This document shows positions 1 to 64,000 of a stretch of 64,000 bases of DNA, one piece after another. Source of the DNA: a virus; the IMG/VR virus record IMGVR_UViG_3300020576_007358, one strand, 5' to 3'. The translations under genes were made by a program, and so were the position numbers. How positions within the stretch are numbered: the stretch's first letter is position 1; the number at the start of each line of letters is the position of its first letter. Below the pieces are notes generated by a model that had not been told where the DNA came from, searched no databases, and was given only the letters and a program-made list of their open reading frames with translations.

Positions 1-1225
1 GAAGCTTAAGCTTATGATCGATCATGCTGCAGACGATGTCACGCTTGTTTTTCCATTCATCTTCGAAGATGTGAAGAAGGTTAACTTGATTCTCTTGAGC
101 CTTGATTGACTTGTTGTTGTGATAGATAGAAGACTTGTTTATGACGCTGTGCCAGTACAACCCATTGTACTCGATCCCAAAGCGATGTTCCGGAACGTAG
201 ATGTCAATTTCCAGACCTTGCAGAACGTCTCTCCTACAAGAATCAACAGCAACATTCTTGCTCTTTACGTACTGATATATTTCAGATTGCGCAACTGAAC
301 CAGTCGAATCGCAAGACCAGCATCTTCCAGATTGAAGGCGCCGCAGCGAGCTGTTCCATTCTTTTGAGCACCGCGTGCACTTCACGCTTATGTTAGGAAC
401 GTTGTCATTGATGTAGCAAGATGCATCAGGCATGTTCAACGCAAGCGTTCCATGAGATTCAACTCGCTCTTTTATCTCTTCGTACATCAATCTCTTTGAT
501 GCATCAAGCTTCTCTCTCAAGTTTTTATTTGAGTGCGTTATAGCAACTTTTGCTGCCATCGCAGCGATCTTTTCGCTGCTTGCTTTGTTGAGACCTTTTG
601 CCCAAGGAACCAACTGTCCTTCTTGAAACATCCTAGAAAGATTATCGCTAGTTGCTTTAAGCCTATCGTCTGTTTCTTTAGTGAGACCCTTCGACCAGAT
701 CTTTATCTTACCTTCTTCAAATGCTGCTTTTCTTCCGGCGCTTGTTGATGCTGCTCTTGATGCGACCCTTGGGTCTGTTTCTTTAGTGAGACCTTTCGCC
801 CAACCTGTCTTGCCTCTAAGCTTGTTCTTTCTGCTTTCTGAGATTTGAGCAGCTTTTTCTGGGGAGTATACTGCGTATATGTTCGAACTGTGTCCCTTCA
901 ACGTTCCGTTATAACCGCTGTGCCAAGATATCCAAGTTGTTTCTGCTCCGCAACCGCACTTACACTTGATCGGTCCGTTGTTGACCTTATCCCAAGCATC
1001 TTTTGTCGTCATAGAGTGCAATGACTTCATGTGTTCATCGAACGCAGTTAGCTTCTTTGTGGTGAATTCGCAGAACGGACAGTTAGCCGCAGCTGGATTC
1101 TTTCTAATAGCGTACATGCAAGCTCTGCATGGTTTGTTCTTCTTGGCTGCGCCTCGGGCTGCAGCATCATTTGCATGTTCTATGATTTGTGAACATGACG
1201 GACATGTTCGTTCATTAGGTTTCAT
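1..1225 (-). CDS. Homing endonuclease-like protein; 3' end runs off the window (partial). Architecture is N-terminal C2H2/CxxC zinc fingers, repeated WAKGLTKETD motifs, and a C-terminal Vsr/DUF559-like PD-(D/E)xK nuclease (GIEYNGLYWHS...HIFEDEW).
   Basis: Own reverse-complement translation. ATG at 1225 is preceded by an in-frame TAG, and the frame stays open to position 1. It is clearly paralogous to ORF 1891..3552. It is absent from the ORF track only because it is truncated by the window edge. Confidence 0.6.
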   Translation of the reverse strand, partial: MKPNERTCPSCSQIIEHANDAAARGAAKKNKPCRACMYAIRKNPAAANCPFCEFTTKKLTAFDEHMKSLHSMTTKDAWDKVNNGPIKCKCGCGAETTWISWHSGYNGTLKGHSSNIYAVYSPEKAAQISESRKNKLRGKTGWAKGLTKETDPRVASRAASTSAGRKAAFEEGKIKIWSKGLTKETDDRLKATSDNLSRMFQEGQLVPWAKGLNKASSEKIAAMAAKVAITHSNKNLREKLDASKRLMYEEIKERVESHGTLALNMPDASCYINDNVPNISVKCTRCSKEWNSSLRRLQSGRCWSCDSTGSVAQSEIYQYVKSKNVAVDSCRRDVLQGLEIDIYVPEHRFGIEYNGLYWHSVINKSSIYHNNKSIKAQENQVNLLHIFEDEWKNKRDIVCSMIDHKLKL

Positions 1226-1332
1226 CTATTCTATAGTATCCATTGCTCAACAGAAAGTAATTTTTAGTTTGTTCTAAAGTTATCCATGCTGATATTTGTT
1301 TAACACCAACAGTGGTTTAGAAGGAAAGTACC

Positions 1333-1824
1333 ATGCCAGCAGAGACACTAGACGTTTCGTCAATGATTCCGAACAAATTCGAGCCAAAGCGTAAAAATCG
1401 TTTCGTCTTGATGATCGAAGGTATCGATGCATACCTGATTAAAACAGCAGCTCGTCCGACGGTGACGACGGAAGAAGTTGAGATTCCATTCATCAACTCT
1501 CACCGTTACCTCGCCGGCAAGACGAAGTTTAACACGATCGCTGTGACTCTCTATGATCCGATCGCACCATCCGGCGCGCAGCAGGTCATGGAGTGGATCA
1601 GAACGTGCTACGAGAGCGTGTCCGGCCGTGCTGGTTACGCTGACTTCTACAAGAGAGATATCCAGCTTAAGATGTTGGATCCTGTCGGTACAGTAGTCGA
1701 ACTATGGGATGTCAAAGGTGCATTCTGCACTGAAGTCAACTTCGGTGAATTGACATATGAAGACGGTGGACCAGGAGAAATTTCTCTAACGATCAGAGCT
1801 GATAACTTCGTTCTACAGTTCTGA
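1333..1824 (+). CDS. Tail tube protein, T4 gp19-like.
   Basis: 163 aa, the same length as T4 gp19. Blocks align: FVLMIEGI vs FQVEISY, AARPTVTTEEVEIPFINS vs ATALPAGIVEKIPVGFMN, and a C-terminal W.V.G...E..L....E block. Confidence 0.55.
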   Translation: MPAETLDVSSMIPNKFEPKRKNRFVLMIEGIDAYLIKTAARPTVTTEEVEIPFINSHRYLAGKTKFNTIAVTLYDPIAPSGAQQVMEWIRTCYESVSGRAGYADFYKRDIQLKMLDPVGTVVELWDVKGAFCTEVNFGELTYEDGGPGEISLTIRADNFVLQF

Positions 1825-1890
1825 AGCACAGATTGCAACATCAGTTGCAACTGGAATATACAACTTTGTAGGCTGTGGTATAGTTATGCC

Positions 1891-3552
1891 ATGGCCTACG
1901 ATCGTATCAAGTGTCCGAACTGTTCTCTTGATTTTGGGCAAGAGCTTCGTTTCCTAGATCATCTAACAGATGTGCATGGGATCACTGACCATGAACAACA
2001 TTACGTTGATGTTATTTTGAGTGGGATCAAACCGACATGTGGTTGTGGTTGCAACGAACACGTTAACTGGTCTAGTTGGAAGAAGGGTTACACGTCAAAG
2101 TTCAAACGTGGACACAATGCCGTTGTCGATTCCGTGTATCTAAATCCAGAGAAGCAAGTGGAATTTGCAAGGAAAAGACATGATGGTTATGCTAGTGGCC
2201 AGTACAGCACTTGGAACAAAGGCCTGACGAAAGAAACGTCTGAGAAAGTTGCGATAACTTCTCAGAAGATATCAACTTCCTTGAAAGAAGGATATAAGTC
2301 AGGAACGATCATTGATTGGCACAAAAAAGATCCTGCAGCGGCCGTCGCCGCAGCCACGAAAATCTCAAGCACAAAAAAGAAGAAATTTCAAACTGGTGAA
2401 CTGAACGTCTGGAACAAAGGTATGACTAAAGAATCAGATGAAAGAGTTGCATCAGTTTCAAACACAATAAAGCATCAAATTGAAGCGGGTCATGTTATTC
2501 CTTCAAAAAGATTGTCATCTGATGAATTTTTGTCATTGATTTCGAAACAAAAGACTTTTTCTTTGGTGTCTGATCCTTCAACATATAAAAACAAATATGT
2601 AAAATTTGACTTTAAGTGCAATACCTGCGGAAAAATATCAAAAAAGAACTTGATGATGATAAAGAGCGTTCCTGTTTGCTTTAACTGTCATCCTAAGGAA
2701 TCCAAAGCACAGATCGAAATATACGATTACGTTCGATCCTTGGCGCCTGATGCAGTGCTTTCTGATAGAACTGTAATCTCACCAAAAGAGATTGATGTGT
2801 TTGTTCCTTCGAAGAAGTTCGGAATTGAGTATGATGGTCTTTATTGGCACAGTGAAATTATCGATAGCGACAAGAAAAGAAGCCAAAAGAAGCATGATGC
2901 TGCATTGAATGTTGGAGTAAAGCTTCTTCACATATTTGAAGATGAATGGCGAGACAAGCAAGAACTTGTGAAATCAATGATAGCTTACAGGCTTGGAACA
3001 TCTTCAAAAGTAATTGGTGCACGTAAGTGTGAAGTGAAAGCACTTACAGTTCAACAAAGAAAGCAATTCATGAATGCTAATCACCTTGAAAATGATTGCA
3101 ATTCTTCTGCTTCGTGGGGATTGTTTTACAATGGTGAGCTTGTTTCCGCGCTATCACTTCGTCGACCTTTTCATGCACGTTATAGAGATGCATACGAAGT
3201 TGGCAGGTTCTGCAACCTGATGAACATAACCGTTCCAGGAGCTCTTTCTAAGTTGCTTAAAGTTGCTATAACGTGGGCGAAAAGCAAAGGTGCTGCTCGC
3301 CTGCTGTCTTACGTTGATCTTCGCATAGGGGATGGTTCTGGATACGAAAAAGCCGGCTTTAAGCTCATCTCCAGTTCAAGTCCAAGATTTTGGTGGACAG
3401 ACTACAAGAATCGCTTGAATCGTTTTGCTGTAAAAGCTGATGCATCTTCGGGTTTGACACAAATAGATGCAGCGAAGAACGCTGGCGTTGTAGCGATTTG
3501 GGGATGTGGTAATCAAATACTAGAGCTGAAAATTGAGGAGAAGAATGAATGA
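1891..3552 (+). CDS. Homing endonuclease-like protein of the Vsr-like family: zinc finger, WNKGLTKET repeats, a GIEYDGLYWHSE...HIFEDEW nuclease core, plus an unassigned C-terminal domain of about 190 aa.
   Basis: ORF track translation. Paralog of the minus-strand ORF at 1..1225. Confidence 0.6.
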   Translation: MAYDRIKCPNCSLDFGQELRFLDHLTDVHGITDHEQHYVDVILSGIKPTCGCGCNEHVNWSSWKKGYTSKFKRGHNAVVDSVYLNPEKQVEFARKRHDGYASGQYSTWNKGLTKETSEKVAITSQKISTSLKEGYKSGTIIDWHKKDPAAAVAAATKISSTKKKKFQTGELNVWNKGMTKESDERVASVSNTIKHQIEAGHVIPSKRLSSDEFLSLISKQKTFSLVSDPSTYKNKYVKFDFKCNTCGKISKKNLMMIKSVPVCFNCHPKESKAQIEIYDYVRSLAPDAVLSDRTVISPKEIDVFVPSKKFGIEYDGLYWHSEIIDSDKKRSQKKHDAALNVGVKLLHIFEDEWRDKQELVKSMIAYRLGTSSKVIGARKCEVKALTVQQRKQFMNANHLENDCNSSASWGLFYNGELVSALSLRRPFHARYRDAYEVGRFCNLMNITVPGALSKLLKVAITWAKSKGAARLLSYVDLRIGDGSGYEKAGFKLISSSSPRFWWTDYKNRLNRFAVKADASSGLTQIDAAKNAGVVAIWGCGNQILELKIEEKNE

Positions 3553-3842
3553 GTGATGTTGTGCTGCCGGGTTGGGCTAAGTGTTACAGTGATTCTCAAG
3601 CGTTGATTGATCGCATCATGCGTTACTTTCACCGTAAGTCAAGGCCAGTGTACCTCGGCGAGATCTCGATAGAGACCGGTCTGTCGTTGAAGAAGACAGA
3701 AGAGTTGCTGCAATGCTTCGTTGAAGCTCAGCTCATCAAACCAGCACCAAAAGAGACGCTGAAAAAGTTGGGATCAGATGAATCGTCCGTGGTCTTTGTG
3801 CTGTCTGGAAGTTCAGATTTGAAGTTCGCGTACCTAGAATAG
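3549..3842 (+). CDS. Hypothetical protein.
   Basis: ORF overlaps the preceding stop (ATGA). No recognisable motif. Confidence 0.3.
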   Translation: MSDVVLPGWAKCYSDSQALIDRIMRYFHRKSRPVYLGEISIETGLSLKKTEELLQCFVEAQLIKPAPKETLKKLGSDESSVVFVLSGSSDLKFAYLE

Positions 3843-3865
3843 GTTGAACGTGTGCCACGTCTTTA

Positions 3866-3894
3866 TTTACGCTGCAAGTATTGCAAAGTAGAAT
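3866..3894 (+). promoter_or_regulatory. Weak sigma70-like promoter candidate (tttacg-17 bp-tagaat) upstream of ORF 3913.
   Basis: Hexamer match only; 4/6 and 5/6. Confidence 0.15.
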
Positions 3895-3912
3895 AAGACG
3901 AAGGAATAACAC

Positions 3913-4776
3913 ATGTCAGAAGATCGCGAAGTAAAGAACGAAATTTTTAGAGGCGCCGCTGTAGATCCACGAATTCCTACGACGACTGCTGCCGAAAAGG
4001 TGAAGGCGGATTTCGGTCTAGACATTCCAGTTGAAACAGTGCCCCTGCCCAGCGCCGGCCTGACGTACCCAACGTCATCACCTTTGCACGGCAAAGAGAC
4101 TGTTGATATCAAGTCGATGACGGCTCGGGAAGAGGATATTCTCACTAGCAAAGCTCTCTTGAAGAAGGGAACTGTGATCACTGAACTGATCAAGTCATGC
4201 CTTGTTGACAAGTCTGTCGATCCACGTGACATGTTGTCTGGTGACCGCAATGCGTTGATGGTCGCGATCAGAATCACTGGTTATGGCGCTGAGTACGATG
4301 CAGAGCTAGAGTGTCCGGAATGCGGCACGAAGGCTTCTCGCCAGTTTGATCTTTCTCGTCTTCCGATCAAGAGGTTGACGATCGAACCAGTCGTTCAAGG
4401 AACGAACTTGTTTGCATGCCTCCTACCAGTCAGCAGGAAGATGGTTCACTTCAAGTTCATCACCGGTAAGGATGAAGAAGACATGTCAGCAACTGCTGAG
4501 AAGCAGAAGAAGCTTGGTCTTGCGTCTGATGCAACTGTCACCAGCAACTTGCTGTACTCTATCGTCTCGATTGATGGCATCGATGATCGTTCCAAGATCG
4601 CAGGGTTTGTCAGGTCAATGCCAGCACGAGATTCCTTGACGCTTCGTAATTACATCAAGGATCACGAGCCAGGCATTGAGATGAGGCAAGAAACTTCTTG
4701 CCCTTCATGCGATCACGAAGAGGAGGTACAGATGCCGCTAGGCGTCAACTTTCTTTGGCCTTCGGCCGGAAGATAA
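3913..4776 (+). CDS. Hypothetical tail-module protein with two CxxC motifs (CPECG, CPSCD).
   Basis: ORF track. Lies between the tail tube and tape-measure genes. Confidence 0.4.
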   Translation: MSEDREVKNEIFRGAAVDPRIPTTTAAEKVKADFGLDIPVETVPLPSAGLTYPTSSPLHGKETVDIKSMTAREEDILTSKALLKKGTVITELIKSCLVDKSVDPRDMLSGDRNALMVAIRITGYGAEYDAELECPECGTKASRQFDLSRLPIKRLTIEPVVQGTNLFACLLPVSRKMVHFKFITGKDEEDMSATAEKQKKLGLASDATVTSNLLYSIVSIDGIDDRSKIAGFVRSMPARDSLTLRNYIKDHEPGIEMRQETSCPSCDHEEEVQMPLGVNFLWPSAGR

Positions 4777-5036
4777 AGAACAGCTCATACTTGAGCCTGC
4801 GTTCTTGTGTCTTTACTACGGCGGCTGCACGTGGACGGAAACGTACAACATGCCAGTCGCCTACAAGAGATGGCTGATCGAGAGGATCGTTAAAGAGATC
4901 AATAAGGGCGGTGACGATGAACCACCACCCACAAAAGCTTTGCACCAGAACACGCCAGAAGTAAGGGCGATGCAAGGTCGTCAGCGTGCGCAGGTACCTT
5001 CAAGGCTCAGACGTTTCACTTGATGATACTTACATC

Positions 5037-5858
5037 ATGCCGAACGAGAAGTGGACGTCTGCAGGCGGTGTTGTTCTAGATTCGCTTGAAGAACCGTATC
5101 GAGTGTACGTTTGCAAGCCGTCTAACAATTACGGTCCGTGGACTTTTCCAAAAGGAAGAGTTGATGCTGGCGAAGGTCTAGAAGAAACTGCGCTCCGCGA
5201 AGTTCAAGAAGAGGCAGGCGTTCCAGCCAAGATGCTTCCGAACGGTTCGCTTGGAACTGGTGTTGGGTCGTACAGCATCACGCACTACTTCATGATGGTC
5301 AGAACCGGTCCGGTCGGTGCTCATGATTATGAGATGGAAGAAGTGAGATGCTGCACTCTTGATGAAGCGCAAGAACTGTTTGTATCAGACGGTAACAGCA
5401 GAGATGTTGGTATCCTTAATCGAGCAGCTGCATACATAGAGAAGAACGTTAAAGGAAAAGAGAAGATGTCTGAGTCAAAAGTTATCAACGAATTGAAGAC
5501 AAATTTGCTCGGTAAGATCTTCTTTGCTACGGTTGGAGCGTGGTTGGTGGGTAAAGCTGTCAACGTCAAACTTCGCGGTACTAATGAGCAAGTCCAAACC
5601 GTGGCCAACGCGTTGCTAGCGTCAAAGAAGTTTCAGGATGAGCTGAAGCACCCAGGTGCAACGGTTGAATCTGTCATGAACAAACTTAGCGTGAAACACA
5701 TGACTGCTCAAGAGTTCGAGAAGCAATTTAACATTCCGTTCCCGTTGTTATTTTATGCTACTTTTATCACTTTTGAAACTTCGCGTCGCAAATCACTTCC
5801 GAAACAACTGGTAAAGAACATGACTGATAACGAAATAAGAAACCTACTTGTAGGTTGA
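5037..5858 (+). CDS. Nudix hydrolase fused to an unknown C-terminal region of about 130 aa.
   Basis: Nudix box GRVDAGEGLEETALREVQEEAGV. ORF track start 4986 is GTG; ATG at 5037 (MPNEKW) is the likelier start. Confidence 0.55.
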   Translation: MPNEKWTSAGGVVLDSLEEPYRVYVCKPSNNYGPWTFPKGRVDAGEGLEETALREVQEEAGVPAKMLPNGSLGTGVGSYSITHYFMMVRTGPVGAHDYEMEEVRCCTLDEAQELFVSDGNSRDVGILNRAAAYIEKNVKGKEKMSESKVINELKTNLLGKIFFATVGAWLVGKAVNVKLRGTNEQVQTVANALLASKKFQDELKHPGATVESVMNKLSVKHMTAQEFEKQFNIPFPLLFYATFITFETSRRKSLPKQLVKNMTDNEIRNLLVG

Positions 5859-5865
5859 GGTCTAA

Positions 5866-8800
5866 GTGGCGGGCCCAGTAGATAAAGACCAGGTTGATAT
5901 TGCGACAAAGCTAGCTGCTTTGATGGATCGCATGGCGGTGTCGTCTGCGAAGATTGACGCGGCTTACGCTACGCAAGTAGAGTCAATGAAGCAGTTGGCT
6001 ACTACGATGGGCCAAGTTGATGTTAAGAACGTCATCGGCGAGATAGGAAAGATCAACAAAGATCTGAAGCAGATGGCTGAAAGCCTATCCAAGGCCAAGA
6101 ACATCAACCAACAAACGTTTGAAGAGATGGCGAAGAAGGCTGGTGATGCTGGAACGTCAGTGACGTCGCTTAGCGGTCGAATCAAAGAGTCGACGAAGCT
6201 CATAGAAGGAATGAATAAGACACCCCTTGATAAGCTTCATGAGGCATTGTCAGAACCGGGTGGCGCCGCAGGTGTCTTGAACAAGCAACTTGGCAAGCTT
6301 GGCATAACTGTGTCAAAGAAGTTTCCTGAAGGCATGCTGGTTGCATCAGCGGCTGCGTCGGGTTTTGCACAAGGCATTGAAAATGTCATCGCTGTCGGTA
6401 AAGCTTCACTTGGAATGCTTGAAGGTTTGACGTCTGCGTTGTTTAACATTGGTGGTGCGATCCTTGCAATCCCGTTCAAGATGTTCAAGGGATTGATCGA
6501 TATCGCAAATAATGCTGGCGCTGGATCAACTGAGCTAGCACAAGCTATCGAAAACCTCAGAAAAGAATTTGGAGCTTTGGGAACTGGATCACCAAAGGTG
6601 ATCATGGACATGTCCATCCAGTTGAAGGGATTCTCAGATACTGGCCTATCTGCATACAGGATCTTTGGTAACCTGGCACATCGACTAGAAGAATTTTTGA
6701 AGTTGGCTCAGGAGATGGGACCAAACTTCCAGAACTTTGCTGATGAATTCAAGGAGAATGGTGGTGCTCTGCTCGCCTGGCAGAAGGGTCTTGGTCTATC
6801 TGGTGAGATGATGAGGACCATGAGCGAGAGAGCAAAATCTCTCGGAACCAACATGGCGAAGCAGCTGTACGAGGTTCAGAAGCAAGCTCAGGGTCTTGGC
6901 AAAGCATTCCAGATTGATTCAAAGTTGATCTCTAGGGACATGGCAAAAGCCTTCGCTGACGTGAAGCACTTTGCTGGCGCAACTGTCAAAGAGATCGCGA
7001 CGGCGTCTGTATACGCTAGGAAGTTGGGCCTAGAGCTTGACAAGATCACTGGCACGCTAGATGCGTTTGATACTTTTGACTCAGCTGCTGAGAACGCAGC
7101 AAAGCTGTCGCAATCGTTCGGTTTGAACGTCGATGCTTTTAAGCTGATGGAAGCTCAAGATCCAGCAACGCAGATTGACATGCTGCGCAAGCAGTTTGCT
7201 GCCGCTGGTCAGGATGCATCTTCTTTCAATCGTCAGCAGATGAAGCTTCTTGCTTCAACGACCGGTCTTGATGAAGCAACTGCACGTCAAGTTTTTTCTT
7301 TGAAGAACCAAGGCGCTTCTCTTGATGACATCAAGAAGAAGAGCGAAGGCGCTGAGAAGAAGCAGATGAGCCAGGCAGAAGCCATGAAGGCTCTTGCTGA
7401 CTCGATTGAGAGACTAGTTCAGGCAGGTGGTCAGGGTTCTGGTGGTTACTTTGAGCGTTTCTTCAGAGGGTTCTTGGGAGGAATCCAAGCCTCGAAGGAG
7501 TTCAGAGATACTATTATGAATATCCGACGAGGTTTGCAACTTGTCGAGATGGCAGGTGTGAAAGCTGGTAAATTGTTCGCCCAGCTTACGCCGATCCAAG
7601 AGTTCTTGGGCGGTCTTGCTGAATTTTTCAAACCAGGAAAATTTTCTAAGCTGTTTAATGCTTTTGGCGAAGAAATCGTTGCATTCTTTGAAGATGCAAC
7701 GCACGGTGAACATTCATTCCCAAAACTGATGGAGAACATCCAGAAGCATTTCTTTGATTTCTTCAATGATCAGACACCCGCTGGACAGAAAACCATCAAG
7801 GGATTTCGAAAGATCTTTAAGATCATCATCAATGTGATTGCGGATGGCATAAGATGGGCTTCAACAAAAATTGCTGAAGTTTTGAAAAGCATCACAAAAT
7901 TGATTCTTGATCCAAAATCTGCAAAAGATGCAGTCAAGGAAGCAGGTGGAGACGGTGCTGCTGCTGCGTTCGAGATGATTCAACCTCTGATTGATTCTCT
8001 TAGAGATTCGTGGAATATTCTAAAACCAGCAATTTTTGACTTGGTTAAGGTAGTTGGTGAAAAACTGTTTGAGTACTTCACGTCTGACGACTTTATCAAT
8101 CTTGTGAAGCCGGCATTGCCATACGTGTTTGGAATCTTGTTTGGTCCTGCCATAGTCAGATCACTGTTGGGAATTATGACTTCTAGCGTTGGTTCATTGA
8201 TAGCTAACGCAATTAAAGGAGCATTCTTGGGACCTGCAGCTGGTGCTGCAGAAAGAGCTGGAACTCGAGGGTTTGGAGGTCTATTTAGGAAAATTTTTGG
8301 CGGACTTGGCAAATTCTTGGGACCTGCAGCAATCGCAGTTGCTATCGGTGATCTTGCTGTCAATGTTAACGATGCAATGAAGAAGTTTGAAGACAAGCTT
8401 GCACCAACGTTCGGTAGAACTGAAGCAAAGATGGGTGCAGCTGCGGCTGGTATTATTAATGCTTTTACGTTCGGATTGCTGCCAGACTCAATTCAAGAAA
8501 TTGTTGCTGAACAATTTGCGTCAATGTCAGAGATGATATTTGGTGCAATTCAAGATGTTTTTGGTGCTTCTTTCACTGGAAGGTTGAAGGCATATATTGG
8601 TTCTGCGCTTGATGTCTTTGGCAGCTTCGGTAACTTGATCTCTGAGATCTTCAAAGGAAAAGAGGGCGATATATCCGGCGCGCTTCAAGATCTTGGTGGC
8701 AAATTGTTGAGTTTCGTTGGCAACTGGTTCTTGTGGATGGTTGAGCAGATTCCAACGTTGTATGTGATGGCATTTCAATTCGGAACAAAGCTGCTTTCTA

Positions 8801-10536
8801 TGTTCTGGGGTGTTCTAGCTGATTTGTTTAAGAAAGGCGAAGATATTCCAATCGTAGGCCCGGTATTTTGGTTGATATCTGAGTATTTTACGTTGTTGAG
8901 TAACGTTATGGGTAAGATATCAGACTTGTTTGGTGATATATCAGCGTACTTCAAAGAGAGTGGAGTAGTAGCTAGCATACAAGCCTGGCTAGAGGCGCTA
9001 GCTCCTTTGGGTTCTATTTTGATGTCGGTTGGTAAGGCATTGCTTTACGTTTTTGGTCGTGCGACGGCGCCACTTTGGCTACCGATTGTTGCTGTTTTGA
9101 AGACATTGCAATACTTGTTCAGAAGTCATCGTGATACAATGATGTCTATCATGAAAGTTGTATTGCACACAATCCCGGTCTTTTTGCTGCTAAAGGGTGC
9201 TGTATACTTGGTGCAGTTGGCATTTAAGAATATTGGGAAGATCGTTACTTTTGTAGTTGGCGCTATTATGGGCCAAATAGAAGAAACTAAGAATTTGATC
9301 GTTGGTGCGTACGAATTTATATTGGAAGTTTGGGATGCCTTGCCAGATTGGATGATGAATGAAGTCATCATCCCGCTCGGCAATTTGTTTTCAAAGATTG
9401 CAAATTCAATCACTACTGAATTTGCAAATACTTGGGAACTAGTAAAGATGGTTTGGAACACAGTTTCAAATTGGTTTAGTTCGAACGTAATCGATCCTGT
9501 TAAATCTGCATTTGGAACCGTTAAAGATGTCATTGGGTCTGCTTTTCAAAAGGCATGGGATATCATAGTCGATATCTTTAGTATGTCTAAAATTGGTGAG
9601 CTGTTCGGTGCGGTCGTCGAAGGAATTTCTAACGCACTGAATAAATTGCTTGATATCGGTGTTTTCAAAGATCTGATTGCCGTTGCTAAGAAAGCATTTA
9701 AGATCAGCTCACCTTCGAAAGTGTTTGAAGACATTGGCGATGATATCGTAGCTGGATTCAATAATGGCATTGACGATCTTCCAAAATCAATGGAAAAAAA
9801 GATGGGCGATGCAGCAAAAATTGCTAAAAGCAAATCTGAGTCAATTTCTGCTCAAGCAACATCATCTAAGCAAGCCGCTGCAACGTCTGCAAAATTGCCT
9901 GATGTATCCGCAGCGTCAACTTCTGTTGATCAACTAAGATCCACGGTTTCAAAGATAGAAAAACTTACTTCAGCGATTGAAAATGAAATCATCGGAAAGA
10001 TGAATTCTGCGATTCAATCAATGTCAGCTGCGCAAGCAAAATTTGTTGAATCTTCTGCTGCACAACTTTCTAGTCTTGCAACTGTTTCAAATGAAGCTGG
10101 TACTACGATGACATCTTCAGCCGAAATGATAATGAATGGTGGCATCAAGCAAGCGCTTCTTGCTATCAGCAATTTGGTTGAGAAAGCTAATTCATTGAAC
10201 GATGCAATGGGCTCGCTTCCAGACCTAAAGCTGAACGCCAAGTTGAAGACGCTTGCGTCTGGGTTGGGAATCGGCGGAAAGTTCAACTACCAAGTGAAGA
10301 GCAAGGACGTCATCATCAATGTCAATCTGCAAGTTGAGATGAACGCTGCTGACCTTGAGAAGTCTCTTGTTCTCAGAGAGAAGTCTGTCATCCGCAATCG
10401 ATTGAACTTTGCAACCGGTCCAGGAACTGCTGGTAAGGAGTCTACCGACGTCCTACCAAACAGCCCGTCTGGTGTCTACGCCTTCCCTGCTACGGCTAAA
10501 TTAGTGAAGCCACGATGGCACGAGAATATTCTTTGA
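5866..10536 (+). CDS. Tail tape measure protein, 1556 aa.
   Basis: Ala/Gly-rich with coiled-coil segments and hydrophobic stretches. Sits downstream of the tube gene and upstream of distal tail proteins. Confidence 0.55.
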   Translation: MAGPVDKDQVDIATKLAALMDRMAVSSAKIDAAYATQVESMKQLATTMGQVDVKNVIGEIGKINKDLKQMAESLSKAKNINQQTFEEMAKKAGDAGTSVTSLSGRIKESTKLIEGMNKTPLDKLHEALSEPGGAAGVLNKQLGKLGITVSKKFPEGMLVASAAASGFAQGIENVIAVGKASLGMLEGLTSALFNIGGAILAIPFKMFKGLIDIANNAGAGSTELAQAIENLRKEFGALGTGSPKVIMDMSIQLKGFSDTGLSAYRIFGNLAHRLEEFLKLAQEMGPNFQNFADEFKENGGALLAWQKGLGLSGEMMRTMSERAKSLGTNMAKQLYEVQKQAQGLGKAFQIDSKLISRDMAKAFADVKHFAGATVKEIATASVYARKLGLELDKITGTLDAFDTFDSAAENAAKLSQSFGLNVDAFKLMEAQDPATQIDMLRKQFAAAGQDASSFNRQQMKLLASTTGLDEATARQVFSLKNQGASLDDIKKKSEGAEKKQMSQAEAMKALADSIERLVQAGGQGSGGYFERFFRGFLGGIQASKEFRDTIMNIRRGLQLVEMAGVKAGKLFAQLTPIQEFLGGLAEFFKPGKFSKLFNAFGEEIVAFFEDATHGEHSFPKLMENIQKHFFDFFNDQTPAGQKTIKGFRKIFKIIINVIADGIRWASTKIAEVLKSITKLILDPKSAKDAVKEAGGDGAAAAFEMIQPLIDSLRDSWNILKPAIFDLVKVVGEKLFEYFTSDDFINLVKPALPYVFGILFGPAIVRSLLGIMTSSVGSLIANAIKGAFLGPAAGAAERAGTRGFGGLFRKIFGGLGKFLGPAAIAVAIGDLAVNVNDAMKKFEDKLAPTFGRTEAKMGAAAAGIINAFTFGLLPDSIQEIVAEQFASMSEMIFGAIQDVFGASFTGRLKAYIGSALDVFGSFGNLISEIFKGKEGDISGALQDLGGKLLSFVGNWFLWMVEQIPTLYVMAFQFGTKLLSMFWGVLADLFKKGEDIPIVGPVFWLISEYFTLLSNVMGKISDLFGDISAYFKESGVVASIQAWLEALAPLGSILMSVGKALLYVFGRATAPLWLPIVAVLKTLQYLFRSHRDTMMSIMKVVLHTIPVFLLLKGAVYLVQLAFKNIGKIVTFVVGAIMGQIEETKNLIVGAYEFILEVWDALPDWMMNEVIIPLGNLFSKIANSITTEFANTWELVKMVWNTVSNWFSSNVIDPVKSAFGTVKDVIGSAFQKAWDIIVDIFSMSKIGELFGAVVEGISNALNKLLDIGVFKDLIAVAKKAFKISSPSKVFEDIGDDIVAGFNNGIDDLPKSMEKKMGDAAKIAKSKSESISAQATSSKQAAATSAKLPDVSAASTSVDQLRSTVSKIEKLTSAIENEIIGKMNSAIQSMSAAQAKFVESSAAQLSSLATVSNEAGTTMTSSAEMIMNGGIKQALLAISNLVEKANSLNDAMGSLPDLKLNAKLKTLASGLGIGGKFNYQVKSKDVIINVNLQVEMNAADLEKSLVLREKSVIRNRLNFATGPGTAGKESTDVLPNSPSGVYAFPATAKLVKPRWHENIL

Positions 10537-10542
10537 AAAAAG

Positions 10543-10818
10543 ATGGTAGAATCCACCATGCGCACAAAAAAAGAAATTAGAGATGAGCTGGTGAACGATC
10601 CTATCTGGCAATCTGCGCTGAACAGCGTTGATGAAGAAGAAAAGAAAAAGATCGTCGGTGCAGTTGAACCGTTGCTGATAGATCTGATCTCATCGATGGA
10701 TGAATTCATGGATGCTTTGAAGGCAGATCCTGAAGCAATCGCTGAACTGTCTAGGGGTCTAACTGGTGAGAAGCAAGTAGTTAACTCAGAGCCAGTTGCA
10801 TCGGGCTCTACGGGATAA
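10543..10818 (+). CDS. Hypothetical small acidic protein.
   Basis: ORF track. Confidence 0.3.
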   Translation: MVESTMRTKKEIRDELVNDPIWQSALNSVDEEEKKKIVGAVEPLLIDLISSMDEFMDALKADPEAIAELSRGLTGEKQVVNSEPVASGSTG

Positions 10819-10819
10819 G

Positions 10820-13800
10820 ATGGGAACTAAAACAGGTACACCAGGGTTTGACATCGACGGAAAGTCGTATACGTACGACGTTGGTGATCCTAACGCACCG
10901 CCAGATCCAAACTACCCGTTGCAGACTGACAACGGTGATATGACCGTTGAGCAGAATGATCCTCCAAGAAAAGATCTTAGCAAGGTAACTAAGAAGACCC
11001 TAGCTGATTACCTTGGTAAGAAGACTGCTGTAAACTACTATCCAGTCGATGCTACTGCAAATCCTGGCAGCATCACTGTTGAAGGTGGAACGCCTGTCAT
11101 TCCTGCAGACGAGCAGACAACTGGTAATGCGAAGCACTTTCCACTTCCGAAAGTTGAGTCTGGCAAAGCGACTTACCGCGGCACGACAGATATCACGCCA
11201 GACCTAAAGGGTTGGATGAACAGTCCAGCTCACGGTGATGTCAGACCTTACTCACCACCAGATGCTAGCACCGCTAAGCTTCGCAAAGGTAAAGAAGCAA
11301 CGAAAGGTGGCACTGTCACCGGTAACGAACTTCTTCCGCAGGTGAAGAAGGGTGACCTCGGAACGTTGAAGAACTACACTTCAGCCGTGCTGAAGAACAA
11401 TCGATTCACTGACGCTAACACGTATGCACCAGTTGATCTGACAAACCCACCAGAAGATTACAACCCTACGTTTCACTCTCCAAAGTACGGTGAGATCTCA
11501 GCTGGAAGGTTGGCACAGGTCGGTGTTTCTCTGTCTATCAGAGCATCAAGAGAGCTGAATTCAGCTGCTGGCGGTTCGAACCCGAGCTCTGGCGGTCAAG
11601 AAGCGAAAGCAATTCTTCCAAGCTTCAACCAGATGGGTGCATCAAAAGTTGATGTTGTCTTGCTTCAAGCTCACGATGTTCTTGATGGATTGACCAACTC
11701 TGAGATCCCGGGTGGAAATTACATCTCTATCGGTGGTGACTCGTGGGGATCGTTGAACAACGCTCTTGACACGTACTCTGGTCTTACATCTTTGGGAATG
11801 ATTGCGTTGTCGACTGCTCTTACCGCTGGCGTCACGCTTCTGTTCAAAGGTCTTGGTTTCATCCTCTCGCTTGTGAAAGGTTCACCAGAACCGAAGAAGA
11901 ACCCTGACGGTCGATACATCCTAGGACGTTCAACTGTAACGAAGCAAGCTGATCCAAACGCATTCCCGCCAGGTCTACCTCCAGACATTGGTGCTATGCT
12001 TGGGTTGCGCTCAACTATTAAGCCGTTTAGCTCAGCGTTGAATGCTGGCATCTACGCATTCTTTGGAATTTCAGATGAAGGTGGAATCCTTGGTGTTGTT
12101 ACGTCTGGATTGAAGAGCGCTGCATCTGCGCCAGGGTACAACTCAGTCGTCGCTCGTGCTATCATCAGATCGATCACAGTAATCATCGACTCAATCAAGA
12201 AAGTTTTCAAGAGCTCAAACTTGATCTCTGGCGTGAAGAACCTGCTGTCAATGATCGAGACGTTGAGGGCTTCGAAGCTGATCTCTGCTCTCAACATATT
12301 CGCAACGTTGGGTGATGCAGTTTTGACAGAAAATCCAGATGACGTCGTCGATGGTCGCAAAGAAGAGCCGATCAGAAAATCAAAGGTTGACAAGATCGGC
12401 GATAACGTCCCAGGTGCAGCAGCCCTAAAGTCAAGGTTGGGAAATGGCACGAAGCTCAAGCTTGCGTGGGCATCTAATAGAGCACCGTCTCTTTACTTGC
12501 TACCAAACGCAATTGCCGGGTTGCAACCTGTCGCTCAATCACTGGGCGCGTTTCAAAGTGGATTGGGTTTGCAAGAATCTGACACTAGATCGTTCTACAG
12601 GCTTCTTAGCGATGATGATGCAAAGACAAACGGCAATCGAATTCCGATCGGCGATTCTGGTGATGCACCAGACGCTGTCACTCTTAAAAAGATTGAAGCT
12701 GTTCTTGATGGTTCTGAGTACATTCCATTCTACTTTCACGATGTTCGAACGAACGAAGTCATTGCTTTCCATGCATTTCTAGCTTCGCTTACTGATGATT
12801 TCACAGCAAATTACGATAGCTCTGAGGGTTTTGGCAGAGTTGAGCCTGTGAAGATCTACAAAGGAACGAACAGAAAAATTGGCTTGAGCTTTTACATTGT
12901 TTCAACGTCACCAGCTGATTTCAACGACATGTGGGTCAAGATCAACAAGTTGGTCACGCTCGTCTATCCACAGTACACTGAAGGCAGAAGGTTGACTGAT
13001 GAAAAAGCAAAGTACAGTTTCATCCAACCGTTCAGCCAGATGATGGGTGCCTCACCTTTGATTCGAATCAAGCTTGGTGATCTATTCGCCTCAAACTACA
13101 GCAGATTTGCGCTAGCAAGATTGTTCGGTGCAACTTTGAAGGGTGCACAGTTTGGTAATAAAAAGCTAAAGCTCGATGGCAGTAAGATTCTTGATCTAAA
13201 AAGCAAAGTAGAAGAAGCAATAAAAACCGCAGACAAGGGTAATACTTGGATCGTTACTGGAAATACATCTGATCAAAAGCAAGAATCAGTTGGTCTTTCA
13301 GTTAGCGTCGGGGGATCTGGCGGTAATAGTTTTGCACCTGAATGGAAAATTGACTATAACGCTGCGTACATACCTGTGAAAATTGATAAAGTTGAAGACG
13401 CTGGAATCACTACGGTTGTTTGGGTAAAACCAAACATACCAGACGCAGCATTTTTGAGCGATCAAGGAGTGATCGATCCGTCTGTGCAAAGCCATATAAT
13501 AAAACAGATCAGGTCAAAGCATGATAACAGTGATGATCCAAAAAATAGAATCATTGGCTCTTCTTATGGATTTGTAATCGATCAACTTAGACCATCTAAA
13601 GCAACTTCAAAAAAGATCTTTAATGATGTGTTTGCAGATGTGTTTGCAGATGAGAATGATGCAGTGAAAGATTTGACAGCGTTCCTTGACATCGAAAAGA
13701 ATGCAATCGTCAAATCATTCAGGTCTGCCGGCGGTAAGGGTCTTGCAGGATTCATTGAATCTATGAATTTTGATTGGTACGACAAGACGATGTGGGGAAC

Positions 13801-13963
13801 TGATCCTGGTTCTCGTGCACCGTTGATGTGCAAGGTCACGATTGCTTTTAGCCCAATCCACGATATCACACCCGGTCTGGATTCTCAGGGATTCAATCGT
13901 GCACCTATCTACCCGATCGGATTCCATGCACATGGTAATGATCTTGATAAGAAGCAAGGATGA
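10820..13963 (+). CDS. Large virion (distal tail or baseplate) protein.
   Basis: ORF 10796..13963. Likely start is ATG 10820 (MGTKTG), just after the upstream stop. Contains hydrophobic helices. Confidence 0.4.
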   Translation: MGTKTGTPGFDIDGKSYTYDVGDPNAPPDPNYPLQTDNGDMTVEQNDPPRKDLSKVTKKTLADYLGKKTAVNYYPVDATANPGSITVEGGTPVIPADEQTTGNAKHFPLPKVESGKATYRGTTDITPDLKGWMNSPAHGDVRPYSPPDASTAKLRKGKEATKGGTVTGNELLPQVKKGDLGTLKNYTSAVLKNNRFTDANTYAPVDLTNPPEDYNPTFHSPKYGEISAGRLAQVGVSLSIRASRELNSAAGGSNPSSGGQEAKAILPSFNQMGASKVDVVLLQAHDVLDGLTNSEIPGGNYISIGGDSWGSLNNALDTYSGLTSLGMIALSTALTAGVTLLFKGLGFILSLVKGSPEPKKNPDGRYILGRSTVTKQADPNAFPPGLPPDIGAMLGLRSTIKPFSSALNAGIYAFFGISDEGGILGVVTSGLKSAASAPGYNSVVARAIIRSITVIIDSIKKVFKSSNLISGVKNLLSMIETLRASKLISALNIFATLGDAVLTENPDDVVDGRKEEPIRKSKVDKIGDNVPGAAALKSRLGNGTKLKLAWASNRAPSLYLLPNAIAGLQPVAQSLGAFQSGLGLQESDTRSFYRLLSDDDAKTNGNRIPIGDSGDAPDAVTLKKIEAVLDGSEYIPFYFHDVRTNEVIAFHAFLASLTDDFTANYDSSEGFGRVEPVKIYKGTNRKIGLSFYIVSTSPADFNDMWVKINKLVTLVYPQYTEGRRLTDEKAKYSFIQPFSQMMGASPLIRIKLGDLFASNYSRFALARLFGATLKGAQFGNKKLKLDGSKILDLKSKVEEAIKTADKGNTWIVTGNTSDQKQESVGLSVSVGGSGGNSFAPEWKIDYNAAYIPVKIDKVEDAGITTVVWVKPNIPDAAFLSDQGVIDPSVQSHIIKQIRSKHDNSDDPKNRIIGSSYGFVIDQLRPSKATSKKIFNDVFADVFADENDAVKDLTAFLDIEKNAIVKSFRSAGGKGLAGFIESMNFDWYDKTMWGTDPGSRAPLMCKVTIAFSPIHDITPGLDSQGFNRAPIYPIGFHAHGNDLDKKQG

Positions 13964-13969
13964 TGTTCT

Positions 13970-14263
13970 ATGGCATTTAGCAGGTATTCTAGATCAGCAG
14001 TGATAGATTACGGTCGTCAATATGGCACTTCGTTTGCCATCAACACGATAAGAGATGGCATCAAGTCAGGCGCCATCAGCACCAAACAACTTCTTGTGAG
14101 AGGCAAAGAAAGGCTAGATACTCTGGCTGGCAGCATCTACGGCGATGGCAGGTACTGGTGGGTTCTAGCCGCGGCATCTAACATCGGTTGGGGCATGCAA
14201 ATCCCGCCTGGAACTGTCATCAACATACCTGATCTTGCAGATATTTCGGCTCTCGTTGGATGA
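13970..14263 (+). CDS. LysM-like tail protein (P2 gpX-like).
   Basis: GDGRYWWVLAAASNIGWGMQIPPGTVINIP fits the LysM consensus. Position after the tape measure matches gpX-like proteins. Confidence 0.45.
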   Translation: MAFSRYSRSAVIDYGRQYGTSFAINTIRDGIKSGAISTKQLLVRGKERLDTLAGSIYGDGRYWWVLAAASNIGWGMQIPPGTVINIPDLADISALVG

Positions 14264-14269
14264 TAAAAC

Positions 14270-17224
14270 ATGGCTGACTTTACGAAGCTAGAGAACATAT
14301 TTCGCATGGTTCAACCAGCAGACTTGCTGGTGACGCAGAGGATAGGAATAGGCGATGCATCAGCTCAAAATTCTCTCACTAGAGTGTTGCAACGTCTGCT
14401 ACTAGAGTCAGGAAACGGCGGTTCATTTTCTGCGTCTCAGATGCTAGAAAAACTAAAGTCGTACAGAAGTGGAAAAGGAGATTCTGGCGGTGAGCTGAAG
14501 GGTGATAAGAAAGATTTCGATCTGCTGCTGAACTTTTACTCTACTGCTGGCAACATACCCGAAGTGAAGTACCCGTACATGTACAGGGACAACAAGGGCA
14601 AAACTGCTACTGCGCCCGTAACGTTTGATCAGCTTGCTAACATTGATGAAAAAATAAGAGGAAACCGCGATATGAGCGTAATCCTCTCAAACACGCCCTT
14701 TGTGTCACCAGCTGTAAAGGATGCGCAAAAAGCCGAGCTGTTCTTGAACTTCTTGCCATCAACTGTGATATCGAGGTGTGTACCGTACCTAGAGCTTGAA
14801 TTTGTGTTTGACAGAGGATTCAACAAAGACGTAAAGAAACTTCAGACAGCCGGACTTCTGAAGTTCTTGATGGGCGGCGTTGACGTCGATCCTGGTTCGC
14901 CAAATGATATCATGAGAAAAGCTCGTGCCAAGAAGAACGACCAAAGCGTCCAGACTTCAGCTGGCATGGAATTGTTCACTTCTCCGCAGACGTTGATCAA
15001 TATGAACCCGGTTGAACCTGGTGCTCGATACGTTGATGTTCTTGATCCTACTCGGCCATTTGCATCTATCGAGAGTGTCAGCATCAACGTGGCGCCAACT
15101 GTTGGCATCATGTCTTACAAGCATGCGACTGTTGTGATGAAGCTTCATGATCGCTCCAGGCTAGCAGAAGTTGCTGATCTGATCCAACCAACTACGTACA
15201 CAAGAACAACTTGCTGGCTTACATACGGTTGGCGCCATCCTTATGAGCCGTCTGGCGATTCAGCATCTGAAACGTACGCTGATTTCATAAACAGAAACAT
15301 GCTGGTAAAAGAAGCATACGGCGTGAAGAACGCTTCGTATTCTTTTGATCAGACCGGTCAAGTTTCTATCACGATTGAACTTTACACCAAAGCTGTGTCA
15401 GAGCTTCGTGACATCAAAGTGAACGAAGGTCCAAACTCGTTCAAGAAGCTATCAGAGAGAATCAATGCGCTCGCAGAGCAGATTGCAGAACTTCGCAAAA
15501 GCTACAAGCTAGATCCTCCAACGGGATTGAACAAAGAGATAAGGGGATTCATGATCCTTGATGCTGCTGAGGGCGGACAATTTCCTGACATGAAACCAGA
15601 TGAGATCATCGATTCAATCAAGGGTCTCGAGAAGATGCTTCAAGATACTGGAAGGATTGCTAAGGGTGCGTCTGACCCGTTGATAGCCAAGCTGAAAGAG
15701 CTGTACAAACCAACTGGAAAGAAGAACGAGAACTTTGAATTCAAAGAGCAAGTCAAGACAATTGCTTCTAATTACGTGAAGCAAAAGTTCGATGCTCTTG
15801 TAGCTGGTCCAGATCCATTTCTGATCTTCGATGAGAAGAACAAGACGATGAAGGAGGAAACTGGCATCGAAGATGATCATCCGTTCTTGAAAGAATTGTC
15901 ATCGTACAACAAAGAAGACGACATCTCGAAAGAACTAAAGGAAGGAACAAACTTCCGCAAAGCCGTGGTGTCTTTTGGTAAGCTGTTCATGGTGTTCATG
16001 GCACCAGCTCTGTTTTCGATACAGACAGTAGATGAATTTCAAATCTTGTTCTACCAGCTCAACGACAGGGCTGGAAAGGCTTCATCAACAAACATAGCTG
16101 AGTTCCCAATCGATATACCAGTCTTCCTGAGACAGTACAAAGAAGTGATAGAGAAGAACGGCACTGAAGCTATGACAGTTGAGCAGTTTGTGAAGCTTGC
16201 TGTCGATGCGCAGATCAACGATTCAAGAGCTATCGGTTACGGCTTTCGCTCTGCTGGTGTCTTCAAACCTTGGGATCCTAAGAACAGAGATCCAGATTAC
16301 AAAGACAAGAAGAAAGGAGAGCAGTATGAATCGTTGCTATCTTCTGTCAATGGACGCCGCGGCACGTTTCAGATGCCGCAGATCGAAGTTTACGTTGAGA
16401 TGACGCACGAAAGGTACGACAGCAAGTCAGGAAAATCAGTACCGGTTGATCTACTGCAGTACTTCAACGATCCAGCTAATTCTGTGTCAGCAAAACCTGA
16501 CGAGCTGGGCAAGACTTTCAGAAAGATCTCGAAGATTCACGTTTACGACAAGACAGTCAATCCGTACAAGACTGCTGCGTCAATACTCAGGTCCGACACG
16601 CCGAACGGTACGACGTTCATGGAAGTCGACCCAGACCCATGGGTTAAGCGTCACACTGAAGATCGCACGCAGATAGTGAAGAACATCTTCAAAGATCTGT
16701 ACGAGATTGCAACGAACACTGGCGACACTGGCATCAAGCTGACTGTTGGAACGATGACGACCGATGCTAACAACCAAAAGGTGAAGCACATGGTGTCAAA
16801 GCTAGTTCCAAGCATCATCTACGGCATGAATTCGTCTGCTGTCATGGAAGCTAGCCTCTCGACGAAGCAAGATTCAAACTTGACAGCAGCACAACTATTG
16901 GGTCTAAACTCAGGTAAGAAAGTTTCAGCAACGCCCGCTGGCGGTGGCGGTGGTGGTTTGCCGCTTAAAGTCATTCCCGCTGCCTTGACCCTTCGAACGC
17001 TTGGCTGCCCAATATTGAATTATTCGCAGTTGTTCTTCATAGATTTTAACACTGGAACAACGATCGATAACATCTATGGAATCTGTGGATTGACCCATAC
17101 GCTGACGCCTGGAAAGTTTGAATCTAGCTTGACAATGGCGTTCTACGATGCATATGGCAAGTACGAAGGTGCTCCGCAGATCGTGCAGAAGATGAAAGAC
17201 GGCATTAAGACTACAGAAAAGTAA
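14270..17224 (+). CDS. Large structural protein (baseplate or hub candidate), 984 aa.
   Basis: ORF track. Gly run AGGGGGGLPLK near the C-terminus. Confidence 0.4.
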   Translation: MADFTKLENIFRMVQPADLLVTQRIGIGDASAQNSLTRVLQRLLLESGNGGSFSASQMLEKLKSYRSGKGDSGGELKGDKKDFDLLLNFYSTAGNIPEVKYPYMYRDNKGKTATAPVTFDQLANIDEKIRGNRDMSVILSNTPFVSPAVKDAQKAELFLNFLPSTVISRCVPYLELEFVFDRGFNKDVKKLQTAGLLKFLMGGVDVDPGSPNDIMRKARAKKNDQSVQTSAGMELFTSPQTLINMNPVEPGARYVDVLDPTRPFASIESVSINVAPTVGIMSYKHATVVMKLHDRSRLAEVADLIQPTTYTRTTCWLTYGWRHPYEPSGDSASETYADFINRNMLVKEAYGVKNASYSFDQTGQVSITIELYTKAVSELRDIKVNEGPNSFKKLSERINALAEQIAELRKSYKLDPPTGLNKEIRGFMILDAAEGGQFPDMKPDEIIDSIKGLEKMLQDTGRIAKGASDPLIAKLKELYKPTGKKNENFEFKEQVKTIASNYVKQKFDALVAGPDPFLIFDEKNKTMKEETGIEDDHPFLKELSSYNKEDDISKELKEGTNFRKAVVSFGKLFMVFMAPALFSIQTVDEFQILFYQLNDRAGKASSTNIAEFPIDIPVFLRQYKEVIEKNGTEAMTVEQFVKLAVDAQINDSRAIGYGFRSAGVFKPWDPKNRDPDYKDKKKGEQYESLLSSVNGRRGTFQMPQIEVYVEMTHERYDSKSGKSVPVDLLQYFNDPANSVSAKPDELGKTFRKISKIHVYDKTVNPYKTAASILRSDTPNGTTFMEVDPDPWVKRHTEDRTQIVKNIFKDLYEIATNTGDTGIKLTVGTMTTDANNQKVKHMVSKLVPSIIYGMNSSAVMEASLSTKQDSNLTAAQLLGLNSGKKVSATPAGGGGGGLPLKVIPAALTLRTLGCPILNYSQLFFIDFNTGTTIDNIYGICGLTHTLTPGKFESSLTMAFYDAYGKYEGAPQIVQKMKDGIKTTEK

Positions 17225-17254
17225 GTTGCACATCTCTCTGCCAGAGCCATAAGA

Positions 17255-18475
17255 TTGTTCAATCTTATGTCAGAGCCATTTTGTATCGATGCGAAGCTGA
17301 TGGGTACTGAGCGCCATCTGCACGTTGATGATGGTTACAAGTGGGTGGAAGAAATCCCGACAGCTGCTTGGCACTTGTCAGGCGAACTTAAACATTCGTC
17401 GAACAGGTGTCTAGACACCGTTATGAAGCTAAATTCAAAAGAAGCAGATCTTTTGCCTCATGAGAAGTACTTGAAGATGATGCAAGTCGTAGCACCAGAT
17501 CATGGACCTCAACAGCTTCCATGGGTTCACCTGATGACGAGCAAAGAACACAGGAGCTACGTCAGAAAACTGATTAATGAAGCGGTGGATACCATAGACA
17601 ACTATTCGAAAGATTATTACGTGTCAACGTGGGTCAACGAGACAGCAGTATTGGATGCTTTGAAACCAGCCATGGTGTCTAGAAAAAGGTATGCCGAGCT
17701 CAAGGCAACTGTGAAGAATAACGTTCACACCATTGAAAGCTTTGAACCAAATCTGTCTGGGTACGCAGCACCAGTGCTTTACGATCGACTTGCTACGCGC
17801 ACTGGCCGCTTGACAGTGAAATCAGGTCCACAGATCTTGACGTTGAAGAGAGAGCACAGGGACTTGGTAGTTCCTTCTACGCCCAACGGTAAGATCATGT
17901 ACGTTGATTTTGCTGCGCTGGAAGCTAGAGTTCTTCTCTACGAGGCTGGTGGTCAGTGTTCAGACGTAGATCTTTACAGGATGATAGCAAGAGACTTGTT
18001 TGGCGACACTGTGTCTAGAGATGCTGTGAAGCTAGCTGTCATCTCTGAGTTGTACGGTTCTGGGAAGCACACGCTTGGAGAGACGTTGCAGATATCTGGT
18101 GATCCTCTCGATAGATTCATAGCAAAGATCAAGGGATTCTTCAAGACGAACGATCTAAAAGCAAGGGTGAAGGATCAGTATGTGAAGCTAGGTTACATAC
18201 GAAACAGGCACGGTCGCATGGTGAAGATCGATGAGCCAATCGACAGGATCTTTGTAAATTCGTACGCGCAATCAACTGGCGTTGATGTTAGCCTCCTTGG
18301 ATTCAACGAGCTGCTGAAGGGTCTTAAGCACACGAAGTGCCGCCCGCTGTTCGTTCTTCACGATGCTCTCATCATAGATGTTCCGGAAGAATCAGTTGAC
18401 GAAGTGATGCAGATCGAATCTGTAAAAGTTCCTGGTTACGTTCAAAACTTTAAGCTAAAGGTTCAGATGATGTGA
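17255..18475 (+). CDS. Family A (Pol I-like) DNA polymerase, polymerase domain only (406 aa, no exonuclease domains).
   Basis: Motif A YVDFAALEARVL, motif B RDAVKLAVISELYGSG, motif C VLHDALIIDV. Confidence 0.55.
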   Translation: MFNLMSEPFCIDAKLMGTERHLHVDDGYKWVEEIPTAAWHLSGELKHSSNRCLDTVMKLNSKEADLLPHEKYLKMMQVVAPDHGPQQLPWVHLMTSKEHRSYVRKLINEAVDTIDNYSKDYYVSTWVNETAVLDALKPAMVSRKRYAELKATVKNNVHTIESFEPNLSGYAAPVLYDRLATRTGRLTVKSGPQILTLKREHRDLVVPSTPNGKIMYVDFAALEARVLLYEAGGQCSDVDLYRMIARDLFGDTVSRDAVKLAVISELYGSGKHTLGETLQISGDPLDRFIAKIKGFFKTNDLKARVKDQYVKLGYIRNRHGRMVKIDEPIDRIFVNSYAQSTGVDVSLLGFNELLKGLKHTKCRPLFVLHDALIIDVPEESVDEVMQIESVKVPGYVQNFKLKVQMM

Positions 18476-18514
18476 ATAAGTAATTGAACATTCAAACCAA
18501 CGTAGAGTGTAATC

Positions 18515-19144
18515 TTGATCAAGATGAAAGCTCAACTACCTAATCTTACTGCTGAAGAAATTGAACAAAATTGGCTTAGATATGTTTCGCTATTGGGAAA
18601 GATTGGTGATCGATCGACTGCAGCGGTTAATATGGCAGAAGCGCTAGGTGAACGACTGGCACTATGTCCAGCTTCTGCTAAGAAAGACTTTCATAGAGCG
18701 TGCGCTGGAGGTTTGGTAGACCATTCGCTAAGAGTCTTGACAAACGCTCTTACGTACAGCAAAGCTTTCGGTTGGAAGCTTCCTAAAGATTCGTTGATCT
18801 TGTCGTGCTTGTGCCACGATCTTGGTAAAGTAGGTGATGTGGACAACGAATACTACATTGCTGCAGAAGAGTGGCGTGCTCAGAAGCTTGGCGAGCTGTA
18901 CACGTACAACTACGACATGCAGCACATGAGCAATCCAGACAGAAGCATCTTCTTGCTTCAGCACTACGGCGTGAAGTTGACTCAGGATGAGCACCTGGCA
19001 ATCAGGCTCAACGATGGTTACGTCGTTGAAGAGAATAAGACGTACTGCTTGAAAGAACCGCTACTTGCTCACGTGGTCATGACTGCAGATTACGTGTCTA
19101 CGATGGTAGAAAAAGGTATGTTCCCAAGTGAATTACATCTCTGA
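18515..19144 (+). CDS. HD-domain phosphohydrolase.
   Basis: H...LCHDLGK motif. Confidence 0.5.
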   Translation: MIKMKAQLPNLTAEEIEQNWLRYVSLLGKIGDRSTAAVNMAEALGERLALCPASAKKDFHRACAGGLVDHSLRVLTNALTYSKAFGWKLPKDSLILSCLCHDLGKVGDVDNEYYIAAEEWRAQKLGELYTYNYDMQHMSNPDRSIFLLQHYGVKLTQDEHLAIRLNDGYVVEENKTYCLKEPLLAHVVMTADYVSTMVEKGMFPSELHL

Positions 19145-19343
19145 TCTTACGAAAGGATCGATCTGCGCTGGTAATTTTCAAGTGCACGTTGTTTCTAACA
19201 TCGAGCTGCACATGTACGCAGCAATGGCTATAGCATTTTCTGGCGACAAGAAAGCAGTGGCGTGGGCCGTGAAGAAAGGAGAACTGCACTTGTACAGCGC
19301 ACCAGAGAACACTGCTTTATGTACGCCATTATGATAACTAGTT

Positions 19344-19586
19344 TTGGACAACGCCATATTTAAGATCATGAGTAGAGAACTGCTCGTGAGGTATTTGAGG
19401 CTAGCGATAGGTGAGTCAAGGAACGCAAACGTTCCTACGCAGCTCATCGAACCTGATTCTGTGGATGATAACGACAAGAGGAACTTGGACCAAGTTGACG
19501 AATTTTCTGGTGCTGTAGCTGGTTACACAGCACCTCTAGGAATGTCACCAGATAAGCTGGGCAGGAAGAAGAACAAGAAGCGTTAA
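19344..19586 (+). CDS. Hypothetical protein with a basic C-terminal tail.
   Basis: ORF track only. Confidence 0.2.
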   Translation: MDNAIFKIMSRELLVRYLRLAIGESRNANVPTQLIEPDSVDDNDKRNLDQVDEFSGAVAGYTAPLGMSPDKLGRKKNKKR

Positions 19587-19699
19587 CTGAAGTGATCTGA
19601 GGATTTTGAACTTCCCCAGCATGGGAGTGTACTGTAACATTAATCGCATTCTGCGGTTTGAGCAGTACACAATTGCTCGTAAGGAATGAGGAAATAAAC

Positions 19700-20590
19700 A
19701 TGGCGATAAATCTAGAAGCAATTCGTAAGCGCATGGCAGAACTTAACGGGCAGAAGAAGACGTCTTCTGTTCAACTTTGGAAGCCAACGCCGGGCGAGTA
19801 TAAAATTCGTGCAGTTCCTTGGAAGAACTCGACAGATGACCTACCTTTCCTCGAGAGGTGGTTCTACTACATCGGAAATGCACAAGGAATCCTTTCGCCG
19901 AAGCAGTTCGGTAAGCCGGATCCGATCGATGACCTCATCAGGAAGCTGTATTCTTCTGGGAAACCAGAAGATCGTGCGATGGCAAAGCAGCTTCATCCGA
20001 AGATGAGAGCGTACGTTGCTGTCGTTGTCAGGGGTCAGGAAGACAAAGGCGTCCAGGTTTGGAGCATTGGCAAGGGAATCTACAATCGCTTGCTTGGATT
20101 TTTCTCTGACGAAGAGGTGGGAGATTTTCTTGATCCCCTCGTTGGTTTTGACCTGAAGGTGACTATCACTCAGACGCCCGGAAAGCAGTACCCAGATACG
20201 ACCGTTGATGCTGCTCGCAGGCCGTCGAAGTTGATGGAAGATCCTGCACAGATCGAGAAGTTGCTGGCGTCAACGCCAAACCTAGATGACATGTATCGTC
20301 AGAAATCGAAGGAAGAGATCGAGAAGGTCTTGAACGATTGGTTGAACAGCGACGTCGCTGCGTCAGAAGACGGCACCGAGAAGGGTGCTCCTGCTAATGA
20401 TGCGCTCGATGCACTTGTAAATGAAGTTGCAACTGCGGCGAAGGCACAACCTGCTTCTGCGCCGGCAGAAGAACCAAAGAAGCAGAACAAGAAAAAGGCA
20501 GCATCGTCTGACGATGATGATGATGCACCAAAGAAGAAGCAAACGCTTGACGATGCATTCAACGAGCTGATGGAGACATTACGTGGCTAA
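19700..20590 (+). CDS. ssDNA-binding protein, T4 gp32-like.
   Basis: MAELNGQKK N-terminus and an acidic C-terminal tail (SSDDDDDAP...DDAFNEL) typical of gp32. ATG 19700 lies inside ORF 19658..20590. Confidence 0.55.
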   Translation: MAINLEAIRKRMAELNGQKKTSSVQLWKPTPGEYKIRAVPWKNSTDDLPFLERWFYYIGNAQGILSPKQFGKPDPIDDLIRKLYSSGKPEDRAMAKQLHPKMRAYVAVVVRGQEDKGVQVWSIGKGIYNRLLGFFSDEEVGDFLDPLVGFDLKVTITQTPGKQYPDTTVDAARRPSKLMEDPAQIEKLLASTPNLDDMYRQKSKEEIEKVLNDWLNSDVAASEDGTEKGAPANDALDALVNEVATAAKAQPASAPAEEPKKQNKKKAASSDDDDDAPKKKQTLDDAFNELMETLRG

Positions 20591-21815
20591 ACCTGCTAAG
20601 GTTGTTGCGGGTGAAGAACCTGCAAAGAAGAAAGCTGCAAACAGTGACGTTGACGATCTTACGACTGAGATCATCAAGTCCATCAACAAAGAATTCGGTC
20701 AACGAGTAGCGTACAACCTGTCAGTAGACGAAGCGCCTACTAACGTGAAGCGCTGGTTGGACACTGGCTCTATTCAACTGAACTATGCTATCAGAAATGC
20801 TGCTGGAGGTGGTTATCCTGAAGGTCGAGTCATCGAGATTTCTGGACCGCCATCGATAGGAAAATCACACCTAGCGTACCACGCTGCTGCTATCGTCCAG
20901 GGAATGGGTGGACTAGTAGTTTACATCGATACTGAGAATGCAACGCCAGTTGAGAAGCTTAAGAACGTTGGCATCAACGTTGCAAAGAGGTTCGTGTACT
21001 GCGATGCACATTGCACTGAAGAAGTATTTTCGATCATCGAATCAACTATCTTGAAGGCAAAGCAAGTCATGGACAAGAATGTTCCAATTCTTGTCATATG
21101 GGACTCAGTAGCGGCTACGTCACCAAAGGCCGAGCTAGATGGTGATTACGATCAGAACACTGTTGGTTTGCAAGCCAGGGTCATCAGCAAAGGCATGAGA
21201 AAGATCACTGGTGTGATCGGTCAGAATAACGTGACCCTGCTGTGCCTCAACCAACTTCGAACTGCTATCGGCGTGACGCATGGAGATCCAGACATCACTC
21301 CGGGCGGAAAATCGATTCCTTACCATGCAACGCTCAGAATCAGGCTTTCTTCCGGAACGCAAGTTAAGGATAACAGCGGCAATGTCATAGGCATCCATGT
21401 TATCATGACAACAAAGAAGAACAAAGTCGCACCTCCTTTCAGGAAGTACGAATTTGATGTCATCTTTGGCAGAGGAATTTCTGAGCACACTTACATCTTT
21501 GACGAACTTCGATCACACTGTGAAAAGAACGCCGTGACGATCGATCACAAGGACAGCAAAGGAAACGTTGAAAAGCTTCAGATCTCAATTGAAGGCGTCT
21601 CCGCCTGGAGAACGTTGAAGGTTTTCAGCACCGTGACTGGAGAAGTTCTCATCGAGAAGAAGTTCCAAAAGAACAATTTTGATGAGATAATGGCAGATCC
21701 AGTGTATAAGCCATTCATTGACAAAGCTATAGAAGACGCGTACATCATCCATGGTGGTGATCCAGATTCGTCTGGTGAATCACCTTCGGAAGAAGAGGTC
21801 CTCGATGAAAGTTGA
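20583..21815 (+). CDS. UvsX/RecA-family recombinase.
   Basis: Walker A GPPSIGKSHLAYH and RecA-like core. Confidence 0.65.
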   Translation: MAKPAKVVAGEEPAKKKAANSDVDDLTTEIIKSINKEFGQRVAYNLSVDEAPTNVKRWLDTGSIQLNYAIRNAAGGGYPEGRVIEISGPPSIGKSHLAYHAAAIVQGMGGLVVYIDTENATPVEKLKNVGINVAKRFVYCDAHCTEEVFSIIESTILKAKQVMDKNVPILVIWDSVAATSPKAELDGDYDQNTVGLQARVISKGMRKITGVIGQNNVTLLCLNQLRTAIGVTHGDPDITPGGKSIPYHATLRIRLSSGTQVKDNSGNVIGIHVIMTTKKNKVAPPFRKYEFDVIFGRGISEHTYIFDELRSHCEKNAVTIDHKDSKGNVEKLQISIEGVSAWRTLKVFSTVTGEVLIEKKFQKNNFDEIMADPVYKPFIDKAIEDAYIIHGGDPDSSGESPSEEEVLDES

Positions 21816-22326
21816 AGTTCTCTACGATGGCCCAGCCGCCCCAGAGTACAAGACGCTCGGAGCGGCTGGGTGTGATCTGTACGCTGACGAACACCAGATC
21901 GTCCTCGCTGGAAAGACGACGATCATCTCTACGGGACTTCGGCTAGCGATCCCAGAAGGATACGAAGGTCAAGTCAGGTCAAGATCAGGTCTTGCAACGA
22001 AAGGCGTGTTCGTTCTGAACTCTCCTGGTTGCATTGATTGTTTTTCGGGTGATTCGAAGATTAGTACTCTTAATGGAAAAATGAGCATACATGATCTTCG
22101 AATCAATGATCATATTCATTCATTCAATGAATCAACGCATGAAATAGAAAGTGATATTGTCACTGCCATTGTTGATGTGGGCGTAAGAGATGTTATCATT
22201 TTTCGCCTAGATGATAATACTACAATGTCTTTGACACCTGGAACGCTTGTATATACTAGCGCCGGCTTGAAGAGAGCTGATCAATTGACGTCATCTGATG
22301 AAATACTGGTTGACCATGATAGTTAG
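21805..22326 (+). CDS. dut: dUTPase N-terminal piece (motifs 1-3, ...VLNSPGCID) fused to an intein N-half (starts CFSGDSKIS at 22039) and ending in a stop.
   Basis: dUTPase motifs AGCDLY, RSG and NSPG.ID. Intein block A at C+1. ATG 21805 overlaps the RecA stop. Confidence 0.6.
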   Translation: MKVEVLYDGPAAPEYKTLGAAGCDLYADEHQIVLAGKTTIISTGLRLAIPEGYEGQVRSRSGLATKGVFVLNSPGCIDCFSGDSKISTLNGKMSIHDLRINDHIHSFNESTHEIESDIVTAIVDVGVRDVIIFRLDDNTTMSLTPGTLVYTSAGLKRADQLTSSDEILVDHDS

Positions 22327-22331
22327 TTATC

Positions 22332-23267
22332 ATGGTCAAATGTTTGATATGCAACGTTGAAAAACCCTATTCTATCGTTGAACATCTACGTTGTAAGCAC
22401 AAATTGTCAGTTGAAGCTTATCGTAAACAATTTGCCAACGCAGAAGTGAAATCTGCGTTGGCAATTGAAGCCATTTCTAAGCAACATAAGCTTGTTTGGC
22501 AAGATGAATCATACAAGCAAAAGATGCGTGCGTCTCGACAACGCACGCATCGTACAGATGAATTTCGTAAAAAACAATCTGATATCATTAAAAGTACATA
22601 CGCCCATGGGCATAGAACTTGGAATGATGGTCTGACAAAAGATTCGGATGAAAGACTGTCTTTGATTGGAAAAAAGAATTCAGAACATTTGACAGGCAGA
22701 ACAAAAGATACACATGATTATCTTAAAGGAAAAAGTGTTTTCATGAAGAAATTTCATGAGGATAATCCCGGTGTCTTTGTTCATAATAGAATTAATTGGT
22801 CAGAAGAACGAATAAAAGAATGGAAGGAAAAAATAAGTTCATCAGTTTGTGAAGCTTACCATGATGGCAGATGTGGCAGTTCATATCGATATATCAAAGG
22901 TTGGTTCGAAACGAAAGATTCTAAAAGAGAACATTATGATTCATCATGGGAACTTTCTTTGATGGAATTCTTGGAATCATTGAATGTTACGTGGACAAAA
23001 GCACATCGAATTACGATTGATTATCAATTTAATGGTAATAGAAGATACATTCCTGATTTTTTGATATCTTGGCGTGGTAAAAATTTGCTGCTTGAATTGA
23101 AGGGTTATGTTTCATCACAGATTGAACTTGATGAAAAAACTCAAGCAGCTAAAATTTGGTCAGAGAAACAAAACATGTGTTTTTCACTGTGTCATAGCGT
23201 AAACGAAGCAAAAGATGTCATTTGTAAATTTATGACGGAGGCAAATGAAACTAGCAAAAATTGTTAA
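22332..23267 (+). CDS. Free-standing homing endonuclease (zinc finger, [10 protein letters not shown] repeats, Vsr-like core) lying between the two dUTPase/intein pieces.
   Basis: ORF track. Same family as the other Vsr-like HEs. Confidence 0.55.
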
Positions 23268-23700
23268 TATTGAGCGTTCTACTGATCGTTGTTATGATTT
23301 GACCGTTGAAAACAATCATAATTTTTTCTGTAATGATGTTCTGATTCATAACTGTGATTACAGAGGCGTTGTGAAAGTCATATTGCACAACGTAGGGTCA
23401 TCGACATTTACTGTCAACAAAGGAGATAGGATAGCCCAGCTTGTAATTACGCCGATTATTCGAGCGTCATTCTCGCACTCTCGTGAGCTGCCAGAAACCG
23501 CTCGTGGAGCCGGTGGGTTTGGTTCAACTGGTACGTTAACTGATCTGTACTTGGGTCTTTGCGTTGATTACAGTTCAACATCTCTACATAAGGTGTTAAA
23601 TGGACGAAAAATCAACGCAAAGACCCATTTTGATTGTGGATTCTCTCAATCTCTTCGTGCGTTCATACGTTGCGTTTCCTGCAATGAACGTCAATGGTGA
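23245..23700 (+). CDS. dut: Intein C-half (36 aa, ...[13 protein letters not shown]) fused to the dUTPase C-terminal piece (CDYRGVV...[10 protein letters not shown]).
   Basis: Intein blocks F/G end in HN followed by Cys+1. dUTPase motifs 3 (tail), 4 and 5 follow. Start overlaps the HE stop. Confidence 0.6.
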
Positions 23701-24583
23701 AGCCACTGGAGGGTGCGTTGGATTCTTGAAAACGCTTCGCAAGCTTGTCAATGAGTATTCACCATCAGCTGTATACCTTGCATGGGAAGGTGGTGGATCG
23801 CAGAGAAGAAGAGCTCTGTTCTCAGAATACAAGATGAATCGACGACCAGAGAAGTTGAATCGATTCTATGAAGATGATTTGCCTGACTCTGAAGAGAATC
23901 GCCAACACCAGTTGATAGTGCTGCTGGGTTTGATGAAGTTCATCCCAGCGTGTCAACTTTACGTCTCTGATTGTGAAGGCGATGATCTTGTAGCTTACCT
24001 TGCGCGGCAAAAGTTTAAGAACGTTGACAAGATCATCGCTTCATCTGACAAAGATATGTACCAGCTCCTTGATGAGCGGACGAAGATTTACAGTTTTCAC
24101 AAGAAGATCATAATCACTGGTGATGACATCTTGAATGAGTACAAGATCAAGCCGGGAAACTTTGGTCTAGCGAAAGCGCTGTGCGGTGATCCGTCTGACA
24201 ACATCCCTGGATTGAAGGGATTTGGGTTCAAGACAGCATCTCGCGTTCTTCCATTCTTGCAGCTTCAAGATGACATTCTTGTCAGCGATGTGATCGACTA
24301 CTGCAATTCACACTATGACGAGTCAAAGTTGTACCAACGTGTTGTCGAGAATCAGGATCTTTTGAAGAGAAATTGGCGCCTTGTTCATCTAGATGGCAGC
24401 ATGCTGTCCGCTGCTCAGGCTTCCAAAGTAGATCAATTGATCAGTACATACGTCCCACGTAGTGATAGGATCAGCTTTACTCGAGGGCTTATGAAGGAAG
24501 GCATCAATGATTTTGATGTTGCTGATTTCTTCATGACCTTCAACTGCATCGAGAACGTGGAAAATAGGACTAAAGAAAAATGA
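23600..24583 (+). CDS. RNase H / 5'-3' exonuclease (FEN family).
   Basis: [17 protein letters not shown]-terminus and acidic clusters typical of T4 RNase H and Pol I 5'-nuclease. Confidence 0.6.
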
Positions 24584-25368
24584 ACGATGACATCAAGCCG
24601 ACAACGCAAGCTTCATTCGCACAGTATGGAAAGTCCTTCCAAGAAAAGCTGTGCCAAGCGCTGCTCGTTGACAAGCAGTTTGCTGAGCAGATGCTGGAGG
24701 TCTTTAACGTAACGTACCTAGAGCCAAAATACTTGGTGTTTCTTGCTGAACGTTATTTTTCGTACGCTCAGAAGTACAAGGTGTTTCCAACGATGCAGTT
24801 GCTCATCACGATCATCAGAGACGAGCTAAAGATTGGAACTGACGTTGTCATCAGAGATCAGATAGTAGATTACTTGCAACGCATGCGCTCTAATCCTGAC
24901 GTTGGAGATCTTCAGTACGTCAAGGAAAAGGCGCTAGATTTCTGCAGGAAGCAAGCGTTGCGCAGCGCTCTTGAAGAAGCGGTTGATCAGATACAGGCAG
25001 AGAAGTATGAATCGATCGTTGAAGGCATCAAGAAAGCAGTGATGGTCGGAACTGCTCCGCAGTTGGGTCATGACTTCTTTGCCGATTACGAGAGTCGCTT
25101 CACCAAGCTGTCGAGGAATGCAATTGCTACAGGTCTTCCAGAGCTAGATAAGAAAGACATCTTGAACGGTGGGTTGGGATCAGGTGAGCTAGGTTGCGTT
25201 GTTGGTGCGACTGGAACAGGAAAGTGTGTACATCGTGATACTTACATTCAGGTAAAATATACTGGAGTGAGAATTGATGGAAAACTATACAAGCCTTGGG
25301 ATCGAATTGCAACAAGGCGTGGAATCATCTTTGCTAGAGACGTCGTCGAATCAGATGAACTTGAGTGA
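24580..25368 (+). CDS. DnaB/gp41-like replicative helicase N-terminal piece, ending in P-loop GATGTGK, followed by an intein N-half (CVHRDTYIQ..., 47 aa) and a stop.
   Basis: Walker A is interrupted exactly at the GK|S position by Cys+1, the classic DnaB P-loop intein site. Confidence 0.6.
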   Translation: MNDDIKPTTQASFAQYGKSFQEKLCQALLVDKQFAEQMLEVFNVTYLEPKYLVFLAERYFSYAQKYKVFPTMQLLITIIRDELKIGTDVVIRDQIVDYLQRMRSNPDVGDLQYVKEKALDFCRKQALRSALEEAVDQIQAEKYESIVEGIKKAVMVGTAPQLGHDFFADYESRFTKLSRNAIATGLPELDKKDILNGGLGSGELGCVVGATGTGKCVHRDTYIQVKYTGVRIDGKLYKPWDRIATRRGIIFARDVVESDELE

Positions 25369-26458
25369 TAAATTCAAGTGTCAATATTGTTGTCAGCAAT
25401 ACAACAATCAATCTGGGTTGATCACGCATATTCGACGCAAGCATTCAACAACATTCACAGATTACAAGTTGAAATTTTCTCATCTTTACAAAGTTGAAAA
25501 AAGAGAAAAAAAACTTAGTCTAAATGAACTAGCTAGACGTAAACGTGATGAAAAAGCTATTGATGATGGACTTCAAGTTTTGAAGTGTGAAATTTGCAAT
25601 TATGAATCTTACTACAGTTTGATATCGCACATCGTAAGAAAACACGGTGTGGCTATGAATGAATATCGATCAAATTTCCCTTCAGCAGTTGTACAGCAAG
25701 TTACATCAGATGTCAGAGAAAAAAATAGAAAGAATGCAACGTTGCATCTTTCAGATCCTATCAAGAAAGCGAATTTTCTAAAACGAAGATCTTTTCCTTC
25801 TGAGATGAAACACTGGATCAATAAGGGATTTTCATCAGACGAAGCAAAGAAAAAAGTTGCTGAATTTCAACAAGCGATTGCGCTTAAAGGTAATAATGAA
25901 AAAACGAAGGCAAAACAGTCAATTAGAAATTCTGGTCAAAATAACCCAATGTCATTGACATCAATTTCGAAACGTCTTAACGTTTCGAAGGATGACGCAA
26001 GCAAATTGACACCGTGTTATGGAAGATCAGGCATCAAACATCCGATGTTTGGTAAAAAACACAGTATTGAAGCTTTGAACAAAATTGGTCAACACATTAA
26101 TCACACCGGACGTTCGAAAATCGAACACGAAATGTCTGATCTGATCATTTCATTGTATGGTGGTCTAAAGAACGTAGGAGTAAATGGTTGGTGCTGTGAT
26201 TACGTTAATCACGATCGTCAGATTATAGTTGAATTTTTTGGTGATTATTGGCATCACAATCCGGAAAAATATGATAGAAATTTTGTCAACAACTTTACTA
26301 AACGTTCATCTGAAGAAGTTTGGTTGCGTGATGCACGCAAATTGAATGAACTTAGAGAGAGCGGCTTTAACGTTGTTGTGATATGGGAATCTGATTGGCG
26401 AAACAAAAAAGAAGACAGTTTGAACAGGATAAAAGATGCTTTCAATAGAACATTGTGA
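25355..26458 (+). CDS. Free-standing homing endonuclease (C2H2 zinc fingers, Vsr-like core EFFGDYWH...VVIWESDW) between the helicase pieces.
   Basis: ORF 25274..26458. ATG 25355 (MNLSDKFKCQYC) overlaps the intein-N stop. Confidence 0.55.
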   Translation: MNLSDKFKCQYCCQQYNNQSGLITHIRRKHSTTFTDYKLKFSHLYKVEKREKKLSLNELARRKRDEKAIDDGLQVLKCEICNYESYYSLISHIVRKHGVAMNEYRSNFPSAVVQQVTSDVREKNRKNATLHLSDPIKKANFLKRRSFPSEMKHWINKGFSSDEAKKKVAEFQQAIALKGNNEKTKAKQSIRNSGQNNPMSLTSISKRLNVSKDDASKLTPCYGRSGIKHPMFGKKHSIEALNKIGQHINHTGRSKIEHEMSDLIISLYGGLKNVGVNGWCCDYVNHDRQIIVEFFGDYWHHNPEKYDRNFVNNFTKRSSEEVWLRDARKLNELRESGFNVVVIWESDWRNKKEDSLNRIKDAFNRTL

Positions 26459-27677
26459 AGTTGTTGAAGTTGTTAAAGTTGGTGATCTGTTTGCTAGCAT
26501 TGGATTTAATGATGATTCAGTTGCTGATGATTCTGGTGATTCATTTATTCCGAATGAATGGTCAATAGAAGTCAGATCACTTGACACTTTCTATCCTGTA
26601 GATGGTTTTCGTTGGACAAAACCAGAGCAGCAGGTGAAATTGACATATGGCAAAGAATCTTCTTTGCAGTGTTCACCAGAACACATTGTTTTGAAGTATT
26701 CTTCTACAGAAACTCAATGGACAAAAGTTAGTGATCTATCGCCTGGTGATGACATTGTCACTGTTAATGGCATATGCATGATTGATTCGATTGATAATCT
26801 AGAGGAACTTGATCGTCTTTGCGACCTTCAAGTATCAATTGCACATTCTTACTATGCTGACGGTGTGTTGTCACATAATTCTCACTTTCTTACGTTCTTG
26901 GGTGCAATGGCGCTGAGGAACAACGTTGATGTTCTTCACTACACGTTTGAGCTATCAGAGACTCAAGTTGGTATCAGGTATGATTCTAACTTGTGTGACA
27001 TTGATTCGAATGCTGTCATTGACAGCAAGGATCGTATTCTTACTAAGTACGCAGAGCAAAAGCTGGGACGCTTGATCATCAAGTACTTTCCGACGAACAC
27101 AGCTAGCATCTACACGCTTCGAAGTCACATCGAGCGCCTCGGAACGAAGGGTTTCAGGCCAGGATTGATTATCATCGACTATGCTGACATCATGAGATCA
27201 ACTCGTCAGTTCGATTCTTTGAGACACGAGCTTAAGCTCGTTTACGAAGAACTAAGAGGAATGGCTGGTGAGCTAGGAATCCCAGTGTGGACAGCGAGCC
27301 AGAGCAACAAAGAGGGAGCGACAAGCGAGATCATCGACATGGGAAACATGTCTGAAGCTTACGGCAAAGCGATGATCGCTGACGTGATCGTCAGCATCTC
27401 TAGGCGTGCTCACGAGAAGTCAACGGGTCAAGGTCGATTGTACGTTGCAAAGAATCGCGCCGGGCGCGATGGTCTTGTTTATCCGTTGCACATTGACACC
27501 TCAAAGAGCAACTTTGAGATCTTGGGTGGACCGGGTTCTTTGGACGTCGCCATGAAGGAGAACGAATCTGACATCAAGAAAGTTCTTCGTTCAAAGTGGA
27601 ACGAGATGAGAAATGATCCAATCATCGGCGAAAATCTAAAAAGAGGAAGCGATTCTAGCGATGACACGGGTTCTTGA
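26436..27677 (+). CDS. Intein C-part (about 148 aa with blocks B, F, G; ...VLSHN) fused to the helicase C-terminal piece (SHFLTFLGAMAL...).
   Basis: HN|S junction at 26880. Helicase motifs follow downstream (IIDYADIM, SQSNKEG, RAGRDG). Confidence 0.6.
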   Translation: MLSIEHCEVVEVVKVGDLFASIGFNDDSVADDSGDSFIPNEWSIEVRSLDTFYPVDGFRWTKPEQQVKLTYGKESSLQCSPEHIVLKYSSTETQWTKVSDLSPGDDIVTVNGICMIDSIDNLEELDRLCDLQVSIAHSYYADGVLSHNSHFLTFLGAMALRNNVDVLHYTFELSETQVGIRYDSNLCDIDSNAVIDSKDRILTKYAEQKLGRLIIKYFPTNTASIYTLRSHIERLGTKGFRPGLIIIDYADIMRSTRQFDSLRHELKLVYEELRGMAGELGIPVWTASQSNKEGATSEIIDMGNMSEAYGKAMIADVIVSISRRAHEKSTGQGRLYVAKNRAGRDGLVYPLHIDTSKSNFEILGGPGSLDVAMKENESDIKKVLRSKWNEMRNDPIIGENLKRGSDSSDDTGS

Positions 27678-27737
27678 AGTGCGTATAGTTATGAAGCACC
27701 CCTTAGCGAACTGCTGTAGAGTGGAAAGAAAGCAAGA

Positions 27738-30700
27738 ATGAAGACATTTACGTACCAAGAAGCTCGTGATGCATCGGTTGACTATTTTTCTGGTGACACT
27801 CTAGCTGCTGATGTTTTTGTGTCCAAATATGCGTTGCGTGATTCAAATGATCAAGTTCTAGAGAGCACACCAGAAGCCATGCATCGTCGCTTGGCGAAGG
27901 AGTTCGCTAGGATAGAGTTGAACTACAAAAACTCTATTTCGTTCGAAGAGATCATGGAGTATTTCAGCTCTTGGAAGATCGTGCCTCAAGGATCGCCGAT
28001 GTCTGCGATTGGAAACACGAAGCAGATCCAGTCTCTGTCAAATTGCTTTGTCATTGAATCGCCGTACGATTCTTACGGCGGAATCATGAAGACCGACCAA
28101 GAGCAAGCTCAGATCATGAAGCGCCGCGGCGGTGTTGGATTCGACATCTCGTCAATCAGACCAAAGGGATTGGTCACAACTAACGCTGCTCGTACGACCG
28201 ATGGCATCGGTGTTTTCATGGAGCGCTTCAGCAACACTTGCAGGGAAGTTGCGCAAGGCGGTCGCCGTGGTGCTTTGATGATGACAATCTCTGTTCATCA
28301 CCCAGAGATTCGCACGTTCATCAACATCAAGAAGAACGTTGAAAAAGTTACAGGCGCAAACATCTCGATCAGGTTGACTGATGAGTTCATGCGAGCAGTG
28401 AAGGCTGGCGAGAAGTTCCAGCTAAGGTTCCCAGTTGAAGCAAATGCACAGCATACGATCAAAGAAGATGTCGACGCTGGTGAACTGTGGAGTGAGATCA
28501 TTGAGGCTGCTCATGCGTCAGCTGAACCCGGCTTGCTATTTTGGGACAACGTTGTTAATAATGGTCCAGCAGATGCATATCCCGGCTTCAAGTCTATCTC
28601 TACGAATCCCTGCTCTGAGATCGCTCTTTGCGCTTACGATTCGTGCAGATTGCTGCTTCTCAACGTTTCAAAGTTCGTAGAGAATCCTTTCACTGACAGA
28701 GCAAATTTCAACATCAAAGAGTTCAAGAGAGCTGCGTACGTTGCTCAACGCTTGATGGACGACTTGGTTGATCTTGAGCTCGAAGCCGTCGATAGGATCA
28801 TCGACAAGATCAACTCAGATCCAGAACCAGACGACGTAAAGAAGAACGAGCTAGATCTTTGGTTGAAGATCAGGGAAAAAGGTGCCTCGGGCCGTCGCAC
28901 TGGTTTGGGAATCACTGGTCTTGGTGATGCCATTGCGTACGTTGGGTTGAAGTACGGATCAAGGGAATCTATCGATTTTACGGAAGATCTGTATAGAATG
29001 TTGGCTCTTTCTGCGTACCGTTCGTCAGTTGACATGGCGGCAGAACGTGGAGCATTTCCTGCGTTTTCTCACAACGTTGAAGCTGGTCATCCGTTCATTG
29101 AAAAGATCTTGGCACATGATGATGAGCTCAAGGCTGCATACAAGGTTCACGGTCGTCGTAACATTGCCTTGACAACAACTGCGCCCGCTGGATCAGTTTC
29201 AATCCTGACTCAAACAACGTCTGGTTGCGAACCTGTTTTTGCAGTTAGCTACAAGCGCAAGAAGAAGATCAATTCGAACGACGTCACGACCACTGCCAAC
29301 TTTGTTGATGATCTTGGAGATCGTTGGCAAGAGTATACTGTCTACCATCATGGATTGAAGATGTGGATGGATGTGACTGGAAAGACAGAGGCTGATATTG
29401 ATGAATCGCCTTACAAGGGTTCTTCTAGCTCTGAGATCGATTGGCATGCTCGTGTTGACCTTCAAGCCGCAGCCCAAAGATGGATCTGCCATGCAATTTC
29501 CAGCACTGTCAACTTGCCATCAGATACGTCAGTTGAGACAGTTAAAAACATCTACATGCGAGGTTGGGAATCTGGGTGCAAGGGAATCACAGTGTATCGT
29601 GATGGTTGCAGAGCAGGCGTTCTATCGACAGAAGAGAAAAAGCCAAGTATTCAAGGAGCGTCGACCGATGGCTTGAAAGCCCTTCTTGACATTGTAACTA
29701 AGAACGCTGGTAGCATTCCATCAGCTGATTTGTACAAAAAATTGATTGAAGAAGAGCTCACGAGGAGAGAGCCGACTCAACCAGAAAAGGTCGTCGAAGT
29801 TCATGCACCAAAGCGTCCAAAGGAGCTAGAGTGTGATATCCATCGAGTCAACATCAAAGGTGAACAGTATCTTGTCTTCGTCGGATTGCTGAACGGTGTT
29901 CCATACGAAGTCTTTGCTGGTCTGTCAGAACACGTTGAAGTGCCAAAGAAGGTTAAGAAGGGAATCTTGATCAAGAATGGCAAGAAAGACGGTGTTGCAA
30001 CGTACAACCTGAAGATTCCTGTAGGAGATGATGATTTTGTGACGTTCAAAGACGTTGTTAACTTGTTTGACAACCCAACTTACGGTTCGTTCACCAGAAC
30101 GTTGTCTCTAACGTTGAGGCATGGCATCCCGCTTCAGTACATCGTAGAGCAGCTTCGCAAAGACAAGCACAGCGACATGATGTCATTTTCAACTGTCATT
30201 GCTAGGGTCTTGAGCAAGGGTTACATCGTCGATGGAACGAAAGCAACTCAAGAAAAGCAGTGCTCAAGTTGCGGTTCTGATCAGCTAGCGTACATGGAAG
30301 GTTGCCAGACGTGCATGAACTGTGGAAGTAGCAAGTGTTCCTTATACTTAACTCCAAGACGAAAGGTTGATGACGTGAAAATCAAGATCACACCGCAGAT
30401 GCTGAGGCAGCTTGTTAACGAAGAAGTTCTGAACGTGAAGCGCAAGGGAACTTTGAAGGAAGCCTTTGGACCATATGATGCCACTGGCGAGTATGATGAT
30501 AAGGAATACGGCATGCAACCGTGGAACTTTGAAGAGTCACACAGGGAACTGTTTGCTCAGGCGCTTGAACCAGTCATCAATGAGTTCATGGAGTCTTTGG
30601 CCGAGATCGTTGAAAGAGCTTCGCCACCAGATGCTAACATGTCTGCGCAAGATATTGGTAGCGATGAATACAACAGCTTCGGTGAAGACCTCAAAGAAGA

Positions 30701-31118
30701 TCTTTTGAAGGTCATTGCTCAACACATGAAGAATGCGTCTGAAAATTTTGGTCTTTTAGAGGTTAACGTCATGAAGATAAAGCTAAGTGATCTGCGAAAG
30801 ATCATCAGAGAAGTTGCAGTTTCACCTGCTGTCTTCAAGAGCAGCCAACCTGCAAAAGATCCGATGGAGAAGAAGAACATTGTCAAAGCGGTCTCTGATT
30901 TGAAGACAGCGTTCGAATCAGCGCTTCTAAGCAACCTTGTTCTTGCGAACCCAGAGAAGTACGATGAATCCTCGAGAGAATTTGATGATCAGATGTACGA
31001 ATCTCTTAAGACAACAGCGGCCTCAGCATCTGAACAAGTAGCATCAAAGATCAATGATGCAGTTCAGACTGCATGGGTTGCTGCACACAAAAACTCTAAG
31101 GTAAATCACTTAAAGTGA
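27738..31118 (+). CDS. Ribonucleotide reductase, probably class II monomeric NrdJ-like, with a C-terminal zinc ribbon and an additional C-terminal extension of about 250 aa.
   Basis: NPCSEIAL active-site motif. Zinc ribbon CSSCGSDQ...CQTCMNCG. The extension carries two copies of the MKIKLSDLRKII-like peptide. Confidence 0.65.
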   Translation: MKTFTYQEARDASVDYFSGDTLAADVFVSKYALRDSNDQVLESTPEAMHRRLAKEFARIELNYKNSISFEEIMEYFSSWKIVPQGSPMSAIGNTKQIQSLSNCFVIESPYDSYGGIMKTDQEQAQIMKRRGGVGFDISSIRPKGLVTTNAARTTDGIGVFMERFSNTCREVAQGGRRGALMMTISVHHPEIRTFINIKKNVEKVTGANISIRLTDEFMRAVKAGEKFQLRFPVEANAQHTIKEDVDAGELWSEIIEAAHASAEPGLLFWDNVVNNGPADAYPGFKSISTNPCSEIALCAYDSCRLLLLNVSKFVENPFTDRANFNIKEFKRAAYVAQRLMDDLVDLELEAVDRIIDKINSDPEPDDVKKNELDLWLKIREKGASGRRTGLGITGLGDAIAYVGLKYGSRESIDFTEDLYRMLALSAYRSSVDMAAERGAFPAFSHNVEAGHPFIEKILAHDDELKAAYKVHGRRNIALTTTAPAGSVSILTQTTSGCEPVFAVSYKRKKKINSNDVTTTANFVDDLGDRWQEYTVYHHGLKMWMDVTGKTEADIDESPYKGSSSSEIDWHARVDLQAAAQRWICHAISSTVNLPSDTSVETVKNIYMRGWESGCKGITVYRDGCRAGVLSTEEKKPSIQGASTDGLKALLDIVTKNAGSIPSADLYKKLIEEELTRREPTQPEKVVEVHAPKRPKELECDIHRVNIKGEQYLVFVGLLNGVPYEVFAGLSEHVEVPKKVKKGILIKNGKKDGVATYNLKIPVGDDDFVTFKDVVNLFDNPTYGSFTRTLSLTLRHGIPLQYIVEQLRKDKHSDMMSFSTVIARVLSKGYIVDGTKATQEKQCSSCGSDQLAYMEGCQTCMNCGSSKCSLYLTPRRKVDDVKIKITPQMLRQLVNEEVLNVKRKGTLKEAFGPYDATGEYDDKEYGMQPWNFEESHRELFAQALEPVINEFMESLAEIVERASPPDANMSAQDIGSDEYNSFGEDLKEDLLKVIAQHMKNASENFGLLEVNVMKIKLSDLRKIIREVAVSPAVFKSSQPAKDPMEKKNIVKAVSDLKTAFESALLSNLVLANPEKYDESSREFDDQMYESLKTTAASASEQVASKINDAVQTAWVAAHKNSKVNHLK

Positions 31119-31378
31119 AGATAACAGAAGCAGATCTCAGGAAGATCATCTCAGAAGAACTTTTGAGAGGTGTTCCTGAGTTTGTCATACGTCAGGCTTC
31201 AAGCGATTGCGTCGATCGTGTTCGACAGCACGTAACTCGGTTCATCCAGCAAAGAGCAGAGAATCAGACACACGCTCGCGAGCTAACAAAGCTAGCAAAC
31301 CAGCTGCTTGAAGAGCTTGAGGACGAGATGTACGATCTGATCGAAGACAAGCTTCTAGCTTTCGTTCAAAGAACATAG
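31115..31378 (+). CDS. Hypothetical small protein with the shared N-terminal motif MKITEADLRKIISEEL.
   Basis: ORF track. Motif recurrence (see findings). Confidence 0.4.
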   Translation: MKITEADLRKIISEELLRGVPEFVIRQASSDCVDRVRQHVTRFIQQRAENQTHARELTKLANQLLEELEDEMYDLIEDKLLAFVQRT

Positions 31379-31415
31379 CTTGAACAGCTAGCTTGGCATG
31401 CAGTAGAATGGCTGC

Positions 31416-31715
31416 ATGGATAACACGGAATACGTAGAATGCAAGTGTGGTTCATTTCCGCACTTGCTTCGTTTTTACGTGGCAGATGATGGATCAGTTG
31501 AAGTAGAGTACCTTCTGAAGGGTTACTTGCCGTGGTATAAGAGAATTTATCACGGCATTCGTTACATTTTGGGCTTTGACGTAGGACAAAATTTGTACGA
31601 TTGTAGCATTCTTGATTGGGACGCTCAGAATAAGATCATAAAGTTGTTCAACGAAGTAGCACATGAGCGCAGAAGAACGTATCTTCTAAATTACGACTAT
31701 GGTGATGGTAAATGA
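31416..31715 (+). CDS. Hypothetical protein.
   Basis: ORF track. Confidence 0.3.
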   Translation: MDNTEYVECKCGSFPHLLRFYVADDGSVEVEYLLKGYLPWYKRIYHGIRYILGFDVGQNLYDCSILDWDAQNKIIKLFNEVAHERRRTYLLNYDYGDGK

Positions 31716-32374
31716 GCGAGAATAAGAACACAGTTGAGCTTGTTGGGTTGTATGGTTCGGATGAAACGCATGCGCTAAGTGCATGGACTTCAACGTCAAG
31801 AGATCTAACGGATGATAAGCGTGGCAGGATCGGATCGTTGCTTCAAAGACTAGCGTCTGAAGAGCATGGTACGCCGTTCGAAAAGAGCTCGATTCACTTT
31901 CTTGTGACAACAGAAGTTGCATCACACATTCATCTTCTCAAGCATCGCATCGGTGTTTCTATCAACGCTGAATCTGCGCGGTACAAAGAATTGAAAGATG
32001 ACAAGTATTACGTTCCATTTGACTGGGATGTTGAAGAACGAGCTCAATACATTCAACACCTTGAATCTTCGTTGGCACAGTACCATGAAGTTCTAGAACG
32101 TCTTGTGAAGAAAGGCATGTCAAGGAAGCGAGCAAAAGAATCTGCAAGATTTTACCTGCCGTACGGCAATCAGATCACCGCAGACGTGATGTTTAACTTC
32201 AGAAGCTTCGTTCACTTCTTGGAGCTCAGAAGGTCCAAGCATGCTCAAGCAGAGATCTACAACGTTGCTGATGCAATGCTTCGTTCAGTCGTCGCGGACG
32301 GCCGCTTCAACAAGAGCTTCTTGGCATTTGGATTCATCGACGAGATGGGTAACGTTCTAGAACCGGGAGATTGA
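31712..32374 (+). CDS. thyX: Flavin-dependent thymidylate synthase ThyX.
   Basis: RHR...S signature: FRSFVHFLELRRSKHAQAE. Confidence 0.65.
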   Translation: MSENKNTVELVGLYGSDETHALSAWTSTSRDLTDDKRGRIGSLLQRLASEEHGTPFEKSSIHFLVTTEVASHIHLLKHRIGVSINAESARYKELKDDKYYVPFDWDVEERAQYIQHLESSLAQYHEVLERLVKKGMSRKRAKESARFYLPYGNQITADVMFNFRSFVHFLELRRSKHAQAEIYNVADAMLRSVVADGRFNKSFLAFGFIDEMGNVLEPGD

Positions 32375-32958
32375 AAATGGCAAAGATCATCGTCGTTGAA
32401 GGTGCAGATCAGCTTGGGAAAGAGACACAATCTAGGATGCTAGTAGCTTGGCTCATGAGCCAAGGTTACAGAGCTACACGAGTTGAAGTGCCAGTTCGAG
32501 ATCACTTCACTTACCCGCTAATCTACAAGATGTTGAAGAATGGATGGGCAAATTCTTACCCAAACCTATTCCAGGCGATCCAACATGCTAATCGACTAGC
32601 GTTCCAGACGTTCACGCTTCCGAAGCTAGAGCGTGAAAATGATTACGTAGTGTTCGATCGTTGGACGTTGTCGTCGATCATCTATGGTGATCTGACGTAC
32701 GCAGATGCTGAGAAAACAAGAGAGAGGATATCTAAGCTGCGCCGAGCCGATCTGACAATCGTGATTCACGGTAAGTCATTTGGCAAGCGCGGTGACGATG
32801 CTTATGAAGCTGATGAAGTATTCCAGAGGATCGTCAACAATCGTTACGTTGATTGGGCCGATGCTCACCTTGCTTGCGCAAAGGTTTCAAACGCAGGATC
32901 TCGTCATGAGGTCCACGAGAAGGTCATCGTTGCTGTCAGAGAATCTGGCCTAATTTGA
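32371..32958 (+). CDS. tmk: Thymidylate kinase.
   Basis: P-loop IVVEGADQLGKETQ and DRWTLSSIIYG motif. Confidence 0.55.
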   Translation: MKMAKIIVVEGADQLGKETQSRMLVAWLMSQGYRATRVEVPVRDHFTYPLIYKMLKNGWANSYPNLFQAIQHANRLAFQTFTLPKLERENDYVVFDRWTLSSIIYGDLTYADAEKTRERISKLRRADLTIVIHGKSFGKRGDDAYEADEVFQRIVNNRYVDWADAHLACAKVSNAGSRHEVHEKVIVAVRESGLI

Positions 32959-32994
32959 GTTGAACAGAACGCAAACCTGTAGTAGGATACTAAG

Positions 32995-33282
32995 ATGGAT
33001 AAAACATACAAGCTATCAGATTCAGTTATCGCACGCATTGCACAAATTCTTCAAGAGGGAATCTTGATGGGCGTTGACATCGTTGATCTTCTTCGAATGG
33101 TTGAAGTTGAAACGTTTGGCGAAGAGCTCGTCTTGACGAAGGGTTACGTTGAACGAGTGAAGGCATCTCATGATGATGCACTTGCAAAGGTTGAACAGCT
33201 TAAGTCTGAGAGAAATAAGAGCAGAGTAGTTATCGGTGACTTATGTCTGTGTTTGAAGGTGCCGTTGCAATTCTTCTGCTAA
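32995..33282 (+). CDS. Hypothetical protein; N-terminus weakly resembles the shared motif (YKLSDSVIARIAQILQEG).
   Basis: ORF track. Confidence 0.3.
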   Translation: MDKTYKLSDSVIARIAQILQEGILMGVDIVDLLRMVEVETFGEELVLTKGYVERVKASHDDALAKVEQLKSERNKSRVVIGDLCLCLKVPLQFFC

Positions 33283-33349
33283 CTCTTTGCTTTTTTATCG
33301 GTGAGCTAAAAAGGAAACATGAAAAAGAACGTTGATCGTTTAGGAAAAA

Positions 33350-34525
33350 ATGGCGCGTATACTACGAACATATCAATTTAATTGCAAGCAATGCGGTAAA
33401 AAGTGTGAAAAGTCTAACCGTAGTGGAAAACAACCAAATTTTTGCGATACTTCATGTAGTCAAATTTGGTCATATGCACATGGTCGAATTAAAACTGCTT
33501 CACGTGAATTCAAAATTCACCAACATGGCGTAGAAAGAGTTCATGAACTCGAAAAATTGCAGTATTACACATTTACATGCGAATACTGCAATGCTAACGT
33601 TACAAAGCGTAAAAGATCTCCTTTGCCAAGATTTTGCAATCGAAAGTGTTCAACGCAATTTACAGCAGTTCATGGTCGTAAACCAACGATTAACGCTGTA
33701 CATCGTAAAGCTATGAGCGAAAGAGCTACGGCTAAGTTGCTAGAGCAACCAGAGAATTTGTATTCTTGGAATACAATTAAAGGATGGTACAAAGGTAACT
33801 TCTTTAGAAGTTCGTATGAATATCACTTTCTTAAGTGGCTCGAAACAAAACAAGTCAATTTGCAGACAGATTTGAAAAAAGTACCTACTATTCAATATGA
33901 GTTTGACGGTCGTGGTCACACATATATCCCAGATTTTTACGTTGAAAAATGGAGAACGTTGTTTGAAGTTAAAAGTTCTTATGCGTGTAAAAATGATCCA
34001 AAAGTTCTTGCAAAAGCTGTTGCAGCAGAAGATTTCTGTAAAGACAAGCAATTGACTTATCAAATCATAACAGAAGATACATTGCCAGAATTGAAATCAG
34101 ACATAACTTTGATTAAGCATGATAAGTGTGTATTTTTGTTGTCAACATCTAAATCGACTGATGATCGACTTGAACACATGTTCGTTGAACAAATGAAGTT
34201 CATGAAACTCCTGCGTCAGGAAAGAAATTTCCCAGAATTTCCAGTTGATGTTTCTTCAAAACCTGGTCAGAAACTTCTTAAAGAAGTTGCACATGAATGC
34301 ATGCATGAATTGTTTGAATCTGTGCATTTGCTTCGTAATTCAAAATCACACAGAATATCTGATGTGCAAGATTTTGATAAAGAGGCCTTTTTGGAAGAGT
34401 TGTCAGATACGTTGCATTATCTGATGGAATTGTTTATCTTGAGTGGTATTACTAGCAAAGATTTGTACAAAGCATATATGAAAAAAGGAACAATCAATTT
34501 TGCTAGAATATTGAGCAATTATTGA
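33350..34525 (+). CDS. Homing endonuclease-like protein: N-terminal CxxC zinc fingers, PD-(D/E)xK core (YIPDFYV...FEVK), and a C-terminal extension whose last residues duplicate the N-terminus of the downstream Hsp20 gene.
   Basis: ORF track. Repeated AYMKKG..N..RI motif at 34480 and 34555. Confidence 0.5.
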   Translation: MARILRTYQFNCKQCGKKCEKSNRSGKQPNFCDTSCSQIWSYAHGRIKTASREFKIHQHGVERVHELEKLQYYTFTCEYCNANVTKRKRSPLPRFCNRKCSTQFTAVHGRKPTINAVHRKAMSERATAKLLEQPENLYSWNTIKGWYKGNFFRSSYEYHFLKWLETKQVNLQTDLKKVPTIQYEFDGRGHTYIPDFYVEKWRTLFEVKSSYACKNDPKVLAKAVAAEDFCKDKQLTYQIITEDTLPELKSDITLIKHDKCVFLLSTSKSTDDRLEHMFVEQMKFMKLLRQERNFPEFPVDVSSKPGQKLLKEVAHECMHELFESVHLLRNSKSHRISDVQDFDKEAFLEELSDTLHYLMELFILSGITSKDLYKAYMKKGTINFARILSNY

Positions 34526-35121
34526 TTGCATCAGGTGTAACGCTTGATGAGATGCACGAAGCGTACATGAAAAAAGGTGAAGTCAACCGAAAAAGGATCG
34601 AATCAGGGTACTTAGCCCCTGTACATTGCTTAAGGAGTGTTTTATCATGTTTTCACGAGATTGGTTCTCGTGGAAAGGAAAACACTGCTATGCTAACTCG
34701 TTACTATGATACGATGAGAAATCCAACCTACAAGTTCGGTGACTTTAACGCAATCTTTGATGACATGCTTTCAATTGATCCATTTAAGTCAGAATCTTCT
34801 ATCTGGACGAAGAAGATCATGAACAATCTACCAGAACCAACGTTTTGGCATGAGAAGACTGAAGAAGGTTCTGCTCTTCACGTTGAACTACCGGGATACA
34901 AGAAAGAAGACGTATCGATAACGCTGCAAGACAAGACTCTTGTTGTCAAGGCTGAACGTAAGATGCCCGGCGGTGCGAAGACTGTCTCGTGGAGCTGGCG
35001 CATTCAGGATACGTACGAGTCCAATCCAACGTTTGCGAAGCTAGCTGATGGCATCCTTACGATAGGATTGAAGAGTAAACAACCACCACCTGAAGAAGCA
35101 CTCAGCATAAAGATCGAGTAA
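34522..35121 (+). CDS. Small heat-shock protein, Hsp20/alpha-crystallin family.
   Basis: ACD-like core HVELPGYKKEDVSITLQDKTLVVKAERK. Confidence 0.55.
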   Translation: MIASGVTLDEMHEAYMKKGEVNRKRIESGYLAPVHCLRSVLSCFHEIGSRGKENTAMLTRYYDTMRNPTYKFGDFNAIFDDMLSIDPFKSESSIWTKKIMNNLPEPTFWHEKTEEGSALHVELPGYKKEDVSITLQDKTLVVKAERKMPGGAKTVSWSWRIQDTYESNPTFAKLADGILTIGLKSKQPPPEEALSIKIE

Positions 35122-35146
35122 GCAAGTACGGCACCTACCTGGTACT

Positions 35147-35171
35147 CAACGCGCGGTAACCCCGCGCGTTG
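35147..35171 (+). terminator. Perfect 10-bp stem-loop (caacgcgcgg-taacc-ccgcgcgttg) downstream of the Hsp20 gene.
   Basis: Read directly from the sequence. No strong U-tract follows. Confidence 0.3.
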
Positions 35172-35334
35172 CACGTTTAGGGGTTAGTGATCACGTGAGG
35201 GCCCACGAATATATCTCGGTAATTTGATGTGGTTATCCACCCTTGCATTGTTGCAATATTGGTGTGCAAAGCTGCGACTATCGAGTGTGAGAATTATTCT
35301 ATATGAGTTACTAACTTGACGAGATAATTATGAC

Positions 35335-36012
35335 ATGGGAAATAGATCTGATCAAGTTAAAAAGTTGTGGCAAACACCAGAATTTCGTGAAAAAATTATC
35401 GCAGCATCTAAAGACGGAAAAGCGTCGATTGAATCAAAACTTAAGCGTTCTAAAAGCTCAAGTAAATTGTGGTCTGATCCGGATTATTGTGAAAAACAAC
35501 GAATAAAACACAATGAACGAAAGAAAAGATTTGAACAAAAGCGAGTGACTATAACGTGTCTGACGTGTGGAAAAGAATGTAAGGTTAATGCAACAGTTGC
35601 AAAAACTAAGAAGTACTGTTCTCGTCGTTGCGTTATTAACAACCCAGCTTTTAACGTAAATCGAAATTTTTCCAACAGCACGTGTGTTGCTTGTCAGACA
35701 GAATTCAAACCAACTGGTGTTAAACAGTTGTGCTGCACTACATGCGTTCCAAATAATTCAGCAAAATCACGTTGGAATTCGTATAAATTGACTCAACCAA
35801 TGTACGAAATGTTGCTAAGTCAACAGGGAAATTGTTGCGCACTGTGCGAAATTTCATTCAGTAATTTGAATTCAAAAGAAATTCATGTAGATCATGATCA
35901 TACTACAAATAAAATTCGTGGCATATTGTGTATGCGGTGCAATCGTAGCTTGGGTGTGGTAGAGTATATTCCACACTTTTTGGAAAAAGTAGCAACTTAT
36001 GTCAACATTTGA
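35335..36012 (+). CDS. HNH endonuclease with NUMOD-like repeats (homing endonuclease candidate).
   Basis: CALC...HVDHDH...RGILCMRCN HNH core. Repeats KLWQTPEFREKI and KLWSDPDYCEKQ. Confidence 0.55.
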   Translation: MGNRSDQVKKLWQTPEFREKIIAASKDGKASIESKLKRSKSSSKLWSDPDYCEKQRIKHNERKKRFEQKRVTITCLTCGKECKVNATVAKTKKYCSRRCVINNPAFNVNRNFSNSTCVACQTEFKPTGVKQLCCTTCVPNNSAKSRWNSYKLTQPMYEMLLSQQGNCCALCEISFSNLNSKEIHVDHDHTTNKIRGILCMRCNRSLGVVEYIPHFLEKVATYVNI

Positions 36013-36952
36013 TATCGATACACGAACAATCATTCGTGTAATTCATGGTTCATATGCATATGGACTCAACATTGCAGGTTCAGATATCGATTACAAGGCT
36101 GTTTGTGTACCTACAAAAGAGCGGTATTTTGGATTTTTGAACAACTTTGAACAGGCTGAGATGATGGCATCAAAAACAGGTGGTGTTGACTCTGTGACCT
36201 TTGCACTTGATAAGTTCGTGCGGCTCGCTGCTGACTGCAACCCAAACATCATAGAGATCCTGTTCGTTGATGACAGCGACGTCCTCGACATCAATTCTTG
36301 GGGTGAAGAGCTCCGTGAGTTCAAAGACAATTTCATATCCAGGAAGGCGAAGCACACTTTCTCGGGCTACGCTCATTCTCAGCTTCATCGCATCAAGAAT
36401 CACCGTGCATGGTTGCTGAACCCTCCCGCGAGCGCCCCAGCACGATCCGATTTTGGGCTGTCCGACGTGTCTCGTGTTTCGAAGAGTGAGCTCGGCGCTT
36501 ACGATTCTGCGATCGAGAGCGGTATTGCTCTCGACGTGCCGAAGAGCGTCCTGACTCTGTTCACAAGGGAAAAGCAGTACGCCGCAGCAAAGACGCACTA
36601 TGACCAGTACGTTCACTGGAAGAAGTCTCGCAATCCTGCTCGAGCAGAGCTCGAAGCAAAGATTGGATATGATAGTAAACATGGCGCGCATCTCATGAGG
36701 TTGATGCGCATGTGCAAGGAGATCCTTGAGACTGGCAAGGTTAACGTGAAGCGTCGATTCGATAGAGAGGAACTTCTGGAGATTCGTAACGGTCATCGTC
36801 CCTACGATAGCCTCATCGAGGAAGCTGAGAGGCTTGAGAGCGATTGTGAAGAGCTGTACAAGACTTCTACAGTGCGCAAAGAGCCAGATCGGGAGAAGAT
36901 CAATGCATGGCTCGTGGATTTCACTGAGCGTTACCTTGCAATTCATGGCTGA
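35999..36952 (+). CDS. Pol-beta superfamily nucleotidyltransferase.
   Basis: GSYAYGLNIAGSDIDY matches the GS-x9-13-DhD signature, resembling class I CCA-adding enzymes and minimal NTases. Region has elevated GC. Confidence 0.5.
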   Translation: MSTFDIDTRTIIRVIHGSYAYGLNIAGSDIDYKAVCVPTKERYFGFLNNFEQAEMMASKTGGVDSVTFALDKFVRLAADCNPNIIEILFVDDSDVLDINSWGEELREFKDNFISRKAKHTFSGYAHSQLHRIKNHRAWLLNPPASAPARSDFGLSDVSRVSKSELGAYDSAIESGIALDVPKSVLTLFTREKQYAAAKTHYDQYVHWKKSRNPARAELEAKIGYDSKHGAHLMRLMRMCKEILETGKVNVKRRFDREELLEIRNGHRPYDSLIEEAERLESDCEELYKTSTVRKEPDREKINAWLVDFTERYLAIHG

Positions 36953-37019
36953 AAATTAGTTTGAACATGGGGCGCACAGAAGGTAAAGTAAGCACATCTA
37001 ACGGAGACGGAGAAAGAAA

Positions 37020-37895
37020 ATGGGAAAGCTCAATCAAGTCATTGCAGTTGAAAAGTCGGTGAAGAACAAGGCGCATGCTGCGATCACTGAGATCTACCAG
37101 AAGATGCAGAAGGCTCCCCTCCTGCAGGGAATTTCGCGGACGTACCGTCCGAAGGACGAGCTTGGTGAGGCTCTTCCGTCTGAGTCGTCCCGTGTTCAGC
37201 TGAATGCTACGGATTTCCTCAAGGAGCTCTCGTCGACCTTGACGGATCTCTTTGACGTCACTGCGACGAAGGATTTCGCGAACTGCGAGGCTCGCACTGA
37301 TCTTACGGTCGGTGATGTGGTTCTTGCGAAGAACGTGCCGGTTACGTACCTTCTCTTCCTCGAGAAGAAGCTGGTTGATCTGCACACGTTCGTCAGCAAG
37401 CTTCCCGTCCTTGATTCTTCGGAGGAATGGACTCTGGATCCGAACGTGAACTGCTACGCTACGAAGCCGTCCGAGACGACTCGTACGAAGAAGGTCTTTG
37501 TCCCGCTTGTCCTTGCTCCGGCGACTGACAAGCACGCAGCCCAAGTCAAGGAGGGCTACGAGGATCAGGTCGTGGGTTTCTGGAAGACTGTGAAGTTCTC
37601 TGGAGCTCTTCCGGCTCAGCGAGTTGCTGAGCTTCTGGCTCGAGTCGAGAAGCTGCAACGTGCAGTGAAGTTCGCTCGTGAGGAATGCAACGCTCGTGAG
37701 GCACCACCAGTCCAGGTTGGAGCCCGCGTTTTCGATTACCTGTTCGGTTTATCCGTAACAGGTTTGCGCAAGCTGAAAATCAGCCTTACGCTAACAGAGA
37801 GAGCTAGCAAAATTGTAGGTTCAAATCCTACCCCCTCCACTGACTCACAGTCAAGGAGTGATTCACCTCAAGTTATGCTTGGAACGAATCAATGA
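37020..37895 (+). CDS. Hypothetical protein in the GC-rich island. Its 3' tail reads through tRNA-like half alpha-3', and its stop abuts tRNA-like half alpha-5'.
   Basis: ORF track. The antisense ORF 36921..37658 is low-complexity. Confidence 0.4.
   Translation: MGKLNQVIAVEKSVKNKAHAAITEIYQKMQKAPLLQGISRTYRPKDELGEALPSESSRVQLNATDFLKELSSTLTDLFDVTATKDFANCEARTDLTVGDVVLAKNVPVTYLLFLEKKLVDLHTFVSKLPVLDSSEEWTLDPNVNCYATKPSETTRTKKVFVPLVLAPATDKHAAQVKEGYEDQVVGFWKTVKFSGALPAQRVAELLARVEKLQRAVKFAREECNAREAPPVQVGARVFDYLFGLSVTGLRKLKISLTLTERASKIVGSNPTPSTDSQSRSDSPQVMLGTNQ
37815..37839 (+). tRNA. tRNA-like 3' half 'alpha': T-arm gtagg-TTCAAAT-cctac, 3' acceptor cccctcc, discriminator a. CCA is not encoded.
   Basis: Read from sequence. 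Perfect 7/7 complementarity to GGAGGGG at 37896, which lies downstream. Confidence 0.4.
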
Positions 37896-37922
37896 GGAGG
37901 GGTGGCGGAACTGGCAGACGCA
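37896..37922 (+). tRNA. tRNA-like 5' half 'alpha': acceptor GGAGGGG, then TG, then a type-II-like D-arm GCGG-AACTGGCAGA-CGC. Followed by ACTGGTGA.
   Basis: D-arm is nearly identical to bacterial tRNA-Leu/Ser (GGCGGAAUUGGUAGACGC). Cognate 3' half is 57 nt upstream. Confidence 0.4.
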
Positions 37923-38026
37923 CTGGTGATCTCAACTCAACCTGAAGCTATCGCAACAGGTTCACTTAGTCGATAAAGGATGCAAGGATCAATCAATCGT
38001 TCACCGGCTGAATATTGCGAACTAGT

Positions 38027-38054
38027 GTGAGTTCAAATCTCACCCGCGCCTCCA
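38027..38054 (+). tRNA. tRNA-like 3' half 'beta': T-arm gtgag-TTCAAAT-ctcac, 3' acceptor ccgcgcc, discriminator t, encoded CCA.
   Basis: Perfect 7/7 complementarity to GGCGCGG at 38088, which lies downstream. Confidence 0.45.
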
Positions 38055-38087
38055 TGTTCCAACAGGAACAGCTGAAGCAGTAAATAA

Positions 38088-38130
38088 GGCGCGGTAGCTT
38101 AATGGCAGAGCGAGGTCGTCTAAGGACTGA
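38088..38130 (+). tRNA. tRNA-like 5' half 'beta': acceptor GGCGCGG, D-arm TAGCTTAATGGCAGAGC, anticodon arm ggtc-gTCTAAg-gact(g) with anticodon CUA (amber-reading). Followed by ACTGGTGAAC.
   Basis: Read from sequence. Trailer ctggtgaac pairs 9 bp with leader gttcaccgg at 37999..38007. Confidence 0.45.
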
Positions 38131-38203
38131 CTGGTGAACTTAAACGTGTGATCCCTTTCTGTAAAAAATCGACGTCAACACGATAAGTTGACTAACTCTA
38201 GAT

Positions 38204-38228
38204 GGCCCGGGTAGGATACACCCGGGCC
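38204..38228 (+). terminator. Stem-loop ggcccggg-taggataca-cccgggcc followed by gtcgctaatttt.
   Basis: Perfect 8-bp GC stem plus a T-run, downstream of the tRNA-like cluster. Confidence 0.4.
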
Positions 38229-38282
38229 GTCGCTAATTTTGGGACAGTGCACTTATTGCACTAACAGTGTTAGGATAAAAGA

Positions 38283-39263
38283 ATGAGAACCGTTTTCATC
38301 TTGCGTGGGTTGCCGGGGTGTGGAAAGTCGACTTTCGCAGCGAGCCTCGTTGCAAAGGAGCCAAAACGCTGGGTTCGCATCAATAGAGATGATCTAAGGT
38401 CTATGTCAGTGGGACCAGCAAACAACCCGCACACCGGTGACAAGACTCGTGAAGAGTTTGTTCGTGAGGCGAAGAACAACCTGCTGTCTGCTGCGTTGAA
38501 GTCCGGTTACGATGTCATCTTGGACGACACGCACCTTGTGCCGCAGACTGTGAAGAAGCTGCACACGTTCGTGGAATCGATCGGCAACGTGAAAGTCATC
38601 GAGAAGTCTTTCAACGTTGATGTAGAAGAGGCAATTGCCCGTGATGCGAAGCGCTCAGGTTTTGCTCACGTGGGTGAGAAGGTCATCCGTGACATGGCAC
38701 GTGGAGCCGGGTTGGAAGGTCGACGAAAGCTGCCTGATCGTGAAGTTTATTACCCGCCGATCGGCTGCGGCGATCCACTGACGATCAATCCAGATCTTCC
38801 AACGGCTATCATGGTTGACTTGGACGGTACGCTTGCTCTCATCGGCGATCGTTCGCCTTACGATGCGACTGATTGCGACGAAAAAGATTTGCCGAACTGG
38901 CCTGTCATCAAAACGGTCCTGGCGATGTATGCTCAAGGCGTGAAGATCATCTTCATGAGCGGCCGCGACGTGAAGTATCGTCCAGAAACTGTGAGGTTCA
39001 TCGAGAAGTACTGCCGTGAGATCGATCTGAAGCTCTGGGGGCCGGATGGCAGAGCAATCCCGTACGAGCTGCACATGCGCGGTGAACTGGATCTGACTAA
39101 AGTTGATCAGCGAAAGGACAGCATCATCAAGGAAGAACTCTTTGATGCTCATGTTCGTGGGAAGTACAACGTTCTGTTCGTTCTTGACGATCGGAATCAG
39201 GTTTGTAGAAAATGGCGTGAATTGGGTCTGACAGTTTTTCAAGTAGCAGAAGGTGATTTTTAG
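38283..39263 (+). CDS. pnk: Polynucleotide kinase-phosphatase (T4 Pnk-like; N-terminal P-loop kinase, C-terminal HAD/DxDGT 3'-phosphatase).
   Basis: GLPGCGKSTFA...RDDLR...DDTH kinase motifs. MVDLDGTL...MSGRD phosphatase motifs. Confidence 0.65.
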   Translation: MRTVFILRGLPGCGKSTFAASLVAKEPKRWVRINRDDLRSMSVGPANNPHTGDKTREEFVREAKNNLLSAALKSGYDVILDDTHLVPQTVKKLHTFVESIGNVKVIEKSFNVDVEEAIARDAKRSGFAHVGEKVIRDMARGAGLEGRRKLPDREVYYPPIGCGDPLTINPDLPTAIMVDLDGTLALIGDRSPYDATDCDEKDLPNWPVIKTVLAMYAQGVKIIFMSGRDVKYRPETVRFIEKYCREIDLKLWGPDGRAIPYELHMRGELDLTKVDQRKDSIIKEELFDAHVRGKYNVLFVLDDRNQVCRKWRELGLTVFQVAEGDF

Positions 39264-39299
39264 CATGTTGCTGTCTGACACGAAAAGGGTTCAGCAACG

Positions 39300-39557
39300 A
39301 TGAGTGCTGTGAAGCACATCATGTTCGGCCTCGCTGTGGTGGAAGACTTTCAAAAAGTCGCTGATCGATTGTACGAACTGGGTGCTGAGGCTGTAGATCA
39401 GCTCTACAGGGACACTAACTCTGTAGAGCTGGCATCTCGGTGCTACGTTCAAGTTAACGAAAGCTGCCATGATGCCATCTTGGATGAACTTAAGAGTTCA
39501 TCCAACGTTTGTGACATCATAATTCCAGCGCAGAGAGTGGTAAGAAAGAGAGCGTAA
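39300..39557 (+). CDS. Hypothetical protein.
   Basis: ORF track. Confidence 0.3.
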   Translation: MSAVKHIMFGLAVVEDFQKVADRLYELGAEAVDQLYRDTNSVELASRCYVQVNESCHDAILDELKSSSNVCDIIIPAQRVVRKRA

Positions 39558-39558
39558 C

Positions 39559-40344
39559 GTGAAAAAATACGATCGTACCCGACACATTCGAGGAAGTCGT
39601 TTCCAACACGGAGACGATGATCTTGAAGCTGTTCCGTGGGAAGATCTTGCTGGCAAGAATCTTGTCGTAGAAGAAAAAGTTGATGGTTCACAAATTGGTA
39701 TCAGCTTTGAAGATCAACGCTTGATGCTGCAATCACGAGGGCATTACCTTAGAGGTGGTCCTCGTGAGATTCAATTCAACCTTTTGAAGCAATGGGCAAC
39801 TTCAAAAACAGAAGATCTGTACTGCATTCTCGAAGATCGTTACGTTATGTTCGGTGAGTGGATGTATGCATGTCACACCATGTTTTACGATGCATTGCCT
39901 CACTATTTCATGGAGTTTGACGTGTACGATCGAGACACAAATCTCTACCTTGATACGCCGTCCAGAATGCAGCTTTTGGCACCGCTGAACTTGCAGTCTG
40001 TGTTGGTCTTGAAGAGTGGAAAGTTCTCGAAGTTGAAGGAGCTTCAGTCTCTCATCATCAGATCAAACTTCGTGACTGATCAACGTAATGAAAATTACGT
40101 GAAGTCTGCCAGGGCAGCGTACCCAGAAAAAACAGACGAAGAGATCCTAGCGAAACTTGACAAGAACGACACGATGGAGGGCCTCTACGTGAAATGGGAA
40201 GAAGGAGGTTATGTCCGTGGACGTTACAAGTTTGTTCGTGAATCATTCATCTCGTCTATTGCGGGTCAAGAAGAACATTGGCATGACAGACCAATTGTTC
40301 CGAATTGCCTGACGCCGCTAGCGTTGGAAAAAATGTTCGAATAA
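39559..40344 (+). CDS. ATP-dependent RNA ligase-like nucleotidyltransferase.
   Basis: Motif I EKVDGSQIGI (KxDG). N-terminal Y.RT.HI.GSRFQ.GDDD resembles the RNA_ligase (DraRnl-type) family. Confidence 0.45.
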   Translation: MKKYDRTRHIRGSRFQHGDDDLEAVPWEDLAGKNLVVEEKVDGSQIGISFEDQRLMLQSRGHYLRGGPREIQFNLLKQWATSKTEDLYCILEDRYVMFGEWMYACHTMFYDALPHYFMEFDVYDRDTNLYLDTPSRMQLLAPLNLQSVLVLKSGKFSKLKELQSLIIRSNFVTDQRNENYVKSARAAYPEKTDEEILAKLDKNDTMEGLYVKWEEGGYVRGRYKFVRESFISSIAGQEEHWHDRPIVPNCLTPLALEKMFE

Positions 40345-40361
40345 CGGAGTATTATTCACGC

Positions 40362-41213
40362 ATGCCAAAAATTGCATGGGCCACAGATATCCATCTTGAC
40401 ACTCTGGAGAAAACGCCAGAGAAGATCGTTCAGTTCGCAGAATCGTTGATCGTCGATCAACCAGATGCAATCGTTTTGACTGGTGATCTTTCAACGTACG
40501 CCGATCTAACGTACCACTTGTCTATCATCGAACGTGTTGTCCAGCGACCGGTTTACTTTGTCCTTGGAAATCATGATTTCTGGGGTGGCGGCGTCTCTGA
40601 TGTTCGTCTTGAGATGAAGAACCTCAGCAACATGTCGCAGTTCTTGCGATACTTGCCGAACACTCCGTACGTGACGTTGTCACCAACAACAGCTCTTGTT
40701 GGTCATGATTGTTGGTACGATGCTGGTTACGGATCACCGATGACAAGCACGATGATCATGAATGACTGGATCAGAGTGAAAGATTTTGCCGTAGAGCACT
40801 GCGTCACATACGGAGATACGTACGGTTCATATAAGACTAACAAACCTAAGGTCATCGAGATCTCGAAGAAGCTAGCGTCTGAAGGTACAGCGCACATCAT
40901 CAATGGCATCAAAGCAGCAGCAAAGTATCACAAAGTGATCATGATTGCCACACACTTTCCACCATTCCAAGAGACTCATCTCTACAATGGTAAAGTTGGC
41001 GATGCAGCTGCACAGCCATGGTACACGAACAAGATGCTCGGTGACGTGCTTCGTCAAGCAGCATCACAGCTTCCAAAGGTCAGGTTTGAGGTCTTTGCTG
41101 GTCACACTCATGGGAAGTGTGACATGCAGATCAGCGACAACTTGTTTGTTCACGTTGGCGAAGCCGAGTACAAGCAACCACGTTTGCAGAATGTCATCAC
41201 GGTGCCTTTATGA
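40362..41213 (+). CDS. Calcineurin-like metallophosphoesterase.
   Basis: D.H......GD...GNHD motifs (ATDIHLD, LTGDL, LGNHDFW). ORF 40305; ATG 40362 preferred. Confidence 0.5.
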   Translation: MPKIAWATDIHLDTLEKTPEKIVQFAESLIVDQPDAIVLTGDLSTYADLTYHLSIIERVVQRPVYFVLGNHDFWGGGVSDVRLEMKNLSNMSQFLRYLPNTPYVTLSPTTALVGHDCWYDAGYGSPMTSTMIMNDWIRVKDFAVEHCVTYGDTYGSYKTNKPKVIEISKKLASEGTAHIINGIKAAAKYHKVIMIATHFPPFQETHLYNGKVGDAAAQPWYTNKMLGDVLRQAASQLPKVRFEVFAGHTHGKCDMQISDNLFVHVGEAEYKQPRLQNVITVPL

Positions 41214-42037
41214 GCTCGCCATGGCACGTTGAAACATTCAACGACGGCGTTGCAATAAGAGCAGATTCAACGCAGCCGGCCTTGATGGATTACGTCAAAG
41301 AGCTAGCTGGACCAGTTCCATTGATCATCGCTGATCCACCGTACGGAAATGTCGTGAAAGACAAGTGGGATCGAGTTGATGACACAGCTGATGCTTTTGC
41401 AGGTTGGATGACTTCTTGGACGCATGCATGGAAAGATGCATGCCTCGCTCCGGGAGCAGCTTTCTACGTGTGGGGCGGAATAGGATCACCAGGTTTCAGG
41501 CCTTTCTTTGCTTACGTCATGAAAGCAGAGGTTGAGGGCAAGTTTGAGCTAGCTAACTTGATAACTTGGAAGAAGCGCCGTGCGTACGGGTTGAAGTACA
41601 ACTACCTCTTCACGCGAGAAGAGTGCGCGTACTTTGTCAACGGCACGTCAAAAGCACCTCGAAAGTTTAACATCCCGCTTCTTGACGAGAAGAGGGGCTA
41701 CAGTGGATACAACAAGAAGTACCCAGCAAAGAGCGAGTTCTACCGCAGGTCAAACGTGTGGACTGACATCAATGAGATCATGCATGGAAAGTTTCATCCC
41801 ACAGAGAAGAAGCAAAGATTGCACGAGATCATGATAGAAGTCCACACAGATCCAGATGAGTGGGTCGTCGATCCGTTCGCTGGATCGGGCGTCACAGCTT
41901 TTGCAGCTAGAAAATTGGGAAGAAAATTTGTGATCATTGAATCAGACCCGGCGTACTTTGATTCCACGGTCCGCCGCCTCCACGGACACAACGCAAAGGA
42001 AGAGAGCACAGATGAACGATCAACAGATGAACCTTGA
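41210..42037 (+). CDS. DNA methyltransferase, beta-class (N6A or N4C).
   Basis: Motif IV IIADPPYG lies upstream of motif I VVDPFAGSGVT. Confidence 0.6.
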   Translation: MSSPWHVETFNDGVAIRADSTQPALMDYVKELAGPVPLIIADPPYGNVVKDKWDRVDDTADAFAGWMTSWTHAWKDACLAPGAAFYVWGGIGSPGFRPFFAYVMKAEVEGKFELANLITWKKRRAYGLKYNYLFTREECAYFVNGTSKAPRKFNIPLLDEKRGYSGYNKKYPAKSEFYRRSNVWTDINEIMHGKFHPTEKKQRLHEIMIEVHTDPDEWVVDPFAGSGVTAFAARKLGRKFVIIESDPAYFDSTVRRLHGHNAKEESTDERSTDEP

Positions 42038-42299
42038 AGGCATAGAGATCAGCGAAGAGAATCTTCGAGCAGATCGACATGCAGTGTCACGAAGCATCTC
42101 ATTTGCCGAAGACAGGCGAAAGAGGTTGCAGAACCTCGTTTCACGGAAGTCTTCAGCAAAGTGGAAGGCAGAAAAAGCCACGAAGATGATCAGGCGCCTT
42201 GTTGCAACTGATCGCATCATCGATGCTGGAAACCAAGCGTTGATCATGATCGATGCAAAGCTTCTTGAGATGAAGAGCGAAAAGAAGTTACGTAGATAA
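42012..42299 (+). CDS. Hypothetical small basic coiled-coil protein.
   Basis: ORF 41937..42299. ATG 42012 overlaps the methyltransferase 3' end. Confidence 0.3.
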   Translation: MNDQQMNLEGIEISEENLRADRHAVSRSISFAEDRRKRLQNLVSRKSSAKWKAEKATKMIRRLVATDRIIDAGNQALIMIDAKLLEMKSEKKLRR

Positions 42300-42317
42300 A
42301 CTACAACGTAAGTTAAC

Positions 42318-42340
42318 GTGGGCCTGGGAAACTGGGCCCA
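42318..42340 (+). terminator. Stem-loop gtgggcc-tgggaaact-ggcccac.
   Basis: Read from sequence. Weak T-tract follows. Confidence 0.25.
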
Positions 42341-42462
42341 CAGTGCTTTCTAGAGAATGAATGTATGGGATCCATCAAATGATTCTTAAAGAATATTCTG
42401 TGCAGCTCCTGTGCAAACTATGGGCCTTGTAGAGGCATGCTGGGCTGGATTATGATGATTAG

Positions 42463-43422
42463 ATGAAGCTGCACGTTCTTACCAACAATAGTCGTTCGAT
42501 TCCGCCTGGTGATTTTATTCGCTGGTTTGAAATGAACGGATTCCTCACAAATGCAACATGGAACTTGCTTGACATGGCGTTCAAGCACGGCGCTTACATT
42601 GCCGGTGGGTTTGCTAACAAAGTTGCCACAGTTCTTAACTGCGGTAAGTATCGCGCCGGCGACCCTGACGAAGATACGATGAGAGAGTTTTTGATGTATA
42701 CGAACTACGAACTGAGACATCCGTATGCTTACAAAGTTTGTGGTGGAGACATTGACGTTTGGTTCCGGACGAAAGAAGGTCTAGACGCGTTTCTTCTTGA
42801 GCTGAACGGGAATTTTGAAAATTCGATGAAAGATCGGACGCCCATGACGTCAGGATTTGGTATCGAAGTGAAGTGTTGGAAGCATCCAGATCCTGCACCT
42901 GAACCTCGTAAGAATTTTCACGGGCAGGTCGTTCAGATCATGACGGCTGTGTGGGGTGAACCAGAAGAAATCATGGAGAAGTTTGACATATACAATGCAG
43001 CCGTTTGCATCACAAAAGACTGCCAAGTATTGGTTCCAGAAGGCTGGGAAGATCTCAACGCCAAGGGAATCTTGCACCTTCAACATTTCAATGAGAAGTA
43101 TACATTCCAACGAATTACCAAATGGGCGCAAAAACACGGTTACGTTGGTGGTTTCACGCCGGGTGCAATTGAGATCTTGAAAGAGGCACAACCTAAACTC
43201 ATTGAAGACATCTTGAACTCAAAGATCCCGCGCTACAAGCCCGGAGTTACATGGAACATGCCAGACTTTCTGAAGAGATGGACGATGCCAATCAGGACGC
43301 TTCTTCCGATCGAAATCATCCTCAATTTTGTCCCAGTTGGTGGTCAAAAAGACAACTACAAAGAATATTTCAACCCTTTCATCAATGAGTTGATTTATCG
43401 TAGTACAAAAGAAGTGCAATAA
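42463..43422 (+). CDS. Hypothetical protein.
   Basis: ORF track. Confidence 0.35.
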   Translation: MKLHVLTNNSRSIPPGDFIRWFEMNGFLTNATWNLLDMAFKHGAYIAGGFANKVATVLNCGKYRAGDPDEDTMREFLMYTNYELRHPYAYKVCGGDIDVWFRTKEGLDAFLLELNGNFENSMKDRTPMTSGFGIEVKCWKHPDPAPEPRKNFHGQVVQIMTAVWGEPEEIMEKFDIYNAAVCITKDCQVLVPEGWEDLNAKGILHLQHFNEKYTFQRITKWAQKHGYVGGFTPGAIEILKEAQPKLIEDILNSKIPRYKPGVTWNMPDFLKRWTMPIRTLLPIEIILNFVPVGGQKDNYKEYFNPFINELIYRSTKEVQ

Positions 43423-43461
43423 ACAATAACTATGTAGTACAATTGTCTTAGGAAGGACTCC

Positions 43462-43989
43462 ATGAACCGCGCCCTGTTGCTCAACGCAGACTATTCACCG
43501 TTGCATTTCATTAGCGATGAACGTGCAATCGTTCTCGTGTACATCGGCCATGCCGAAGTCGTCGAGATGAACGGTGCACCATCTGTGTGGTCGGGTGAGT
43601 ACTTTGTTTCGCCTTCCACGAAGATAGCGGTGCCAGCAACCGTCAGGCTGACTTCAAGAATCACCAAGAAGTGGAAGCAGCCTCGATTCAGGCGAAAGGT
43701 CTTGTTCAACCGCGACGGGTGGAAGTGTCAGTATTGCTCTGAAGAGCTTAATTGGTCTTCCGTCACGATGGACCACGTTCATCCAAGTTCACGAGGTGGA
43801 GACACTTCGTGGAAGAACTGCGTCGCGGCATGCAAGCCTTGCAATCGCAAGAAGGCGAACAGGACTCCTGATGAAGCGAACATGCGCCTCCTGAAGGCAC
43901 CAGTGAACCCAACGCCGTTGCACTTTTGGGACATCTCTAAAACCTCCGCAGACCACCCTGACTGGGAGGCATTTATCCCAAAGATGTAA
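43462..43989 (+). CDS. HNH endonuclease.
   Basis: CQYC...TMDHVHPSSRGG...N...C..CNRKKAN. Confidence 0.5.
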   Translation: MNRALLLNADYSPLHFISDERAIVLVYIGHAEVVEMNGAPSVWSGEYFVSPSTKIAVPATVRLTSRITKKWKQPRFRRKVLFNRDGWKCQYCSEELNWSSVTMDHVHPSSRGGDTSWKNCVAACKPCNRKKANRTPDEANMRLLKAPVNPTPLHFWDISKTSADHPDWEAFIPKM

Positions 43990-44001
43990 TACTTACGCTA
44001 T

Positions 44002-44229
44002 GTGAGCGGTAAGAAAAAAGCAGAAACGCTGCGGACCACGGTCGGAGAGATTCGATCTGTGGTCCGCAGCCAATTTAGGCTCTTGAATGAAGCCTACGAT
44101 CATGATTTGCTAGATGATCCAGCATTCAATGAAGAATCTATGCTTGTTCCAGATTCGACGAAGGTTCTGATAAAAAAGTACCTAGAGCTGATGGGCCTAA
44201 GTAATAGCAGATCTCACGGTTCAAGTTGA
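44002..44229 (+). CDS. Hypothetical protein.
   Basis: ORF track. Confidence 0.2.
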   Translation: MSGKKKAETLRTTVGEIRSVVRSQFRLLNEAYDHDLLDDPAFNEESMLVPDSTKVLIKKYLELMGLSNSRSHGSS

Positions 44230-44259
44230 GTACAATACTTAGAACGTAGGAGAAGCTTT

Positions 44260-45390
44260 ATGCACGTTAGGTTGAAAGATCTGCAGAACCTCGTAAGCAA
44301 GGTTCTTAATGAGGAAACTGTTCTTAAGGAACTGCGAGAAGAAGTTGCATCGAAGCTGGGTCCATCAGTCAACACTGCTGGTTCGCTCCAGCAAGTTGCT
44401 GAAGAAGCCATCTACAGGTTGGATGTGCTTGCTAGAACCGGTCGCAAGCATGAAATCTTTGATGAGCAGCTTAGCGCAAAGCTATCGACGATGAAATCAT
44501 CTGCTGCACGTGATCTTGCAGCTCGAATGTTGCCAGAACGCAAGCTTTTGAAGCTTGCTACTGATCCATCGCCAGCAGTTCGTCACAGCGTGGCACGTCG
44601 AGTTCCTTTCAAGGTTCTCGTTGAGATGAAGAAGAAGTACAGGAATGACGACGAGCTAAACGTCATCTTTGAGAGCAGGAAGCTAAACGAAGCTGGTTTG
44701 CCGAAGCCAAAGGTTGATGACGAACAGTTTGACATGTACGGCGAAGAAGCTCTTGGCGATGCTGTGAAGCAACGTGATGATATTGAACTGTCTGATCAAT
44801 GGTACGAATCTCTTGCAAGGAAGTTCATCCAAGATTATGGAACGAACCTTGAGGGGCAGTGGGAAGAGCTTCTTGTGAAGAGATACTGCTCTTCTGTTAA
44901 AGCAACGTCTGGCGTTGAAGTTGACATAGAAAAACTTCTGAAGTGTGTTAAAGACTTGCTTGAAGAAAGAGAAGAGCTTCACCTAAAGAGGAACGAGCTT
45001 AAGGAATCTGCTTCCAGGCGTGTTTCACACATGCTGCCTGAGTACGTTGAATCCAAAGATCCAGTGAAAGAACTGTTGCATACAAACTGCTCTGCATCGC
45101 AGTACGTGGCTCTAGCAAAAAGCGTGTTTAAGATCTCTGAGACAATTGCGTCGCACAGCGTTCGTAACGGCAGGCTCAACGAAGGCCTAGACATCAGCAA
45201 CGTTGTTCCTTTCTCTGGACGCTTGCCTTCAAAGGGTGAATTCCGCAACGTTGATGAACGTGCAGTTCAGCGTTACGTTGATTCTTGGAACACGATCCAA
45301 GAGAGCAAGGGTGACATTGTGAAGCTCACGTGGTCGCCGTCTGCTGCGCAGCGTGGAAGATTTACGCTAAAGATTGTGGAAAAGTTATGA
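44260..45390 (+). CDS. Hypothetical protein with the shared N-terminal motif (MHVRLKDLQNLVSKVLNEE).
   Basis: ORF track. Confidence 0.4.
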   Translation: MHVRLKDLQNLVSKVLNEETVLKELREEVASKLGPSVNTAGSLQQVAEEAIYRLDVLARTGRKHEIFDEQLSAKLSTMKSSAARDLAARMLPERKLLKLATDPSPAVRHSVARRVPFKVLVEMKKKYRNDDELNVIFESRKLNEAGLPKPKVDDEQFDMYGEEALGDAVKQRDDIELSDQWYESLARKFIQDYGTNLEGQWEELLVKRYCSSVKATSGVEVDIEKLLKCVKDLLEEREELHLKRNELKESASRRVSHMLPEYVESKDPVKELLHTNCSASQYVALAKSVFKISETIASHSVRNGRLNEGLDISNVVPFSGRLPSKGEFRNVDERAVQRYVDSWNTIQESKGDIVKLTWSPSAAQRGRFTLKIVEKL

Positions 45391-45941
45391 AGCGACGCCT
45401 AGTAGAAACTCTAGAAGTTCAGATTGTCCTTGCTGATAACAACGCAGGGTTTGTCACAGAGAACATGTGTGCTGAGTGGGGATCTGTAACGTACCCTGAA
45501 CTTTCAGTCATGCTAGTTCACTTGAGGCATCTTGCTCTGCTACACCAGACGCATCACTGGACTGCGAAGGGTGATCCATTCTACGGTGATCACTTGCTGT
45601 TTGAGCGCCTCTACAACTCAGTAACACCAGAGATTGATTCAGTAGCTGAGAAAGCTATTGGGCTGGGCACGACTGCAAATGTCGACGTTGCGCTTCAGAC
45701 GATGCAGTTGAACAAGCTAGTTCAGAATTACGGCATGTCACAGATGATTCCAACTGAATCTGACCTAGCACGAAGGTCGTTGATGGCAGAGTATAATTTT
45801 CTTGCCGTCGTCGCAAAACTTGTCGAGCTCATGAAAGAGTCTGGAACGTTGACTCGAGGTCTAGACAACTTGATCGCTGGCATAGAAGATCAGCACGAAG
45901 GAAATTGCTACTTGCTGAAGCAAAGGTGCTCTTTAGGTTGA
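45387..45941 (+). CDS. Dps/ferritin-like protein.
   Basis: HLRHLALLHQTHHWTAKGDPFYGDHLLFERLY matches the Dps H..HW...G..F...H..FE motif. ATG 45387 overlaps the upstream stop (ATGA). Confidence 0.45.
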   Translation: MKRRLVETLEVQIVLADNNAGFVTENMCAEWGSVTYPELSVMLVHLRHLALLHQTHHWTAKGDPFYGDHLLFERLYNSVTPEIDSVAEKAIGLGTTANVDVALQTMQLNKLVQNYGMSQMIPTESDLARRSLMAEYNFLAVVAKLVELMKESGTLTRGLDNLIAGIEDQHEGNCYLLKQRCSLG

Positions 45942-46474
45942 AAAAAGTTCAACGAAGCCTGTCTCCGCTTGAATTTGCAGCTGCTAAGTCTTTCCATCTA
46001 AAAGTAGTCTGTCATTCTCGACGACCGTACTTGATCACTAAGTGGAGGCGCATGCCAAAGAGCTCGGAAGCATTGACATGTTGGTGCACTAAAGATCCTC
46101 ACTTCGGCAAAGTGTATATCACGCTAAAGTATACGGTGGACGTTCCACCACAATCTATAAAGAAAGGTCGCCCTATCACGAGAAAAACATGGCTCGTGAC
46201 GTTGGGTTCTGAACCGTTCGAGTACAAACCAGATTGTGATTCTGTGGTCTTCAAACGCTACGTGATCAGCAATGAAGAAACAAGGGTTGAGCTCGTCCAG
46301 CATGCATTGTCCAACCAGATGTTTGCTATGTTTGGTATCAACGCCTACAAGACAGACGGTTTTAAGATAACAGAAACAAAGAAGAGGATCGAAGAAACGA
46401 AGCTTGTTGCATCAGTTCCTTCGAAGAATTTGAATCGTGGTAGAGATACTTACACTTGGAAGTTAAACCAATGA
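45905..46474 (+). CDS. Hypothetical protein.
   Basis: ORF track. Confidence 0.3.
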   Translation: MLLAEAKVLFRLKKVQRSLSPLEFAAAKSFHLKVVCHSRRPYLITKWRRMPKSSEALTCWCTKDPHFGKVYITLKYTVDVPPQSIKKGRPITRKTWLVTLGSEPFEYKPDCDSVVFKRYVISNEETRVELVQHALSNQMFAMFGINAYKTDGFKITETKKRIEETKLVASVPSKNLNRGRDTYTWKLNQ

Positions 46475-47166
46475 AGATGAAAATTTCGACTCTCCGGAAC
46501 GTGATCAAGGAAGTTCTTGAGACTGTTGCTGGTCAGGATGACGCCGCTGAGTTTGACGCAGCTCTCGCTGCTTACGCAAACGACTGGAAGAACTTTACTC
46601 GTGAGACACCAGAAGTTGATCCAGTCGAGGCTGCTGAAGCTGCGGCTGATGGTTTCTTTTACGACAACCCGGGCTGGCAGAAGTGGTCGATTGGAACTGG
46701 AATGTCACGTGAAGACATGGCTCAAGCAGTTGTCGATGCCGTGTACAGCGCTATGATGAATGGTCCAGTGACTGAAGCTACAGAAAAAGAAAGTGAGTAC
46801 GGTCGTACGGGCGCTGATCCTGGTCCGTACCCAACGCCAGAAAATTTTTGGGTTAACCGTCGTGACGGCAACGGTTCCTACGATGCGAAACGCCGCTGGG
46901 GTCCTAACCCACCTCCGGGTGCCAAATACGAAGAGTCGTTTGATGACGGTCATCTTAAGCCAAGGCCAGTAGTCATCAACAATCGTTTCTGGTACGATAA
47001 CATTGAAGTCATGGATGACGACGAGGCCGAGCAGAAGCAAATCATAAATCTAAAGCCTGGTGAGTCGTGGCACACTGGTGGCGGATTCCACGGTAACGGA
47101 TACACGGTAACGAGGGTTTCTTTACCACTTAAGGGCCCACCAAGGCCCACAGATTTAATCTTCTAA
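46456..47166 (+). CDS. Hypothetical protein with the shared N-terminal motif (MKMKISTLRNVIKEVLE).
   Basis: ORF track. Confidence 0.4.
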   Translation: MEVKPMKMKISTLRNVIKEVLETVAGQDDAAEFDAALAAYANDWKNFTRETPEVDPVEAAEAAADGFFYDNPGWQKWSIGTGMSREDMAQAVVDAVYSAMMNGPVTEATEKESEYGRTGADPGPYPTPENFWVNRRDGNGSYDAKRRWGPNPPPGAKYEESFDDGHLKPRPVVINNRFWYDNIEVMDDDEAEQKQIINLKPGESWHTGGGFHGNGYTVTRVSLPLKGPPRPTDLIF

Positions 47167-47170
47167 TAAA

Positions 47171-47200
47171 AGAGGTAGTTTTATGCTGCCTCTTTTGTTC
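47171..47200. terminator. Bidirectional stem-loop agaggtag-ttttatg-ctgcctct flanked by T/A runs, between convergent genes.
   Basis: Read from sequence. Confidence 0.4.
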
Positions 47201-47693
47201 ATTTAGCGCTCGGCCAGGCACCCGTTGCTTTATGAGTCATCCAAGCTGCGAATCCTTCAGGATTTTCCATGCCAGCACTCTTTGCTTTCTTCACCTTGTC
47301 TTTGAACTTCTTGGTGCCCTTGACCCACGATTTTGCAGCGGCTTTCGAAGGCCCGCGCTTCTTTGCTTCTGCAACGTTGTTTTCGACAACGTCACCCTCA
47401 TCATTGACAATCAAGTAGCTCGGCAGCGCTGCAACGACAGCTTCTTCGGTTGTTGCCAGCCAGCTCGCAAGTGCCTCGAGTGATACGATTCCTTCTTCTC
47501 TGTACAAGTCTTCCCACGTTGTGATGACTTCTTGAGGAGAGATTCGAACCCGCGTTTCTTCCATGCTCAACGGTTCACCGAAGCGCTCTGTCAAGATCTT
47601 GTTCGCTGATTCAAAGATGTTGGTCTTAAGCATGTTACTAAGTATGTGAAAATCTGAAGCAACAAGTGATATAGTATGCACCTCATGAGCCAA
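47199..47693 (-). CDS. Hypothetical protein with a lysine-rich C-terminus.
   Basis: Minus-strand ORF with a protein-like sequence. Confidence 0.4.
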   Translation of the reverse strand: MAHEVHTISLVASDFHILSNMLKTNIFESANKILTERFGEPLSMEETRVRISPQEVITTWEDLYREEGIVSLEALASWLATTEEAVVAALPSYLIVNDEGDVVENNVAEAKKRGPSKAAAKSWVKGTKKFKDKVKKAKSAGMENPEGFAAWMTHKATGAWPSAK

Positions 47694-48023
47694 CAGCAGA
47701 ATTTCTTGAGGGTAAAGCTTCTAGAAGAGTTCAACCAGATATTGTGCGAGCATAATCCGATGTGTCTGAACGAAGTTAGCGCAGACGAATACCAGTCTGA
47801 GGCTCTGTCTATCCTTGCAAGATTTTCAGAAGCTGGGTTTCACCTGGCTGAAAAAGACTCGATCGGCGAGCTGGCTAGCAGCATCGTGCTCAGCGTTCTG
47901 AACTTTTGGTTCACAGACACTGCACACCAGCACAGAGACAAAATCAACAAGTGTTCAGCAGCGCTCGTAGAAGCGTACTATAACTCTTGGATCAGAACAA
48001 GTGTAGATGAGGGCTTAGTGTAG
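47676..48023 (+). CDS. Hypothetical protein.
   Basis: ORF track. Confidence 0.3.
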   Translation: MHLMSQQQNFLRVKLLEEFNQILCEHNPMCLNEVSADEYQSEALSILARFSEAGFHLAEKDSIGELASSIVLSVLNFWFTDTAHQHRDKINKCSAALVEAYYNSWIRTSVDEGLV

Positions 48024-48036
48024 TACGATAGCAGCA

Positions 48037-49047
48037 ATGTCGAAGAAAGTTCTGATCACGGGTATCGCTGGTTTTCTTGGTTCGCATCTTGCGTTGCATC
48101 ACATCGCAGCCGGTGATGAGGTGATCGGTCTGGATGATTTCTCTTCGTCGAAGAGAGATTCTCTTCATCTTGCTACGATCAAGCGCCTCATGGCAGAGAA
48201 GAAGTTGGGGGAAGTCTATGAGTGCGACATTGCAGAGCAGAAGCAGGTTCATTACTGCTTGCAGAAGCACGCAATGAAAAAGTCACCAGCGGGAATTGAT
48301 CTGATCTATAACTTCGCTTGCCCTGCTTCACCGCCTCGATACCAACAGATTCCAACGAAGACGATGATGACATGCGTGGCCGGAACTAACAACATCATCG
48401 ACGTTGCTATGTGTAACAATTCTGTAGTTGTGCACGCCTCAACGTCTGAAGTGTACGGCGATCCGGATATCACTCCTCAAGTTGAATCTTATAGGGGTTG
48501 CGTGAACCCTTACGGTCCCCGAGCATGCTACGATGAAGGCAAGCGCGCAGCAGAAGCGTTGTGCTACGATTCTCTTTTCAAGTACGGCGTAGACGTACGT
48601 CTCGTTAGAATATTCAACACGTATGGCCCTCATCTTGATGTAACAGACGGACGTGTAGTTTCAAACTTTATAACTCAAGCCTTGTACAACAAAGATATCA
48701 CAATCTATGGTGATGGTTCTCAAACAAGGTCATTTTGTTACGTAGATGATCTGATACGTGGAATTGTTTCTTTGGGAGCCTTGAGCTACAATCCAAAAAC
48801 GCCCATTAATTTGGGAAATCCAAATGAGTTTACCATTAAAGAACTTGCAGATGTTGTTATGTCTTTGATTCCAAGTAGCAAATCAAAATTTGTATGGCAG
48901 TCCATACCTATTGATGATCCACTTCAGAGAAAACCAGATATTACTATAGCGAAAGAAATTCTTAAATGGCAACCGAGTGTGCAATTGCTGGAAGGTCTTC
49001 AGAAGACGATACACTACATTCAGAACGTGAATGTGCAATTTACGTGA
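48037..49047 (+). CDS. NAD-dependent epimerase/dehydratase (UDP-glucuronate decarboxylase / UXS-like).
   Basis: GIAGFLGSHL Rossmann motif and YDEGKRAAE catalytic YxxxK. Confidence 0.6.
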   Translation: MSKKVLITGIAGFLGSHLALHHIAAGDEVIGLDDFSSSKRDSLHLATIKRLMAEKKLGEVYECDIAEQKQVHYCLQKHAMKKSPAGIDLIYNFACPASPPRYQQIPTKTMMTCVAGTNNIIDVAMCNNSVVVHASTSEVYGDPDITPQVESYRGCVNPYGPRACYDEGKRAAEALCYDSLFKYGVDVRLVRIFNTYGPHLDVTDGRVVSNFITQALYNKDITIYGDGSQTRSFCYVDDLIRGIVSLGALSYNPKTPINLGNPNEFTIKELADVVMSLIPSSKSKFVWQSIPIDDPLQRKPDITIAKEILKWQPSVQLLEGLQKTIHYIQNVNVQFT

Positions 49048-49694
49048 TCACTAACAATGTTAATAACAAACGATATGTTGGGAAATCTGTTCAGCCAACT
49101 AGACGTTGGCTTGGGCACAAATCTTATGCCCGACGTGGTGATCTAAGAAGATTGTATTGTTCGATGCGAAAACATGGCGTTGAACAGTTCAAATTTGAAA
49201 TATTGACGTGGTGTGATAGTGAAGACGCTGCTTTTCTTGAAGAAAAAAGAATAGTAACTGAGTGGAATCTATGTGATCCACGTGTAGGTTATAACTTGAC
49301 TAGTGGTGGTCGTGGTGGATGTAGAGTGTCAGATCAAGTACGTCATAGAATGAAATTGCGTGAACCTTCAATGAAGGGTCGTAAACACACTGAAGAAACA
49401 AAGCGTCTATTGTCAATAGCTAGCTCTGGTGCTAATAATGCAAATTTTGGTAAACATAAAAGTGATGAAACTAAGCAAAAAATGAGTGATTCACAAAAAG
49501 GTCGTAAATTTACTGATGATCATCGTGAAAAGCTACGCCAGGCGAAGCTTGGAAAAAAGACAGGACGTAGTATACCACCAGAAATGGCTATAGCAAGAAG
49601 AAATATGAAAGGAACTATCGAGGCAAAAGAAGCTGCTAAATTGGGTTGGATAACACGTCGTGCCAAAATTAATGATGATACTGTAAATCAGTAA
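49044..49694 (+). CDS. GIY-YIG homing endonuclease with NUMOD3 repeats.
   Basis: VITNNVNNKRYVGKS, R..H, YNLTSGG. GTG 49044 overlaps the epimerase stop. ORF track 48966..49694. Confidence 0.55.
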   Translation: MITNNVNNKRYVGKSVQPTRRWLGHKSYARRGDLRRLYCSMRKHGVEQFKFEILTWCDSEDAAFLEEKRIVTEWNLCDPRVGYNLTSGGRGGCRVSDQVRHRMKLREPSMKGRKHTEETKRLLSIASSGANNANFGKHKSDETKQKMSDSQKGRKFTDDHREKLRQAKLGKKTGRSIPPEMAIARRNMKGTIEAKEAAKLGWITRRAKINDDTVNQ

Positions 49695-49771
49695 ATTTAT
49701 CGACATTTAACGAAAACTTAGTGTGAACTTGCGCTGTCACGAGCCTTACAATGTAAGGTAAGACGAATTAC

Positions 49772-49822
49772 ATGACACCGAAACGATTTGTTGGTCTTCA
49801 TAATCACACGTGCTTTTCTTAG
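49772..49822 (+). pseudogene. Orphan copy of the dnaE 5' end (MTPKRFVGLHNHTCFS then TAG).
   Basis: 17 codons homologous, with synonymous differences, to 50676..50720, which is the true dnaE start region. Confidence 0.4.
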
Positions 49823-49860
49823 TGGCTCCTATGGATTATTAGGTGGTCATCTAAATTAAA

Positions 49861-50622
49861 GTGAAGTATATTCATGGTGTTGAAGCCATGAAATCAAGAG
49901 AAAAAGTTTGTGACTGGTGCCATAATCCTTTTATTGATAAATCAAAAGGTAATTGGTGCCGCACATGTTCAAAAAACTGTCGTAATCAACTTCGAACGCA
50001 AAATATGAGAAAAGGTGGCGCATTTGAATGGGATGAAGAACGACGTAAGAAAATTGGTGAAATAACCAAACAGAATCTACTTTCAGGAAAAGTAGAAAAT
50101 CCGTGGTCTCGTAATGAGGTCAAAGAAAAAATTCGTCAGACGAACCTTAAAAAGTTTGGTGTTTCGAACTGGAGACAGACGAAAGAGGGTCGTGAAAGAA
50201 CTATTACGTTCAATAAGAAACGAATTCGTTCGCGAGAAGAACGTCGAAAACATAGTGATAATGCTCGAAAACAAATGAAAGGTGGTCTCAAATCACGAGG
50301 AAAGGCCGGGAAGCGAGATGATCTTCCTGGATTTTATCGCAGTTCATGGGAGGCAAATTACGCACGAATTCTTATCCACCAGGGAAAATCTTGGCTATAT
50401 GAACCGAAAACGTTCGAGCTCGCAAGTGGGATTTCTTACACGCCAGATTTCTATGTTGATGGTTGTTTCATTGAAATCAAAGGCTGGATGGATGATCGGT
50501 CGAAACGTCAACTCGACGAATTTACAATTGAGTATCCAAACGAGAGGTTGCAAATTGTTGGTCCGAAGGAATATTATAGCCTTCGACAACAATACGCGTC
50601 ATTGATTAAGGAATGGGAATGA
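49861..50622 (+). CDS. Homing endonuclease-like protein (zinc finger, basic repeats, PD-(D/E)xK core YTPDFYVDGCFIEIKG).
   Basis: ORF track. Sits between the two dnaE 5' copies. Confidence 0.5.
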   Translation: MKYIHGVEAMKSREKVCDWCHNPFIDKSKGNWCRTCSKNCRNQLRTQNMRKGGAFEWDEERRKKIGEITKQNLLSGKVENPWSRNEVKEKIRQTNLKKFGVSNWRQTKEGRERTITFNKKRIRSREERRKHSDNARKQMKGGLKSRGKAGKRDDLPGFYRSSWEANYARILIHQGKSWLYEPKTFELASGISYTPDFYVDGCFIEIKGWMDDRSKRQLDEFTIEYPNERLQIVGPKEYYSLRQQYASLIKEWE

Positions 50623-50732
50623 AAATTAACGATTCAAACAACAGAAAGGAGGTATCCCTAGAAAACTCTGTGCGCACTCCGAAGCGATTTGTTGGTTTGC
50701 ATAATCACACAGGGTTTTCGTAGGGGATTTAA

Positions 50733-51620
50733 TCACCCTTTGACGGCCTCGGATACCCGAACGAACATTTCGATTTTTGTCGTGAGAATGGTCTTGATGC
50801 TCACGCAATTACTGAGCACGGTAACATGAACAGTTACGCTCATGCTCAACTCGCAGTTGAAGATTGGAATAAAGCAAACCCAAAACTTCCTTTCAAGTAC
50901 ATTCCGGGTTGTGAAATGTACTTTCACCCAAGCTTGAAGCAGTGGGAAGTTGACAAGCTTCGTGCTGAAGAAGCCCTGGTCGATAAGAAAGCAGCAGCGA
51001 AGCTCCTGAAGGAGCAGGAAAAGCTGCAGACAAAGATCATTGCTGTCGTCGATGAAGCGGATGAAACCGAAGACATCGAGATGACCAATGCTCTGACAGT
51101 TGAAAATGAAGACGAGTCAAAGTCAACGAAGCACTTCAATCCCGTCAACCGTCGTCATCACCTTGTTGTTCTGCCAAAGAACCAGCAGGGCTTGCTGTCC
51201 ATTTTCTCTGCGTGCTCGAAAGCGTACATGCAGGGTTTTTACAGATTCCCTCGCATCGACTTGGAGATGCTGAAGGAAGCAGGAAAAGATCGTAACATCG
51301 TTGTCACTTCTGCATGCATTCATCCAGATTCAATTGTGATCACCAATTGTGGTTCAATGAAGATTGTTAATCTAGTTGAACATGTAAAAAATGGCACTGA
51401 AATTTCGGTGTTGTCATATGATCATGACACAAACCAACTTGTTTTTAAGAAAGTTACTTGGGCTGATAAAACAAGAGAACAAGCAAAAATTGTTCGAATT
51501 AAGCTTAAAAATGGTGCAACATTGCGGGTAACGCCTGATCACAAAGTCTATACTAAACGTGGTTGGGTAGAAGCACAAGAACTTCTGAAAACAGATCATA
51601 TACTGTCAATCCACCAATAG
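50733..51620 (+). CDS. dnaE: DnaE (Pol III alpha) PHP-domain N-terminal piece followed by an intein N-half (CIHPDSIVIT...TPDHKVYT, starts 51315) and a stop. The upstream in-frame start region at 50619/50670..50720 is separated from it by TAG (50721) and TAA (50730).
   Basis: SPFDGLGYPNEHF...AITEHGN...GCEMY PHP motifs. Intein blocks A and B. ORF track 50826..51620. Confidence 0.55.
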   Translation, partial: SPFDGLGYPNEHFDFCRENGLDAHAITEHGNMNSYAHAQLAVEDWNKANPKLPFKYIPGCEMYFHPSLKQWEVDKLRAEEALVDKKAAAKLLKEQEKLQTKIIAVVDEADETEDIEMTNALTVENEDESKSTKHFNPVNRRHHLVVLPKNQQGLLSIFSACSKAYMQGFYRFPRIDLEMLKEAGKDRNIVVTSACIHPDSIVITNCGSMKIVNLVEHVKNGTEISVLSYDHDTNQLVFKKVTWADKTREQAKIVRIKLKNGATLRVTPDHKVYTKRGWVEAQELLKTDHILSIHQ

Positions 51621-51636
51621 TTATTGGTGGACAACT

Positions 51637-52596
51637 ATGAGAAAATTTGATTCTAAAAAGAAAGCACTAGCTCGTCAAGAATTTCTTGACTCTCTAACTC
51701 ATGTAGGTCTGACGACGGTTGAATTGAAGCGCCTGGCATCAGACCTACATTATAGTTTGTCTATGATTTATGATCTAATTGTGAGAGATCACAATGATAT
51801 TGTTACACGTTTTCGTTTTTCAAAACGATCAATTGTAAATCTGTTTCATAAACTAGGCATAGTTCATAACAATAAACTTTACTTGAGATTGCCTCAAGAA
51901 GTTAAGTTGCAGTTCAAATATCCTAAGGGAACTTCTCTTGAAGAGATAAAAAAGATCTGTTCACAACAATCTTCAAAAGGTGCTAAGACTACTCATCGTA
52001 TTAGAAAGGCATGGGATGCATACACGCCCAAAAATAATACTGAATATTATCTCAATAAAGGATATTCTCTTGACGAAGCAAATGTTAAATCGTCAGCCTT
52101 TCGAAAAAGTAAGTCTCCATTCTCAAGATCATTTTCGAACTATCAACAGCTTGCTGCTGATGACGTTCTAGAACTAATTCGTGAACTCTCAAGAAATAGA
52201 GGGCTTAAAGGGCTTGTTAGTATGCGTGCTCGCAATTCGAAACTCGAATTGCGAGTTGTATCTGAATTGCTAAACAAAGATATTCATTGTGAAACACAGA
52301 AAATTTTGGGCAAATTTGCATATGATGTTTTTGTACCAAGATTCAATCTGATCATTGAAGTAAATGGAACGTACTGGCACGCAGATCCACGCGTTTATAA
52401 CGCTGATGATCTAATTCAATTTCCGTACGGGCAAGTTAAGGCAAGTGAAAAATGGTCAAAAGATGAGATAAAGTTGGCTTATGCCAGATCAATTGGCTAT
52501 AATGTTTGTGTGTTGTGGGAAGCGGACTTGAAAAAAGAAGGTTACCTTGACGAATTCATCAAATCAATCAATGACAGCTATGCAGATGACAACTGA
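51637..52596 (+). CDS. Free-standing homing endonuclease (Vsr-like core IIEVNGTYWH...VCVLWEADL) between the dnaE pieces.
   Basis: ORF track. Confidence 0.55.
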   Translation: MRKFDSKKKALARQEFLDSLTHVGLTTVELKRLASDLHYSLSMIYDLIVRDHNDIVTRFRFSKRSIVNLFHKLGIVHNNKLYLRLPQEVKLQFKYPKGTSLEEIKKICSQQSSKGAKTTHRIRKAWDAYTPKNNTEYYLNKGYSLDEANVKSSAFRKSKSPFSRSFSNYQQLAADDVLELIRELSRNRGLKGLVSMRARNSKLELRVVSELLNKDIHCETQKILGKFAYDVFVPRFNLIIEVNGTYWHADPRVYNADDLIQFPYGQVKASEKWSKDEIKLAYARSIGYNVCVLWEADLKKEGYLDEFIKSINDSYADDN

Positions 52597-55500
52597 ATTC
52601 GTTGAAATTGACAGCATTTCCATTGACGAAGAAACACCTGACGTATATGACATAACAGTTGAAGATACACATTGTTTTTTTGCTGATGGTTCGCTAGTCC
52701 ATAATTGCATCGGCGGGTTTCCCTCTTGGAGCGTATTCCAAGTGCTTCAGGGAATTTCGTTCGATAATCTCAACCAGTCGCTCCTTGACGACAAGGCTCT
52801 TCTTGATAAGTGCGTTGATGCTGTCGGAAATACGTACGACATGATGGTGTCTGCGGTTGGTGAAGGAAATTACTTCCTCGAGCTGCAGTTCAACCGTCTG
52901 CCGGCGCAGAACCTTGTCAACCGTGCAATCATTGAGTTTGCAACCAGAAATGGTTTGCAAAAACAACTTGTTGTCACTGGAGATGCACACTACTACAATC
53001 CAGACGTCTGGAAGGAGCGTGAGCTCTACAAGAAGTTGGGTTGGATGAACTACCAGACGATCGATCCCAATTCACTTCCAAAATCTCGAGACGAGCTGAA
53101 GTGCGAACTTTACCCAAAGAACGCGCCTCAGATGTGGGATGAGTACTTGAAGTCGAAGGTCGATACGTCTTTTTACGATGATCAGATCATCTGTGATGCA
53201 ATTGAGCGAACCCATGACATCGCGCATCACCTCATTGGTGAGGTTAAACCAGATCGATCGCAAAAGTTTCCAACTGAGCGCCTCATCCCACCAGGTGAGA
53301 AGTCATTCAACCATCTCGTGAAGTTGTGCAAGGATGGGATGGTGAAGCGTGGGCTCGATGGCAAGGATGAATATCTTGATCGTTTGAAAGAAGAGCTCGG
53401 CGTCATCAAGCAGATGAAGAATGCGGATTACTTCATCTCGTACCAAAAGATCATCGAGCTGGCGCGGAAAGTAGTTTTGGTAGGACCTGGGCGAGGCAGT
53501 GGCGCCGGATCTCTTGTTGCGTACGTGCTGTACATCACCGACCTAGATCCGATCAAGTGGGACCTACCTTTCTCTCGATTCCTCTCCGTGCATCGTCAAG
53601 GTGCGCCAGACATTGATAGCGACGTCTCTGACCGCGATAAAGTTCTTGATCAGCTGCGAAATTTCTTTGGTTACGAGAACGTCGTTCCAATCTCGAACTA
53701 CAATGCTTTCAAGGTGAAGAGTCTCTTGAAGGATGTCAGCAAGTTCTATGGCATTCCCTTCGATGAAGTCAACGCCGCGACTAGAACTGTCGAAGACTCT
53801 GTTCGCCGCGCAACGATGAAGGAAGGTGATGACAAGAACCTATTCGTGCTCACGTACGATGAGGGTTTGAAGTACGACAAAGCTTTCTCAGACTTCATTG
53901 CACGGCACCCTGAAGTTGGCGAATCTATGAACGTTCTGTTCAAGCAGAATCGTTCTCTTGGACGTCACGCAGGTGGTGTTCTAATTGCTGACGATCTTCC
54001 AAACAAGATGCCCCTGATCACCAGCAAGGGTGAACCGCAGAGTCCTTGGGTAGAAGGTGTCAACTTCAAACACCTTGAGAAGATCGGAAATTTCATCAAG
54101 TACGACATTCTTGGCCTTGAAACGTTGAGGTTGATCGAAAGAACGATCGAACTGATCCTCATCAAAGAGGGAAATGCAGCACCAACGTTCGATGACATCA
54201 AGACTTGGTATGAAAACAACATGTCACCTGATGTCATCGATCTTGACGATCAGAAGGCATACGAAACTTACTGCGAAGGGCGTTGGGCTGGCGTATTTCA
54301 ATGTACAGGAAAAGGCGCTCAGCAACTTTTCAAGAAGGCTCGGCCAAAGAGCATCATCGATATCGCAGCTTTGACGTCCATTTATCGACCGGGTCCGCTA
54401 GCGGCTCACGTTGACAAGTTGTGGTTGAAGCATGAAGTTGAACCGTACGACTGGGGTCACCCGCTCATCAACTCTACGTTGAAAGAAACACGTGGGTTGC
54501 TGGTGTTCCAAGAGGGCGTCATGGCTCTTGTCAACAAAGTCTCTGGCTTTCCGCTGTCAGAAACTGACGAGGTTCGACGTGCTATCATGAAGCGCAGCAT
54601 CTCAGGCGGTGAAGCTGCGAAGAAGAAGATGAAGGAACTTGAAGACAGCATCGTTGCTGGTGCTGTGAAGAACGGCGTTCCGGAAGCAACTGCTCGCAAG
54701 ATGTATGAAACGATCTGTTTCATGAGCGGTTACGGTTTCAACAAGAGCCATGCAGTTGCTTACGCAATCGACTCGTACTGGTGTGCCTGGTTGCTAACGC
54801 ACTACGAAGAGCAGTGGTTGTGCGCTTATCTCGAGTCCATGTCAAACACCCCAGAGCAGCGAGCAAAAGCTTTCAGCGAAGTGAAGGCTTTGGGCTACCA
54901 GATCGTCCCAATCGATATCAACCAAGCTGCGCTTGGTTGGACTGTGCTGCCCGGCAAGAAATTGATGCCATCGATGACAAGCTGCAAGGGTGTTGGTGAT
55001 TCAGCAGTTGAAGAGATCATGGAAAACAGACCTTACGAGGCAATTGAAGATCTGCTGTGGGATGATGAATTCAACTGGAGGCACAGCAAGTTCAACAAGA
55101 GGGCTCTAGAAGCTCTCATCAAGATTGGTGCTTTTGGTTCAATGAACATCGTTGGTGAAGGAAAGCTGTTCAGCAGCTACAAGCACATGCACGATGTCAT
55201 CGTTGGATCTCACGTTGAGACAGTGACGAAGAAGAGGAAAGGTGAAGTTTCAACGTTCGAAGCTGAGATAGATCATAATGCTCTGATAAAGCGACATCCC
55301 AAGAGCGATCCAACTGAAGGTTTGAAGAACTTCTTTGAGCTTGTTCGAAAGTACGCTGGGCAACCTGATTGGTCTTCTATCGAGAAGGCTCAGAACATGG
55401 TTGAAGTGTTCGGCACTTTGGATGTGACAGCGATGATTGATCCTCGGTTGCTCGATGCCCTAGACGGGAAGGGAGTAGTTCCAGTCGAAGATGTTGAGCT

Positions 55501-63962: not shown

Positions 63963-64000
63963 GCATAGAGTCAGCGATGTTCGGAGTTGGTTCCGTGAGC

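Follow-up and report, generated by a model that had tools for sequence, protein, structure and literature searches.

In a 64,000-nt stretch of viral DNA (IMG/VR record IMGVR_UViG_3300020576_007358; hereafter, the window), the 5′ end of dnaE, the gene of the replicative polymerase, is duplicated around an endonuclease gene and then interrupted by a short insert with two stop codons. Inserts of this design are found in at least 23 uncultured phages. Judging from sequence comparison, we put at about 0.78 the probability that this is a mobile homing-endonuclease cassette whose insert is crossed by a Ser-to-Ser hop of the peptidyl-tRNA. DnaE would then still be a single polypeptide: once peptidyl-tRNA-Ser sits on UCG 50718 and UAG fills the A site, the tRNA would unpair, the ribosome would slide 15 nt, the tRNA would re-pair at the first cognate triplet (UCA 50733), and decoding would restart at CCC to give ...HNHTGFS-PFDG... 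The predicted junction peptide of the hop product is FVGLHNHTGFSPFDGLGYPNEHFDFCR, with a single Ser at the junction. A bypass resembling that of T4 gene 60/mobA, from a Ser take-off codon followed by UAG to a Ser landing codon across a 12-nt gap, had been suggested in the initial annotation of this DNA, and it gains support from 22 further dnaE alleles, from linkage of the gap to the endonuclease and from a covarying hairpin.

The duplicated and interrupted dnaE 5′ end

The first 16 codons of dnaE are present twice in the window (49772-49822 and 50676-50723), with the endonuclease gene between them (Table 1). The two copies are identical at 40 of 48 nt, with synonymous differences in five codons and a non-synonymous one in another (Cys/Gly). 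Their local alignment score is 57, compared with a maximum of 26 among 300 shuffles, and a repeat search returned the pair as a 51-nt direct repeat of 82% identity. All coordinates given in the initial annotation for this duplication around the open reading frame at 49861..50622 were reproduced, as were the TAG after each copy, the sequence TCG TAG GGG ATT TAA TCA at the second copy with the PHP domain following in frame, and the overlap of ATG 50619 with the TGA stop of the upstream open reading frame. From this ATG, the frame translates as MKINDSNNRKEVSLENSVRTPKRFVGLHNHTGFS-stop-GI-stop-SPFDGLGYPNEH. In the gap, which contains no C, TAG (50721-23) would occupy the A site at take-off and the second stop, TAA (50730-32), abuts the landing codon. 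The sequence continues past the landing TCA with CCC TTT GAC GGC, CCC 50736 being the predicted resume codon, and the window is 15 nt longer here than the uninterrupted ...HNHTGFS-PFDG... of its relatives; downstream of the gap, DnaE is 73-75% identical to relatives. The 12-nt insert lies right at the boundary of the Ser and Pro codons in the invariant PHP motif.

Table 1 Features of the dnaE 5′ region in the window; roles in translation and mobility are predicted.
Feature	Position	Strand	Basis or remarks
Candidate relic antisense arm ACGAAAACTTAGTGTGA, upstream of the stub	49710..49726	+	Inverted repeat, complementary to TCACAC..TTTTC(G/T)
Stub (copy 1), gapless-type first 16 codons of dnaE MTPKRFVGLHNHTCFS	49772..49822	+	ATG 49772 to TCT 49819, then TAG 49820-22
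Cassette left end and endonuclease 5′ leader	49823..49860	+	Moderate similarity to the stub-to-endonuclease spacer of L045; boundary approximate
Homing-endonuclease gene, free-standing	49861..50622	+	Start GTG 49861 or ATG 49888
dnaE start and cassette-specific N-terminal extension MKINDSNNRKEVSLENSVR	50619..50675	+	ATG overlaps endonuclease TGA
Hairpin 5′ arm AAAGGAGGUAUCCCUAGAAAACUCUGUG	50645..50672	+	RNAfold, duplex, pair counts; inner stem 50661-50672
Copy 2, the cassette's own homologous dnaE 5′ end TPKRFVGLHNHTGFS	50676..50720	+	Last codon is the predicted take-off TCG 50718-50720
Hairpin 3′ arm CACAGGGUUUUCG-UAGGGGAUUUAA-UCA-CCCUUU	50708..50741	+	Embeds take-off, gap and landing; inner stem 50708-50719
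Gap, 12 nt, putatively untranslated, TAG GGG ATT TAA	50721..50732	+	Sequence and comparison with 22 other gaps
Predicted landing codon TCA	50733..50735	+	First UCN and first C-containing triplet past take-off
Remainder of DnaE N-extein, PHP domain PFDGLGYPNEH...ITEHGNM...	50736..51314	+	Pfam PHP; ends at split intein boundary

Copy 1 is truncated exactly at the Ser-Pro junction, and its length from ATG to Ser, 16 codons, fits that of gapless alleles (median 17). It is probably a stub that was left when a cassette with its own replacement 5′ end inserted at this junction; the duplication would be explained because the cassette brought the replacement and left the old 5′ end in place. In order, such a cassette would comprise the stop that closes the displaced 5′ end, the endonuclease gene, a new dnaE start with its extension, about 15 dnaE codons and the 12-nt insert. 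An independent second case with a stub is L045, and in both the window and L045 the stub ends at or near the gap site. A group I or II intron joining copy 1 to the PHP domain was considered and rejected: Rfam was negative (gathering thresholds and E<=10), no G is placed to give an in-frame 3′ splice site, and most gap-bearing alleles are without copy 1. Upstream of the stub in the window, the candidate relic arm lies in the stub's frame as ..NENLV-stop and resembles ENSVR of the live N-terminal extension. A fold of the stub region pairs GAAAA with UUUUC and GUGUGA with UCACAC, yet its z-score is only -0.26 and not significant; tentatively, the relic arm is what remains of a decayed older cassette.

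The endonuclease has an N-terminal Cys4 region, helical repeats and a C-terminal PD-(D/E)xK nuclease domain like that of T7 endonuclease I (SYTPDFYV...EIKG). It matches PHROG endonuclease and Holliday-junction-resolvase families as well as the PDB entry of T7 endonuclease I (1m0d, E=4.5e-5), three of four endonuclease members match Pfam Phage_endo_I, and the identity to the endonucleases of L009, L011 and L018 is 32-36%. When cultured relatives were searched for, tblastn matches of the endonuclease were confined to the nuclease domain, tblastn with DnaE returned distant DnaE only, and blastn against 50,697 phage records gave no match.

Presence of the gap is linked to the endonuclease: a homolog lies upstream in 17 of 23 gap-bearing alleles vs 1 of 60 gapless alleles (p=8e-12), counts that are not fully independent because the alleles share descent. 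Endonuclease remnants with the gap retained are found in L004, L030, L048, L022 and L017. At the presumed target site, alleles with the endonuclease differ from those without it, and the insert probably splits the recognition site of the endonuclease, so that a carrier genome would be immune to its own enzyme. The gapless, stub-type version of the presumed target junction reads ...CACACGTGCTTTTCT/CCCTTTGACGG..., where the slash marks the junction.

Recurrence of the gap and the predicted take-off and landing codons

Comparison with homologous phages yielded another 22 distinct dnaE alleles that are built alike but vary in the sequence and length of the gap, retrieved from IMG/VR and other metagenome assemblies, which together with the window make 23. 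About a quarter of the IMG/VR dnaE family carries the gap (21 loci vs 60, matched patterns). The motif-plus-stop pattern had 0 matches in bacterial and archaeal genomes, which therefore provide no clue to the host.

In every one of the 23 alleles, a stop codon directly follows a UCN Ser codon; all three stops (UAG, UAA, UGA) are represented, and a gap frequently has two of them. The gaps measure 2-13 nt and the corresponding hops 5-16 nt, of which 11 are in frame, 8 are +1 and 4 are +2. The canonical motif is restored only by removing the insert, and the landing codon lies directly 5′ of the next conserved codon. Across the 23 alleles, the residues F, G, H, H, G, F and S of the segment before the stops are invariant and all 11 third positions vary, indicating that this segment is translated and functional.

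The codons on either side of the gap are matched. In the window, the take-off UCG is paired with a landing UCA followed by CCC. Overall, the landing codon is UCN in 17 alleles and NCG or NCC, agreeing with the take-off codon at the last two of its three positions only, in 6. No take-off at UCG is paired with a landing codon whose third base is C (A, G and U occur), and none at UCC with one whose third base is A or G (C and U occur; Fisher p=0.0008). AGY Ser codons at the take-off position are found in 0 of 23 gap-bearing alleles vs 18 of 58 gapless alleles (p=0.002). Past the stop codon, the gaps contain 2 C in 90 nt, compared with a background of 21.5% (p=1e-7), and because they are so poor in C the landing codon is the first xCx triplet in all alleles but one; L011 alone has xCx triplets before the landing site. 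The gap of the window also contains a possible mini Shine-Dalgarno sequence, AGGGG, with a 6-nt spacer to the landing codon, and most other gaps have nothing comparable.

These codon rules bear on the possibility of a two-piece or N-terminally truncated DnaE, which we consider unlikely. Here, termination at UAG would free a peptide of ~34 residues that complements in trans or is dispensable, and the rest of the protein would arise by non-canonical initiation or reinitiation near the landing codon. There is precedent for homing endonucleases dividing a gene into parts that come together again (T4 genes 39/60 and Aeh1 nrdA; reviewed in 10.1101/2022.08.31.505936), and a nearly universal GGAG motif upstream of the hairpin would sit near the landing region in the folded RNA. 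However, no in-frame ATG, GTG or TTG occurs between 50733 and 50826 in the window, none of the alleles has a conserved start-like codon at or after the landing site, and the split would break the HxH...DG metal-binding motif, while tRNA-compatible codon pairing and C-depleted gaps would be left without explanation.

The N-terminal extension, its hairpin and competing readings

An N-terminal extension is present in all 22 alleles in which it could be tested, the distance from ATG to take-off being 27-36 codons in gap-bearing alleles vs a median of 17 in gapless ones. Its RNA is antisense to the segment that spans take-off, gap and landing. Viewed as a possible nascent-peptide signal of the gene 60 type, the extension owes its sequence to complementarity with the take-off region, and the peptides that it encodes differ between subfamilies. 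In the window, the hairpin has a z-score of -3.36 over 106 nt (0 of 200 shuffles as stable) and of about -1.4 in a wider frame; with its internal loops, it is among the less perfect ones. When the entire hairpin is aligned with MAFFT, the outer stem is misplaced because neither the gap nor its complement has a constant length, so we used a test of cognate vs non-cognate duplexes and counted pairs on the gap-free inner stem alone, and on a subset of 13 alleles because loop length differs between subfamilies in the mixed 22-allele alignment.

Cognate arms pair at -28.1 kcal/mol vs -18.9 for non-cognate arms (permutation p<=1e-5), and the same geometry gives -8.9 kcal/mol in gapless alleles (n=58), where the hairpin is absent. 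Over the 13 alleles, 89% of cells in the 12-bp inner stem are paired. Compensatory changes occur opposite synonymous third positions, with a covariation score of 0.344 vs 0.215 in shuffles, a value reached by 0 of 500. The GGAG motif lies 4-9 nt 5′ of the stem, and in the window occupies 50648-50651. A long-range pairing of AAGGAGG with a CUCC at the landing site was rejected as a general feature; it holds in close relatives of the window (L009, L011, L018 and L022) and fails across the wider family despite the conservation of GGAG. Complementarity of the arms might also be kept by quasi-palindrome correction at the DNA level rather than by selection on the RNA.

During the hop, pairing of the 5′ arm with the mRNA leaving the exit channel would favour forward movement and block back-sliding, and the GGAG immediately upstream of the antisense arm may anchor this arm close to the mRNA exit. 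At take-off, the 3′ arm of the stem (-10..+1) is still inside the ribosome, so zippering could not start the slide. It can add little for hops of 5-6 nt, and the hairpin may serve another purpose.

The position of the insert within a conserved, covarying hairpin would also suit its removal from the RNA before translation, by a processing or editing step that the hairpin guides. We regard this as very unlikely, given that there was no match to an Rfam family, group I and II introns included, that every self-splicing element known is far longer than these inserts of 2-13 nt, that the insert is base-paired in the fold rather than bulged, and that the rules on stops and matched codons implicate the ribosome. 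We know of no bacterial or phage mechanism for precise short RNA deletions.

We give even less credence to a mixture of conventional recoding events, in which ribosomes would read through the two stops of in-frame alleles such as the window, possibly helped by a suppressor tRNA, and would shift frame by +1 or -1 in the out-of-frame alleles. The insert of the window is in frame (15 nt), and L004 is readable in principle via a +1 shift at UCG-UAA-U. Readthrough, one of the options left by the initial annotation, is nevertheless contradicted by 12 of 23 gaps being out of frame and by the use of all three stop codons, often two in the same gap. Products of such recoding would gain 1-5 extra residues inside the invariant motif, their number differing from allele to allele, and a slippery sequence is absent. 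Moreover, the tRNA-like element with a CUA anticodon that had been reported nearby ('beta') was not recovered: ARAGORN found no tRNA gene within the window, and Rfam returned nothing there even at E<=1. The Ser-to-Ser hop, as one mechanism, would cover all 23 alleles.

Finally, a dead dnaE, either a pseudogene that arose when endonuclease cuts were repaired imprecisely or an artefact of assembly, is scarcely credible: stops do lie within an essential gene, at a site presumably cut by the adjoining endonuclease, but the 23 distinct alleles come from independent assemblies, the coding sequence is intact and conserved at the protein level on both sides of the gap, which speaks against the pseudogene that had been offered as an alternative, and repair scars would not yield a non-random gap composition or the codon rules.

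Relation to known bypassing systems

We think it fairly likely that the dnaE alleles represent a second, evolutionarily independent phage family of programmed translational bypassing and include the first natural 'stop-hops', with a T7-endonuclease-I-like homing endonuclease whose cassette splits the PHP motif and an antisense extension that zips behind the ribosome and drives the Ser-to-Ser hop. No earlier description of a dnaE bypass cassette was found in the literature. For bacteria and phages, T4 gene 60 and its homologs have been nearly the sole basis for efficient programmed bypassing, and the dnaE family would widen this basis.

The T4 gene 60/mobA cassette and the dnaE family are alike in being homing-endonuclease-borne and in combining an N-terminal extension, a homologous replacement copy and a non-coding gap. 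In both, the gap lies at invariant residues of a metal-binding motif and is depleted of premature landing triplets, a stop codon comes right after take-off, and one tRNA can read the take-off and landing codons; the gap outlasts the decaying endonuclease, and what lies upstream in the target gene can persist after insertion as a separate stub. The gap at mobA/gene 60 blocks self-cleavage, and homologs of the T4 cassette lie in topoisomerase genes of myoviruses (Manning and Atkins preprint, 10.1101/2022.08.31.505936). An untranslatable insert in a highly conserved coding target, crossed by a ribosome hop, may be a recurrent route to self-immunity of homing endonucleases.

Despite these similarities, the dnaE cassette would be analogous, and is not homologous, to that of T4. 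The endonuclease is a T7-endonuclease-I-like PD-(D/E)xK enzyme with Cys4, whereas MobA is an HNH enzyme, and the target is the PHP domain of dnaE instead of the Toprim domain in the gene for the large subunit of topoisomerase II. The hopping tRNA would be tRNA-Ser, compared with tRNA-Gly or tRNA-Asp in the gene-60 type. Gaps of 2-13 nt, as opposed to ~50 nt in T4, make a gene-60-like take-off stem-loop within the gap impossible, and the conserved RNA element of the dnaE family is, unlike in T4, a hairpin in which the N-terminal extension pairs over a long range with the take-off/gap/landing segment. For the 5′ stem-loop of gene 60, zippering of the mRNA at the exit channel has been proposed (PMC5009743). 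Of the mini Shine-Dalgarno sequence that gene 60 has about 6 nt upstream of landing, the window has a possible counterpart in AGGGG, but the dnaE family in general has none.

Synthetic 'stop-hops' and other short hops were obtained in E. coli (Weiss et al. 1987, reviewed in PMC5009743); they resemble the dnaE alleles in having matched codons around a stop, with the peptidyl-tRNA re-pairing a few nt downstream, and their exact form is found in L037 and L046 (UCG UAG UCG) and L017 (UCC UAA UGG UCC). The synthetic cases are engineered or low-level, whereas the dnaE arrangement is conserved in an essential gene and has a dedicated RNA structure. Natural short stop-hops were predicted from such constructs, and no natural in-frame stop-hop is known according to the same review (PMC5009743). 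The 23 natural variants span hop lengths of 5-16 nt as well as different frames, stop codons, codon pairs and strengths of the hairpin, and they offer a ready experimental series that could probe release, slide and landing of the ribosome, and exit-channel pairing as a forward drive. For genome annotation, gap-bearing dnaE genes will be called truncated or pseudogenes.

Three other systems share parts of this design. The terminase gene of Streptomyces phage phiHau3, for which bypassing has support from mass spectrometry, is likewise a phage growth gene with ~7-nt non-coding inserts and a predicted structure that draws the landing codon near; it differs in its trigger, a rare UUA rather than a stop, in having no endonuclease cassette and in the regulatory role that was proposed (PMC10732093). 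The byp elements of Magnusiomyces capitatus are likewise mobile and non-coding, interrupt essential genes, are passed over by a jump in translation and tolerate imperfect take-off/landing matches, but they are 27-55 nt long, reside in a mitochondrial genome and have no endonuclease. At the +1 frameshift site of prfB (RF2), the P-site codon precedes a stop and has a Shine-Dalgarno-like G-run 3 nt upstream, and the window has the similar AGGG-UUU-UCG-UAG; prfB differs in making a one-nucleotide slip onto an overlapping codon, and since the G-run of the window is an invariant Gly codon that is present in gapless alleles too, the resemblance may be incidental.

Duplicated and interrupted dnaE 5' end

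Re-reading of the sequence bore out the initial annotation, which had described a dnaE 5' end duplicated around an ORF, copies that differ mainly at synonymous positions and are each closed directly by TAG, a second in-frame stop (TAA) ahead of TCA, and an ATG overlapping the TGA of the upstream ORF. The copies share 40 of 48 nt, with five synonymous codon differences and one Cys-to-Gly change; their alignment score is 57, against a maximum of 26 in 300 shuffles, and a repeat search also reported them as direct repeat D1. The ORF downstream of the gap, i.e. the short insert after the take-off Ser codon, carries Pfam PHP and intein domains, and the frame runs on into the PHP domain. Because relatives read ...HNHTGFS-PFDG... 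uninterrupted, the window has exactly 15 extra nt at the Ser|Pro junction. No in-frame ATG, GTG or TTG lies between 50733 and 50826, so the conserved PHP sequence from 50736 is unreachable by ordinary initiation.

Features of the dnaE region (window coordinates unless another locus is named)
Feature	Position	Strand	Details
Sugar-nucleotide epimerase/dehydratase-like gene	48037-49047		3' end overlapped by GIY-YIG/NUMOD3 gene
GIY-YIG/NUMOD3 homing-endonuclease gene	48966-49694		directly upstream of stub
Antisense-arm relic, weak	49710-49726		..NENLV*; upstream of stub
Copy 1 (stub)	ATG 49772 to TAG 49820-49822	+	encodes MTPKRFVGLHNHTCFS
ORF between copies	49861..50622	+	ORF call
dnaE start	ATG 50619	+	overlaps TGA of ORF 49861..50622; opens MKINDSNNRKEVSLENSVRTPKRFVGLHNHTGFS
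Hairpin arms	5' arm 50645-50672; 3' arm 50708-50741	+	folding
Inner stem, 12 bp	50661-50672 with 50708-50719	+	folding
Junction	50718 on	+	TCG(50718) TAG GGG ATT TAA TCA(50733) CCC TTT GAC GGC
Split intein region	51315-52705		N half 51315-51620; endonuclease 51637-52596; C half to 52705
dnaE C-extein	from Cys codon 52706
dnaE stub of locus L045	4466-4522	-	MSLLIPPPKKFVGFHGHTG then TAA; ends two codons earlier than window stub

A suppressor tRNA and a recognisable self-splicing intron were rejected, since ARAGORN found no tRNA gene across the 64-kb window and Rfam gave no match, whether with gathering thresholds or with the cutoff relaxed to E<=1 (whole window) or E<=10 (49600-50900). The tRNA-like 'beta' element with a CUA anticodon, proposed earlier, was recovered neither by ARAGORN nor by Rfam at E<=1 in the whole window.

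Recurrence and codon rules in 23 alleles

No close cultured phage was found at the DNA level, and tblastn matched distant DnaE only, from actinophage and Bacillus phages; the evidence throughout comes from comparing sequences of uncultured phage contigs. A protein-guided IMG/VR scan retrieved seven related dnaE 5' ends. Six were uninterrupted and the seventh, locus L004, carried a 7-nt insert at the same Ser|Pro junction (TCG-TAATGCG-CCC) together with a remnant of the same upstream ORF. Further alleles came from DNA-pattern scans for '...H-x-H-x-G-F-Ser codon + stop' in IMG/VR and a metagenome collection. Counting each take-off/gap/landing combination once, the same Ser-stop-gap design recurs in homologous phages as 23 distinct alleles, window included. 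The motif-plus-stop pattern gave no clue to the host, matching 0 of 185,579 species-representative genomes.

Take-off, gap and landing sequences of selected alleles (L numbers, related dnaE 5'-end loci)
Allele	Take-off	Gap	Landing	Next codon
Window	UCG	UAGGGGAUUUAA	UCA	CCC
L009	UCG	UAGUGA	UCU	CCC
L011	UCG	UGAAGACACUUAA	UCU	CCU
L018	UCC	UAGUUGAA	UCU	CCA
L022	UCU	UGAAGUGGG	UCU	CCA
L030	UCC	UGAUGAAGUAGA	UCC	CCA
L037	UCG	UAG	UCG	ACU
L035	UCA	UAAUAA	UCU	ACA
L045	UCG	UAAUAAUA	UCA	GUA
L034	UCC	UAAUGGA	ACC	AUU
L049	UCG	UA	ACG	ACC

A stop codon stands directly 3' of the Ser codon in all 23 alleles (UAA, UAG and UGA each occur), and the landing codon, with which peptidyl-tRNA would re-pair, lies 5-16 nt from the take-off codon. 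Of these distances, eleven keep the frame, eight shift it by +1 and four by +2; with 12 of 23 hops out of frame, readthrough cannot be the general solution. Frameshifting was also rejected, as it would leave one to five extra residues in the invariant motif, their number differing from allele to allele.

The take-off Ser codon is always UCN (TCG 10, TCC 9, TCT 3, TCA 1), whereas 18 of 58 gapless relatives use AGY (p=0.002; the alleles share descent, so that this and the other p-values overstate independence). In 17/23 alleles a UCN triplet directly precedes the next conserved codon, and the landing codon is NCG or NCC in 6/23, with the last two take-off bases matched (a two-of-three match is needed). 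UCG take-offs land on a third base A, G or U, never C, and UCC take-offs on C or U, never A or G (Fisher p=0.0008). Judged by bacterial wobble rules and the UGA/CGA and GGA anticodons of tRNA-Ser, these third bases would agree with decoding by one isoacceptor. Past the obligatory stop, 2 of the 90 gap nt are C (background 21.5%; binomial p=1e-7), so that, L011 excepted, the first xCx triplet met after take-off is always the landing codon. Upstream of the stops, no allele departs from the residues F, G, H, H, G, F and S, while 11/11 third codon positions vary, so this segment is under protein-level selection. Together, these rules are what one would expect of a peptidyl-tRNA leaving its codon, scanning and re-pairing at the first cognate triplet; Manning and Atkins report like signatures for gene-60-type cassettes (10.1101/2022.08.31.505936).

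Extension hairpin, linked endonuclease and proposed hop

The stretch from ATG to take-off codon is 27-36 codons long in gap-bearing alleles, whereas the median for 55 gapless ones is 17. By folding, the RNA of this N-terminal extension is antisense to CAC-ACN-GGN-UUY-UCN and often to the gap and landing codon too; in L011, the gap GAAGACAC pairs with the extension's GUGUCUUC. The 106-nt window segment folds at -32.3 kcal/mol (z=-3.36; 0/200 shuffles as stable). Over 22 alleles, cognate arms reach -28.1 +/- 5.0 kcal/mol versus -18.9 for non-cognate arms (permutation p<=1e-5), and the value for 58 gapless alleles in matching geometry is -8.9 +/- 2.9, with no overlap (Mann-Whitney p=6e-12). Over 13 alleles aligned without gaps, pairing in the inner stem covers 89% of cells and falls to 33-62% when the partner is shifted by one to three columns, and the covariation score of 0.344 (shuffles 0.215 +/- 0.022) was reached by 0/500 shuffles; pairs were also counted on an eight-allele version. 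The covarying pairs lie opposite synonymous third positions of Thr/Ser, Gly and Phe codons; the extension thus tracks silent changes of the coding arm, and its peptide (..ENSV.., ..EKPV..) is largely set by complementarity to that arm. This complementarity might also be kept by DNA-level quasi-palindrome correction.

A GGAG 4-9 nt 5' of the hairpin 5' arm is nearly universal in gap-bearing loci (window 50648-50651; AAGGAGG in its close relatives) and is conserved at the nucleotide level though synonymous alternatives or other residues would be possible. It pairs with landing CUCC in some alleles, has no obvious partner in many, and is followed by no start codon at a usable distance.

The protein of 49861..50622 combines an N-terminal Cys4 region with a C-terminal nuclease bearing an invariant SYTPDFYV...E(I/L)KG, and matches endonuclease and Holliday-junction-resolvase families in PHROGs. 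A profile of four family members hits PDB entry 1m0d, T7 endonuclease I (E=4.5e-5), Pfam Phage_endo_I matches 3/4 members, and the window enzyme shares 32-36% identity with its L009, L011 and L018 counterparts. Directly upstream of dnaE, a homolog is present in 17/23 gap-bearing versus 1/60 gapless alleles (Fisher p=8e-12). Of the 17, thirteen are complete and four consist of C-terminal remnants; other gap-bearing alleles retain just the final codons, ...WEGK*. Loss of the endonuclease while the gap stays is likewise known for mobA (10.1101/2022.08.31.505936). In the sole gapless exception (L002/L075, same contig, IMGVR_UViG_3300006056_000068; L002 3265-3989), the endonuclease is frameshifted and split over two overlapping frames, and dnaE has an AGC Ser codon and neither N-terminal extension nor hairpin.

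What the sequences show is the anatomy of the cassette and its recurrence, the rules on codons and gap composition, the hairpin with its covariation and the association with the endonuclease; the bypass hop and the immunity conferred by the gap are inferences. With UAG in the A site, tRNA-Ser would detach from UCG 50718, the ribosome would slide 15 nt, the tRNA would re-pair at UCA 50733, and decoding would resume at CCC 50736 to give HNHTGFS-PFDG. The gap would also split the endonuclease recognition site and so protect the carrier genome, as demonstrated experimentally for mobA/gene 60 (cited in 10.1101/2022.08.31.505936).

More speculatively, zippering of the hairpin may drive the hop: at take-off, the extension arm would already be outside the ribosome and its partner (-10..+1) inside, and each nucleotide forward would add one pair at the exit, biasing movement forward and blocking return. 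Such 'mRNA zippering' was proposed for the gene 60 5' stem-loop (PMC5009743; 10.1101/2024.12.09.627546), and the stem, at 12-14 bp, is comparable in length to the longest hops (16 nt); however, zippering cannot start the slide and would add little to 5-6-nt hops. Alternatively, the hairpin might have a function in translation control or RNA processing.

The proposed resemblance to the T4 gene 60/mobA cassette would lie in the mode of working, but the dnaE cassette is not a member of that family, from which it is set apart by the fold of its endonuclease, the host gene, the tRNA, the length of the gap and the RNA element. The window has AGGGG 6 nt 5' of the landing codon, resembling the mini Shine-Dalgarno of gene 60; this feature is not general in the dnaE family. 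The shortest dnaE forms (UCG UAG UCG; UCC UAA UGG UCC) would be natural versions of synthetic 'stop-hops', whose natural occurrence was not known to a 2016 recoding review (PMC5009743). Short-gap bypassing triggered by a rare codon is supported for the phage phiHau3 terminase (PMC10732093). The survey of Manning and Atkins found cassettes in topoisomerase genes only (10.1101/2022.08.31.505936), and full-text searches yielded no earlier description of a bypass cassette in dnaE.

Origin of the duplication and neighbouring mobile elements

Copy 1 has a short N-terminus, as in gapless alleles, and breaks off precisely at the Ser|Pro junction; the cassette includes copy 2. L045 holds an independent second stub, followed by the endonuclease gene and a cassette copy with gap, and its stub-to-endonuclease spacer is moderately similar to that of the window. 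The cassette probably entered at or beside the presumed site of cleavage through recombination that relied on homology only at its right side, which would have displaced the resident dnaE 5' end; T4 mobA similarly splits a topoisomerase gene and brings in a homologous segment as replacement. Tentatively, the resident 5' end may be a decayed older cassette, re-equipped with a start site. Ahead of the stub, the antisense-arm relic is followed by a 48-nt in-frame segment (region 49710-49771) that includes a small hairpin (CCUUACAAUGUAAGG) and from which the stub takes its own ATG.

The window dnaE is also a 'fractured gene', with a split intein at ...VVTSA|CIGG... and a free-standing endonuclease gene between the halves, the layout that Dassa et al. 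2009 (PMC2677866) reported. The C-terminus of this endonuclease matches PHROG endonuclease families. In L004 the intein site is uninterrupted, and other inteins lie further downstream. The sugar-nucleotide gene directly adjoins the dnaE cassette in L004, L017 and L022. In L003 (~3850-4000), a different endonuclease, its C-terminus endonuclease VII/HNH-like by eye, lies directly upstream of a gapless dnaE. The dnaE 5' end thus appears to be a hotspot for several endonuclease families.

More inteins or split genes may be present in the window, which is rich in mobile-element signs (1891-3552; 27738-31118; 26436-27677; 17255-18475), among them a 553-aa homing-endonuclease-like ORF and a DnaB-like helicase ORF. 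Its ribonucleotide reductase large subunit, at 1126 aa, is longer than usual, and a separate ORF of 406 aa matches no more than part of a DNA polymerase family.
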